NCBI GenBank assembly: GCA_039683575.1
Contig: JBDKRC010000087.1
Location: 1 to 42,584 of the forward strand
Reading direction: 5' to 3'
From: Armatimonadia bacterium
GTDB taxonomy: Bacteria > Armatimonadota > Zipacnadia > Zipacnadales > UBA11051
DNA length: 42,584 nt
The notes under the pieces are model-generated. The model was not told where the DNA came from and searched no databases. It saw nothing but the letters and a program-made list of their open reading frames with translations. This document shows positions 1-42,584 of this stretch, piece after piece. Numbering within the stretch: the stretch's first letter is position 1; each line of letters begins with the position of its first letter. A program made the translations under genes and the position numbers.

Positions 1-1
1 A

Positions 2-436
2 ACCAAACGCCTTTTAGTTAACATCCGCCTGAAAGCGAAAACCCCAGAACACGGGGGTTCTGGGGCTTCTGGTGAGACTTGTGTTAACCAAACCACGAAT
101 GGTTCGGATCTAGTACAAATTGGCTCCGCACGACGTAGCAGGATCCGAACCTGTGCCATCATAGACGCATGGGGAGATCTGGACTCCCGCCGCAATGCCG
201 CCGAGTTCGTGTTGCACTACGGGAAGCCCCCCGCCGATGCCCCTGAGGTCTCAGAATCTTCAGCGCCTTGCCCACGGGAAACAACTGAGCAACGGGCGGT
301 CAGGTTTCAACAGATGCTGGCTTCAGGCGAGGTTACGACACGGGCAGATTTAGCCCGTCACCTCGGTGTGGCTCGGTCCTACGTGACTCAGGTTTTGAGG
401 CATCTGCCAGCGGCGGCGCTGGAGGCATCCATATAG
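2..436 (+). CDS. 5'-partial CDS ending in an HTH domain; probable C-terminus of a large serine recombinase-type protein
   Basis: The frame of track ORF 209..436 is open from base 2 (TKRLLVNIRLKAK...NGSDLVQIGSARRSRIRT...). The C-terminal QQMLASGEVTTRADLARHLGVARSYVTQVL is an HTH of the kind seen at or after recombinase C-termini. No catalytic domain is in the window. Confidence 0.45.
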   Translation, partial: TKRLLVNIRLKAKTPEHGGSGASGETCVNQTTNGSDLVQIGSARRSRIRTCAIIDAWGDLDSRRNAAEFVLHYGKPPADAPEVSESSAPCPRETTEQRAVRFQQMLASGEVTTRADLARHLGVARSYVTQVLRHLPAAALEASI

Positions 437-560
437 AAGGGGTGTCGTCCCCAAAATCTGGGATCGGCGGAAGCGCCCTTCCTCGCACCACCCTATTCTG
501 ATGACGGGGGGGCTTCTCCAGCGGCGCAGCGGCAGGGGGTCCCCTATAGGGACTCCCTGC

Positions 561-1475
561 TCACTCCTCCCCGTCTTCCCCCGCCGCCCGGTCGAGATGA
601 CTGCGCAGGTCTCGCTCACTGGGACGGCAGTATATCTGAGCCGTGGTTGCCACTGAGGAGTGGAAAAGTATGGCGGCGCAGTCGGGTAATGGCACTCCAA
701 GTTCACTAACGAGCATTTTCGCCAGAGCATGACGTGCTTGATGAATGCCCTTGAGTTGTGAGCGCAGGTCGTCAGGCACGAACCGTGCCAGCCTGCGGTG
801 CCAGATATCGTGCAGGGTCCATCTCGTGATCGGCTCGAAGGGATACTTCTCCGAAGTGAACAGGTAGTCGTGCTGCACGGGCGGTCGCACTTTCATCCAC
901 GCCGCCAGCGCCTCCCTCGCTTCTACATTCAGGGGCACCGAGTAGGACCGCCCTTCCCCGCCCTTTACCACGTCATAGGTGATGCTGCCGCTTCGGGCTT
1001 TGATGTCCACGTTGGAGAGTTTGGCGTGGGCAATGCTGCTGGCTCTGGCTCCCGTCCACATCGCCACGTAAACAATGGCACGGTCACGAACGCTCAACTT
1101 CCCCGCCGCCCGAAAGATCGCCATTCTCTCCTTCTTGGTGAAGCCCGATGGCGCAGGCTTCTGGGTCTGCGGCAACTTCGGCATTCTGATGCTGGTCAGC
1201 ACGGCGGGAGCCAGCAGTTTGAGCATCGCCCTGATGGAACCGAACTTCCGCTGTACCGTCCCCGCCTGACAGGTTTTGAGCAACCACGTCCGAAACTCGG
1301 CAAGGTCCATGCTGGTCAGGGCTACATCGTCAGGGTCAATGCCGTTGCCGTAGGTGCCGACATACCATTCTTCCAGCCCACGGCAGTCAATCTCGACTCT
1401 TTGGCGGCTGGAGTCCATCAGGTCCTGCTTCGCCAGTTCTTCCCGCAGTCTGCTGATGAAAATGCTCTCGCTCAT
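561..1475 (-). CDS. Tyrosine recombinase/integrase (XerC/phage integrase family, with N-terminal core-binding domain)
   Basis: Catalytic set present: TGAR (R), VVKG (K), HQARH (HxxR), LFHSS (H) and QIY (Y). Start re-called to the ATG at 1475 (MSESIF), which follows a GGGGTG RBS-like sequence. Confidence 0.9.
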   Translation of the reverse strand: MSESIFISRLREELAKQDLMDSSRQRVEIDCRGLEEWYVGTYGNGIDPDDVALTSMDLAEFRTWLLKTCQAGTVQRKFGSIRAMLKLLAPAVLTSIRMPKLPQTQKPAPSGFTKKERMAIFRAAGKLSVRDRAIVYVAMWTGARASSIAHAKLSNVDIKARSGSITYDVVKGGEGRSYSVPLNVEAREALAAWMKVRPPVQHDYLFTSEKYPFEPITRWTLHDIWHRRLARFVPDDLRSQLKGIHQARHALAKMLVSELGVPLPDCAAILFHSSVATTAQIYCRPSERDLRSHLDRAAGEDGEE

Positions 1476-1802
1476 GGCTTTCACCCCTGCTAGTACAGTC
1501 TTCGTGGGCTGAATTGTTTTCTTTAGCCCCAGCCCCGGGTCCAACATCAGAGTTGGTCAGGGGGTTCCGATATAACAGAGTGCGACTAGCGGGTGATATG
1601 CTTCGTGGGGCAGCATGGCTGAGGTTTCGGATCGACCTTACCTATTTGGGCGGGGCTCTGCTCAATCTGTTGGGCTATAGGTTTCGTCACTGGAGGAGAT
1701 TTCGGCGGTGACAGTCGCAGGAGAGATTCGACCGAGGCGTCTGTCTGGGGATCACCGTTTCTCAGCCACAGTAACAGATGAGATCAGTGACGCTTCATAG
1801 GG

Positions 1803-1893
1803 ATCTTGGGGCACCTAGGGACATCTTGGTCATCTTGCCCAAAAGCCCAGCCGAACCCAACTGGGACCTAGATGACCAACATGGACCTAGATG
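1803..1893. repeat. Array of short (~9-11 bp) CATCT(T/A)GGT-type repeats arranged as two opposed sets
   Basis: GGACCTAGATG is exact at 1864-1874 and 1883-1893. Inverted imperfect copies ATCTTGGG, ACCTAGGG, CATCTTGGT and CATCTTG lie at 1803-1837. Confidence 0.55.
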
Positions 1894-2177
1894 TACCTAC
1901 CTATCCCTATATCTCTAGATTTCCTTCTTCTTCGCAACTTCAGGTTTTGACATACGTGAGCGTCGTATAACGAGAACCCGCCGCCCCGCCGACGGGCAAG
2001 CCGCCTGCTCTTCACCAGCCCCCACGAAAACTCCGACAGCATTCCATTAGAGATTTACCTAATGCGTGGGACCAGAAGCCAGCCAGACGGCTCGTGGCTC
2101 CTGACCTGCCGAGATTTCTCGTGCGCCGTGCGCCGTGCGGCTTGCCGAAAACTCGACGGGGGCTCGTCATGGGGGAT

Positions 2178-2400
2178 TGTAAACGCCGGTTGGAAAGTGC
2201 GGCGGGTCTTGTGGCGGTTTGGAAGTGCGGCACCCTATAATCTGACCGGGATGCGGGTTTTTTGCCGGCGGCGTGGGAGCGTCGCTGAAGCGGGCTCGGT
2301 CCTGGAGGAATTGGGGTGTATGCCGATATGCATTGGTGGAGCGAGATCCGTCGTCGAGTGTTAGTCGAAGGGGTCAGTAAGCGCGAGACACTGCGTCAAG
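2178..2400 (+). mobile_element. istA: IS21-family remnant: left end plus the first ~28 codons of istA
   Basis: Terminus TGTAAACGCCGGTTGGAAAGTGCGGC at 2178, with an internal second copy GGCGGTTTGGAAGTGCGGCACCC at ~2213-2235. The ORF at 2316 (MYADMHWWSEIRRRVLVEGVSKRETLRQ) resembles an IstA N-terminus, then similarity is lost. Confidence 0.75.
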
Positions 2401-2426
2401 GCGAAACCGACCGCGCGGACTTCGTC

Positions 2427-2764
2427 TGGATCCCGCGACGACCTGATACACGCGGTGGGCCAACAGCTCAGGTAACTGGTGAGCGATCTTCCGCGGATCG
2501 CGTCCATCGGCCAGGCAGGCCGCCAACTGGCGCGCAAATCCGAGCCGTCAAGCGGCCGCGGCGACCAGCATCAAGCCGCCGTCGCTGGAGATGTCACCGC
2601 CGTCAAAACCACCCGTCAGGCGTTTGCCATGAAGGATGCCAAAGGCATCTGCTCAAGACACTGTGTCATACCGGGGAACCTCACCGAAATGTGCTTCCTT
2701 TGGCGTAGAAGGCTATTTCGACGGCTCTCCGTTGTCCTTCGTTGCGGCTCATGAATAATCCGGG
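2427..2764 (-). mobile_element. IS1380-family remnant: left end plus a degraded transposase N-terminus
   Basis: Minus-strand translation from ATG 2669, with a frameshift and an internal TGA: ...GFDGGDISSDGGLMLV...LAACLADGRDPRKIAHQLPELLAHRVYQVVAG, the IS1380 N-terminal signature. The terminus reads CCCGGATTATTCAT from 2764. Confidence 0.75.
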
Positions 2765-3961
2765 TTAGAAGGCCCAGTCGATCCGAGTTGTGAAGAAGTC
2801 TTCCTTGGCCTGCGAGGTCCCGAACAGGTCTACAGTCCGCCGAGAGTATTCCGTGTGCCAGGCGATGTTGTCGGCGAGGTAGTAGCGCCCAGCGACAGTC
2901 CAGCGCTTTATGTCTGCACCCGGTCCGTCGGGCGTGTTCACCAGGTCATACCGCGCCACACCGACCCACTTGGTGCTGGGCAAATACATCGCCTGCAAGA
3001 ACCCGCCCGAGAACACGTAGTTCCCAGGCCTTCCGGCCAGAGCCGCGTCATCGCTGCCCCGTAGGTATTGCAGGTCAAAATTCCACTCGCGCAGATTGAC
3101 CGCTGCATCGAGTCCCCAGCGATTCAGGCTGTGACGCTCGTTCGCCAGCAACGCGTCTGCCGGCCGGGCCTCGCCGAAGTATGCCACGGCTCCCAGTCGC
3201 TGGCCCGCAGTCTGCCCTTCCCCGGGGCCGAAGACCTTGACCGCACGCAGGTAGAGGTCCGAGGGCGCGTCAGAGGAGGTGTTCGTCGTCGAGCCATCGA
3301 CCCATCCAGCGCCGTAGCGCAGCCCGCTACGGGTCCCGCCGGACAACTCCACTCCCGTCTGCGTTGCGGCCAGTGACAAGCCGCTCGGGCCCGTGAAGTC
3401 GTAGATCTCATACGGCGCGATGGTCAGCAGTCGCTTGGCGCTGAACGGCAGCCAAGCGCCTTCGAAGCGGCCCACGCGGGCATTCAGATTCAGGCTGGTG
3501 ACATGGCTGAAGACAACGTTCGCCATCTCTAGCGTACCGCTTTGGGCGGCCAGTCCGCGCGAGCCGCGAATCTCGGGCAGGTAGACCAGGAAGTAGCCGA
3601 TGTTCTGCTTGACCAGCCCCGCGGACAGGATGTCGAGGCCGCCGACCTGGAGCTCATTGACATTCTGGGCCTTCGGCGTGTTGCGGAAGCGATCGCGGTT
3701 ATAGCCGAAGTTGGTGCGCCCGGCAAAGGGCGCAGGACCATCCAGCACGGTCTGCTCGTTCTCCTCGCGACCAGGCAGTTGATAGCCATTGTTGCGATAC
3801 CGCTGGCCGAAGTCGTTGAGCCGCGGGTAAGACGAATGACACATGGTACAGCTGAACCCGTACTTGCGGGCAAACACCGGGACTGCGTGTGCGGGCGTGA
3901 TGACTGCCGGCAGGCAGCCCGCGATCACGAGGAAACAGAGTATGCGAGTTGACATTCCCAT
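2765..3961 (-). CDS. Cyc2-like monoheme cytochrome c fused to an outer-membrane beta-barrel
   Basis: Signal peptide, then AVPVFARKYGFSCTMCHSSYPRLNDFGQRYRNNGY (PxFAR...CxxCH...PxL..FG.....GY). The rest shows amphipathic beta-strand patterning and ends in an aromatic residue (IDWAF). Confidence 0.8.
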   Translation of the reverse strand: MGMSTRILCFLVIAGCLPAVITPAHAVPVFARKYGFSCTMCHSSYPRLNDFGQRYRNNGYQLPGREENEQTVLDGPAPFAGRTNFGYNRDRFRNTPKAQNVNELQVGGLDILSAGLVKQNIGYFLVYLPEIRGSRGLAAQSGTLEMANVVFSHVTSLNLNARVGRFEGAWLPFSAKRLLTIAPYEIYDFTGPSGLSLAATQTGVELSGGTRSGLRYGAGWVDGSTTNTSSDAPSDLYLRAVKVFGPGEGQTAGQRLGAVAYFGEARPADALLANERHSLNRWGLDAAVNLREWNFDLQYLRGSDDAALAGRPGNYVFSGGFLQAMYLPSTKWVGVARYDLVNTPDGPGADIKRWTVAGRYYLADNIAWHTEYSRRTVDLFGTSQAKEDFFTTRIDWAF

Positions 3962-3984
3962 GATCTAAGGTCCTCCAGCAGAGG

Positions 3985-5001
3985 CTATCTGGGCATTTCC
4001 GGCTCTACCACGACCACCGGATCGCCCGTCAGCGCCTTGAGGTATTCGACCAGGTCAGCCTTCTCCCGCCGCGACAGTTGCAGAGGCAGCATCATCGGAT
4101 CGAGGTTCGGGTTCGGCACCGAACCCAGGTCATAGAGGTCAATGACCGCTTTCAGGGTCGGTTCCGACCCGTCGTGCAGGTACGGCGGGGTTATCGCTAC
4201 ATTGCGCAGCGTCGGGGTGCGGAAGGCGCCCATGTCGCGCCGGTTCTTGGTGACTTCGTACCGCCCCACGTCTGCGAACTTCCCGCTCTTGTAGCCGATG
4301 CCAAGATTGTGGTAGCCCGAATCGCTGAAGGCAGGTCCACTGTGGCAGGCCATACAGTGTCCTTTGCCCTGAAACAGCTTCATGCCACGGACCGCCGAGG
4401 CGGACATCGCATCGCGGTTGCCCTGCAGGTACTTGTCATAGGGGGAGTTGCCGGAGACAATGGTGAGCTCGAAGGATGCAATGGCCTTGGCCACGCCGTC
4501 AACAGTCGGTTCGGTCCCAAAGGCTGCCTGGAACATCTGACAGTATCCGGGAATGACCTTCAGGCGCTCTATCAGCTTCGGCAGAGGCAGATCCATCTCG
4601 ACGGGATTGGCGACGGGACCCACTGCTTGCTTCTCGAGATGGACGGCGCGACCGTCCCAGAACTGCGGGATGATGTAGCCGGCATTCAGGATTGTGGGCG
4701 AGTTGCGGCCACCCTTCTTGTGGTCCACGCCCTCAGACACCGGCGTGACATCGGCCCATCCTGCATCCGGGCGATGGCAAGTGGCGCAGGATACGGTGCT
4801 ATCGCTCGATAGCCGTTTGTCAAAGTAGAGCGTCTTACCCAGAATGATCTTCGCATCCGACTGAGGGTTGTCTGACGGCACGGGGATCGGCGGCAGCAAC
4901 CCGTTCGCCATGAACCCGCCCCCCGCCACCACCCCATGCGTCGGCAGTAGCAGCGCCCCCAGCACCAACAGACCAAAACCTAAGCAGACCAGTCTCTTCA
5001 T
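3985..5001 (-). CDS. Di-heme cytochrome c peroxidase (CcpA/MauG family)
   Basis: Signal peptide, two heme motifs (CATCH, CMACH), QFWDGRA, NPVEM and FRTPTLRN...PYLHDG. Confidence 0.92.
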   Translation of the reverse strand: MKRLVCLGFGLLVLGALLLPTHGVVAGGGFMANGLLPPIPVPSDNPQSDAKIILGKTLYFDKRLSSDSTVSCATCHRPDAGWADVTPVSEGVDHKKGGRNSPTILNAGYIIPQFWDGRAVHLEKQAVGPVANPVEMDLPLPKLIERLKVIPGYCQMFQAAFGTEPTVDGVAKAIASFELTIVSGNSPYDKYLQGNRDAMSASAVRGMKLFQGKGHCMACHSGPAFSDSGYHNLGIGYKSGKFADVGRYEVTKNRRDMGAFRTPTLRNVAITPPYLHDGSEPTLKAVIDLYDLGSVPNPNLDPMMLPLQLSRREKADLVEYLKALTGDPVVVVEPEMPR

Positions 5002-5221
5002 GGAGTACCCTCCGCATAGTCGGCCTACGTTGCCGTTCTATACGCTCCACATCCGACATAGTTCGTTATTGTACACCATTGGTCACTACTCCTGCCAAAC
5101 ACAAATGCTCCAGGCCTGCCGTTCTCAAACATGGTTCACCCGCGTTCGGGAGGTGGCGCTGCTCCTCTCCCGTCTGCACTTCTTCGTGACGTCGCCCGGT
5201 AGCGCCCCCTCTTCGTGTCCT

Positions 5222-6136
5222 CTACTCCTGAGCGGCCTCAGCGACGGGGCGCGTCGCCGCATGCTTGACCAAGTAGAGGAGGCTCCAACCAGCGGACAAG
5301 GCAAGTGCGCCGTAGGCGATGATGGCAAGGGCCACGTGAATATGCAACCACAGCTTGTTCTGCAGTGCGGGGGGCAGGGGCACGTGTCCCTTCTGCGGGA
5401 AGTACAAATATCCATACATAGAGACCAGCAGGGCGATCGGCAAGGTGCCCAGCAGGGCGAAACGCTGTCTGCCGAGGTAGGCAATCTGCCCCCAAAGCAC
5501 GATGCCCCAGACGAACCACAGCGAGAAATCATACCCGCTGGTGAAGGTCAGGCGGTGTGCTTGAACGGCGCGGATGATCAGGACAATCGTGTTGCCAGCA
5601 AAGCCAGCAGCCGCGAAGCCAAAGCCCGTCTTCGACAGCGTCTGCTTCCCGCCAGCCGTGCTTAAGAGGGTGAGCAGTAAGCCGAGCAGGTAGCACACGA
5701 AACATCCCGTGGTGATGACCGCCTCGACCGTGGCGACGTCGCTGAAGCCGCCCAACAGCCGGCCGGTAGGACTGGGCCGGGCCACGCCGTAGGAATGCAG
5801 GCTCTGCAGGAAGTTCACCCCGGCAAAGGTGAAGAGAAGCGCCAGGAAGCCCGCCAGGACAATGGTGGCGGAGGTTTTGCCGGTCCATTGGCGCTGGCGG
5901 CGGCCGTGAAGGTAGCCAGCGTAAACAAGCCAAGTGACCAGCGAGGCGGTCTCCTTGGGGTCCCAGCTCCACCAGCGCTGCCAGACATACTGGGCCCACA
6001 CTGCGCCGGTGATGATGACCATGGTCAGCAGTGGAAAACCGAAGGCCACGGCCCGGTAGATATTGTTATCAATCTGTTCAAGCGGAGGCAAAGAGTTGCT
6101 CAGTGTCCCCCAGAAACTGACACGGCTTCTAGGCAC
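5222..6136 (-). CDS. ccsA: System II cytochrome c synthase subunit CcsA/ResC, with the two halves in permuted order
   Basis: The WWD domain (GAVWAQYVWQRWWSWDPKET...YLH...GVN...LHSY) comes first, followed by AHRLTFTSGYDF and PLPPALQNKLWLHIHV. The GTG start at 6136 follows AGGAGGAG and overlaps the resB stop. Confidence 0.88.
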   Translation of the reverse strand: MPRSRVSFWGTLSNSLPPLEQIDNNIYRAVAFGFPLLTMVIITGAVWAQYVWQRWWSWDPKETASLVTWLVYAGYLHGRRQRQWTGKTSATIVLAGFLALLFTFAGVNFLQSLHSYGVARPSPTGRLLGGFSDVATVEAVITTGCFVCYLLGLLLTLLSTAGGKQTLSKTGFGFAAAGFAGNTIVLIIRAVQAHRLTFTSGYDFSLWFVWGIVLWGQIAYLGRQRFALLGTLPIALLVSMYGYLYFPQKGHVPLPPALQNKLWLHIHVALAIIAYGALALSAGWSLLYLVKHAATRPVAEAAQE

Positions 6137-7670
6137 TTGTGCTCTCCTCCTGATCAGGCTCCGTGGCCGCACCAGCCACCGGCTTGCCCCCGCTACGTTC
6201 AAGCATGTCATTCCATATGCGGTTGGTGTCGTCGGCAGGGTCCCCGGCATGGCCGCAGAGCGAGAGCGTCAGAGCGGTCCGGCCCTGGCCGCGCGGCTCA
6301 AAGCCGATGACACAGCGTCTCAGCGGGAAGTAGAAGATCATCGTTAGGCCGATTATGCAGGCGATGAACCCGCCCCATACCAGCGGCAGGCCGACGTCTT
6401 TGCGGATGCCCAGCCCGGTGTACTTGGTGATGCCAATGAACCTGATCCAGCCGTCATTCAGCGACAAAGCCTCACCTGGCAGCAGCCAGCCCAACTCCCT
6501 CACCCAAGGCGTCGGCGGGCGCTGCGCCCCCCCTGTGGGCTTGGGGCCGGAGACGCCCGACACGTAGGCGAGGCTGAGGGCTGGTGTGCCGGGGTACTCA
6601 CTGCTACGCTGGTACAGCCTTCCGTTGCGGCGGACGGCATCAGGGCAGAATCGGGTAGCGACAAGCGCTCCGTGGCTGCCCGGCAGGAAGAGGGCAGACG
6701 ACTTCTGCGGCACGCTCCACATTGATCGGTCATCGCCGATCCCCGGCCCGCGTTCGAGAGGGAACGCGTGCTGCTGGGACTTGCCGCTCCGGGTTATCTC
6801 TATCTTTGCCTCGCCCAGACCCCAGTCGGACTGGCTGATAAGATACCCCTTGTAGCGCATCGTGCGATTGACCGAGATGGTCCCGCGTTGTACTTCCTGA
6901 CTGGCGCTGAGTATCCGCACCTCGCTGTAGTAGTTCTCCACTGACCCACTATCTGGGTCCCGGGCGATGGTGAAGCGGTCTACCGTGATGGCGAAGGGTA
7001 TCGTCCCGTCCTCGCTGCGGAAGCTGTCACCCTCCATAATGGTGACCCTCTGATCGACAGACAGCCGGGGGATGGCGCCCATTACCGAGCCCAGAGCAAT
7101 CAGAAACACCGCGTAGTGCACCAGCGCTTGCCCCCAGGCCGACAGGCGGCGCTTGTGCACATATAGCAGACGCAGCTCGCCTTCCGCTTCGAGGTGATGG
7201 AGGCGATAGCCATGCTTGCGCAGGGCCGGCGTCACGGCGCTGATTGCCTGTTCAGGCGCAAGCGGCACCAGCCCACTGAGTTCTCCGCCTGCCCTGAGCT
7301 TAGAGCTTGCCTCTGCCGCCGTGGGGATCCGCCAGCGGAGAGTCGCTTCCTTCCATAGTCGCCCGGAACAGGCCATCAAGCTTAGGAGCAAGACTGCGAT
7401 CAGCAGTTGAAACCACATCGTCATGTGCACATGGTCAAGCCCCAGCCGGACGATGACTCTGCCGATGAAACGCCCATAGCGCGTGGAGTAGGACTGAAGG
7501 TCACCATTCTGAGGCACGATGGCACAGATCAGCGCTGCGACCGCGATAAGCGACAGCAGTAGGAAGACCGTGCGCATCTCCTTGAGCTTCTTCCGCCCGG
7601 CGCGGATCACGTCGCCAAAGGTGATCTCCGGCTGCGGACGATCCGCTGGGCTCGGAACCGGTGTACTCAC
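6129..7670 (-). CDS. resB: System II cytochrome c biogenesis protein ResB/CcsB
   Basis: N-terminal TM followed by IVPQ, LGLDHVHMTMWF, a conserved TM His (LVHYAVFLI), ISVNRTM..KGY..SQSDW and YTGLGIRKDVGLPLVWGG. Adjacent to ccsA. Confidence 0.88.
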   Translation of the reverse strand: MSTPVPSPADRPQPEITFGDVIRAGRKKLKEMRTVFLLLSLIAVAALICAIVPQNGDLQSYSTRYGRFIGRVIVRLGLDHVHMTMWFQLLIAVLLLSLMACSGRLWKEATLRWRIPTAAEASSKLRAGGELSGLVPLAPEQAISAVTPALRKHGYRLHHLEAEGELRLLYVHKRRLSAWGQALVHYAVFLIALGSVMGAIPRLSVDQRVTIMEGDSFRSEDGTIPFAITVDRFTIARDPDSGSVENYYSEVRILSASQEVQRGTISVNRTMRYKGYLISQSDWGLGEAKIEITRSGKSQQHAFPLERGPGIGDDRSMWSVPQKSSALFLPGSHGALVATRFCPDAVRRNGRLYQRSSEYPGTPALSLAYVSGVSGPKPTGGAQRPPTPWVRELGWLLPGEALSLNDGWIRFIGITKYTGLGIRKDVGLPLVWGGFIACIIGLTMIFYFPLRRCVIGFEPRGQGRTALTLSLCGHAGDPADDTNRIWNDMLERSGGKPVAGAATEPDQEESTSA

Positions 7671-8161
7671 TTATCTCTACCCTCTCCGCCGGATGACGGC
7701 TGGCCCTTGCTGTCGAGGAAGGTGGCCCGCGCCGTGATCGGCGGCTTGTTTGGGTTGGGGAGTATCGGTGGCTTCCCGCGAAAAGTAGCCCTTGTAGTAA
7801 GGCATCAGCCAGGCGTTGGTTACGCCGTGCTTGTGGCTGGCGGCGCCGATCAGTTCAAGACGCAGCACGTCTACGCTTTCGGATCGAGATGGCTGTTGGC
7901 GGCGCAGAGCTCAATCGCCTCGAAGATGCCCTTGTCCGGGATGCCCATGGTGTGTCCGCAAAGCTTCATCGTAGTACTTTTCGGACAAGTCAGTCGATTT
8001 CCGTGTGGGTGGGGCGGGGACCTTCCAAGTTGCGGGAGGTATGGCCCAGAGGGCGTTCCCCAACCCCAGGCAAGGGGTTGTCATCCTTGTATATTCACTC
8101 AAAGCTCCGTTTCGGGAAGTCGTTACCTTACGCTTGGTGAATATGCCAGTCTTATAGCTAT

Positions 8162-8191
8162 ACCTACTGCCCCTGGCCAGGGGCAGTAGGT
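8162..8191. repeat. Perfect 30-bp palindrome
   Basis: ACCTACTGCCCCTGG|CCAGGGGCAGTAGGT. Confidence 0.85.
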
Positions 8192-8597
8192 CGGGCGCGG
8201 CAGACCGTTTCATTCTCGGTCCTAAAGGCCGCCGCTCAGCTTGGTCCCGCGTCCGTCCCGTTGCGCCCGAACACTTGCCAGGTCGGTCGTGAGACCGTAT
8301 CTGCAAGGTTGGGCCCACACGGGGAATACCCAACATCACAGCAGTGCTTCGTTGGAATCGATGTCACCTAAGGTCGTCTGGTGTCGCCGTACTTCCCCTG
8401 GAGGCCGTGGGCCTCCGGTCGATCGAAAGACCGCCCCCCAATCCCCTCCGCCGGCGGATGTGCTGAACCGCGCTATCAGGCAGAATGTCCATAGCGATAG
8501 CGGCGCGTCAGGCGTCACTTGCGGCCGGCCTCGCGGAAGAGCTCCATGAGTTCGCGGTCACGAGTGACGTCCGCCCGCGCCCGAGCCCCGGCGCTCG

Positions 8598-8920
8598 GGA
8601 TGCCACCGGGTCTATGTCGGCTCCCAGTCGGTCTCTGCCGCGACTCTGGACGAGTATGAAAAGGGGGAGACGGTCCAGGAGATTGTCGCGAGCGTCCGCA
8701 TCTTCCGTGAGTATGGGATCATACCCCACGGCATGTTCGTTCTGGGCAGCGACAACTATGATGTGCGGACCATCCGCGAGACCTCCCGCTTCGCCCTCCG
8801 CCATGGCATCAACAGTGTCTGGTTCATGGCACTAACGCCACTTCCGAGAAACTGGAGGCTGCCGGGCGCATCTTCGAGCGGAACTGGCGGCTCTACGATG
8901 GCCAGCACGTGGTGTTTGAT
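8598..8920 (+). pseudogene. Remnant of the C-terminal part of a B12-binding radical SAM protein
   Basis: GCHRVYVGSQSVSAATLDEYEKGETVQEIVASVRIFREYGIIPHGMFVLGSD...FMALTPLP, then after a frameshift RIFERNWRLYDGQHVVF. No CxxxCxxC motif or start upstream. Confidence 0.65.
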
Positions 8921-9017
8921 CCGAGCAATAAGAGTGCGGCACAGCTGCTGCGTGAGACGTGGCGGGCGCAGGAGCACAATTCGTCTTAGCACTACAGCCG
9001 CATAGGAAAGACAGACC

Positions 9018-9365
9018 ATGGACAAGAAGACCTTCATCGAGGGTATCGCAGTCGGAGCCGTGGCGGGGGCCATCGCAGGGCTCCTGCTGGCGCCGAAGAC
9101 AGGCCAGAAAATGCGCGACGAGATCAAGGCTCACTTCGCGGAGATCAAGGACCAGATCGTCGCGAAGCTCGAGGCGGCAGACGACTTCACGCAAACGAAG
9201 TATGAAGAGGTCGTCAAGGCCGTCATCGCCGAGCTCGAGGCGGCCAAGAAGATCACGGGCGACGAGGCGCAGGAGATGGCGAGCAGACTGCAGGACGGCT
9301 ACGAGGCCGTCAAGCAGACGATCCACGAGCACACCGCCGGCGACGAGTCACCGACGACCGCGTAG
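9018..9365 (+). CDS. YtxH-like general stress protein
   Basis: GAVAGAIAGLLLAPKTGQKMRDEI signature followed by a helical tail. Confidence 0.85.
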   Translation: MDKKTFIEGIAVGAVAGAIAGLLLAPKTGQKMRDEIKAHFAEIKDQIVAKLEAADDFTQTKYEEVVKAVIAELEAAKKITGDEAQEMASRLQDGYEAVKQTIHEHTAGDESPTTA

Positions 9366-9440
9366 CCGACGCGGAGACCCGGGCAGGCCGGCCCGCGTAA
9401 CTGTCGACTGCAATCGCCAGTAGCCAAAGGCTGAAGACAA

Positions 9441-9689
9441 ATGGGCATACTGGGCTGGATCATCCTCGGTGGCGTGGCGGGCTGGATTGCTTCCGCCCTG
9501 ACCGGCAGTCGCGAAGGCTGCCTGATGGATATCGTGATCGGCATTGCCGGCGCGCTGATCGGCGGGTTTCTCTTCTCACATTTCGGCCACGCACCCGTGA
9601 CGGGCCTGAACCTGGCGAGTCTACTCGTGGCGGTGGTGGGCGCGGTCATTCTGCTGCTCGTCGTGCGCGCCATCCGCAAGCGGTCCTGA
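9441..9689 (+). CDS. GlsB/YeaQ/YmgE (transglycosylase-associated) stress membrane protein
   Basis: WIILGGVAGWIAS...DIVIGIAGALIGG...VAVVGAVILL. Confidence 0.9.
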   Translation: MGILGWIILGGVAGWIASALTGSREGCLMDIVIGIAGALIGGFLFSHFGHAPVTGLNLASLLVAVVGAVILLLVVRAIRKRS

Positions 9690-9759
9690 GCGTTCGCGGG
9701 CGGGTGAAGTGGCGTTCGGCCTGACAGCGTCTCTGTCCAACGCGGAGGAAGGCACAGGT

Positions 9760-11088
9760 ATGGAACCAGAATCGAAAGGAGATGAACTAGAGAGAGAGAG
9801 CCGTCAGGCCGGACCGCTTGGCCGCGTCGCGGTCTACCTCAAGTCGCTCGGGCCCGGTCTGGTCACGGGGGCGGCGGATGACGACCCCTCGGGGATCGGC
9901 ACGTACTCCCAGACCGGCGCGCAGTTCGGCTACGCCCAGCTTTGGACCTCCGTGCTGTGTCTGCCCTTGATAATCGCCATCCAGGAGATTTGTGCCCGCA
10001 TCGCGCTGGAGACCGGGCGGAGCCTGGCGCAGAACATGCGCCTGCACTACCCACGTTGGCTGCTGTATTCCTGCGTGGGGCTGTTGGCCATCGCGAACAT
10101 TGTCAATATCGGGGCCGATCTGGGCGCGATGGCTGCCTCCGCCCGGATGCTGCTGCCTTTGCCGCATCTGCTTTGGCTGCTGGCTATCACAGCAGTCGTC
10201 GTCTTGTTGCAGGTCTTGGTGGCGTATCACGCCTATGCGAGGTTCTTGCGGTACGCCACGCTCTCGCTGTTCGCGTACATCCTGGTGGCTTTCTGGGCCA
10301 AACTGGACTGGCAGTTGGCGCTACGCAGCACGGTCATCCCACTGCTCCGCTCCGACGCGGATTACCTCATGAACATCGTTGCCATTTTGGGCACGACCGT
10401 CACGCCCTATTGCTTCTTCTGGCAGGCGAATCAGGAGGTGGACGAACAGATCGATGAAGGGTTGAGATCGCCGAAGTCACGCAGTGGCGTGAGCGGGGGG
10501 GACCTGAAATGGATGCGCTCCGACGTCGTCAGCGGGATGCTCGTCTCACAGGTCGTCTGCTGGTTCATCATCGCTACCACGGCCGCCACTCTCCACGCAC
10601 ACGGGATAAGCAACGTTGATAGCGCCCCTAAGGCGGCCGAGGCGCTCCGACCCCTGGCAGGCAATCTGGCATATGTGCTATTTGCGGGTGGCATCATCGG
10701 GACGGGTCTACTGGCCGTTCCCATTCTGGCGGGGTCTGCCGGGTATGCGATCAGTGAGTCGTTTCACTATCGCGCCGGGCTGGCTCTGGATTGGCGGCAC
10801 GCTCGCGTGTTCTACGGCGTCATCGCGGTGTCAACCGTCATTGGCATGGCACTCAACTTCATCGGCATCAACCCCATGAAGGCGCTGTACTACTCGGCCG
10901 TGCTCAATGGAGTGATCGCACCGCCTTTGATGGTCATCATCATGCTGATCAGCGGCGATGGCCGGATCATGAGGGACCGCACGAACAAGGCATGGTCGAA
11001 GGCTGTGGGCTGGGCCGCCACCGGGATCATGAGTGTGGCTGCGATTGCCCTGGTCGTACAACTGCTGATGAGACATGGCGGGCAGTAG
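9760..11088 (+). CDS. NRAMP-family divalent metal transporter
   Basis: LGPGLVTGAADDDPSGIGTYSQTGAQFGY and ILGTTVTPY motifs, multiple TM segments. The ATG at 9760 follows GGAGG. Confidence 0.9.
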   Translation: MEPESKGDELERESRQAGPLGRVAVYLKSLGPGLVTGAADDDPSGIGTYSQTGAQFGYAQLWTSVLCLPLIIAIQEICARIALETGRSLAQNMRLHYPRWLLYSCVGLLAIANIVNIGADLGAMAASARMLLPLPHLLWLLAITAVVVLLQVLVAYHAYARFLRYATLSLFAYILVAFWAKLDWQLALRSTVIPLLRSDADYLMNIVAILGTTVTPYCFFWQANQEVDEQIDEGLRSPKSRSGVSGGDLKWMRSDVVSGMLVSQVVCWFIIATTAATLHAHGISNVDSAPKAAEALRPLAGNLAYVLFAGGIIGTGLLAVPILAGSAGYAISESFHYRAGLALDWRHARVFYGVIAVSTVIGMALNFIGINPMKALYYSAVLNGVIAPPLMVIIMLISGDGRIMRDRTNKAWSKAVGWAATGIMSVAAIALVVQLLMRHGGQ

Positions 11089-11207
11089 CGGACCCGTGTA
11101 CTGCCCGGCCGGCCCGAGAACTCAGCAGGCTTCGCCTGCGTCTGAGAGCGGGAGCCAGGTTTCGGGCTTTGCGGCGCATCAGGGGCCAATAGGGAGGCGG
11201 AAGGCTG

Positions 11208-12125
11208 GTGAGCAGAGTCAAGACCAGGCTGCAGTCGAAGTGCGCGAGCGGGAGACCGAACGCCGCGGTGCGGCAGGAGACGCCGAAGGCGCCACCGCAA
11301 CCTGCGACCTCGACCCACGCCGACCAACCCAAGACGACAGGGGTTGCCGATCAGCGACCCATCTGCAAGCGGCTATTCCGGCACCTGGGGAGCTTTCGGG
11401 GGAGCTTGAATGACGGAATGGCGGCGCACCTCGAGAAGCATGGCAAGTCGGGGGGTAATGCGCTGCGAGCGGCAGTCCTCGGGGCCAGCGACGGCCTGGT
11501 ATCCAACTTTACCCTCGTCATGGGCGTGGCAGGCGCGAATCTGCCAGCGAAGAGCATCCTGCTGACAGGTCTCGCCGGCTTGCTCGCAGGCGGCATCTCG
11601 ATGGGCCTGGGTGAGTGGATTTCCGTGCAGAGCTCGCGTGAGCTTTATCAGGAGCAGATTCATGGAGAGAAAGACGAGATTGCGGCGGCGCCGGCGCGTG
11701 AGACAGCAGAACTCGTCTTGATCTACCGGGCGCGCGGGTTCGACGAGGAAACGGCACGGACGATGGCGACGCGCATGATGGGCGACCCGGATACGGCCCT
11801 GGACGCGATGACGCGAGATGAGTTGGGGATAGACCCGGCCAGACTCGGCGGCTCGGCGTGGGAGGCGGCCGTCGTGTCGTTTATCCTGTTCATGGTCGGA
11901 GCCTTCATCCCGGTCCTTCCCTACTTCTTCCTCAGCGGCGTGACGGCAGTGAGCGTAAGCGCAGGCGCCAGCGCAGCCGGGTTGTTTCTCGTGGGGGGGG
12001 CGATCACGAGGCTCACCGGCAAGTCGGTGCTGTGGTCGGGAGTCCGGCAGGTGGCCTTCGGTCTCGTCGCCGCTGCCGTGGTCTTTCTCATCGGCCATTT
12101 GATCGGCACTAAGCTGGGAGGCTGA
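11208..12125 (+). CDS. VIT1/CCC1-family Fe/Mn transporter
   Basis: LRAAVLGASDGLVSNF, GLLAGGISMGLGEWISVQS, ELGID and SFILFMVGAFIPVLP. The start codon is uncertain. Confidence 0.9.
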   Translation: MSRVKTRLQSKCASGRPNAAVRQETPKAPPQPATSTHADQPKTTGVADQRPICKRLFRHLGSFRGSLNDGMAAHLEKHGKSGGNALRAAVLGASDGLVSNFTLVMGVAGANLPAKSILLTGLAGLLAGGISMGLGEWISVQSSRELYQEQIHGEKDEIAAAPARETAELVLIYRARGFDEETARTMATRMMGDPDTALDAMTRDELGIDPARLGGSAWEAAVVSFILFMVGAFIPVLPYFFLSGVTAVSVSAGASAAGLFLVGGAITRLTGKSVLWSGVRQVAFGLVAAAVVFLIGHLIGTKLGG

Positions 12126-12132
12126 CGGCCAG

Positions 12133-12355
12133 CGGAGTTGGGCGTGGTGCTTCTTCCAGCGCTAGAACGTTGCCTCGGCCACGCCCATCTTCCGGCAGAT
12201 CTCCGCCACCGCCGTACCATTTTCCGCCTGCTATAGGGCGAACACGGTTGGGGGTTCCGTATACCGTTTGTGCTCCATGATCCTCGTCCTCCTGAGAGCA
12301 ATATACCCTTCATTGACTCTCATTCCAAGTGGACCAAGATTCGGGGTTCAGAGCA
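12133..12355 (-). mobile_element. IS3-family remnant (left IR plus degraded orfA)
   Basis: IRL TGCTCTGAACCCCGAATCTTGGTCCACT starts at 12355. AGGAGG RBS, then ATG 12278: MEHKRYTEPPTVFAL*QAENGTAVAEICRKMGVAEATF*RWKK, with two in-frame TAG stops. Confidence 0.8.
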
Positions 12356-12683
12356 ACGGACTGGCCCGCGCCCACCACAGCGTGCCGATCCGCAGTATCG
12401 GCCCTGTAATGGTTCACGTCTCCCCGAGATGCGCAGACGTACCGCGTCCATCCGTGCCTCAAAGCGCGGTGTGAACTGGTGCGGCACGTCCTAACGTCTG
12501 GCTAGATAAGCTCACGGGCGGCGACTGCTGTCGTTCACCCACGAGAGCGGAGTCGGAACAAAGCATCAGGCTGCTACCGCGCTCTACGACCCTCTCATTC
12601 TCGGCGGCAGCTTCGGAGGCCAAGGCCCTACCAAGTGGCACAACGGCTTCCGTCAGGCGCGGAGCGCCCAAGGGAGATCGACA

Positions 12684-14798
12684 GTGGACAGGAAGAAGAC
12701 GACTGCCAAGTCCGGCACACGCAAGGGAGACAGCAGGTCAGCTCCCAGCGGCGATGTACAGATCGCCGCCGGCGGTGAACTGCACCAGATCGCGGGTGGC
12801 CCGCATCCCGCGTTGACCACCAACCAGGGCACGCCTGTGTCCGATAACCAGAACTCGCTACGGGCCAACCCGCACGGCCCGTCACTGCTGGAAGACTTCG
12901 TACTGCGCGAGAAGATCACGCATTTCGACCATGAGCGCATTCCGGAACGAATCGTCCACGCGCGGGGCACGGGTGTGCATGGCTTCTTCGAGCTTACGGA
13001 TTCGTTGGAGCAGTACACTATCGCCCGAGTCCTCAGGGAGGTCGGGGAGCAGACGCCGCTGTTCGCGCGCATTTCGACTGTCGCCGGTGGCGCGGGCTCG
13101 GTCGACACGGCCCGCGACGTGCGTGGATTCGCCGTGAAGTTCTACACCAAAGAGGGAAACTGGGACTTGGTCGGCAACAACATCCCGGTGTTTTTCATCC
13201 AGGATGCGATCAAGTTCCCCGACCTGGTCCATGCGGTGAAGATGGAGCCGGACCGGGCGTTCCCGCAATCGGCTACCGCACACGACACTTTCTGGGATTA
13301 CATCTCCCTCACTCCCGAGTCCATGCACATGGTCATGTGGATCATGTCCGATCGCACCATCCCGCGCTCGCTGCGGATGATAGAGGGCTTCGGGGTGCAC
13401 AGCTTCCGCCTTCTGAACGCCGCAGGCGAGTCAACCTTCGTCAAGTTTCACTGGCGGCCCAAGCTAGGGCTGCAGTCCACGATCTGGGACGAGGCGGTCA
13501 AGATCGCTGGCGCCGACCCGGACTTCCACCGGCGGGATATGTTCAACGCCATCTCCGGTGGGGACTTCCCCGAGTGGGAACTGGCGGTTCAGCTTTTCAC
13601 CCAGGAGGAAGCGGACAGCTTCCCCTTCGATCATCTGGATGCGACCAAGCTGATCCCCGAGGAGTTGGTGCCGCTCCGCGTGATCGGTCGCATGGTCCTG
13701 AACCGCTGGCCTGATAACTTCTTTGCCGAGACGGAGCAGGTGGCATACTGCCCGGCGAACATAGTGCCGGGCATGGACTTCTCCAACGACCCCTTGCTGC
13801 AGGGGCGCCTGTTCTCCTACCAGGACACGCAGCTTTCACGCTTGGGGTCTCCCAACTTCCATCAGATACCGATCAACGCGCCGAAGTGCCCCTTCGGCAA
13901 CCACCAGCGTGACGGCCATATGCAGATGGCTCAGCCCAAGGGGCGTGTGGCGTATGAGCCCAACTCCCTGTCTCAGGACTCGCCTCGCGAGGCGGCAGCC
14001 GCCGGCTTCCGCAGCGCGGCAGTGGACGAGACAGGCGCGAAGGGACGTATCCGACCGGAGAGCTTCGCCGACCACTACAGCCAGGCGCGCCAGTTCTACC
14101 TCAGCCAGACGGCGCATGAGCAGGCGCATCTCGCCTCGGCGCTGGTCTTTGAGCTGTCGAAGGTAGAGCACGTGCATGTGCGCGAGGCGATGGTGGGTCA
14201 CCTGCGCCATATCGATGACGACCTCGCGAACCGTGTTGCTACCGGTCTCGCGCTCGGTAAGCTCCCGGAGGCCCCCCTGGCGGCTGCGCCCGTGCAGAAG
14301 TTGCCCCTCTCACCGGCGCTGCAGATCATCGGCAAGATGAAGGACACGCTCACGGGGCGCGCGGTCGGCATCCTGATCGCGGATGGTTCAGACGGCGCGG
14401 CTGTTGAGGCGATAAAGCAGGCAACCCTGGACGCGGGTGCCCGGGTGACGATCATAGCGCCCCGAGTTGGCAGCGCGGAGCTCCGCGACGGCTCGGTGCT
14501 GGCCGCTGACGGCCAGTTGGCGGGGACACCGTCCGTATTCTTCGACGCTGTCGCCGTCATCCTCTCAGCCGAAGCAGGCAAACTGCTGTCGACTGAGGCC
14601 GCCGCGATTGGCTTCGTGCGTGACGCTTTCGGGCATCTCAAAGCCATCGCCGTCGACGAAGGCGGGCAGGCTCTACTGAAGGCAGCGCAGTTGAAACCAG
14701 ATGCGGGTGTCGTGGATGCCAGCGACACCGACGCCTTCATCACCGCCGCCAAGACGCGCCAGTGGGAGAGAGAAAAGTCCATTAGGACACTGGCATAG
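12684..14798 (+). CDS. katE: Large-subunit monofunctional catalase HPII with C-terminal DJ-1/GATase-like domain
   Basis: [31 protein letters not shown] and RLFSYQDTQ; 704 aa. Confidence 0.96.
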
Positions 14799-14807
14799 CC
14801 CCCGTTG

Positions 14808-14846
14808 CGCACAGCGCCCGGTGTGCCTCACACCGGGCGCTGTGCG
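14808..14846 (+). terminator. 18-bp perfect hairpin directly after katE (no U-tract)
   Basis: CGCACAGCGCCCGGTGTG-CCT-CACACCGGGCGCTGTGCG. Confidence 0.5.
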
Positions 14847-15431
14847 TAAGGACCCATATGTCCGGCGTGCGCCACTTCGCCAGCCTTTAGGTCGCCCCCA
14901 CCTAACTATTGTCGTTAGGCGACTTGCCTACTGTCCATTCACCCAACAACAATAGTTGATCCCACGGCCTGGCCTCGGCATTTGAGGCTGGCGCGAACCC
15001 CATACATCAGCTACAGATACTTCCCAAAGAACTCATATGCCTCTTTGTTGGCGGAGGCATGCTCGCCCGGATGGTATTCATCATCAGTGCCAGGACGACA
15101 TTCACGCACTGCCTACTTCCCCCGTCCAGAGCCCAATAATCCAGCAGACAGCGGTTGTGGAGGACTGTAGTTGGCAACAGCGCCCAAGCACGGGACGCGG
15201 AGCAACGCCGCCAGCGCGGGGCAGCACCTGGGCCTCGAGGACCAGGACCCCCGGAGATGCTGCCGGGGCCTGACCGGGGCAACCGCCGCGAACCGCTTAC
15301 CGGCGGCGCTCGTCAATGGGAGACGCGCAACACGCACTGCGGCGTCTGGCGAGGTCGCCAGCCTCGCCAGGTCCGGCGTGCCCACCCTGATACTGAGCAG
15401 AGACCCCGGCAGACCATAGGAGACGATCGAA

Positions 15432-16760
15432 ATGCTACGCAGTATCAACAGTATGGTCGGCTACGCCATCCGGGCCAGGGATGGTGACCTGGGGAAAGTG
15501 GTCGAGTTCTATTTCGATGACAAGACCTGGACGATTCGCTATCTGGTGGTGGAAACCGGGACCTGGCTGTCCGGCCGCAAGGTGCTCCTGTCACCGGTGG
15601 CCCTGGGCGAACCGGACTGGGAGTCGCGGACGTTCAGCGCCAATCTCACTATCGCACAGGTGCGCGACAGCCCCGACGTTAACACCGCCGGACCCATCTC
15701 TCGTCAGCACGAAATGGATCTGTCGGGGTATTACGCCTGGCCGATGTATTGGGGCAGCCAGTACTCGAGCGGCACCAAGTACGGAACTGCCCCGTTCGGG
15801 CCGCAGATGTACATCAAGACAGAATCGCAGGATGAAGGATCAACCCCGGAGAGCCATGGCGACCCGCAGTTACGCAGCACCGGGAGAATCACCGATGACC
15901 ATGTCGAAGCCACCGACGGCGCCATCGGACACGTGGAGGACTGCATCATTGACGACCAGTCGTGGATGGTGCGCTTCCTGGTCGTGGAGACACACAACTG
16001 GCTACCAGGCGGGAGAAAGGTGCTCATCGCACCGGAATCGATCATAAGTGTGGAATGGGACGAGTCCAAAGTGATCGTGGGTCTCTCGCAGGAAGCCATC
16101 GCGGGCAGCCCCGAGTTTGATCTGCGGCAGCCGGTCAGCGCCGACTATGAGGGCCAACTCCACGACTACTACGGCCGGCCCAGCGGCCAGCCATCAGGAG
16201 CGGGCGGGACCATGCCGCAGCGAGTGACTGACACGAACGGCCAGGACGTCGGCGTGTACGTCCGGCGCGTGGACACGGCGAAGGGCGAGGCGGTTCTGAT
16301 CCAACGGGCAGAGAGACTGGGGGGCGGAACGGTTGTGCTCCAGGCCCGCGATGTGGAGCAGCGAGGCCAGGAGTGGCGGGTACCCTATGAGGATCTGGCC
16401 ATCCTCGAGGCCCCGCCGCTTTCGCCCAACGTGGCACTGGACGCCTACCTCGACTTCTGGGATCGACTGGGGACCGGCGACATGAACAGTTCGCTCGACG
16501 AGTTCATGGCGTCGGGCAGCGGGCCAGTGGACTCCCAACAGGACGTTCCCGACGCGCAGATCGAGGCGATGGTGAAGGAGCGCCTGCAGGATACAGAGGG
16601 CGTGGAGCACCATCTGGTGCGCGTGAGCGTCAACAAGGGCACGGTGCTCCTCGAGGGCTATCAGGGCGACGCTTCAGGCCGCCTGGCCGCGGCCCAGGCC
16701 GCGGCCGCCGTACCAGGCGTGAAGGAGATCGTGAACATGCTCGTGATCCGGGCGCTCTAG
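15432..16760 (+). CDS. Tandem PRC-barrel protein fused to a C-terminal BON-domain module
   Basis: Two repeats of A.DG..G.V.....DD..W.(I/V)R(Y/F)LVVET..WL..GRKVL, and a C-terminal V..GTVLLEG...AAAVPGVKEIVN.L (BON). Confidence 0.85.
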   Translation: MLRSINSMVGYAIRARDGDLGKVVEFYFDDKTWTIRYLVVETGTWLSGRKVLLSPVALGEPDWESRTFSANLTIAQVRDSPDVNTAGPISRQHEMDLSGYYAWPMYWGSQYSSGTKYGTAPFGPQMYIKTESQDEGSTPESHGDPQLRSTGRITDDHVEATDGAIGHVEDCIIDDQSWMVRFLVVETHNWLPGGRKVLIAPESIISVEWDESKVIVGLSQEAIAGSPEFDLRQPVSADYEGQLHDYYGRPSGQPSGAGGTMPQRVTDTNGQDVGVYVRRVDTAKGEAVLIQRAERLGGGTVVLQARDVEQRGQEWRVPYEDLAILEAPPLSPNVALDAYLDFWDRLGTGDMNSSLDEFMASGSGPVDSQQDVPDAQIEAMVKERLQDTEGVEHHLVRVSVNKGTVLLEGYQGDASGRLAAAQAAAAVPGVKEIVNMLVIRAL

Positions 16761-16822
16761 CAGCAAGGGCCAACACTCGGTTGCATCCGGCAAAGATCAG
16801 CGCGACATGCGATGAGAGAGCC

Positions 16823-18499
16823 ATGAGAATCAGTCCTCACGCCGGAAAGCCGGCCACACCAACAATGCTGGTGAACGTGCCGCGGCTCATCACGGCCTAC
16901 TATGCGGAAGTGCCGGATCCTTCGGTGCCCGAACAACGGGTCATCTTCGGCACCTCAGGGCATCGTGGCTCTGCCTTCGACAAGGCTTTCAACGAATGGC
17001 ATATCCTCGCCATCACTCAAGCCATCTGCCTGTACCGGGAGCACAAGCGGATCGCGGGCCCGCTGTTCCTGGGCATGGACACGCATGCCCTCTCGGTGCC
17101 CGCTCAGGCCAGCGCGCTGGAGGTGCTGGCGGCCAACGGGGTGGAGGTTCTGCTCGCGGAGGGGGATGAGTACACCCCGACGCCGGTCATTTCCCACGCC
17201 ATTCTCACGCATGACCGCGGGCGCAAGACCGGACTCGCGGACGGCATCGTCATCACGCCCTCACACGATCCGCCACGCGACGGCGGCTTCAAATACAACC
17301 ATCCAAACGGCGGGCCGGCGGCAGCCGTCGTCACCGACTGGATCGAGAAAAAAGCCAACGAGTTGCTCGAGCACGGCCTTGTGGGGGTGAAGATAGTCCC
17401 CTACGAGAAGGCTCTGCACGCGCCCACGACGCACCGGCACGACTACCTAAACGCCTACGTCGCGGACCTCGCCAATGTGATCGACCTGGAGGTCCTTCGA
17501 GACGCCAAGATCAGCGTCGGAGTCGATCCTTTGGGCGGGGCCGGAGTCCACTACTGGGGGCCGATTGCCGAACGCTACGGGCTCAATCTCACGGTGGTGA
17601 ACGAGGCCGTGGATCCGACCTTCCGTTTCATGACGGTGGATTGGGACGGTCAGATCCGGATGGACCCCTCCTCGCCCTATGCGATGCAGAGTCTCATCGG
17701 CCTGAAGGACCGCTTCGACATCTCCTTTGCCTGTGACACCGATCACGACCGGCACGGGATCGTCACCCGCAGCGCGGGATTGCTACCCCCCAACCATTAC
17801 CTCGCGGTCGCCATCCTCTATCTCTTCCAGCACCGGCCGGAGTGGCGCCCGGAGGCGGCAGTCGGCAAGACGGTGGTGAGTAGCCGGATGATTGACCGCG
17901 CCACCACGAAGGTTGGCCGGAGCCTCTACGAGGTACCCGTTGGCTTCAAGTGGTTTGTTGATGGCCTGCTCGACGGCTCGCTTGCGTTTGCTGGCGAGGA
18001 GAGCGCCGGGGCGTCCTTCGCTCGCCTGGACGGCACGGTGTGGACGACGGACAAAGACGGCACTGTCCCGGCCTTGCTCGCGGCGGAGATGACAGTTCGA
18101 ATCGGCCGCGACCCTGGTGAGATCTACCACGACCTCACCCGCGAGTTCGGTGAGTTCGCCGACAATCTGACTGAGGCGCCGGCCACTCTGGAGCAGAAGG
18201 AACTACTGGCGAAGTTGTCGCCCCAGCAACTGCATGTGACCGAACTGGCGGGCGAGAAGATCCAGACTGTACTCACGCACGCGCCGGGCAATGACGCACC
18301 CATCGGCGGACTGAGAGTGACTGCGAAGAGTGGCTGGTTCGCGGCGCGTCCGTCCGGGACGGAAGACATATACAAGATCTACGCGGAGAGTTCGCGGGGT
18401 CAGGATCACCTGCACCGCATCGTTGAACAGGCCCAGACGGTCGTCAATGAAGCCCTGGGGGTGGGCCCGTCCACCAAGGCTGCGGAGGGCAAACCATGA
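16823..18499 (+). CDS. pgm: Phosphoglucomutase (alpha-D-glucose phosphate-specific)
   Basis: FGTSGHRGS, TPSHDPP (phosphoserine loop), CDTDHDRH, GEESAG and RPSGTE. Start at ATG 16823. Confidence 0.95.
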   Translation: MRISPHAGKPATPTMLVNVPRLITAYYAEVPDPSVPEQRVIFGTSGHRGSAFDKAFNEWHILAITQAICLYREHKRIAGPLFLGMDTHALSVPAQASALEVLAANGVEVLLAEGDEYTPTPVISHAILTHDRGRKTGLADGIVITPSHDPPRDGGFKYNHPNGGPAAAVVTDWIEKKANELLEHGLVGVKIVPYEKALHAPTTHRHDYLNAYVADLANVIDLEVLRDAKISVGVDPLGGAGVHYWGPIAERYGLNLTVVNEAVDPTFRFMTVDWDGQIRMDPSSPYAMQSLIGLKDRFDISFACDTDHDRHGIVTRSAGLLPPNHYLAVAILYLFQHRPEWRPEAAVGKTVVSSRMIDRATTKVGRSLYEVPVGFKWFVDGLLDGSLAFAGEESAGASFARLDGTVWTTDKDGTVPALLAAEMTVRIGRDPGEIYHDLTREFGEFADNLTEAPATLEQKELLAKLSPQQLHVTELAGEKIQTVLTHAPGNDAPIGGLRVTAKSGWFAARPSGTEDIYKIYAESSRGQDHLHRIVEQAQTVVNEALGVGPSTKAAEGKP

Positions 18500-21042
18500 G
18501 TCAGCAGCGCCGTGTCAGTCATCCGATCTACAGCCTTATGCCCGTTGACATCGCGGGCTTTGAGCCCCTGGCCGAACTTGCTTTGGATATGCGCTGGTCG
18601 TGGAATCATGCGACGGACATGATATGGCGACAGCTTGATCCCGAGTTGTGGGAGGTCACGCACAACCCTTGGGTTGTCCTGCAGACGGTCTCGGGCGACC
18701 AGATTGCCCGCGCCTGGGCCGATCCCGCATTCCGCAAAGACGTTGAGGCCCTGGTACAGACGAGACGGCAAGAGATTGGGGCGCCCGCGTGGTTCCAGCA
18801 GAATCATGCGCAGGCTCCCCTGAGCTGCGTCGCGTACTTCAGCATGGAATTCATGCTGAGCGAAGCTTTGCCCATCTACTCGGGCGGGCTGGGCAATGTC
18901 GCCGGCGATCAGCTCAAAGCCGCCAGTGATCTGGGCGTGCCAGTGGTCGCCGTGGGACTGCTGTATCAGCAAGGCTATTTCCGCCAGGTGATCGACAAGG
19001 ATGGAGAGCAGCAGGCACTCTACCCGTACAACGACCCCGGACAGTTGCCGATCACGCCGTTACGCGAGGCGAACGGGGAGTGGTTGCGGCTGGAGATTGC
19101 CCTGCCTGGCTACTCGGTCTGGCTGCGCGCCTGGCAGGTACAGGTCGGCAGAGTGAAACTCTACCTGCTGGACAGCAATGACGCGGAGAACTTCCCCGCG
19201 CATCGAGGGATTACCAGCGAGTTGTACGGGGGCGGGCCGGACCTACGCCTCAAGCAGGAACTGCTGCTCGGGATCGGCGGATGGCGACTGCTGGGTGCGC
19301 TTGGCCTGCAGCCGGAAGTGTGTCACCTCAATGAAGGTCATGCGGCCTTTGCGGTGCTGGAACGTGCCCGCGGTTTCATGGAGGAGACCGGGCAGCCCTT
19401 CGCCGTCGCGCTGGCTGCCACTCGGGCCGGAAACCTCTTCACCACCCACACGGCCGTGGCCGCCGGCTTTGACCGCTTCGCTCCGGCCCTCATCGAGCAA
19501 TACCTCGGCAGTTATGCCAAGGAGGAGCTTGGCATCGCACTCGATGACTTGCTGGCTCTGGGGCGCCAGAATGCGAACGACTCGTCAGAGAGCTTCAACA
19601 TGGCCTACCTGGCCATTCGCAGCAGCGGGGCGGTGAACGGCGTCAGTCGCTTGCATGGGGAGGTCAGCCGGAAGCTCTTCGCGCCGCTCTTCCCGCGCTG
19701 GCCGGCGGACGAGGTGCCCATCGGACATGTGACCAACGGCGTCCACATGCCGAGTTGGGACTCGGCGGAGGCGGACGATCTGTGGACGCAGGCCTGTGGC
19801 AAGGAGCGCTGGCTCGGAACCGGCGGAACCCTGGAGGAGGACATCCACGCCGTCTCCGACGCCAGACTCTGGCAGTTCCGCACCGCCGCGAGCCAGTCTC
19901 TGGTTGAGTACGCGCGCGACCGGTTGTCCCGCCAACTGGACGCCTCCGGCGCGTCGGCGGAGGAGACTGAGGCAGCGAAGCAACTATTCGACCCGAACGC
20001 GCTGACGCTGGGTTTCGCGAGGCGTTTCGCGACCTACAAGAGACCAAACCTGCTGTTGCATGACCGGGAACGCCTGCTGCGCCTGCTGACCAGTGCCCAG
20101 CAGCCGGTGCAGCTCATCATCGCCGGCAAGGCCCATCCGGAGGACCAGGCCGGGCAGGACTTGATCCATGAATGGATCGAGTTCATCCGCCAGCCACAGG
20201 TCCGCCCCCACGTAATCTTCCTGAGCGACTACGACATGCTGTTGACGGAGCACCTGGTGCAAGGGGTGGATGTGTGGATCAATACGCCCCGGCGACCGTG
20301 GGAAGCGTGCGGCACGAGCGGGATGAAAGTGCTGGTCAACGGCGGGCTCAACCTCTCGGAACTGGACGGTTGGTGGGCGGAAGCGTACATGCCTGAAGTG
20401 GGCTGGGCGATGGGCGATGGCCAGGAGCATGACGACGATCCCGCCTGGGATGCCGCCGAAGCCGGAGCACTCTACGATCTGCTCGAGCGGGAGGTGATCC
20501 CGGAGTTTTACGCGCGAGACGACAACGGCATCCCCATCGGCTGGGTCAAGCGTATGCGCGAGAGCATGGCGCAGTTGACGCCGCGCTTCTCTGCCCACCG
20601 CGCGGTGGCCGACTACACCGAGCAGCACTATCTTCCGGCGGCCGTCACCTACCGTGAGCGTGTCGCGAGCAAAGCCGCGGTGGGCCGGCAACTGGTCGCC
20701 TGGCAGGATAGCCTCGAACAGAACTGGACCACGCTGCACTTCGGAAACGTGCAGGTTGAGACACGCGGCGAGCAGCACGTCTACGAGGTTGAGGTCTTCC
20801 TCGGCGACCTCGACCCCGAGGCCGTGCGCGTCGAGCTCTATGCCGATGGGCTCGGGGGCGGCGCCACGGTGCGGCAGGAGATGCAGCGCGTTCGTCCGCT
20901 GGCGGGCGCGCCCGGCGGCTATGCCTACAGCGCGGCCGTGCCCGCCACCCGCCCGCCGGCGGACTACACGCCGCGCGTGGTGCCGCACCACGACGCCGTT
21001 TCGGTGCCCCTGGAGGACGCGCGAATTCTGTGGCAGCGGTGA
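18496..21042 (+). CDS. glgP: Alpha-glucan (glycogen) phosphorylase
   Basis: YFSMEF, YSGGLG.LAGD-like, HLNEGH, ARRFATYKR and EACGTSGMK (PLP lysine). Confidence 0.96.
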   Translation: MSQQRRVSHPIYSLMPVDIAGFEPLAELALDMRWSWNHATDMIWRQLDPELWEVTHNPWVVLQTVSGDQIARAWADPAFRKDVEALVQTRRQEIGAPAWFQQNHAQAPLSCVAYFSMEFMLSEALPIYSGGLGNVAGDQLKAASDLGVPVVAVGLLYQQGYFRQVIDKDGEQQALYPYNDPGQLPITPLREANGEWLRLEIALPGYSVWLRAWQVQVGRVKLYLLDSNDAENFPAHRGITSELYGGGPDLRLKQELLLGIGGWRLLGALGLQPEVCHLNEGHAAFAVLERARGFMEETGQPFAVALAATRAGNLFTTHTAVAAGFDRFAPALIEQYLGSYAKEELGIALDDLLALGRQNANDSSESFNMAYLAIRSSGAVNGVSRLHGEVSRKLFAPLFPRWPADEVPIGHVTNGVHMPSWDSAEADDLWTQACGKERWLGTGGTLEEDIHAVSDARLWQFRTAASQSLVEYARDRLSRQLDASGASAEETEAAKQLFDPNALTLGFARRFATYKRPNLLLHDRERLLRLLTSAQQPVQLIIAGKAHPEDQAGQDLIHEWIEFIRQPQVRPHVIFLSDYDMLLTEHLVQGVDVWINTPRRPWEACGTSGMKVLVNGGLNLSELDGWWAEAYMPEVGWAMGDGQEHDDDPAWDAAEAGALYDLLEREVIPEFYARDDNGIPIGWVKRMRESMAQLTPRFSAHRAVADYTEQHYLPAAVTYRERVASKAAVGRQLVAWQDSLEQNWTTLHFGNVQVETRGEQHVYEVEVFLGDLDPEAVRVELYADGLGGGATVRQEMQRVRPLAGAPGGYAYSAAVPATRPPADYTPRVVPHHDAVSVPLEDARILWQR

Positions 21043-21051
21043 GTCGGCACC

Positions 21052-21225
21052 ATGGCAACGACCCCAGGTAGAGCCGACGCCGCGTCGGTGCCTGCGAGAC
21101 CAGCAGACGCCACCCCCCGGACATCGCCACCGCCTCGGTTCCTGCAACGCTGGCGGCGCTCCATATAAACCTCGACACCGGGCTCACGCTGCGCAGGTGG
21201 ACGTCCTGCGCAAGGGGCACGGTCA
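21052..21225 (+). pseudogene. N-terminal remnant of a P-type (probably H+-transporting, type IIIA) ATPase, cut by IS3
   Basis: DIATASVPATLAALHINLDTGLT, then after a frameshift AAQVDVLRKGHG; this resembles the cation-ATPase N-domain just before GxNE. It ends at the IS3 IR. Confidence 0.5.
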
Positions 21226-21462
21226 TGGCCTGACCCCCTGAAATCGGTCCAGTCGTTGTGTTAGAATAGCACCGGCTGGAGCCTTCTGAAAGGGGTCATT
21301 TTGCATATGCCCAAGAAGCGTTTCACGCCCGAGCAGATCATTGGCAAGCTGCGGGAGGCGGAGGTGGAGCTGGCGAAGGGGGCGACCATCGCCCAGGTCG
21401 CCAAGAAGCTGGAGATCACTGAGCACACGTATTATCGCTGGCGGACAGAGTATGGTGGGATG
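21226..21462 (+). mobile_element. IS3-family remnant (left IR plus truncated orfA)
   Basis: IRL TGGCCTGACCCCCTGAAATCGGTCCAGT at 21226. From ATG 21307: MPKKRFTPEQIIGKLREAEVELAKGATIAQVAKKLEITEHTYYRWRTEYGGM, then interrupted. Confidence 0.85.
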
Positions 21463-21492
21463 TGTAAACGCCGTTCAGAAAGTGCGGCACCC
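21463..21492 (+). mobile_element. Isolated IS21-type terminal repeat
   Basis: TGTAAACGCCGTTCAGAAAGTGCGGCACCC closely matches the IS21 end at 2178-2235. Confidence 0.75.
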
Positions 21493-22510
21493 AGTGCTAC
21501 TGTACATCGGCCCCGCTCCGTGGCGGCGACAAACTCACCCAGTGTTGAACTCTTGCCTGAGCCTGCGGGACCATGCAGGACGATCAGGCCACCGCTGCAG
21601 CGCTCGATAGCATCAACGACTGCTTCTAGAGAGAGGGAAGCAACCAGTTCGGCGTGGGGGTGCAGATGTACGGCGCAGGATTAAGGTCTGAATCGCTAAT
21701 GCCGAGGAGGCCTCGTACATAGTCGGGCGTGATGCTCTGCGCGAACCCGGCCGTGGCCGCCTCCTGGGCGGCAGCCATGAGGTGGTTCACGCCTGCCGCT
21801 GATAATCCGCTATACCATTCCTGGACGAGTAATGAGGCCTCAGCGACGCTCTGCAGAAGGTTGGGCTGACCGAAACCGTCCAACGACAACGCGAGCAGGA
21901 AGCCCGCCGTTTCTTTCGGGTCGTGTAGACCGGTCGCATCCTCCAGTGCTTTCAGTGCCGCCAGCGCATCGTCATCCAGACCGGGGGTGTAGTGGGGGTC
22001 GCATTTGCCCGAAGAAAGGCTGGCTGCATGCTGTCGAAGCGAGGACAGTGCTTGTGCGTCGTCGGCTGCCAGCGGCTGGTTCGACATGATGACCAGCCGC
22101 GATCGCTCGTTGGTCATGTCTTGACCCGAAGCGATGCTGCGCCAATCGGCTGCGATCTTGCCAATGATCGAAGTTTTCCGGCTCTTTCCCCCTCCGCACA
22201 GGCGTGCTAAGGTCCATGGCTTCTCAGGCGCAGCGTAGGAATACCTGATCTGCGTCAGCACAATGGATTTGGCATTCGTGTAGTCGGTACCGCCGTAGAA
22301 CTCAGTCATGTCCGCCGAAATGTAGCGCTCTGCTCCGTCCCCATAGTCACAAACCCCAGCCATACCCTCCATCGTGATTAGACGCAAGTCACTCCTGGGA
22401 TGCAGCATGTCCAGCATCTTCCTGGCGCACCAGAGAAAGTGGTACTGGTCGCCGGCGTTCGAACCCCGCCCTCCACTGCTACTCTGCCCATTCACGTCCT
22501 GTCTTGGCAT
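21493..22510 (-). pseudogene. Truncated and frameshifted Avs3-like nuclease-STAND NTPase
   Basis: ATG 22510, then SNAGDQYHFLWCARKMLDMLHPRSDLRLITMEG...ADMTEFYG...TQIRYS (Cap4-like PD-(D/E)xK-type domain). Past the stop at 21626 another frame gives LIVLHGPAGSGKSST (Walker A, 21549-21572), and the gene is then cut at the IS21 end. Confidence 0.7.
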
Positions 22511-22904
22511 GGCCTCACCTTTCAAGAGCGATAGGCGCGAGCATCCGCGAAAAGCCTTGCGTACGCAGTTGGAGTTTGTGCATGGTTGGGGCGGAACCGA
22601 CACCTGTTCCAAAGTGACAAACGCTCCGTTCCCCGGGAGACATTCCTTCTCGCACTGTCTGGCGATCTCCTGCCAGTGGTATAGGCAGGAACCAGGCCCG
22701 TGGTCGCTGACGGCACTCGCCAGACCGTGTGACGAGCGCGATAGCATCGCCAAAGGCGCGACCGTCCGGACCATGCCGCGCGTCTTCGACGCTCACTCAA
22801 CCCGCGCTGCGACCGGGTAGATCGGGTGGGATTGGCAGCCAAACAAATGCACACGCAGTCATTGAGTGCTTGACGTTCCAGGAAAGACATGGGTCAGACA
22901 GATG

Positions 22905-22951
22905 TTGACATACGTCGTAATGGACATTATGATATGCAAATATCCGCATAT
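22905..22951 (+). promoter_or_regulatory. Sigma70-type promoter with an overlapping ArsR-type inverted repeat
   Basis: TTGACA (22905)-17 bp-TATGAT (22928). ATATGC-N8-GCATAT at 22932-22951. Confidence 0.75.
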
Positions 22952-22970
22952 CCGCATGATAGGTGACATC

Positions 22971-23336
22971 ATGGCACAGATAGAGAAAGCCTCGGAACTG
23001 TTGCAGGCGGTCGCTGATGTGAACCGTCTGCGAATTCTCAAGTGCCTGCAGGTGCGGTCAGCCTGTGTCTCCGAGATCGTACACGCCACTGGCATCCCTC
23101 AGTCGCGGGTCTCGCGACACTTGGGCATGCTGCGCAACGCAGGATTGGTGCGCACCTCGCGTGACGGGCAGTGGGTGGAGTGCGCGTGCGTGGGCGACGA
23201 GGCAACGGAGCAGGTGAGGGCGCTGCTGGATTTTGTTGTGAATTGGGTCGAAAACAGCGATGAGGTCGTGTTGGACCGTGAGGGCTTGGCGAAGGCCACG
23301 CGACAGGCGGGTAGCACCCAGGAAGCGGCGGGGTAA
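22971..23336 (+). CDS. ArsR/SmtB-family transcriptional repressor
   Basis: ADVNRLRIL...ACVSEI...PQSRVSRHL..LRNAGLV...RDGQW. The ATG at 22971 follows AGGTGA. Confidence 0.9.
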   Translation: MAQIEKASELLQAVADVNRLRILKCLQVRSACVSEIVHATGIPQSRVSRHLGMLRNAGLVRTSRDGQWVECACVGDEATEQVRALLDFVVNWVENSDEVVLDREGLAKATRQAGSTQEAAG

Positions 23337-23382
23337 TCGGTGCGCCGGTGCAGCACTCGGAGGCGGGAGAGAGGAAGCAACT

Positions 23383-25982
23383 ATGGCTAACGCAGAGAAG
23401 GCACTCACCCTTGAGACGGTCACGCTCCAGATCGAAGGAATGGAGTGTGGCTGCGAGGGAAGCCTGGTCGAAAGGAAGATGAAGGCACTGGCTGGTGTGC
23501 GGAGCTATGAACTCAACTCGATCACCAGCCAGCTTCGGGTTTCCTACGACCCTGAATTCGCGACCGTCCAGGATATCGTCCGCTCTGTCTCAGAGACGGG
23601 CATGAAAGCCTCAATGGTGAAGGGGCAGCGCCGGCGCAGCACCTGGTGGCGTGAGAAACAGCAACTCGCCCTATATGGGTGCGGTCTTCTCACCCTGATT
23701 GCGTTCGTCTCGGGGACCCTGGGTGCGTTACCGATCGTCAGCAACGGACTCTACATACTCGCGGTGCTCACGGGAGTCTTCTACCCGGCGCGGAAGGCAC
23801 TGATCGCGCTCTTGAACCTCACGCCAACGATCCACCTCCTGATGCTGATTGGCTCCGGCGGCGCTATGATGCTTGGCCTGTGGGCCGAATCAGCCATCCT
23901 GATCTTCGTATATTCGCTCGGCGACGTACTCGAGTCCTACGCGGTGGACAAAGCCCGGGGGCCATCCGATCGCTCATGGAGTTGATGCCCAGGGAAGCGC
24001 TGGTACGCACGAATGGCGGCGAGGTAATCCGCTCGATCGAGGAGATTGCGGTGGGCGATATCGTTGTTGTCCGGCCCGGCGAGCGGATTCCCGTGGACGG
24101 ACGCGTCATCCGCGGCTCGTCCTATGTGGATCAAGCGGCCGTCACAGGTGAGCCAATTCCGGTACGCCGAGAGGCTGGCGGAGAGGTTTTTGCCGGGACC
24201 ATCAACCAGAATGGTTCACTTGAGGTGCAGGTGAGGAAACCGGCCTCCGAGGCTATGCTCTCACGGATCATCTATTCGGTCGAAGAGGCGCAGGCCGAGA
24301 AGACCTCTCTGCAGAGATTCTCTGATTCCTTCGGCAAGTACTACACGCCGGCCATGTTCGTTCTCGGCGTACTGGTTGCGACTTTGCCTCCATTGTTCAT
24401 GGGTGCGGAATGGACACCGTTCATCTATCGCGGGCTGGTTGTCTTCGTGGTCTCTTGCTCCTGCGGCCTCGCCTTGTCGGTCCCCGTGGCCGTCGTCGCC
24501 GCCATGGCCAACGCGGCCCGACATGGAGTGGTCTTCAAAGGTGGCGCTTATCTCGAGGCGGTCGACCGGGTAAAGGCGATGGCCTTCGACAAGACCGGCA
24601 CCCTAACCATTGGGCGACCCACGGTTACGGATGTCCTGGCCTTTGGCGTAGCAGATCAGCATGGAGTTCTGGAGCTTGCCAGTGCGGTAGAGGCGCGGTC
24701 GGGACACCCGCTCGCAGCAGCAATCGTGCGGGAAGCGCGCGAGAGCGGGGCGTTCTCTGGCCAGTCTGTAGATGACTTCCATGAGATGGCCGGGCTTGGC
24801 GTCACGGCCACGGTGCGCGGTAGAGCCTGCGTGGTCGGCAGCCCTCGGTGTCACTTGGAGCAGGGCGTGTCTTCCGCGGAGGCCGAGGAAGCTGTCGCCC
24901 GTCTTGAGGACGAAGGCAAGACGGTGGTGTTGGTGAGCGCCGATGGTCATCTGGCCGGCCTTGTGGCCATTGCTGACACCGCGCGGCCCGGGGCAGTCGA
25001 GGCCCTGCAACGGCTCAAGCGGGCCGGGGTCCGAACCGTGATGCTCACCGGAGACAATGAGCGTAGCGGGCACGCGATCGCTCGTATGGTGGGCGTTGAT
25101 GAGTACTACGCCGCACTTCTGCCTACCGACAAGGTCGACGTGATTCGGAGGTTACGGGAGAAATATGGTCCGGTCGCCATGGTCGGCGACGGCATCAACG
25201 ACGCGCCAGCGATGGCCGTTGCCGACGTAGGCATAGCCATGGGCGCGGCAGGTACGGATATCGCGATCGAGGCAGGGGACGTCGTCCTCATGTCCGACGA
25301 TCTCGCGAAGATCGGCTTTGCTCGAGAACTGTACAGTCGTGCCGTAAAGACGATCCGCCAAAACATCATTGTCTCCCTTGTCAATGTGGCCTTCATGGTG
25401 GTCATGGCGCTGCTCGGTTACCTCGCACTGGTTACAGGGCTGCTGCTTAACGAGGGAAGCGCGCTGTTCGTGATTGCGACTGCCCTTGGCTTGCTGAAGT
25501 GGCAGAGTGTCGGAACCGCGGGGGCCATGGTGCCCCAGACGGCGGCTGTGACGGCTCCTCCAGCGCTTTCGTGTTGTGCGTGCGATGAGCCCGCCTGTGA
25601 CTGTGACGAACCCGTTTGCGCGTGCGAGGAGCGTGACCCCGAGGAACACGCCTCGGCTCCGGCTCTCGACGGGGATGATCTGGCCACAGTGACGTTCCAG
25701 ATCGGCGGCGTATGCTCGTGCGAAATGCAAATAGTTGAAAAGCGAGTGAAGGCCCTCCAAGGTGTGAAGACCCTCAGCCTGAACTCGGTAACCAACCAGA
25801 TCAAGGTTACCCATGACCCCGTGGCCGCATCCGTGGGCGCCATTGAGAGGGCGGTGAAAAAAGCAGGGGCGACGGCCGTGCTGCTTGGGCCTGCCACCAC
25901 CATAGCTGGCCAGCCTTCCAAAGCGGGGCCCTGTTGCGGCGGGGAAAACGAGCCAACTGGTGGCGACAGCTGCTGTCGGTGA
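23383..25982 (+). CDS. P1B-type heavy-metal ATPase with a CSC intramembrane motif and N- and C-terminal HMA-like domains; frameshifted at 23957-23961
   Basis: Joins track ORFs 23260..23985 and 23679..25982. Motifs: GMECGC, TGEP, SCSC, DKTGT, HP, TGD and GDGINDAP. One extra G in the G5 run restores KARGAIRSLM. Confidence 0.88.
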
Positions 25983-26126
25983 GGCAGGGACAGAAGATAC
26001 GGGGTGCACAGACGCGGCTGCACGGGCACCAGAGAGGGTCTCAAGCGACGGTTGTCCTGCCGCGCCGGGGTGTACATCACGGAAAGTGTTTGGGCATAGG
26101 GGAACGCTCTGACTACAACCGGTCGC

Positions 26127-26164
26127 TTGACAGAACTCAAGTAATTGGTTATGTTGCCAAATAG
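26127..26164 (+). promoter_or_regulatory. Promoter and putative ArsR operator (box 1)
   Basis: TTGACA (26127)-17 bp-TATGTT (26150). ATTGGTTATGTTGCCAAATAG at 26144-26164. Confidence 0.65.
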
Positions 26165-26165
26165 T

Positions 26166-26486
26166 ATGACCCAAAACGAAATCTACAAACACAAAGCCCA
26201 GATCATCAAAGCGATGGGACATCCCAGTCGCCTGATGATTATTGACGCCCTGGCCGATGGCGAGAAGTGCGTATGCGAGTTGCAGCAACTCGTCGGCTCC
26301 GACATGTCCACGGTCTCGAAGCATCTTTCGGTGCTACGTAATGCCGGACTGGTAGATGACCGCAAGCAGGGGCTCCAGGTCTTCTACAGCTTGCGGGTGC
26401 CCTGCATCATCAACTTCTTCGGGTGCGTAGAGGCAGTCATGAATCAGCGCACACAGGCCCCGGAGGCATACGCGGCGGCTGAGTGA
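26166..26486 (+). CDS. arsR: ArsR-family repressor with an alpha3 CVC metal(loid) site
   Basis: KAMGHPSRL, GEKCVCEL, STVSKHL..LRNAGLV and a C-terminal PC..NFFGC. Confidence 0.9.
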   Translation: MTQNEIYKHKAQIIKAMGHPSRLMIIDALADGEKCVCELQQLVGSDMSTVSKHLSVLRNAGLVDDRKQGLQVFYSLRVPCIINFFGCVEAVMNQRTQAPEAYAAAE

Positions 26487-26510
26487 GTGACTACTTTTCT
26501 TGTTGCCTAT

Positions 26511-26531
26511 TGTGGTAATTTAGCCAAATAG
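26511..26531 (+). promoter_or_regulatory. Putative ArsR operator (box 2)
   Basis: TGTGGTAATTTAGCCAAATAG aligns without gaps to box 1. Confidence 0.6.
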
Positions 26532-26537
26532 CCAAGT

Positions 26538-26798
26538 ATGGAGATGAAGAACATGAGGATAGAAGTACTGGGCATGGGCTGCACCAAGTGCAAGAAGCTC
26601 GCAGAGTTGACGGCCCAGGCTGTTCAGGAGTTAGGCGTGGAGGCGGAGATCGTGAAGGTTGAGGAAGTCAAAGAGATCATGAAGTACAACGTGCTCAGCA
26701 CGCCGGGGCTGGTGGTGGAAGGGGAATTGAAGGCGGCAGGACGGCTGCCCTCGCTGGACGAGGTCAAGGGCTTCATCCAACAAGCACAGGGAGGCTAA
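26538..26798 (+). CDS. Small redox-active disulfide protein (MTH895-like thioredoxin)
   Basis: IEVLGMGCTKC...YNVLSTPGLVV.G. Confidence 0.9.
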   Translation: MEMKNMRIEVLGMGCTKCKKLAELTAQAVQELGVEAEIVKVEEVKEIMKYNVLSTPGLVVEGELKAAGRLPSLDEVKGFIQQAQGG

Positions 26799-26799
26799 T

Positions 26800-27174
26800 A
26801 TGACTGAGAAACCTGGTTTGATCATGTGCGTGTGCACGGGCAAGTGTCCGGGCTTTGAGAAGATGGACGTCTGGGACTTCATCAACCGGGTCCGGGTGGA
26901 GCTGCCGGTGGAGTATGGCTTCATTCACCCGCAGCTTTGTGAAGAAGACGGCGACCGTTTTCTGGCCGACATGCTGAAGGCCAAGCGCAAGCTGATCGTG
27001 GCGGGGTGTGCGCCGAATATGCAGACCAAGCTGTTTCGCGATGCTTTCGCGGAGGCCGGCATGGACGTGAAGGCGGATCTGGTGCCGCTCGATGTGCGGG
27101 ACATGACGCTGGAGCAGGCGTTTGACAAGGTTGAGAAGGCGCTGGAGGCGATGGGAGTGAGCGCAGATGAGTGA
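26800..27174 (+). CDS. Stand-alone protein resembling the N-terminal domain of heterodisulfide reductase HdrA
   Basis: GLIMCVC...C, HPQLC, IVAGCAP..Q..LF and LDVR pattern. Confidence 0.7.
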   Translation: MTEKPGLIMCVCTGKCPGFEKMDVWDFINRVRVELPVEYGFIHPQLCEEDGDRFLADMLKAKRKLIVAGCAPNMQTKLFRDAFAEAGMDVKADLVPLDVRDMTLEQAFDKVEKALEAMGVSADE

Positions 27175-27457
27175 CGCCACCTTCATGGGTGTGAGCCGCG
27201 AGAAGATTGGCTGGGCCCCGACCATTGACTATAGCAAGTGCAACTTCTGCATGGAGTGCGACGACTTCTGCCCCCACAAGGTGTTCGAGCGGCAGGACGG
27301 TGAGGTCAAGCTGGTAGTGGCTAACGCGAAGAACTGCGTGGTGTTCTGCCGGGCGTGCTCAAAGACCTGCGGCCCCGACGCGATTACCTTCCCCAGTAAG
27401 CCAGAGACCATTGCCGCGATCAAGAAGATCCGCGAGGAAGAGGGCGAGGCTCAGTGA
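27167..27457 (+). CDS. 2x[4Fe-4S] ferredoxin-like protein
   Basis: CNFCMECDDFCP and CVVFCRACSKTCG. Confidence 0.9.
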   Translation: MSDATFMGVSREKIGWAPTIDYSKCNFCMECDDFCPHKVFERQDGEVKLVVANAKNCVVFCRACSKTCGPDAITFPSKPETIAAIKKIREEEGEAQ

Positions 27458-28308
27458 AGTGCGCAGTGCTGGTCTGCAGCGGGTTGGACAAGCCGTTGGG
27501 CTCGCTGGCGCGCGAGGTGGCGTTGTGTGCCGCAGGGCAGGCGGAGTGTGAGATCGTGTGCCCTGTGCTACTCAGCAACTCGCCGGGACGGTATGAAGCT
27601 GTGCTGAAGGACCTGCCGCTGGCGGTGGTAGATGGCTGCGGCACACGTTGTGCGACGAAGCTTGCGACGCAATTGGAGCTTAAGATCACCCGGCGGATGC
27701 TGTTGCCGGAAGCGGTCAAGGAGCTTGGCGAGACCTTTGAGGACAGCCTGCGGCCGGGGCCCAAGGCGCAGGAGTTGGCGCTCAAGCTGGCACTGCAACT
27801 GGTTGCCGACGATGAGGAGCAGGAACCGGCTCCGGAGCTTGAGGCTGTGCTCTTTCCCGAACCTGTCGATTTGCTGAAGGTCACTCACGGAAAGTTCGTT
27901 TTCCCCATTCCGGCCGAGGGATACTTCTTCAACGAAAACGACTGCTGGGTCCAAGTAGTGGGGAGCCGCGCGCGAATCGGCATTAGCGACTATATGCAGC
28001 AGAGCCTGACCGACATCACGTTCTTCGAGGCGCCCGACGTGGGGCGCGCGATCGCGCAGTTCGATGATGCGGGGGCGGTCGAGTCGGCCAAGGCGGTCTT
28101 TGACGTGATCTCGCCGGTCAGCGGCAAGATCGTGGCAGTCAACCCGGTGCTGGATGACACCCCAGAGTTGATCAACGAGCAGCCTTACACGGGCGGCTGG
28201 CTGGTGGAATTGGAACTGGCGGACTTCGATGCCGACCGAGAGTTGCTGCTGACAGCCGAAGAGTACGCGGTGAAGGTGAAGCAGAAGGCGGCAGAAGCTT
28301 CCGCCTAA
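27454..28308 (+). CDS. Fusion of a DGC (putative Zn-binding) domain and a glycine-cleavage H-like lipoyl domain
   Basis: N-terminal CSG...C...VDGCGTRCA. C-terminal WV....ARIGISDY.Q..L.DI, VESAKAV (lipoyl Lys), SPVSG.I..VN..L...PELIN..PY..GWL. Confidence 0.88.
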   Translation: MKCAVLVCSGLDKPLGSLAREVALCAAGQAECEIVCPVLLSNSPGRYEAVLKDLPLAVVDGCGTRCATKLATQLELKITRRMLLPEAVKELGETFEDSLRPGPKAQELALKLALQLVADDEEQEPAPELEAVLFPEPVDLLKVTHGKFVFPIPAEGYFFNENDCWVQVVGSRARIGISDYMQQSLTDITFFEAPDVGRAIAQFDDAGAVESAKAVFDVISPVSGKIVAVNPVLDDTPELINEQPYTGGWLVELELADFDADRELLLTAEEYAVKVKQKAAEASA

Positions 28309-28331
28309 ACAGAAAGAAGGCAGTGTAGCAA

Positions 28332-28748
28332 GTGAAGCAGACAGAACAAGTCTTAGTGATCCCGTGTAGTGGGATCGGCAAGGTGCATGGGCTCATCAGC
28401 CGCGAAGCAACGTATCTGGTGACCGATGAACTCGCGCCCGATCAGGCGGGTACGCTGTGTCTGGCGCTTTTGGTCAAGGGCGATGAGGAAGCTTTGGAGC
28501 GAGTGCGGACGCAGCCGTGCATCACCATCGATGGCTGCCCGAAGGCGTGTGCCCAGAAGAACGTGGCGCTGGCTGGCGGACAGACCGACTGCGCCTTCCA
28601 AGTGCTGCAAGTGCTGAAACAGCACCGTGGCGCCCAACCGGGCTCAGCCTCGGGGCTGAATGAGGTTGGCTGGGCCGTTGCGCGCGAACTGGCTGAATTG
28701 GTTCGAGACAAAGTTACAGAGTTGAGCGGCTGCGAGGTGAAGAGCTAA
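28332..28748 (+). CDS. DGC-domain putative zinc-binding protein
   Basis: PCSG...CL...IDGCPKACA. Confidence 0.85.
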   Translation: MKQTEQVLVIPCSGIGKVHGLISREATYLVTDELAPDQAGTLCLALLVKGDEEALERVRTQPCITIDGCPKACAQKNVALAGGQTDCAFQVLQVLKQHRGAQPGSASGLNEVGWAVARELAELVRDKVTELSGCEVKS

Positions 28749-29431
28749 TGGCTGAAGAGAAACCACGAGTTGGCATCATCTCGTGCAGTGGCGAAGAGAT
28801 CCCTGAGGGCACCATCTCGCGTCTGGCGACCCGGCGCGTGCTGGAGATGCTACGCCCCGATCAGACCGTGACGCTGTGCCTGCCGCTTTTCCTTGCGGGT
28901 GGCGAGCAGGAACGCGACTTCGCCCGCAATCACCCAACGATCACCGTGGACGGCTGTGACAAGCGCTGCGCCCAGTGTGGCACCGAGAAGTATAGCGGCC
29001 CCGTAAGTGCGGCGCTGGTGGTGAGCGACATGCTCAATGGCAAGTACCCCAACTGCGCCCGCAACTCCAGGCAGCGTGGGGAAGTTGACCGAGAAGCAAT
29101 CTGGGTGGTCGCTGAGACCATAGCCGCCGCCGTGGATCAGGTTCTGGCGGAGATTGGGGCAGCGGAGGAATGCGGGTCTGACGACGCGAGCTGTGCCTGC
29201 AGCCGCCCCTTGCCCGGCGGCATGATCGTGGCCAATGGTCAGGAAGTCACCATTCCCGCCCTGAAGATGATCTTCAGCCACCTGGTGGACACGGGAGTCG
29301 CCTCTGTGCCGGAGAACGCGGCGCGGATACTGGAGATGGTGGCTGTCTATCATCCCATCCCCGAGAAGGAGAAAGGCGCTTATCAGGAAGCGCTGCTTGA
29401 GGCTTACCAGAAGCATTGTGCGGAGGCCTAA
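28748..29431 (+). CDS. DGC-domain protein with an extra C-terminal domain
   Basis: SCSG...CL...VDGCDKRCA, then a CAC linker and a ~70-aa helical extension. Confidence 0.85.
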   Translation: MAEEKPRVGIISCSGEEIPEGTISRLATRRVLEMLRPDQTVTLCLPLFLAGGEQERDFARNHPTITVDGCDKRCAQCGTEKYSGPVSAALVVSDMLNGKYPNCARNSRQRGEVDREAIWVVAETIAAAVDQVLAEIGAAEECGSDDASCACSRPLPGGMIVANGQEVTIPALKMIFSHLVDTGVASVPENAARILEMVAVYHPIPEKEKGAYQEALLEAYQKHCAEA

Positions 29432-29486
29432 CCGCAGTTACGCCCCCGCCATTGGCGGGCAATCCCCAGATCAGGGAGAGAAATCA

Positions 29487-29858
29487 ATGTCATCATGTTG
29501 CGCCTGGAAGAAGACGCTGGTGTTCGCGTGCAGTGGCGGTTCGAACGTGGGGCAGCTCAGCAACGAAGCGGCGAAGAAGCTTGACCAAGAGGGTGTGGGC
29601 AGCTTCTTTTGCATGGCGGGCATCGGCGGCGGCCTCGGTGGGTTTGTGGCCAAGTCCAAAGATGCCGATGCCACCGTCGTCATTGATGGGTGCGATATTG
29701 GTTGCGTGAAGGCGGCGTTTGAGCGAGAGGGTGTGCCCATCTCCAAGTACGTTGTCATCACCGATCTGGGCATCGAGAAGGGCCATCACTTCAACCTGGA
29801 GGAAGCCCAGATCGAGACTGTCTGCACCGCCGCGAAGAGAAGTTGCTGTTGCGGGTAG
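29487..29858 (+). CDS. DGC-domain putative zinc-binding protein
   Basis: ACSGGSNVGQ...C...IDGCDIGC...ITDLGIEK, with CC and CCC at the termini. The ATG at 29487 follows GGGAGAG. Confidence 0.88.
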   Translation: MSSCCAWKKTLVFACSGGSNVGQLSNEAAKKLDQEGVGSFFCMAGIGGGLGGFVAKSKDADATVVIDGCDIGCVKAAFEREGVPISKYVVITDLGIEKGHHFNLEEAQIETVCTAAKRSCCCG

Positions 29859-29892
29859 CGTGTTGCCATTCGAAGAAGGAGCTTAGTCACAC

Positions 29893-30411
29893 ATGAAACA
29901 GACGCAAGTTGTTGCCCTCGTTTTCGTTACCCTATTCCTCGGCATTGTCATCGGCATGAAGATCGGCAAGAACCAACCGGCACCCACAGCAGTCGCTGCG
30001 CAGACGGGCGCCGTGTGCCCGACGCTGCCACCAACCGCCGATAGTGCCGCTGCCACTGCTGACACCTCGGCCGGTGGCACGGATAAGTCCGGGTTACCTC
30101 ATCTGGTTGACCTGGGTTCTACCACCTGCATCCCCTGTAAGGAGATGGCTCCCATCCTTGAGGAACTGAAGACGGAGTTCAAGGGCAAGGTCGATGTGGA
30201 GTTCATCAACGTGAACGAAGACGGTGCCGCCGCTGACGAGTACAAGATCAACCTCATTCCCACTCAAGTGTTCATAGATAAGGACGGCAAGGAAGTATTC
30301 CGCCACGAGGGCTTCTTCCCGAAGGCCGACATCCTGGCCCAGTTCGAGAAGATGGGCATCAAGACCAAACAAGCAAGCGAAGGAGTGAGTTCATGCTGCG
30401 CAAGCACATAG
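29893..30411 (+). CDS. Membrane-anchored or exported thioredoxin
   Basis: N-terminal hydrophobic segment, DLGSTTCIPC, IPTQVF and RHEG. Confidence 0.88.
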   Translation: MKQTQVVALVFVTLFLGIVIGMKIGKNQPAPTAVAAQTGAVCPTLPPTADSAAATADTSAGGTDKSGLPHLVDLGSTTCIPCKEMAPILEELKTEFKGKVDVEFINVNEDGAAADEYKINLIPTQVFIDKDGKEVFRHEGFFPKADILAQFEKMGIKTKQASEGVSSCCAST

Positions 30412-31610
30412 GTCTGTTCGTGATCATTGCGGTTGCTGCCTCAGTGGCGGTCTCTGCCGGGGCCCAGGGGGCGGCGAAGTTGCCGAAGTTGTTGGACCTG
30501 GGCTCAACCACCTGCATCCCATGTAAGCAGATGGCGCCGATTCTGGACGAACTGAAGAAGGAACTGGCTGGCAAGATCGACGTGGAGTTTGTGAATGTCA
30601 ACGACAGGCTGGACCTGGCAAACAAGTACAAGATAGAGTTCATCCCCACTCAAGTCTTCCTGGATGCCAGTAGCAGGGAGCTCTTTCGCCATGTCGGCTT
30701 CTATGGCAAGGACGAGATCCTCGCCAAGTTGACGGAGCTTGGCCTGTCGGCAGGCACGACCATCGTCGAGAGTTTCAGTCGTTGGGCGCCTGTGCAGCCT
30801 GACACACGGGCTAAGGACGCCATCTGCTACATGTGTGACGGTGACGTAAATCCCAGGACCACAGTGGCCGTGAGGACGGCCAAGGGCGACGTCCACCTGT
30901 GCTCTCCGCACTGCCTGTCCATCATGCTGTCATCTTTGACCGCCGACCGCGCCGAGGTGGAGAAGCAGGCTTACGTAACGGACTTTGCGACCGGCCAGAG
31001 CGTGCCGCTGCAGAACGCGAGCTATCTGTACACGCTCGATGAGCAGACGGGACGCCCGTCGGTCATCGCCTTCGCCAGCCGCGACGCCGCGCTGGCCGCC
31101 CGGCGCGACAACGGCGGCAGCGTCCTGACTTATCCCTTGCTACAGGCTAAGGAAACGGCCACCCGCTGTGGCTTTTGTGACCGGGCCGTATACCCTGAGG
31201 ATGCGGCTTTGGTCAAAGCGGGCGGCGTCTACACCTATGGCTGCTGCTCGCACTGCGCCCTCGGTGTCGCGGCCCGCACCGGCGCCAGCATTGAGGTCCA
31301 CGAGCGAGACCGTTTGACCGGCGAGCCAATCATCATCAAGACGTTGGAGGGGAAGATTGCTTCGCTGGAGCCGGCGACGGCCGTGGCGTGGTTCGGCCAA
31401 CGCACCAAGCCCGACGGCAAGCGTGCGTCCGCTGGGTGCTTCCACCAGGGCTTCTTCGTCTCGTCTGAGAACCTGCAGAAGTGGGTTGCGGCCCACCCGC
31501 TGGAAACTGGAGAGATGATCCCGATTGCCAAGGCGCTGGCCGACAAGATGGCCCTATCGGCGGAGCAGATCAGCAAGGCCTGCAAGATTGGCGAATGCGC
31601 GCCGAAATAG
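30393..31610 (+). CDS. Exported thioredoxin + NosL-like + MerB-like fusion protein
   Basis: Signal peptide, then CIPC thioredoxin. Middle: CYMC...CSPHC...YVTDF..G......A.Y...IAFAS...A......GG (NosL-like). C-terminal: TYGCCSHC...TGEPI.......I.SLEP.TAV...SAGCFHQGFF.S......W...H (MerB-like). Confidence 0.7.
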   Translation: MLRKHIGLFVIIAVAASVAVSAGAQGAAKLPKLLDLGSTTCIPCKQMAPILDELKKELAGKIDVEFVNVNDRLDLANKYKIEFIPTQVFLDASSRELFRHVGFYGKDEILAKLTELGLSAGTTIVESFSRWAPVQPDTRAKDAICYMCDGDVNPRTTVAVRTAKGDVHLCSPHCLSIMLSSLTADRAEVEKQAYVTDFATGQSVPLQNASYLYTLDEQTGRPSVIAFASRDAALAARRDNGGSVLTYPLLQAKETATRCGFCDRAVYPEDAALVKAGGVYTYGCCSHCALGVAARTGASIEVHERDRLTGEPIIIKTLEGKIASLEPATAVAWFGQRTKPDGKRASAGCFHQGFFVSSENLQKWVAAHPLETGEMIPIAKALADKMALSAEQISKACKIGECAPK

Positions 31611-31624
31611 GGAAGGGGCTGTCC

Positions 31625-32407
31625 ATGCGACGGGTGATCGTTCTGACATTGCTCTCGGCGTGCTGCGCTATGGCGCAGGCTCAGGTCGGTGTGTCGGCAG
31701 CAGGCAGCAGAGCCCCGAATGCTCTGCTGCACGATCTGGCCGGGAAGGCTCTCCAGCTTAGTAGCGCCTGTTCGGACCAAGTGACAGTTCTGTGTTTTGG
31801 CCGGCTAAGTTGGCGTCCCTGCCGCGGGGTGGCGGCAGAATTGCAGAGGCTCCAGCAGCAGTACCGCGACGACCGCGTCGCCTTCTACTGGATCGAGGTG
31901 GGCGGAACGGTAAAGGCCACAGCCGCTGCTGGGGCGGGAATGAACCTGACGTTGCCGGTATTACTGGACGGCGACTGCAAGGTGGCGGCAGAGTATGACG
32001 TCATGGCTCTTCCGCATGTCTTTCTCATAGATGCCTCAGGGATCGTCCGTATCAGTCACATCGGCTACCAACCTGAACTCCCCGCAATGCTCGCTGGGCT
32101 GATCGAGCAATACCGCCCCCAGCCCAGACCCAAGCTGCCGCGGTTGGTAGAGATTGAGGGCCTTGGGTGTGTCGCCTGTAAGACCATGCCGCCGTTGCTC
32201 CGGGAGTTGCAGGAAGAGTTGCAGGGCAAGGTCACCATCGAGATCATGGACTTCAACCCGGACCTCGTTGATCGGTACCGGCTTGAGGTCATGCCTACCC
32301 AGATCTTCTTCAACGGCGATGGCGATGAGGTGTCTCGCCACACGGGGCTGATGTCGAAGGACGAGATGCTGGACCGGTTCAAGAAGATGGGCGTGGCAGT
32401 CGAGTAG
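31625..32407 (+). CDS. Exported redoxin (TlpA/AhpC-TSA-like) + thioredoxin two-domain protein
   Basis: ATG 31625 and a signal peptide. The first domain has SWRPC and LPHVFLID; the second has GCVAC and MPTQIF. Confidence 0.8.
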   Translation: MRRVIVLTLLSACCAMAQAQVGVSAAGSRAPNALLHDLAGKALQLSSACSDQVTVLCFGRLSWRPCRGVAAELQRLQQQYRDDRVAFYWIEVGGTVKATAAAGAGMNLTLPVLLDGDCKVAAEYDVMALPHVFLIDASGIVRISHIGYQPELPAMLAGLIEQYRPQPRPKLPRLVEIEGLGCVACKTMPPLLRELQEELQGKVTIEIMDFNPDLVDRYRLEVMPTQIFFNGDGDEVSRHTGLMSKDEMLDRFKKMGVAVE

Positions 32408-32431
32408 TCCCCACGCAACAGGAGAGCAATC

Positions 32432-33115
32432 TTGGACATCATACAGGCGCTGCAACAGGCGCTGGCCAACTCATCGCTGCTGGTGGTGCCGCTGGTGCTG
32501 CTGGGTGGCGCGGCAACAGGCCTGAATCCGTGCGTCTTCCCGACCATTCCCGTGGTCATCGGCTACATCTCCGGTCAGAAAGAGCAGCCGCGATGGAAGG
32601 GCCTGGCGCTGGCGCTGACCTTCGTGCTGGGGCTCGCGATCACCTACGTGATCATCGGAGCCACCGCCTCGTTCGTGGGCAGCGTACTGGGCATCTCCAA
32701 GGCTGGCTGGATGTACATCGTGGCGGCGGTCTGTATTCTTGTCGGCATCAACATGTCGGGGCTAATCTCGGTCAGCTTCGATACCTTCATTCCGGCGCAG
32801 TCCAAGTGGTCCAAGCTCAGCGGCTATGGTGGCGCCCTGGTGCTGGGGATGCTCTTCGGTCTTGTGGCCAGCCCGTGCGCCATGCCGATCTTGACGCTGA
32901 TTCTGGCGCTGATCGCCCAGAAGGGCCAGGTCGCATACGGTTCGCTGCTGATGTTCACCTACGCCGTCGGGCACGGCCTCCCGCTGATCATCATTGGCAC
33001 TGTCGCGGGTGCACTGACGAGCCTGGAACGCTTTACCAAGTATTCTGTCGTTATCCAGCGCGTCGGAGGCTGGATGCTGCTGGCCGTCGGCGCGTACTTC
33101 ATCTGGATGGCTTAA
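32432..33115 (+). CDS. ccdA: CcdA/DsbD transmembrane disulfide-reducing protein
   Basis: NPCVFPTIP and ASPC..P motifs; about 6 TM segments. Confidence 0.9.
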   Translation: MDIIQALQQALANSSLLVVPLVLLGGAATGLNPCVFPTIPVVIGYISGQKEQPRWKGLALALTFVLGLAITYVIIGATASFVGSVLGISKAGWMYIVAAVCILVGINMSGLISVSFDTFIPAQSKWSKLSGYGGALVLGMLFGLVASPCAMPILTLILALIAQKGQVAYGSLLMFTYAVGHGLPLIIIGTVAGALTSLERFTKYSVVIQRVGGWMLLAVGAYFIWMA

Positions 33116-33139
33116 CCAATACGGGAGAATGACGGGAAC

Positions 33140-33652
33140 ATGCGTAGAAGTTACAGTATCGTGACTGCAGCGGCGCTCTTTGCAGGTCTTTTCGTGGCTG
33201 CTCATGCCGAGGGCCTCAGCGTGGGCACCAAGGCTCCGAATTTCACGCTCAAGACCCTTGGCGGCAAGAGCTACCAACTGTCGAGCTACAAAGGCAAGAG
33301 CGTAGTCGTGCTGGATTTCGGACGGTTCACCTGCATGCCCTGCCGGGATATGCTGAAGGACCTGCAGAAACTGCAGGCCAAGTACAAGGGGCAACGGGTC
33401 CAAATCTTCTCAGTCAACCTCGATGGCGGCATGGCCCCTCGCGTGGTGCCCAAGGGCATCAAGGATCTGGGCGTGACCTTTCCGGTGCTGCAGGACAGCG
33501 CCTCCAAGGCTGCCACAGCGTACAAAGCAACTACCATTCCGTACGTGGTGGTAGTAGACAGGCAGGGCATCGTGCGCTTCTCACACATGGGCTACGACGG
33601 CAGCTTGCGCAGCAAGCTGGACACATTGATCGCCAAGTATCGAGGAAAGTAG
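33140..33652 (+). CDS. Exported TlpA/ResA-like disulfide reductase
   Basis: Signal peptide, APNFTL, CMPC and IPYVVVVD. Confidence 0.88.
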   Translation: MRRSYSIVTAAALFAGLFVAAHAEGLSVGTKAPNFTLKTLGGKSYQLSSYKGKSVVVLDFGRFTCMPCRDMLKDLQKLQAKYKGQRVQIFSVNLDGGMAPRVVPKGIKDLGVTFPVLQDSASKAATAYKATTIPYVVVVDRQGIVRFSHMGYDGSLRSKLDTLIAKYRGK

Positions 33653-33661
33653 GCATTTGGC

Positions 33662-34502
33662 ATGGAGGACATCAAGCGACAAGTCCAAGAAAACTACGGA
33701 GCAGTGGCCCGAGCGGGGGGCCGTGGCTGCGGGGACGGGCCCGAGACCGCGATTGACCCCGAGGCTGTAGGCTATGCTGCGGGCGACCTCGCCGCTGCCC
33801 CAGATGGCTCGAACATGGGCCTCGGATGCGGCAACCCGCTTGCGCTGGCTGATCTCAAACCGGGCGAGACGGTGCTCGACCTCGGCAGTGGCGGAGGATT
33901 TGACTGTTTCCTCGCGGCCAATGCCGTCGGACCGCATGGGCACGTAATCGGTGTGGATATGACGCCTGATATGATCGCCGTCGCCAACCGCAATGCCGAA
34001 AAGGGTGGCTTCGCTAACGTCGAGTTTCGGCTGGGTGACATCGAGACACTGCCGGTGGGCGATGGCGACGTGGATGTGATTACCAGCAACTGCGTAATCA
34101 ACCTCGTGCCGGACAAGCACAAGGCCTTTGCGGAGGCTTTCCGGGTACTCAAGCCGGGCGGAAGACTTCACGTTTCCGATATCGTACTTACCTGCGAGCA
34201 ACTCCCGGAAATGCTCCAGGACCAGCAGGCCTACGTCAACTGCATCGCAGGCGCTGCAGGACGCAGGCTTTGTCAACGTCACAGTCCATACTGAGAAAGA
34301 CGCTGCCTTGCTACTCGACAGTGGCTGCTGCGCTCCCCCGGCTGCAGACGAAAGCTGTTGTTGCGAGGCTGATGATGACGAGCCGCCATGTTGTTGCGGT
34401 GCGGAGCCCGAGGGGGCAGGCTGCGGGTGCGGCGCCGGCCCGTTGGATTTGCCGGAGGGGCTGGTCGTCTCGATGACCGTCAGTGCGAACAAACCGCTGT
34501 AG
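33662..34502 (+). pseudogene. arsM: Arsenite S-adenosylmethyltransferase with a frameshifting deletion near 34250
   Basis: GLGCGNP, VLDLGSGGGFDC, GVDMT, SNCVINL, LKPGG and CIAGA. The C-terminus (LQDAGF...VVSMTVSANKP) is in another frame. Confidence 0.85.
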
Positions 34503-34523
34503 CTAACCATAGGAGCTTGATTC

Positions 34524-34850
34524 ATGAGTACCGCCAAGGGCACGATCAACGCCGGGGTATGTGGCTTTGTGACCCAAGTGACGGCGACCTGTGATGACGG
34601 TCAGAACGTGAGCTTCGTCGTGGAGTCGCCTTGCGAGAAGATACAAGCTCTGGGTGCAGCGCTGCCGACCGTCGATGCCTATGCAGAGATAGGGGCCGGC
34701 TTTGACGGGCAGGTTCTCTCCACCGTCAGGGCTGTCCTCGGCGGCTGTTGCGCGGGCTGCGTGGTCCCTGCTGGCGTCTTCAAAGCCATGCAGGTTGCCG
34801 CCAAACTGGCACTACCGGCGTCCTCTGGTGTGCAACTGGAACGAAGCTGA
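34524..34850 (+). CDS. Small Cys-rich conserved hypothetical protein (possibly DUF6951-like)
   Basis: AGGAG RBS; GVCGF.T...ESPC...CCAGCVVP. The family name is from memory and unverified. Confidence 0.7.
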   Translation: MSTAKGTINAGVCGFVTQVTATCDDGQNVSFVVESPCEKIQALGAALPTVDAYAEIGAGFDGQVLSTVRAVLGGCCAGCVVPAGVFKAMQVAAKLALPASSGVQLERS

Positions 34851-34919
34851 ACCGATTGGACTGCGGCGTCGGAGTGGGCACCGATGCCGCTTGCGATGGT
34901 CGCTTACATACAAGAGGTG

Positions 34920-34940
34920 TTTGGCTATATTGCCCAATAG
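34920..34940 (+). promoter_or_regulatory. Putative ArsR operator (box 3)
   Basis: TTTGGCTATATTGCCCAATAG aligns without gaps to boxes 1 and 2. Confidence 0.55.
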
Positions 34941-35052
34941 CACAATATGACAGCGGCCAGCCGTGGGCCGCGTCTCGAACCGCCGATTCGCGTACGCGTC
35001 AAGAGACAAACCGCGACACCAAATACACCCCGCAACGGGATAAAGGGAGACA

Positions 35053-35661
35053 ATGCACATGCTGGATAAGGACTTGCTGGAACTGGGTATGAAGTTTCAC
35101 GGGCACAAGTGCCCGGCCATGCCAATGGGGCTGCGCACTGCCCTCGCGGCGATGAAGGCCCTGGGAGTGGAGCACGCTGCCGACGGCCAACTCATGGCGC
35201 TGATTGAGATCGACGAGGATCATTGCGCGACCTGCTGGGCTGACGGGGTGCAGGTAGCGACCGGCTGCACGTTGGGCAAGGGCAACATCAAGAAGCTGCA
35301 CTACGGCAAGTGGGGGCTGACCCTCATTGACAAGAAGACGCAGCGCGCCGTGCGCGTGGTGCCCAAGGCCGCGGCCATGCAAAAGAGCAAGGAATCCGAG
35401 TTCATGGCCTTGCGCAAGTCGGGTGTGCCGGCTTCCCAGGTGCCGGCCGAGGTGGCTGACCCGCTGGTGGAAATGGTCAGCAACGCTCCGGATGAAATGC
35501 TCTTGGACATCGGCGAGGTCATGCCCTACGAGTGGCACGACGCCCCGCACACGTTCGAGAGCCTCGTCTGCGAGGGTTGTGGCGAGATGGTGGTGGAGCG
35601 CAATGCTCGCGTCAAGGCCGGCAAGACGCTGTGCATTCCCTGCTCGGGATACGGCAAATAG
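35053..35661 (+). CDS. FmdE-family protein with C-terminal zinc finger
   Basis: FHGHKCP...G.R, C.ADGVQ..TGCTLGKGN and CEGCGE...CIPC. Confidence 0.9.
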   Translation: MHMLDKDLLELGMKFHGHKCPAMPMGLRTALAAMKALGVEHAADGQLMALIEIDEDHCATCWADGVQVATGCTLGKGNIKKLHYGKWGLTLIDKKTQRAVRVVPKAAAMQKSKESEFMALRKSGVPASQVPAEVADPLVEMVSNAPDEMLLDIGEVMPYEWHDAPHTFESLVCEGCGEMVVERNARVKAGKTLCIPCSGYGK

Positions 35662-35671
35662 GCAATGAACC

Positions 35672-35712
35672 AGGCGGTCGGGGCCTTCGTGCCGCGAAGG
35701 CCCCGACCGCCT
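35672..35712 (+). terminator. 18-bp perfect hairpin after the FmdE gene (no U-tract)
   Basis: AGGCGGTCGGGGCCTTCG-TGCCG-CGAAGGCCCCGACCGCCT. Confidence 0.5.
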
Positions 35713-35762
35713 CAGGAAGCCCGGCTGGTAGCGCCGGGCCCTAGGAATGGAAGGCAGGAGCG

Positions 35763-36353
35763 ATGACAGTGCAGCAAACCCCCGCCCCTGACGCAGGCAA
35801 AGTGTCATTGCGGGAGATAGCCAGGGCCTTTCTGACTATCGGCACAATCGGCTTTGGCGGCGGCATGGCAGTAGTCGCTCTCATCCAGGACCACTGTGTG
35901 GTCAGGCGGCGCTGGCTGGAACCGGATGAGTTTTCACACGGCATCGCGCTGGGCCAGATCCTCGGGCCATTTGCGGTGAACGCTTCGATTTTTGTCGGCT
36001 ACAGGCTCAGAGGCCTGCAGGGCGCAGTGGTCGCGGCGGTATCATTCCTCATTCCCTCTGTCACCCTCGTCATCATTCTCAGCGCCCTGTATGTCAGGTT
36101 CCACCACGTGCCCTCGCTACAGGCGGCCCTCAAGGGCATCGGCCCAGTCGTCGTGGCGCTGATTATCGCAGCGGCCTGGCAGATGGGCAAGGCCCAATTT
36201 CGTTCGTTGGAGTTCGTGCTGCTCATGGTCGTGGCTATCGCGTTGACCATGTTCCTGAAGCTTCAGACAGTTCCGCTGCTGCTGTTGGCGGCAGCTTACG
36301 CCTTCCTCAAGATCCGGTTCGCCAAGGGAGGCAAGGCCAATGAAGGCGCTTAG
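35763..36353 (+). CDS. chrA: Short-chain chromate transporter, first half
   Basis: FLTIG.IGFGGG, WL...EF......GQILGP and GYRLRG..GA. Confidence 0.9.
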   Translation: MTVQQTPAPDAGKVSLREIARAFLTIGTIGFGGGMAVVALIQDHCVVRRRWLEPDEFSHGIALGQILGPFAVNASIFVGYRLRGLQGAVVAAVSFLIPSVTLVIILSALYVRFHHVPSLQAALKGIGPVVVALIIAAAWQMGKAQFRSLEFVLLMVVAIALTMFLKLQTVPLLLLAAAYAFLKIRFAKGGKANEGA

Positions 36354-36888
36354 TTGGTTGGCTCTGCCCTTGCTGCCGGCGCTGGCCTGGGTCTTCCTGA
36401 AGATCGGCCTGGTGTTCTTCGGCGGCGGGTTCGTCGCCATTCCCCTGACGCACAGAGAACTCGTACAGAACCTGCACTGGCTCACGGAAGCTCAGTTCGT
36501 TGATGGCCTCGCCATCAGCCAGTTGACGCCCGGACCGGTCGCCGTACTGGCTACCTTTGCCGGCTATGTGGTCGCCGGGGTGCCAGGAGCATTGGTGGCC
36601 ACGGCCGCCATCTTCTTGCCCGGCAGTGTGCTCATGATCTTCCTGTCGCGAAGTTATGAACTTCTCAGGAAGCGTGATCTGGCACGGCAGATACTCAATA
36701 CCCTGATTCCGGTCATCGCTGGACTGCTGGTGGCGGCCTCACTGCAGATCGCCCGGACGACTGTAGCCGGCTGGGTGGACGTAGCAGTCCTGCTGGTGTC
36801 GCTGGTGGCCCTCACTAAGTTCAAGGTAAATCCGGCTTTCCTGGTCATCGGGGGAGCCCTCTTGGCCCTGGCGCGGAGCCGCATATGA
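36340..36888 (+). CDS. chrA: Short-chain chromate transporter, second half
   Basis: FLKIG...FGGG, WLT..QF.DG.AISQLTPGP and IFLP. Confidence 0.9.
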   Translation: MKALSWLALPLLPALAWVFLKIGLVFFGGGFVAIPLTHRELVQNLHWLTEAQFVDGLAISQLTPGPVAVLATFAGYVVAGVPGALVATAAIFLPGSVLMIFLSRSYELLRKRDLARQILNTLIPVIAGLLVAASLQIARTTVAGWVDVAVLLVSLVALTKFKVNPAFLVIGGALLALARSRI

Positions 36889-37153
36889 TGGCGGAGACCG
36901 GTGACCTGTGGTTGTTGGCGCTATTCGTGGCGTCCATCTTTTCGGGGTAAGGTAATATCTCTCCTATTGTCGAGGTTTGTACACATGCAAACACTACAGC
37001 AATACCTGAGCCGCTGGATTCCCCCATCACCCTGGACGCAATTCGTATCGTCTCCCAGCGAAGCCTTAGCCTGATAGCGGGTCTCAGGCAGGCATGGGCC
37101 GCAATCCGTCGAAGTATGATCTATCATTGTCTTTCTTCGACAGGGAGTGAATC

Positions 37154-40100
37154 ATGCCTGAAGTTGGGGCGACTCGGGCTTGCCCGCAGTGCGGGCGGAT
37201 GGTGCCGCAGAGCGATAGTTTTTGCGGCGGTTGCGGATCACGAATGGTGGCGGCGGGGGCGCAGTCGCGGACGGCGCGGGCTTCGTTGCAGGAGGTATTT
37301 GCCCACATTCGCGCCGGGGAGCAGCGGCTGGCTACCGTGCTGATGACTGACATCTCCGGTTTTACCTCGCTGGGCGAGGAGGCTGAGCCGGAGTGGCTGT
37401 TTCACCTGATCAACGAGGTGTTTGGTGAGTTGGTCGAGGTGCTGGTGGCCCATGGCGCTCATATTGACAAGTACGTGGGTGATGAGGTGGTGGCGCTGTT
37501 TGGGGTGCCCTATGCGCAGGAGAAAGCGGTGGAACGGGCGCTACGGGCTGCTTTGGCCATGCGGGAACGGCTCCGGACGCTGAACACTCGGGGGCGGTTT
37601 GCCGGCACGTGCCCTGAGATACATACGGGCATCAACGTGGGGCGGGTGATGGTTGGGCCGGTGGGGCACTGGGCGCACGCCGACTATACGGTCATCGGGG
37701 ATACGGTCAATGTCGCCAAGCGCCTCGAGGACGAGGCGCCGCCGGGTGAGATCTACGTAACGGAGGCGGTGCGGCAGGCGGTGGGGGAGGGCTTTGAGTT
37801 CGAGGCCATCGGCGACCTGTATCTGTCGGGGCGGCAGAAGACCGTGACTGGCTTCCGATTGGTGGATGCGGCCGCGGGCGAGGCGCGGAGCAGCTTCCGC
37901 TATCTGCCCTCGGTCGGACGGGACAATGAACTACGCAAGGTGAGCAAGGCTGCCGAGCACGCAGCCGCGGGCGAACAGGCTAACCTCTTTGTGCTCGGTC
38001 CCATCGGCATCGGCAAGTCGCACCTGGTGAATGAGTGGACCCGGCTGGAGGGCAACACCTTCCGGCAGGCGCGGGCGCGCTGCCACGTCTTCGGGGAGCA
38101 CTTCCCGCTGCTGCCCGTGGTGGAGCTGGCGGCGCAGCTACTGGGGCTGCGGGTGGAGTCGTGGCCGCCGAAGGTGGCGGGTGACGTTGTCGCGGCTTTG
38201 GAGCGGCTACCGGTGGACGCGGGGATTAGGGGGCGGTTGGGCGAGTTGCTTTCATATCTGGAGGAGCCACCGGCGGAGGCCGAGGAGTGGTTGGCGGGGC
38301 TGGGGGAGGCGCTGGCGGGGCTACTGGATCACGCTGCGGCGGATCAGCCGCTGTGCCTGGTGCTGGAGGATGTGCATTGGATTGACGAAATGAGCCGCGC
38401 GGTGCTTACGGAGGTGCTGGGGCAGCCGGCGCAACGTAGCCTGCTGACGCTGTTGACGTCCCGCGAGCCGCCGGACACCTGGCCGCCGGACAGCCTGCAG
38501 GCGGCGACGGTGGTGCTGTCACCGCTGCCGCGAGCGGCTATGGAGCAGCTCGTGACGGGTTGGGCCGGGGCGGTATCGATTACGCCGGAGATGATGCGGG
38601 CCGTGTGCGAGCGCGCGCAGGGGCACCCGCATTTTGCGCGCGAGCTAGTGCACGCGCTTTGCCGCCAGCCGGATTTCGATGCTCATGGCGAGTTGCGGCT
38701 GCCCAACACCTTGCAGGAGCTGTTTCTGTCGCAACTCGATGCGCTCGATCTGCCGCTGCGACAGTTGACACAGGCGGCCTCGGTGGTGGGGGAGCCGCTG
38801 TCGCATGATCTGTTGCAGGCGGCGATGAGGGAGGAGGTCGAGCTGACGCCGGGGTTGATGGGACAGGCGCTGAGCCAGGGGCTGCTGCGGATGGGGCCGG
38901 CTTCGGGGCAGTTCGTCTTTGGCCCGCCACTGCTGTTTGAGACCGCCTATGGCACCATTCCGCCGTCGGCGCGTAAGACGCTGCACGCGGCGCTGGCCGA
39001 GCATGTGGAGCAGCGCCTGGAGACGCTTGGGGCCGGGGCGGTGCATCTGGCCGCCCATCACGGCTATCTGGGCTATGGTGATGAGCGGGCGCTGCCGCTG
39101 CTGCTGCGCTCGGCGGGGCTTTACAGGGAGCAATATGCCAACCGGCAGACGGTGCGGGCAGCAGGGCGCGTGCTGGAAATTATCGGGTCGGTCGCTGAGC
39201 CGAGCCTGCACCTTGAGCAGCGGCTGGAAGCACTGCTCCTGGCGGCGCAATCGTATCAGGTGCTGGGCGATCTGGGCCACGCTGAGGGGACGGTGGCGGA
39301 GGCGGAGATTTTGGCCGAGCCCTCGGATAACGCGGAGTTGGCGGCGCGGATCAGCACGACGGCGGCTACGCTGCACTTGATGCAGGGCGACACGGCCGCG
39401 GCCATGGAGGCCTTCGCCCATGCGCAGCGGTCGTGGGAGAAGCTTGGCAACGAGGCGCGGGTAGCTCATGCGCTTTTGGGACGCGGAATGTGCGCGCGGC
39501 AACTGGGGCTGAGCGAAGAGGCGTTTCAGCTTTGCGCGGAGGCGGCGCAGCGGGGGGCTGAGGCGCTGTGGGTGAAGGCGGCAGCGCTGAACAATGCCGG
39601 GATCATTCTGATGAACGAAGGGCGCTATCGAGAGGCGGAGCCGTATCTGGTGGAGGGGCTGCGGGCCAATGAGCAGGAGGGGGACAGGCGGGGAGTGGCT
39701 CATTCGCGGGCGAGCCTGGGGGAACTGGCGTTTCGGCGCGCGCAGCTTGCGGAGGCGCAGCGGTGGTTGGAGAAGGCGCTCGAACTGGCGCTGGAGATCG
39801 AGGACGCCACCTGCAGGGCTACGGCGGGAATACTGCTGTCGCGGGTGCAGGCGCTGAGTGGGGAGCTGGAGGCAAGCGAGGCGACGCTGACCGAGCACGC
39901 GCCGGAGGCGCTTGAGGATCCGGAACTGGAGATGGCGCGCCAAGTGGCGATGTGCAACCTGGCGCTGAGCAAGTGCCTCGCGGGGCAGGGCTGCGAGCCG
40001 GCGCCGGCCTGGGAGCTGCCGCGGGGCGAGGTGGCATGTCTCAATGCGTGTGTCGAGGAGTTCTGCCTGCGGCTGGAGTTGTGTGTGGCGCAGGGCGATG

Positions 40101-40309
40101 GAGAGGCGGCGCGAGGCGTGGCTGAGGTGCTCAGGGAGCGGGCCGGGACGGCGACCGATAGTCACCTAAGAGACTATGCGGAGTGGCTGGTTACCCTGAC
40201 ACAGAAGCCGAAAGATCCCTCGCCAGCGCCTTTCGCGTCGGAGGAAGAGACAATCCTCGCGCTGCGGTCGCGACGGCTGCTGGCGCGCCTGAGTGAGGCT
40301 GCGGACTAG
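37154..40309 (+). CDS. Zinc-ribbon + class III adenylate/guanylate cyclase + STAND/AAA ATPase + TPR protein
   Basis: CPQC..CGGC; TDISGFT, KYVGD and DYTVIGDTVNVAKRLE; GPIGIGKS and LVLEDVHW; C-terminal TPR-like helices. Confidence 0.92.
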   Translation: MPEVGATRACPQCGRMVPQSDSFCGGCGSRMVAAGAQSRTARASLQEVFAHIRAGEQRLATVLMTDISGFTSLGEEAEPEWLFHLINEVFGELVEVLVAHGAHIDKYVGDEVVALFGVPYAQEKAVERALRAALAMRERLRTLNTRGRFAGTCPEIHTGINVGRVMVGPVGHWAHADYTVIGDTVNVAKRLEDEAPPGEIYVTEAVRQAVGEGFEFEAIGDLYLSGRQKTVTGFRLVDAAAGEARSSFRYLPSVGRDNELRKVSKAAEHAAAGEQANLFVLGPIGIGKSHLVNEWTRLEGNTFRQARARCHVFGEHFPLLPVVELAAQLLGLRVESWPPKVAGDVVAALERLPVDAGIRGRLGELLSYLEEPPAEAEEWLAGLGEALAGLLDHAAADQPLCLVLEDVHWIDEMSRAVLTEVLGQPAQRSLLTLLTSREPPDTWPPDSLQAATVVLSPLPRAAMEQLVTGWAGAVSITPEMMRAVCERAQGHPHFARELVHALCRQPDFDAHGELRLPNTLQELFLSQLDALDLPLRQLTQAASVVGEPLSHDLLQAAMREEVELTPGLMGQALSQGLLRMGPASGQFVFGPPLLFETAYGTIPPSARKTLHAALAEHVEQRLETLGAGAVHLAAHHGYLGYGDERALPLLLRSAGLYREQYANRQTVRAAGRVLEIIGSVAEPSLHLEQRLEALLLAAQSYQVLGDLGHAEGTVAEAEILAEPSDNAELAARISTTAATLHLMQGDTAAAMEAFAHAQRSWEKLGNEARVAHALLGRGMCARQLGLSEEAFQLCAEAAQRGAEALWVKAAALNNAGIILMNEGRYREAEPYLVEGLRANEQEGDRRGVAHSRASLGELAFRRAQLAEAQRWLEKALELALEIEDATCRATAGILLSRVQALSGELEASEATLTEHAPEALEDPELEMARQVAMCNLALSKCLAGQGCEPAPAWELPRGEVACLNACVEEFCLRLELCVAQGDGEAARGVAEVLRERAGTATDSHLRDYAEWLVTLTQKPKDPSPAPFASEEETILALRSRRLLARLSEAAD

Positions 40310-40336
40310 GACGGAAATGTCAATTGGAGGGGAATC

Positions 40337-42584
40337 ATGATGCGACTATGCTACCGAGTGTGCCAGTTGTGTCTCTCGCTATTCCTGCTGGCCATGGTGC
40401 CGCTGCAGGCGCAGGATCAGAAGCAACTGGATGGGCTGAAGGCCCTGTTTGAGAAGGACCCGGCGGCGGGGTTCGTGGAGGCGGAGAGGCTGTTTGAGAA
40501 GCCGAAGCGGGAGGGAAATCTGGAGGGGATGTTGGGGATCATTGAAATCGTGAAGGATTGGTCTGGAACCTGCTATTACATCGCGCCACTGTCACTAATG
40601 GCAACCGCCGCTCTTCCCGTCGCCACGGCAAAGGGCAATTGGTCGGCGGTGGGTGACATCAACTTCGCTAATGCCAGAGAGGCGGGGGGGAATAGTGGGC
40701 AACGAGGACCGTTCCTCGCGCAACGCGCGACCGAGGCGTATGCGCGGGCGGGTAAGGAGCCTGACAGCTTCGCGCAATTTAGGACACATCTTCTGTCAGC
40801 CGCTCCGGAGTTGCGGAGGAACGAAACTATACAAAAGGAGAACATCGCAATACTTCCCGAGCAGTTGAGAACCCGGGCGGAGGCCGTCATTGAGGCCGTG
40901 GACAGAGCCGATGACGCGGAGGCGGTGCGACTGATGCTGGGTCTGGTAGAGGCGGCCTCCGGCGAGTCCTTCCAGTACAGAACCAGGGTTGCGGCCTTCG
41001 TAGGCTTCAGGATGTGGCTGCCGGGGGTGGACGCGCTCTTGCCCACCCTGCGGCAGTGGACGATGTCGGGTGAGAAAGAGGAGCCGCTACTGTGGTCCGG
41101 GATGATGAACGGCCTGCTGAATGGGTGTGCCATGGCTTGGAGCGGCCGTCCGGACGCCTACCAACACACGTTCCTCTGGGGTCTTGAGAGGCTGAGCACC
41201 TCCGGAGCCGCCTTCTCGTACTATGGACTCACTAGCATGCCGGCGAAGTGTTTGCGATTCCGCCAACCAGAAACTGCCGACGCGATGACGCGCTTGCTGC
41301 TGGACTTGCCCAACGAGCCTCAGGAAGGCCCCCACCGCTGGCGCTTCGCCGTCCAGCTCATCCATTCGCACAGCCCACCGGGCCTGCGGCGAGTGCTGGT
41401 GGGGAAGGAATTGGAGTTTTTGGTCTGGGCGGCTGGCAACGGCATGTCACAGGAATCCTTCATAGGTTACTCGGCCATCGACAAATGGACGTTCCTGGCA
41501 ACGGCACCGGAAGAACAGCGGGCGACCTGGTACCTTGAGACCGCCTATCAGATCCTCGACTACGCCCCCAACTTCCCGACCGCCGCTTCCCGCAGTCGGG
41601 CCGCCACGGAGGCTGCTGCCTACTTCACCAAGGCTGGCCGTGCCGATCTCGCCGCGGAGGCGACCGAGCTCGCGCAGTCGTTTGCGGCGGATGATCCGAA
41701 GCTGCGGTTCCAGATCGCGCTGTCGTCTGCGCAGTCGGCGGCTTCGGCGGGGACGTGGGAGGAAGTCATTAAGGGGCTGGAGCCGGTGGTGAGTGGCGCC
41801 CCGCCGTCGGGGGCCGTCGTGCAGGGGGCGCTGCTGATCCGGCGGGCGCAGCTTGGGCTCGGCAAGACGGACGAGGCGGCAACGTGGCTGGGCAAGGCGG
41901 AGGAGATCCTGGGGCGGGCGAAGGTGCCGGCGTACGAGCGTGTTGCCTACCTCATGAATCTCGCCGAACTGACGCGGGATAAGGCTAAGAAACTGGCGCT
42001 GCTCAAGCAAGCGGACGTGGCGGCAGCCGAAGCGGGGTTGGAGCCGCTGCGGGAGAAGGTGAGCCAGCAGTTGGCGGAATTGGCGTTGGCTGCGGGGGAC
42101 CTCAACACTGCGGAGACGGCTTTCCTCGATATCATCGACCGTTTGGAGAGCAAGCGCGAGGCGCTGGCGTTTGACCGGATTTTGCGGCAGCAGTGGTTCG
42201 CTGACAACCTCCGGCCCTACCAGCGGCTGCTGCGGGTGGAGGCGATGCGCAAGGACCCGGGGATGGCGCTCTGGATCGCCGAGAAAATGCGGGCGCGGGC
42301 GCTGGCGGACCAAATGGCGTGGCAGAAAGTTGACCTGCAGGTGGCGGTGGCGCCGGAGGTTCGGGAGCGCCTCAAAGCCCTGCGCGAGATGCGTACCAAG
42401 ACCTACGGGTTGCTGCAGCGGGCGATGGGCGGAGAACGGTTAACCGGGATCGACGTGCGCGGGGCGTATATGCCAATTCGTGGCGCCTACCTGCCGATCC
42501 GCGGGCCGTTGCTCGGCGATCAGGCCCTCAGCGAAGCTGACCTGAAGGAATTGCGCGGGCTGCTGGACACGCTCGCGAAGGAGG
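40337..42584 (+). CDS. 3'-partial large exported helical/TPR protein, probably with a CHAT domain beyond the window
   Basis: Absent from the ORF track because there is no stop in the window. GGAGGGG RBS, ATG 40337, signal peptide (MMRLCY...VPLQA). The frame reads open to the window end and contains ALWIAEKMRARALADQM, typical of the segment before CHAT domains. Confidence 0.75.
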   Translation, partial: MMRLCYRVCQLCLSLFLLAMVPLQAQDQKQLDGLKALFEKDPAAGFVEAERLFEKPKREGNLEGMLGIIEIVKDWSGTCYYIAPLSLMATAALPVATAKGNWSAVGDINFANAREAGGNSGQRGPFLAQRATEAYARAGKEPDSFAQFRTHLLSAAPELRRNETIQKENIAILPEQLRTRAEAVIEAVDRADDAEAVRLMLGLVEAASGESFQYRTRVAAFVGFRMWLPGVDALLPTLRQWTMSGEKEEPLLWSGMMNGLLNGCAMAWSGRPDAYQHTFLWGLERLSTSGAAFSYYGLTSMPAKCLRFRQPETADAMTRLLLDLPNEPQEGPHRWRFAVQLIHSHSPPGLRRVLVGKELEFLVWAAGNGMSQESFIGYSAIDKWTFLATAPEEQRATWYLETAYQILDYAPNFPTAASRSRAATEAAAYFTKAGRADLAAEATELAQSFAADDPKLRFQIALSSAQSAASAGTWEEVIKGLEPVVSGAPPSGAVVQGALLIRRAQLGLGKTDEAATWLGKAEEILGRAKVPAYERVAYLMNLAELTRDKAKKLALLKQADVAAAEAGLEPLREKVSQQLAELALAAGDLNTAETAFLDIIDRLESKREALAFDRILRQQWFADNLRPYQRLLRVEAMRKDPGMALWIAEKMRARALADQMAWQKVDLQVAVAPEVRERLKALREMRTKTYGLLQRAMGGERLTGIDVRGAYMPIRGAYLPIRGPLLGDQALSEADLKELRGLLDTLAKE

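Follow-up and report, generated by a model that had tools for sequence, protein, structure and literature searches.

A natural circular permutation of the cytochrome c synthase subunit CcsA/ResC, probably functional, in an order of Armatimonadota

The open reading frame at positions 5222-6136 (minus strand) of the DNA analyzed here encodes, by its sequence, a natural circular permutation of CcsA/ResC, and we put the probability that it is a genuine, functional System II synthase subunit in this permuted form at roughly 85%. The DNA, called the window below, is the whole stretch of 42,584 nt from an Armatimonadia bacterium (assembly GCA_039683575.1, contig JBDKRC010000087.1), the genome of which is a draft of 352 contigs with 96% completeness. 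CcsA and CcsBA serve as a model system for haem crossing a membrane and becoming attached to proteins. To our knowledge, the helix order is the same in all CcsA members that have been described. The gene and its parts are as follows.

5222 to 6136, minus strand: permuted ccsA/resC ORF, 304 codons plus stop (5222-5224), GTG start at 6136
6144 to 6151, minus strand: Shine-Dalgarno sequence AGGAGGAG, read from the sequence, 7 nt before the ccsA GTG and inside the 3′ end of resB
5786 to 6091, minus strand: module 1, residues 16-117, equivalent to the canonical C-terminal part (TM6, WWD loop, TM7, TM8, P-His2 loop)
5951 to 5983, minus strand: WWD haem-binding motif WQRWWSWDPKE, residues 52-62, from the translation
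5906 to 5908, minus strand: codon of H77, TM-His1 in TM7, by alignment to 7s9y with the label from Table 1 of PMC11322641
5795 to 5797, minus strand: codon of H114, P-His2, by the same alignment and table
5747 to 5785, minus strand: linker, residues 118-130 (13 residues), unaligned between two BLASTP segments, leading from the old C-terminus to the old N-terminus
5255 to 5746, minus strand: module 2, residues 131-294, equivalent to the canonical N-terminal part (TM1-TM5, RLTFTSGYDF loop, PALQNKLWLHIHV motif)
5336 to 5338, minus strand: codon of H267, P-His1, in the PALQNKLWLHIHV motif, by the same alignment and table

The initial annotation had read a series of motifs from this gene, and all of them are found in the order given there in the 304-residue translation product of 5222-6136 (P0001). 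The protein runs through LPPLEQID, YR, GF, WWSWDPKE, YLHG and GVN..LHSY, then the linker GVARPSPTGRLLGG, and then AHRLTFTSGYDF and PALQNKLWLHIHV. The old C-terminus of CcsA ends with …LHSYG, residues 118-130 follow, and the old N-terminus comes next. Permuted homologues carry plain names in the databases, either "CcsA" or "ABC-type transport system…permease."

Comparison with canonical proteins shows that the two modules are swapped. In BLASTP against P0087, a canonical CcsA of 270 aa, query residues 16-117 align with 168-269 and query residues 131-294 with 1-163. The nearest canonical relatives behave alike, their last ~100 residues aligning with 16-117 and their first ~165 with 131-294 of the query. 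Against the solved CcsBA structure 7s9y, query residues 30-123 correspond to 811-906 of the chain and 154-290 to 650-784. Identity between permuted and canonical CcsA is about 36-54% per module. The E-values lie between 1e-21 and 1e-58, and many independent sequences have the arrangement; hence, chance is excluded. As the initial annotation had proposed, the protein thus does not align colinearly with canonical CcsA, and the circular permutation is confirmed at the level of the sequence. The alignments therefore place the break, with the new termini, in the loop that connects TM5 with TM6 in the canonical protein, which agrees with the large cytoplasmic loop named earlier.

Family models gave the same picture. 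With Pfam PF01578 (134.4 bits, cut-off 29.9), the better stretch is residues 8-114, which match positions 104-212 of the 212 in the profile, and there is a second stretch. When this profile was run on the whole genome, 5795-6160 of the window matched positions 102-212 and 5255-5530 matched positions 6-102. TIGR03144 placed 5786-6211 at positions 106-252 and 5231-5608 at positions 4-131. The protein reaches 196.1 with TIGR03144 (cut-off 187.6) only as the sum of two out-of-order stretches, each of which alone stays below the cut-off, so order-dependent family models under-score permuted CcsAs, a point of importance for annotation. The colinear course of these models, N-module and then C-module, is absent from the window protein.

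We searched for the same order in other organisms. It is present in 77 of the 80 best database homologues, which are 40-84% identical, come from many sources and were counted without the window's own protein; the other three are one-module fragments. The next 39 database proteins are colinear canonical CcsAs. A survey of 79 genomes of the class, 67 from the window's own order and 12 from other orders, gave full-length colinear matches to P0001 in 19 of the 67 and in none of the 12; 10 of these 12 have a canonical ccsA and two have none. Homologues in the same order had been asked for when the permutation was proposed, and these are ample.

The window comes from a draft assembly, and a mis-joined contig might have placed the 3′ half of ccsA before its 5′ half during assembly or binning. 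In addition, the match to one DNA-run contig (X1) breaks off within the linker, at 5752, after which 61 unlike letters follow. However, the first 30 of these letters are in frame and free of stops (hand translation only), which is what a strain carrying another linker would show. Among the data of another study, a DNA contig spans 5711-5858 and thus crosses the linker, which supplies the support for the junction that had been called for. The resB/ccsA junction is bridged by an RNA-library contig, although this contig is single and of low depth and the library may contain DNA. All this evidence consists of contigs, not raw reads; parts of ccsA are uncovered, and in no run were half of the sampled words found. 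The recurrence of the order in the 77 homologues and the 19 genomes also speaks against an artefact, and the 40-84% divergence of the homologues excludes a single pipeline error for all of them. Hence, we give an artefact a negligible probability.

For the phylogenetic analysis, the modules were extracted by HMMs built from canonical proteins, aligned separately, and the blocks were joined, with the linker and the termini excluded. After removal of rows with >80% identity, 92 rows and 264 columns remained, from which a tree was built by a quick search with a midpoint root. A branch with SH-aLRT 96 sets the 49 permuted rows apart from all others. The nearest neighbors of this clade are canonical CcsAs from other orders of the same class (84 and 95), and 40 other canonical rows lie outside it. 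Because so many canonical rows lie outside, the permuted form is likely derived, with the root being only a midpoint root. Groupings within the permuted clade track genome families. On this sequence tree, which nests the protein inside the canonical CcsAs, the swapped order is a matter of architecture and not of descent, and the tree fits a single origin of permuted CcsA followed by vertical descent.

Neither a second origin nor an intermediate was found in a wider search. Among the best 150 representatives of 1.84 billion proteins, all 143 new proteins run from the N-module to the C-module; of the remaining seven, six belong to the permuted clade and one is the canonical P0087. The 71 longer relatives consist of 66 canonical proteins (N then C) and five in which ResB is joined to permuted CcsA. 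No duplication intermediate (N-C-N-C or C-N-C) occurs in the 71 longer proteins or the best 150 representatives. Sixteen C-module-only matches elsewhere in the phylum were fetched, and 15 proved canonical and one a contig-end fragment. No independent permutation was met among the longer relatives, the best 150 representatives and these 16 matches. The permutation would thus go back to one event in the ancestor of one Armatimonadota order. The likeliest route would be a head-to-tail in-frame fusion of two ccsA copies, followed by loss of the outer halves. This is the simplest origin because the linker joins complete old termini; as no duplication intermediate was seen, we give the route as conjecture.

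Next to the order of the modules, the residues of the active site are informative. Across 54 permuted sequences with identities as low as 38%, no change is seen at W56, W58, D59, K61, E62, H77, H114 or H267. By alignment to 7s9y, H77 is equivalent to H858, H114 to H897 and H267 to H761, and WQRWWSWDPKE falls on the WWD loop. In CcsBA, H761 is P-His1, H858 is TM-His1 and H897 is P-His2 (PMC11322641, Table 1). The marks of the haem-handling superfamily are therefore present, namely the WWD motif, P-His1 and P-His2, and TM-His1 in the membrane. The spacing across the linker is conserved as well: from P-His2 to E138, where module 2 has its first helix, all 54 homologues have 21-25 residues.

In characterized CcsAs, the WWD motif and both P-His residues face the outer side, according to PMC5526843 and PMC10663686. 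When the eight predicted helices are threaded accordingly, both new termini and the short basic loops should be cytoplasmic and the linker periplasmic. A short linker is sufficient because canonical eight-helix CcsA has both ends outside. According to PMC10663686, CcsBA, CcmC and CcmF have a four-helix core in common; one of its helices bears P-His1, and P-His2 comes after the last of them. By alignment, the permutation parts the P-His1 helix from the three other core helices along the chain. Some canonical proteins hold insertions of 100-200 residues in the TM5/TM6 loop, which marks this loop as a permissive site.

A model calculated with AlphaFold2 from an alignment of permuted homologues is a single domain with eight long helices and was predicted with confidence (pLDDT 85.6, pTM 0.86). 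Foldseek gave no match in the PDB at E ≤ 0.001; 7s9y ranked third with E 0.21, in a method whose alignment depends on chain order. VIA-align, which likewise depends on chain order, placed 7s9y first on the Foldseek list with Z 12.3 and an rmsd of 5.8 Å over 185 residues, a score that lies within the noise quoted for helical bundles and is nearly reached by de novo helical bundles. The folded permuted protein is presumably equivalent to canonical CcsA.

Since the modules behave as separable units and the TM5/TM6 loop tolerates the long insertions mentioned above, one may ask whether the ORF is read as two polypeptides by means of an internal start near the linker, which would make it in effect a split CcsA with reordered genes. 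This is very improbable, as none of the 54 sequences has a stop between the modules, the linker length is tightly conserved, and AlphaFold2 models one compact chain. A single permuted polypeptide is by far the better reading.

CcsA is expected to act with ResB, and the genes for the partner and for a possible thiol-reducing branch are listed here.

6129 to 7670, minus strand: resB/ccsB, 513 aa, Pfam ResB E 3.4e-55, its stop overlapping the ccsA start
32432 to 33115, plus strand: CcdA/DsbD-type membrane thiol reductase, the only DsbD_TM gene in the genome
33140 to 33652, plus strand: ResA-like thioredoxin-fold protein, NCBIfam ResA E 2e-22 and below cut-off, adjoining ccdA

The ResB at 6129-7670 is the only one in the genome, which likewise has a single PF01578 gene and a single CcdA. 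The ccsA GTG at 6136 and the TAG stop of resB (6129-6131) give an overlap of 8 nt. An alternative ATG start at 6250 was considered and rejected; it would overlap resB by 120 nt, and it mismatches the N-termini and the lengths (~300-315 aa) of the homologues. The GTG is preferred because both of these agree with it. Directly upstream of permuted ccsA, resB is found in all 16 relatives' loci that include upstream DNA, with overlaps of 4 or 8 nt. The ORF had been described as intact and coupled to resB, and this holds for the open frame of 304 codons in the window and for its relatives alike.

In some relatives the two genes have become one. resB is fused in frame to permuted ccsA in two genomes (G425 and G426) and in the database proteins P0122-P0126 (718-822 aa), and two further N-truncated proteins (471-474 aa) show the same ResB-CcsA join. 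No such fusion occurs in the window, where the two ORFs are separate. The natural fusions argue for binding of ResB to the permuted CcsA. H185 of ResB is kept by all 10 of the partners of permuted CcsAs that were compared and, in a weak ResB-PDB match, aligns with a histidine at about residue 95 of 25vk, a fused synthase. H185 is thus likely TM-His2. The CcdA and ResA-like pair may form the thiol-reducing branch of the permuted CcsA synthase.

The invariant WWD and histidines in the 54 sequences, together with the pairing with resB, indicate that the gene is probably functional, as the initial annotation had also judged. That annotation had further suggested a dedicated maturase for two downstream cytochromes, for which the following features are relevant.

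3985 to 5001, minus strand: di-haem MauG/MbnH/CCP-family enzyme with two CxxCH, Pfam CCP_MauG E 2.4e-56, a probable client
2765 to 3961, minus strand: protein with a signal peptide, a single N-terminal CxxCH and a C-terminal part resembling a porin, Porin_4 below cut-off, a probable client
2760 to 2777, minus strand: terminator-like hairpin after the last gene of the four-gene unit, from a consensus scan only

resB, ccsA, the MauG-like gene and the porin-like gene lie head to tail, and the only terminator-like hairpin follows the last of them; the consensus scan showed no such site between ccsA and the MauG-like gene. An integrase gene is located at 561-1547, just past the four-gene unit. The NCBIfam models MauG and MbnH match the 3985-5001 product below their cut-offs, and this gene gives the only PF00034 (Cytochrom_C) match in the genome. 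The 2765-3961 product had no match in NCBIfam. In the whole genome, PF13442 gave nothing over cut-off, and a crude ORF scan found no multihaem proteins. The genome is poor in c-type cytochromes, and the two downstream genes are the only ones detected and the only recognizable clients. So far, the suggestion of a dedicated maturase stands for this genome, in which ccsA is the sole haem-handling gene and the two cytochromes are its only visible clients. It does not stand as a property of the family, as no MauG-like or porin-like protein was detected by tblastn within 1.5 kb of the relatives' genes (0 of 16 loci). CCP_MauG occurs in seven of the 67 genomes of the order, and six of these seven carry the permuted gene. 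With 0 of 16 loci by tblastn and 7 of 67 genomes, the MauG-like enzyme was rejected as a family-wide partner.

A genome with almost no c-type cytochromes might keep only a decaying remnant of a tandem duplication, with an open ORF and an inactive protein. Many genomes of the same family are even devoid of any CcsA (present in 3/15 for f1 and 0/18 for f4). Against such decay speak the catalytic residues, which are invariant to 38% identity, the conserved length of the linker, and the conserved translational coupling to resB. Moreover, several genomes have no other haem-handling gene. In five of five relatives tested (G235, G227, G122, G271 and G409), the permuted gene is the only PF01578 gene, present in two copies in G122. 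Of the six sole-gene genomes, which are the window's and these five, five have CxxCH-bearing or cytochrome-domain proteins. HZS_alpha domains are found in G235, G337 and G409 (G409, the sixth of the sole-gene genomes, has HZS_alpha matches only), cytochrome c7-type domains in G337 and G271, and class I cytochromes with a CCP in G227. An inactive remnant is therefore highly unlikely, and a functional permuted subunit is the reading that we keep.

The neighborhoods of the permuted genes differ between genomes. In G122 and G332, the permuted pair stands at the end of an operon for cytochromes that carry 26 or 32, 6 and 11 CxxCH. In G158, three HZS_alpha-domain proteins, each with 2-3 CxxCH, flank the pair. 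A canonical CcsA of a distant clade is additionally present in eight genomes of the order, in which housekeeping may thus fall to an enzyme other than the permuted copy. Such variation, with a MauG-like client here, HZS_alpha proteins in G158 and multihaem operons in G122 and G332, and the second CcsA in the eight genomes would also suit a shifted job, either haem export or delivery beyond general cytochrome c maturation or a synthase with a narrowed substrate range. We consider this unlikely, though less so than decay, because the full four-histidine set and the WWD motif are retained, the clients found are ordinary CxxCH proteins, and in the six genomes no other haem-handling gene is present to mature cytochromes. 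Relatives' loci with multihaem cytochromes or HZS_alpha proteins bearing CxxCH point to a general and not a specialized synthase family. Most likely, the permuted CcsA is a working System II synthase that is not specific to the two downstream cytochromes, because it is the sole haem-handling gene in six genomes and elsewhere closes operons for 6- to 32-haem cytochromes. For the predicted covalent attachment of haem to CxxCH apocytochromes, the observation is one of genomic association.

Taken as a working permuted synthase subunit, the protein would act as follows. The chain would start in the cytoplasm with canonical TM6-TM8, to which the WWD and P-His2 loops and the membrane histidine belong. 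A periplasmic linker of roughly 13 residues would then join the former C-terminus to the former N-terminus, and the chain would go on with canonical TM1-TM5 and, past the P-His1 helix, end in the cytoplasm. Both new termini would thus lie in the cytoplasmic TM5/TM6 loop, between core helices 1 and 2 of the four-helix core. Haem would be taken from the cytoplasmic side together with ResB (ResB H185 and CcsA H77), passed to the outer site formed by WWD, H267 and H114, and attached to CxxCH motifs. Reductant would come from CcdA and the ResA-like protein encoded 26 kb away.

The initial annotation knew of no described example, and the openly accessible literature that we searched contained no permuted CcsA, ResC or haem-handling protein. 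It is likely that this is the first recognized natural circular permutation in the haem-handling superfamily, cut between core helices 1 and 2, and that it has long served as the sole synthase subunit of a whole order. It would mean that helices threaded in another order can still build the haem channel and the WWD/P-His active site, so that the helix core of the enzyme tolerates rewiring. The cytoplasmic TM5/TM6 loop would be a permissive break point, and the periplasmic ends of canonical CcsA must be close together. If this is true, CcsA consists of two autonomous folding modules (TM1-5 and TM6-8/WWD) for which chain order is irrelevant, and the permuted form lets ResB be fused directly, cytoplasm to cytoplasm. 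For experimental work, the permutant provides ready-made constructs and suggests natural sites for splitting and fusion, among them a compact single chain of ResB and CcsA (~720 aa) suited to structural studies.

The closest known system is canonical CcsA/ResC (TIGR03144 "CcsB", PF01578; ResC of Bacillus subtilis, plastid CcsA), to which the protein is homologous over both modules. The WWD motif, P-His1, P-His2, the membrane histidine, eight predicted helices, and the pairing and coupling with ResB are shared. In contrast, the permuted chain runs TM6-8 and then TM1-5 instead of TM1-8, it has a new periplasmic linker, and its termini are probably cytoplasmic, whereas those of the canonical protein are periplasmic.

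CcsBA of Helicobacter hepaticus (7s9y/7s9z) has H761, H858, H897 and the WWD loop at positions to which residues of the window protein align, and some relatives are likewise single-chain proteins. Unlike CcsBA, the window encodes resB and ccsA as separate genes. In the permuted fusions, ResB is followed by the WWD module, whereas all 66 other long fusions have ResB, N-module and C-module in this order.

CcmC and CcmF of System I (7f02, 6zmq) have the WWD core in common with the permuted CcsA, and CcmC matches residues 33-115 with E 1.3e-5. The common four-helix core is that of PMC10663686. Here, homology is much weaker and limited to the WWD module, and a whole-genome profile scan found no Ccm genes in the window's genome.

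A proposed natural circular permutation in polytopic membrane proteins is VKOR versus DsbB (PMC4555120). As in VKOR/DsbB, the helices are reordered and the geometry of the active site is presumably retained. VKOR and DsbB are distant families, whereas permuted and canonical CcsA are close relatives within one bacterial class. This close kinship makes the event clearly datable on the tree, and permuted CcsA would be one of the few clearly datable circular permutations in a polytopic membrane enzyme.

The resB-ccsA-mauG-like-porin unit, in which the permuted ccsA has resB as its partner gene, may be an acquired, self-contained module. Across the whole genome that carries the window, essentially no c-type cytochromes were found beyond those encoded in this unit. 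CcsA is missing from many genomes of the same family, being present in 3 of 15 genomes of family f1 and in none of the 9 of genus g2. An integrase gene adjoins the unit, and a search of the window for tRNA genes gave none. The flanking gene and the last member of the unit are as follows.

561-1547: integrase gene (unit and integrase together span 561-7670)
2765-3961, minus strand: porin-like CxxCH protein of 398 aa with a signal peptide

The 398-aa protein has its single CxxCH about 40 residues after the start, and the remainder is porin-like. Its match to the Pfam model Porin_4 stays under the cut-off, and no NCBIfam model matched. The gene comes directly after that of the MauG/MbnH-like di-haem enzyme, and its product could be an outer-membrane haem protein partnered with this peroxidase-like enzyme.

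Oxidative-stress and metal genes are abundant around the unit. The window also holds four DGC-domain genes, one of which carries a fused glycine-cleavage H-protein domain.

9018-14798 and 22866-33652: YtxH, Nramp, VIT1, a large catalase, ArsR, an HMA protein, thioredoxins, a thioredoxin-MerB fusion, an AhpC-thioredoxin fusion, CcdA and a ResA-like redoxin
27167-29858, plus strand: small ferredoxin-like gene, then four DGC-domain genes in succession

Within the permuted ccsA itself, the low-depth DNA contig X1 matches the window at 5502-5752 and diverges from 5752, exactly within the linker. Translated by hand, the first 30 of its 61 unlike letters remain in frame, which suggests that a second strain, whose linker differs in sequence, was present as well.

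In relatives, permuted ccsA also lies among genes for CxxCH proteins.

L059 (genome G122), 9321-18611: multihaem cytochrome operon ending in resB and permuted ccsA
L063 (genome G332), 3153-10597: multihaem cytochrome operon ending in resB and permuted ccsA
L058 (genome G158), 422-15241: resB-ccsA pair flanked by three hydrazine-synthase-alpha-domain proteins

The operon is conserved between G122 and G332 in the order NapC/NirT-like cytochrome (26 or 32 CxxCH), 6-CxxCH cytochrome, 11-CxxCH cytochrome, resB and permuted ccsA; in G332 the 11-CxxCH cytochrome also has a cytochrome b561-type membrane domain. The three proteins at L058 (950-1220 aa) hold the hydrazine-synthase-alpha domain in the middle and 2-3 CxxCH apiece, and two of them contain F5/8 type C domains. 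Similar domains are present in G235, G337 and G409.

In canonical CcsAs of other lineages (P0127, P0128, P0129, P0234, P0237, P0271, P0322 and others), inserts of about 100-200 residues enlarge the cytoplasmic inter-module loop, which is the break site of the permuted form. In canonical lineages, ccsA often occurs twice on the same strand, with about 2-3 kb between the two genes (e.g., contigs G404:C99, G403:C27, G402:C44 and G367:C16; also genomes G126, G085, G171 and others); these are probably two tandem resB-ccsA pairs. Eight genomes of the window's order encode a distant canonical CcsA alongside the permuted one.

Permuted CcsA also occurs fused to ResB in one chain, both in two relatives and in the database proteins P0122-P0126, the fusions overall measuring 718-822 aa.

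L015 (genome G425), 1462-3618: single-ORF ResB-permuted CcsA fusion
L016 (genome G426), 1474-3852: single-ORF ResB-permuted CcsA fusion

In these fusions the WWD module directly follows ResB, whereas this arrangement was seen in none of the canonical fusions examined (0 of 66).

Follow-up and report, generated by a model that had tools for sequence, protein, structure and literature searches.

Trivalent arsenicals form tight complexes with dithiols, for example with dihydrolipoamide. The ArsEFG system for detoxification of roxarsone and nitarsone was reportedly described by Chen, Zhang and Rosen in 2019. Among systems built on protein-bound lipoate, sHdr-LbpA has its own dedicated lipoate ligases. 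It joins GcvH-like lipoate-binding proteins to Fe−S proteins related to heterodisulfide reductase (Hdr), and its ArsR-type repressors sense sulfane sulfur, as outlined in PMC11094781 and PMC12423496. In the relay of Mycobacterium tuberculosis, as presented in PMC12028322, reducing equivalents pass from NADH via dihydrolipoyl dehydrogenase (Lpd) to the lipoyl group of DlaT and further via AhpD to AhpC, i.e. from a reduced lipoyl group to a thioredoxin-like CxxC protein and then to a detoxifying enzyme. A DGC-family (PF08859) gene is found in the ArsR5-ArsP-ArsE-DGC operon of Pseudodesulfovibrio mercurii ND132, which is ArsR-controlled and listed as differentially expressed with arsenic (bioRxiv 10.1101/2022.10.17.512643). 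The part of that report dealing with the operon takes "DGC" for a diguanylate-cyclase motif and assigns no function to the gene.

We analysed a contig of 42,584 nucleotides from an Armatimonadia bacterium (JBDKRC010000087.1, assembly GCA_039683575.1; hereafter the window), in which a preliminary description had proposed a thiol-relay system for metal(loid)s. That interpretation is partly supported. In many bacterial phyla the module recurs beside genes for arsenic resistance, and it seems to represent an as yet unstudied supply of protein-bound dithiol under arsenic stress; we found no published account of it in the literature.

Organization and conservation of the module

The six coupled genes at positions 26800-29858 are real, with overlaps of 8, 4 and 1 nt and gaps of 23 and 55 nt. 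The features of the locus are as follows.

26127-26164, forward strand: promoter-like site (TTGACA, 17 nt, TATGTT) 5′ of arsR, overlapping repeat copy 1
26146-26164, forward strand: 19-nt direct repeat, copy 1, overlapped by the promoter-like site
26145-26486, forward strand: ArsR/SmtB-family repressor (PF01022, 56.3 bits; NF033788, 92 bits, cut-off 55)
26513-26531, forward strand: 19-nt direct repeat, copy 2, just 5′ of the ArsE-type gene, 84% identical to copy 1
26538-26798, forward strand: ArsE/MTH895-type thioredoxin-like protein with CxxC (PF13192, 92.3 bits; TIGR00412, 99.7 bits, cut-off 62)
26800-27174, forward strand: P124, 124 aa
27167-27457, forward strand: ferredoxin (Fd), 96 aa, overlapping P124 by 8 nt
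27454-28308, forward strand: DGC-GcvH fusion, 284 aa, overlapping Fd by 4 nt
28332-28748, forward strand: DGC2, 23 nt after DGC-GcvH
28748-29431, forward strand: DGC3, overlapping DGC2 by 1 nt
29397-29858 (open reading frame; likely 29487-29858), forward strand: DGC4, 55 nt after DGC3
29893-30411, forward strand: thioredoxin (Trx1), start of an accessory thiol-redox block (29893-33652)
30393-31610, forward strand: thioredoxin and MerB-like protein, same block
31481-32407, forward strand: AhpC/thioredoxin, same block
32432-33115, forward strand: CcdA/DsbD membrane electron carrier, same block
33140-33652, forward strand: AhpC/redoxin, same block
33662-34294, forward strand: ArsM-family arsenite methyltransferase (NF008823, 281.5 bits, cut-off 263; PF13847, 142.5 bits)

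The likely start of DGC4 is the ATG at 29487, which has GGGAGAG shortly 5′ of it. The ArsE-type gene, omitted from the preliminary description of the neighbours, stops 1 nt short of P124 and is part of the P124 unit. Matches to the promoter consensus numbered two, against 2.0 expected in shuffled sequences; for repeat copy 2, a role as operator or as second promoter element is conceivable.

In a search covering one genome per species (185,579 species), 268 of the 292 candidate stretches encode a relative. With the fusion protein as a query, 857 protein clusters match at E ≤ 1e−3, and both Pfam domains are present in 117 of the best 120 of these. The gene content, domain families, invariant residues, folds, neighbours and gene fusions given below, as well as the conservation of five genes, were computed. 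Among 80 related loci, labelled as belonging to at least seven phyla, P124, Fd, DGC-GcvH, DGC2 and DGC3 are all present on the same strand and within 2.5 kb in 74, and the module is therefore more than a chance arrangement; five of the other six run into a contig end. Carriers of the module include Clostridium ljungdahlii, Acetobacterium and Eubacterium callanderi. The conserved unit thus comprises five genes with two free DGC paralogues rather than the three of the preliminary description, DGC4 being accessory. Contigs that match the window exactly, drawn from three metatranscriptome libraries belonging to a single study, span the P124/Fd, Fd/DGC-GcvH and DGC2/DGC3 junctions, a weak hint of expression rather than proof of transcription.

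Putative electron carriers

P124 has no match in a Pfam scan. Its similarity to the N-terminus of HdrA emerged from NCBIfam (E = 0.006) and from HdrA chains in the PDB (E = 0.03-0.14), and HdrA chains were also the best Foldseek matches of its predicted model (pLDDT 83.4). The model superposes (VIA) on residues about 2-139 of methanogen heterodisulfide reductase HdrA with Z-scores of 10.1-11.3 and 21-23% identity (six entries). Cys10, 12, 16, 47 and 70 are invariant in 25/25 sequences; these retain the CxC, C and C positions of the HdrA N-terminus, and the module subfamily adds a fifth invariant cysteine. P124 is, as had been suggested, a stand-alone protein of HdrA N-terminal type and presumably an Fe−S carrier. 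As described in PMC9012536, the corresponding domain of HdrA holds an Fe−S cluster along the route by which electrons reach ferredoxin, and, in a difference from P124, one cluster ligand of HdrA comes from a partner subunit. The P124 profile also matches the N-termini of two HdrA-like proteins with FAD and Fer4 domains, whereas the search for longer relatives of P124 yielded only two, both devoid of any further domain. The "mini Hdr" of the preliminary description is apt for an HdrA-N-like electron-transfer domain, but not for a catalytic unit: there is no HdrB/C (CCG) subunit and no FAD-binding HdrA or other FAD domain in the window.

Fd matches Fer4 with 27.8 bits, and its best NCBIfam matches are HgcB-like, below cut-off. 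It has two four-cysteine motifs, and all eight cysteines are invariant in 20/20 sequences, in agreement with the two [4Fe−4S] clusters claimed before, which are presumed from these motifs. Across phyla, relatives are 56-90% identical to the P124 and Fd of the window.

The predicted lipoyl carrier

The fusion protein consists of a DGC domain (residues 1 to about 120; PF08859, 44.8 bits, cut-off 27) that a flexible linker joins to a lipoyl domain of GcvH type (PF01597, 108.4 bits). Its model (pLDDT 89.9) dips in confidence at residues 121-125, and the H domain superposes on pea H-protein (1dxm_A) with Z = 23.1 and rmsd = 0.9 Å over 131 residues. The lipoyl lysine, said to be intact, indeed is: K213 of the ESAKA motif aligns with the lysine of ESVKA in E. 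coli GcvH and, together with Cys8, 36, 62 and 66 of the DGC domain, is invariant in 20/20 fusion homologs.

A lipoate ligase is encoded in 42/80 loci, in 35 of them immediately 3′ of DGC3, and those of the two loci tested score 435 and 292.7 bits against TIGR00545 (cut-off 280). Lpd is present in 18/80 loci, immediately 5′ of P124 in ten, and four of four tested score 496-519 bits against TIGR01350 (cut-off 408.8). These neighbours support a lipoyl arm that would be attached and recharged. P124 and Fd are retained even in loci with Lpd, and thus the Fd/P124 and Lpd routes are not simple alternatives. The window has neither a ligase nor an Lpd gene; six-frame family searches placed LplA of the source genome on contigs C250 and C212.

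It is very improbable that the H domain is a housekeeping glycine-cleavage H protein fused to DGC by chance. It passes the GcvH subfamily threshold (NF002270, 119.1 vs 117 bits), homologs are publicly named "glycine cleavage system protein H", and both fold and lipoyl-lysine motif are shared with that protein. However, the equivalog level of TIGR00527 is not reached (111.2 vs 115.85 bits), a separate canonical GcvH adjoins the ligase on contig C212, so that the fused domain is a second copy, and the fixed neighbours are Fe−S, DGC and ars genes. In line with the preliminary description, Pfam scans of 46 window ORFs showed no gcvP or gcvT.

DGC paralogues

All three free DGC proteins match PF08859 (cut-off 27): DGC2 with 53.3, DGC3 with 54.8 and DGC4 with 110.4 bits. 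They had been called divergent, which does not apply to DGC4, a canonical DGC protein with cysteine-rich ends, of a type found in 10/80 loci. C12, C43, D67-G68-C69 and C73 of DGC2 are invariant in 25/25 sequences, as are C13, C44, D68-G69-C70 and C74 of DGC3 in 22/22, and hhalign relates the two with 99.7% probability. At its C-terminus DGC3 is extended by about 85 aa; among the 22 aligned sequences this extension is present only in the window and three related loci (L008, L010 and L039); in some Firmicutes its C-terminus is a cysteine-rich tail. Such tails on DGC4 and on some Firmicutes DGC3 look like metal(loid)-binding tags. Fold searches with DGC returned nothing closer than generic flavodoxin-like proteins (Z ≤ 7.1). 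All six longer DGC4 homologs are fusions of DGC with PF13192, in both domain orders.

Association with arsenic genes

The ArsR of the window has, as reported, a CVC motif at residues 42-44, plus two more C-terminal cysteines; such motifs are among the As(III) sites of As(III)-responsive ArsRs surveyed in PMC11868830. Neighbours were counted in the 80 loci among genes within 8 kb of the module and labelled by phmmer comparison with exemplar proteins; some of the genes labelled "ArsM" turned out to encode generic methyltransferases. Co-occurrence with arsenic genes was evident: ArsR-family genes are present in 66/80 loci, CxC motifs in 39/40 regulators close upstream of P124, and at least 32/80 loci have Acr3, ArsA, ArsD or ArsM with scores that exceed the curated cut-offs. 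The phmmer labels give Acr3 in 23/80, ArsA in 9/80 and ArsD in 8/80 loci. ArsC-like genes are found in 21/80, all matches seen being under equivalog cut-offs. Trx1 and CcdA of the downstream block are found in 9/80 and 8/80 loci.

The ArsE-type thioredoxin is the most constant partner, by adjacency and by fusions with DGC and ArsM. It is encoded in 48/80 loci, immediately 5′ of P124 in 35, and an ArsM-ArsE fusion takes this place in six further loci; within 8 kb it is absent from 32/80. The link between this thioredoxin type and DGC is also seen at a second locus in the source genome, where an HTH-PF13192 fusion is encoded beside a MIP channel and a tandem DGC protein. In the NCBIfam classification the window gene belongs to the MTH895/ArsE family, a point of contact with ArsEFG. 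The window has neither ArsF nor ArsG, but an ArsF-family gene lies alongside the module in locus L033 (NF040494, named by NCBIfam for a nitrophenyl-compound nitroreductase subunit; 94.6 bits, cut-off 60). In Firmicutes, cysteine desulfurase (11/80 loci) and a PF04060 Fe−S-domain gene (16/80) adjoin the module.

In the window, ArsM is encoded 3.8 kb 3′ of the module in the same operon. Only 14/80 loci have an ArsM above the curated cut-off in the vicinity of the module, and therefore the general hand-off of substrate to ArsM proposed in the preliminary description cannot be the core function. Its other statements on absent families hold: six-frame searches found CCG on contigs C286 and C300 only, an ArsC-like gene on C18, ArsP_1 on C18 and C286, and Acr3 nowhere in the genome (96% complete).

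A possible dithiol relay and its alternatives

We tentatively favour, with a probability of roughly 0.4, a lipoyl dithiol relay that is under arsenic control, draws on ferredoxin or NADH for its recharging and feeds thioredoxin-like ars proteins. For this relay we infer the lipoylation, the cofactors, the clients and which way the electrons flow. The GcvH-type domain would be lipoylated, in many relatives by the ligase encoded right after DGC3 and in the source genome by one of its two ligases. Its disulfide would be reduced to the dithiol by low-potential electrons through Fd and the putative Fe−S cluster of P124, with NADH as an additional reductant where Lpd adjoins. The DGC domains, with four invariant cysteines each, may serve as docking or exchange sites for the swinging arm and its clients. 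ArsE-type proteins would be the principal clients and would in turn keep arsenic-handling proteins reduced, candidates being ArsM (fused to ArsE in six relatives) and, in the window, CcdA and the exported thioredoxin/AhpC/MerB-like proteins. If so, protein-bound dithiol would be supplied by a dedicated module during arsenic stress.

The M. tuberculosis relay is a precedent, sharing a lipoyl domain, Lpd (18/80 loci), the abutting thioredoxin-like gene and the AhpC-family genes downstream in the window. The lipoyl domain there is that of the pyruvate dehydrogenase E2 rather than a GcvH-type domain fused to DGC, the thioredoxin-like partner is AhpD rather than an ArsE/MTH895-type protein, and nothing in the relay as presented in PMC12028322 corresponds to the two Fe−S proteins or to the pair of DGC paralogues. 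The regulon of our module is, unlike that one, of arsenic type. The ND132 operon likewise has a PF08859 gene after an ArsE-type PF13192 gene, but as listed in bioRxiv 10.1101/2022.10.17.512643 it contains a single canonical DGC gene, similar to DGC4, and no lipoyl carrier, P124 or ferredoxin.

The dihydrolipoyl arm is a prime target of As(III), and it seems a paradox to rest a relay on it during arsenic stress. Capture, close to what the preliminary description proposed, fits this better and is nearly as likely as the relay: the reduced arm, perhaps with the four-cysteine sites of DGC, would chelate As(III) or methylarsenite and pass it to ArsM or efflux, and P124/Fd and Lpd would do no more than hold the arm in dithiol form. 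Besides the tight binding of trivalent arsenicals by dithiols, this is consistent with the cysteine-rich DGC4 termini and Firmicutes DGC3 tails, the ArsM-ArsE fusions 5′ of P124, the loci with Acr3, ArsA and ArsD, and a genome devoid of Acr3 whose operon holds ArsM; ligase, Lpd and Fe−S carriers suit capture as well as a relay. Nevertheless, few loci have ArsM, no acceptor is constant, the DGC fusions with a CxxC thioredoxin-like domain are suggestive of disulfide exchange more than of metal transfer, and in Firmicutes loci with ArsA the chaperone role is already filled by ArsD. Points counting against the relay are the cysteine-rich tails, the retention of P124 and Fd beside Lpd, the lack of ligase and Lpd genes in the window, the 32 loci without an ArsE-type gene, the generic fold matches of DGC, the sub-threshold ArsC-like matches and the partly generic phmmer labels.

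Less probable is an enzyme in which Fe−S and DGC proteins and the lipoyl arm reduce pentavalent arsenicals (arsenate, methylarsonate or aromatic arsenicals) or perform another oxygen-free transformation. The electron-input side is complete while a recognisable catalytic subunit is missing, and therefore the catalytic site could sit in the DGC proteins; the association with ArsE, with ArsF in L033, and the sub-threshold scores of ArsC-like neighbours agree with this. Yet ArsC-like genes do occur in 21/80 loci and elsewhere in the genome, no substrate-binding family is recognisable, and the idea has no basis other than the lack of an assigned function. Slightly less probable still is a system not specific to arsenic, handling sulfane sulfur, persulfides or general thiol stress under an ArsR-type sensor. 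Its logic would be akin to that of sHdr-LbpA, which, in the accounts of PMC11094781 and PMC12423496, also combines GcvH-like and Hdr-like Fe−S proteins with repressors of this type. A weak match of the window ArsR to BigR (58.2 vs 155 bits), the desulfurase and PF04060 neighbours, the DsrE/DsrH genes 4 kb upstream in a single locus (L053) and the abundance of thioredoxin and AhpC genes in the operon would fit. In contrast to sHdr-LbpA, however, HdrA is represented by nothing beyond its N-terminal domain, in a protein of 124 aa, the window lacks the CCG subunit and FAD-binding HdrA, Pfam scans of its ORFs revealed no TusA, rhodanese or DsrE set, the neighbours are ars rather than sulfur genes, with bona fide ones in at least 32/80 loci, and the regulators carry CVC-type motifs of As(III)-responsive ArsRs (PMC11868830).

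Gene content and operon context of the module

The module probably belongs with lipoyl-based thiol relays and ars operons, and is made of three uncharacterised protein families. It comprises five genes, which encode a 124-aa protein resembling the N-terminal domain of HdrA (P124), a ferredoxin (Fd), a fusion of a DGC domain with a GcvH-type domain (DGC-GcvH) and two free DGC paralogues (DGC2 and DGC3). In the window, these genes are preceded by an ArsR-family regulator gene and a gene for a thioredoxin-like protein of the MTH895/ArsE family (PF13192; ArsE-type hereafter), and are followed by an accessory DGC gene (DGC4).

Genes of the module and its immediate neighbours (mechanical ORF calling, which places some starts too far upstream)
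26145-26486, +: ArsR-family regulator; NCBIfam ArsR/SmtB metalloregulator, 92 bits against a cut-off of 55
26538-26798, +: ArsE-type thioredoxin-like gene; NCBIfam TIGR00412 (MTH895/ArsE family), 99.7 bits against a cut-off of 62
26800-27174, +: P124; starts 1 nt past the ArsE-type gene; no Pfam match
27167-27457, +: Fd, 96 aa; Pfam Fer4; 8-nt overlap with P124
27454-28308, +: DGC-GcvH, 284 aa; PF08859, and PF01597 in the C-terminal half; 4-nt overlap with Fd
28332-28748, +: DGC2; PF08859
28748-29431, +: DGC3; PF08859; 1-nt overlap with DGC2
29487-29858, +: DGC4; PF08859; 29487 is the likely ATG start

The preliminary description had proposed a thiol-relay metal(loid) system here, and the genes on which it was based are confirmed by the ORF list, the sequence and the Pfam/NCBIfam matches, with three corrections. 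The ArsE-type gene, which it left outside, is part of the unit; the last DGC protein, which it called divergent, is a canonical one; and ArsM is 3.8 kb away from the module. Of the genes that it reported as missing, LplA, Acr3, ArsP_1, CCG and pI258-type ArsC were indeed located on other contigs or absent in six-frame searches of the whole genome. Specifically, Acr3 and ArsP_1 searches revealed no efflux permease in the window, and no Acr3 was detected by six-frame search in the genome, which is 96% complete. An ArsC-like gene and an ArsP_1 permease are found together on another contig of this genome (C18).

Downstream of DGC4 lie, in this order, genes for a thioredoxin, a thioredoxin plus MerB-like protein, an AhpC/thioredoxin protein, CcdA and a further AhpC-family protein (Pfam/NCBIfam), followed by arsenite methyltransferase ArsM (NF008823, 281.5 bits against a cut-off of 263) and then by FmdE and a split ChrA. 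Between 26486 and 34294 of the plus strand there is no intergenic terminator-like site, both sites found being consensus matches at chance frequency that lie inside genes. The promoter-like site 5' of arsR is likewise a consensus match at chance frequency. A 19-nt direct repeat is present before arsR (26146-26164, where it overlaps the promoter-like -10 element) and again before the ArsE-type gene (26513-26531), and may represent the ArsR operator. The regulator itself has CVC at residues 42-44, corresponding to two of the three Type-1 cysteines (site types from PMC11868830); the third is absent, and two further cysteines are present C-terminally.

The protein encoded at 30393-31610 (405 aa) has a hydrophobic stretch at its N-terminus, then a thioredoxin domain and, C-terminally, a domain resembling MerB. 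It matches PF03243 with 67.6 bits (cut-off 27), but scores just 35.8 bits against the NCBIfam MerB model, far under the cut-off of 200, and was therefore rejected as a bona fide organomercurial lyase. Among the 80 related loci, three have genes labelled as similar to it. Past the operon (35053-36888), the window encodes an FmdE-domain protein with a C4 zinc finger and a chromate transporter in the form of two half-size genes; ChrA1 is found near the module in 8 of 80 loci and FmdE in 3, with recurrence in some Acidobacteriota loci.

A specialised lipoyl domain

The GcvH-type part of the fusion protein (H domain) matches PF01597 (GCV_H) with 108.4 bits against a cut-off of 22.2 and NF002270 with 119.1 against 117, and falls under the cut-off of the equivalog model TIGR00527 (111.2 against 115.85). 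In the model of DGC-GcvH (pLDDT 89.9), it superimposes on the pea H protein (1dxm_A) over 131 residues with a Z-score of 23.1 and an rmsd of 0.9 Å, and is separated from the DGC domain by a low-confidence linker (residues ~121-125). K213 of the ESAKA motif falls at the position of the ESVKA lysine of E. coli GcvH and is invariant in 20/20 homologues. This lysine is the predicted site of lipoyl attachment, given that a ligase gene directly follows DGC3 in 35 of 80 loci and that the window's own genome has two ligases. One of these lies beside a separate canonical gcvH on contig C212 and the other on C250, and the H domain of the module is therefore a specialised copy. Neither gcvP nor gcvT is among the 46 window ORFs scanned. 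The glycine cleavage system includes P and T proteins, so that a module lacking both, in a genome with a canonical H protein elsewhere, does not constitute such a system. The name "glycine cleavage system protein H", under which the fusion protein is publicly annotated, is probably misleading.

P124 and the ferredoxin

Several lines of evidence connect P124 with HdrA. Against the NCBIfam HdrA model NF041778, residues 2-90 align with profile positions 5-91 (E = 0.006, 14.4 bits, far under the full-length cut-off), and searches against three sets of HdrA chains from PDB gave E-values of 0.03-0.14; these sequence matches are weak but consistent. The profile built from 25 P124 sequences retrieved just 132 proteins at E <= 1e-3 out of 1.84 billion representatives, and it matched the N-termini of two HdrA-like proteins with FAD and Fer4 domains (E = 7e-5 and 4e-4). 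HdrA chains also top the Foldseek list for the P124 model (pLDDT 83.4), the fold corresponding to HdrA residues ~2-139 in six entries (Z = 10.1-11.3, rmsd 3.2-3.4 Å, 115-121 residues), compared with Z = 7.3 for the next unrelated structure. C10, C12, C47 and C70 align with HdrA cysteines and are invariant in 21/21 members of the wider family; C16 is invariant as well within the module subfamily. According to a passage in PMC9012536, the N-terminal domain of HdrA carries an Fe-S cluster that lies on the route to ferredoxin and takes one of its ligands from the partner subunit. By analogy with HdrA, P124 would also bind an Fe-S cluster. Only two longer proteins turned up in the search for fused forms of P124, neither with another domain. 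P124 was also considered as a possible DGC paralogue owing to a like predicted order of strands and helices, but profile-profile probabilities were 0.2% and 0.1%, and we do not claim homology.

Fd has eight invariant cysteines in two four-Cys motifs. Both P124 and Fd retain 56-90% identity to the window proteins across phyla, mean column identity being 74% in either alignment. Hdr and sHdr complexes are characterized by CCG subunits and an FAD domain. No FAD or Pyr_redox domain was found by Pfam in the module genes, and PF02754 (CCG, HdrB/HdrC-type) matches in the genome are confined to contigs C286 and C300, with none in the window. Thus, the module is neither an Hdr nor an sHdr complex, and sHdr membership was rejected for want of CCG subunits.

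DGC proteins and their fusions

DGC-GcvH, DGC2, DGC3 and DGC4 match PF08859 with 44.8, 53.3, 54.8 and 110.4 bits, respectively (gathering cut-off 27). According to alignments, the first three share four invariant cysteines, located after strand 1, after strand 2, in D-G-C and four residues later, and DGC2 and DGC3 are clear paralogues (hhalign probability 99.7%). The fold, modelled within the fusion protein, is flavodoxin-like and produces generic matches only (best 3pu6_A, Z = 7.1); the fold search identified no specific solved relative (Z <= 7.1). The DGC domain may carry zinc, as suggested by the family description, an Fe-S cluster or redox-active disulfides.

Some of these proteins have cysteine-rich ends: DGC4 has CC at its start and CCC-G at its end, and in the DGC3 alignment a terminal Gly/Cys run is present in L033, L049, L057, L061, L073 and L087, five loci labelled Firmicutes and one labelled Cyanobacteria. 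The C-terminal extension of DGC3 in the window has no Pfam match and no usable match in the ESM Atlas. All longer homologues of DGC4 (6/6) are fusions of DGC with the ArsE-type domain PF13192, in both domain orders. DGC is thus found fused both to a lipoyl carrier and to a CxxC thioredoxin. Among described DGC genes, the closest case is that in the ArsR5-ArsP-ArsE-DGC operon of P. mercurii ND132; bioRxiv 10.1101/2022.10.17.512643 lists this operon as arsenic-responsive and calls DGC a protein of unknown function.

The genome also has a second DGC locus, on contig C102 (L007: 7733-10231, minus strand).

Genes of the second DGC locus
C102 9653-10231, -: fusion of HTH_17 with an ArsE-type thioredoxin (PF13192)
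C102 8633-9592, -: tandem DGC-DGC protein
C102 7733-8494, -: MIP channel

Conservation and genomic neighbourhood

The search with the fusion protein retrieved 857 relatives at E <= 1e-3; both domains are present in 117 of the best 120, the other three being shorter. With one genome per species considered for 185,579 species, 292 stretches matched, and 268 of them encode a relative of the fusion protein. The best 80 of these 268 loci were compared, together with flanks of up to 8 kb. They are labelled Acidobacteriota (37), Firmicutes (26), Actinomycetota (5), Planctomycetota (4), Cyanobacteria/Melainabacteria (2), Chloroflexota (1), Armatimonadota (1) and Desulfovibrio (1), and three are without a label. 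The Desulfovibrio-labelled locus is the closest to the window among these best 80 of 268 (83-84% identity). Phmmer searches with the window proteins against all ORFs placed P124, Fd, DGC-GcvH, DGC2 and DGC3 together, on one strand and within 2.5 kb, in 74 of 80 loci; five of the six incomplete loci are cut by contig ends and the sixth lacks a separately called Fd ORF. The gene of DGC4 type is present in only 10 loci.

A tree of the fusion protein (81 rows), built by quick maximum likelihood and rooted at the midpoint, groups the sequences largely by phylum. The nine labelled groups require 9 changes, with a minimum of 8 and a mean of 33.4 after shuffling. Actinomycetota appear in two places and Melainabacteria rows fall inside Firmicutes. 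This grouping suggests that the module has been mostly stable within phyla and is not freshly mobile. Acidobacteriota of soil and peat commonly carry it, as do acetogenic Firmicutes. Cultured and partly genetically tractable carriers include Clostridium ljungdahlii, C. ragsdalei, Eubacterium callanderi, Acetobacterium and Moorella, making the hypotheses directly testable.

Genes near the module in 80 loci (labels from phmmer searches with exemplar proteins, up to 8 kb on each side)
ArsR family: 66
ArsE-type thioredoxin: 48, in 35 directly before P124
Lipoate ligase: 42, in 35 directly after DGC3
Acr3: 23
ArsC-like: 21
ArsM label: 20
Dihydrolipoyl dehydrogenase (Lpd): 18, in 10 directly before P124
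PF04060 Fe-S-domain protein: 16
ArsP-type permease: 14 (plus 11 split)
Cysteine desulfurase: 11
ArsA: 9
Trx1: 9
ArsD: 8
CcdA: 8

Labels were assessed against curated models. All four dehydrogenases tested score 496-519 bits with TIGR01350 (cut-off 408.8). The ligase exceeds the TIGR00545 cut-off of 280 in two loci (435 and 292.7 bits), and in one acidobacterial locus reaches 97 bits only, with 133.6 bits for Pfam LplA-B_cat. The NCBIfam check of ars-like labels covered 112 of 113 ORFs. Among the matches listed, the number of loci with a score above the cut-off is at least 19 for Acr3, 14 for ArsM, 7 for ArsA and 6 for ArsD. At least 32 of the 80 loci have one or more of these four. Every ArsC-like match listed was under the equivalog cut-offs, six "ArsM" labels proved to be generic methyltransferases, and the permease neighbours match PF03773 only.

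The thioredoxin type that is fused to DGC is also fused to ArsM in six loci, all of them Acidobacteriota (L016, L027, L028, L029, L032 and L066), as a C-terminal domain of an ArsM encoded directly before P124 (NF008823 332-354 bits plus TIGR00412 96-102 bits). In 40 loci, an ArsR-family ORF ends no more than 1.5 kb before P124. A CxC motif is present in 39 of these loci; it occupies the helix-3 position of R773 ArsR in 24, belongs to a C-terminal three-Cys motif in 14 and lies elsewhere in one. Both main positions are known As(III) sites, as stated in a passage of PMC11868830.

In Firmicutes (L059, L065, L067, L070, L072, L081-L083 and others), the module has as neighbours, for the most part on the other strand, genes for a cysteine desulfurase (in L059, 495.7 bits with TIGR01977, against 377) and for a PF04060 protein, which may serve cluster assembly or sulfur supply. 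L033 has an ArsF-family gene (6256-6633; NF040494, 94.6 bits against 60), located after the ArsE-type gene and before a DsbD-like gene and the module.

Possible function of the module

All functional assignments made here are drawn from sequence, folds and gene context. The constant presence of a lipoyl carrier, frequently with a dedicated ligase and frequently with Lpd, points to the lipoyl group as the working part, cycling between disulfide and dithiol. P124 and Fd look like pure electron carriers, which would bring low-potential electrons to the lipoyl arm; a likeness for such delivery is provided by ferredoxin-dependent disulfide reductases. Adjacency and gene fusions suggest that the arm may in turn pass electrons to a thioredoxin-like protein. 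We favour a relay (probability roughly 0.4) in which electrons would flow from ferredoxin or NADH to the lipoylated H domain and from there, at the DGC sites, to an ArsE-type thioredoxin and on to arsenic-handling clients. The same working principle is seen in M. tuberculosis, where, according to a passage in PMC12028322, electrons pass from NADH through Lpd and DlaT to AhpD and AhpC. As to a dehydrogenase encoded with the carrier, there is none in the window; one bona fide Lpd is encoded on contig C238 of the genome, and Lpd accompanies the module in the 18 related loci tabulated, 10 of them with adjacent genes.

The same parts would fit a reduced arm that captures As(III) or methylarsenite and hands the arsenic on. 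We consider this only a little less likely than the relay, in favour of which the DGC/ArsE-type fusions point to ArsE-type thioredoxins as partners of DGC domains. The DGC proteins could instead form a new class of Fe-S (not zinc) enzymes, acting with P124 and Fd on an arsenical tethered to the dihydrolipoyl arm, either as an O2-independent reductase of pentavalent or methylated arsenicals or as an anaerobic C-As bond-cleaving or arsenic-thiolating enzyme; this reading is unlikely. To our knowledge, no gene has been assigned in anaerobes to oxygen-independent reduction of pentavalent or methylated arsenicals, anaerobic C-As cleavage or arsenic thiolation. Were this reading true, the module would fill an enzyme gap in the anoxic arsenic cycle, and would do so in acetogens and in Acidobacteriota of peat and soil. 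That the module represents a new arsenical reductase or transforming enzyme appears decidedly improbable. ArsM (NF008823) and the ArsE-type protein (TIGR00412), both above cut-off, place ars-specific genes in the transcription unit. A sulfane-sulfur or general thiol-stress system, for which the thioredoxin and AhpC genes of the operon might be cited, seems very improbable. Finally, a housekeeping glycine cleavage H protein was set aside owing to the canonical gcvH elsewhere and is hardly conceivable.

If the relay reading is right, it adds to arsenic biology a class of component not known there so far: a lipoylated protein dedicated to this role and served by a ligase, a dehydrogenase and an Fe-S electron input of its own. 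It would also provide the first functional context for the DGC domain (PF08859), for stand-alone HdrA-N-like proteins and for ArsE-type thioredoxins outside roxarsone metabolism. The soil and peat Acidobacteriota and acetogenic Firmicutes in which the module is common are important for how arsenic is mobilised and methylated in anoxic soils. In the literature searched (CC-licensed PMC and bioRxiv), we found no description of a lipoyl/DGC/P124 module, or of a lipoyl or DGC-GcvH module in ars operons; there, "DGC domain" mostly denotes diguanylate cyclases.

Expression and other features of the window

The stretch is present in one DNA run and in three metatranscriptome libraries, which come from a single wastewater study. 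Contigs of the RNA libraries match the window exactly over 26785-27406, 27285-27523, 28717-29357 and 28815-29515, among others, and leave parts of the operon uncovered (e.g. 26269-26735). Because DNA can be present in such libraries, these contigs constitute a weak hint of expression.

Upstream of the operon, a heavy-metal P-type ATPase is split (23260-25982): an ORF with an HMA domain (23260-23985) and the ATPase ORF (23679-25982) overlap in different frames, and a second HMA domain lies at the C-terminus of the ATPase ORF. A DNA contig of run X1 has one extra G behind 23956, which, together with the split, indicates either a real frameshift or an assembly error in the window at this place. 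The metal-resistance block begins with a second ArsR at 22866. Just upstream of the block lies a transposase HTH fragment (21301-21684, plus strand), and a phage-type integrase is encoded at 561-1544 on the minus strand.
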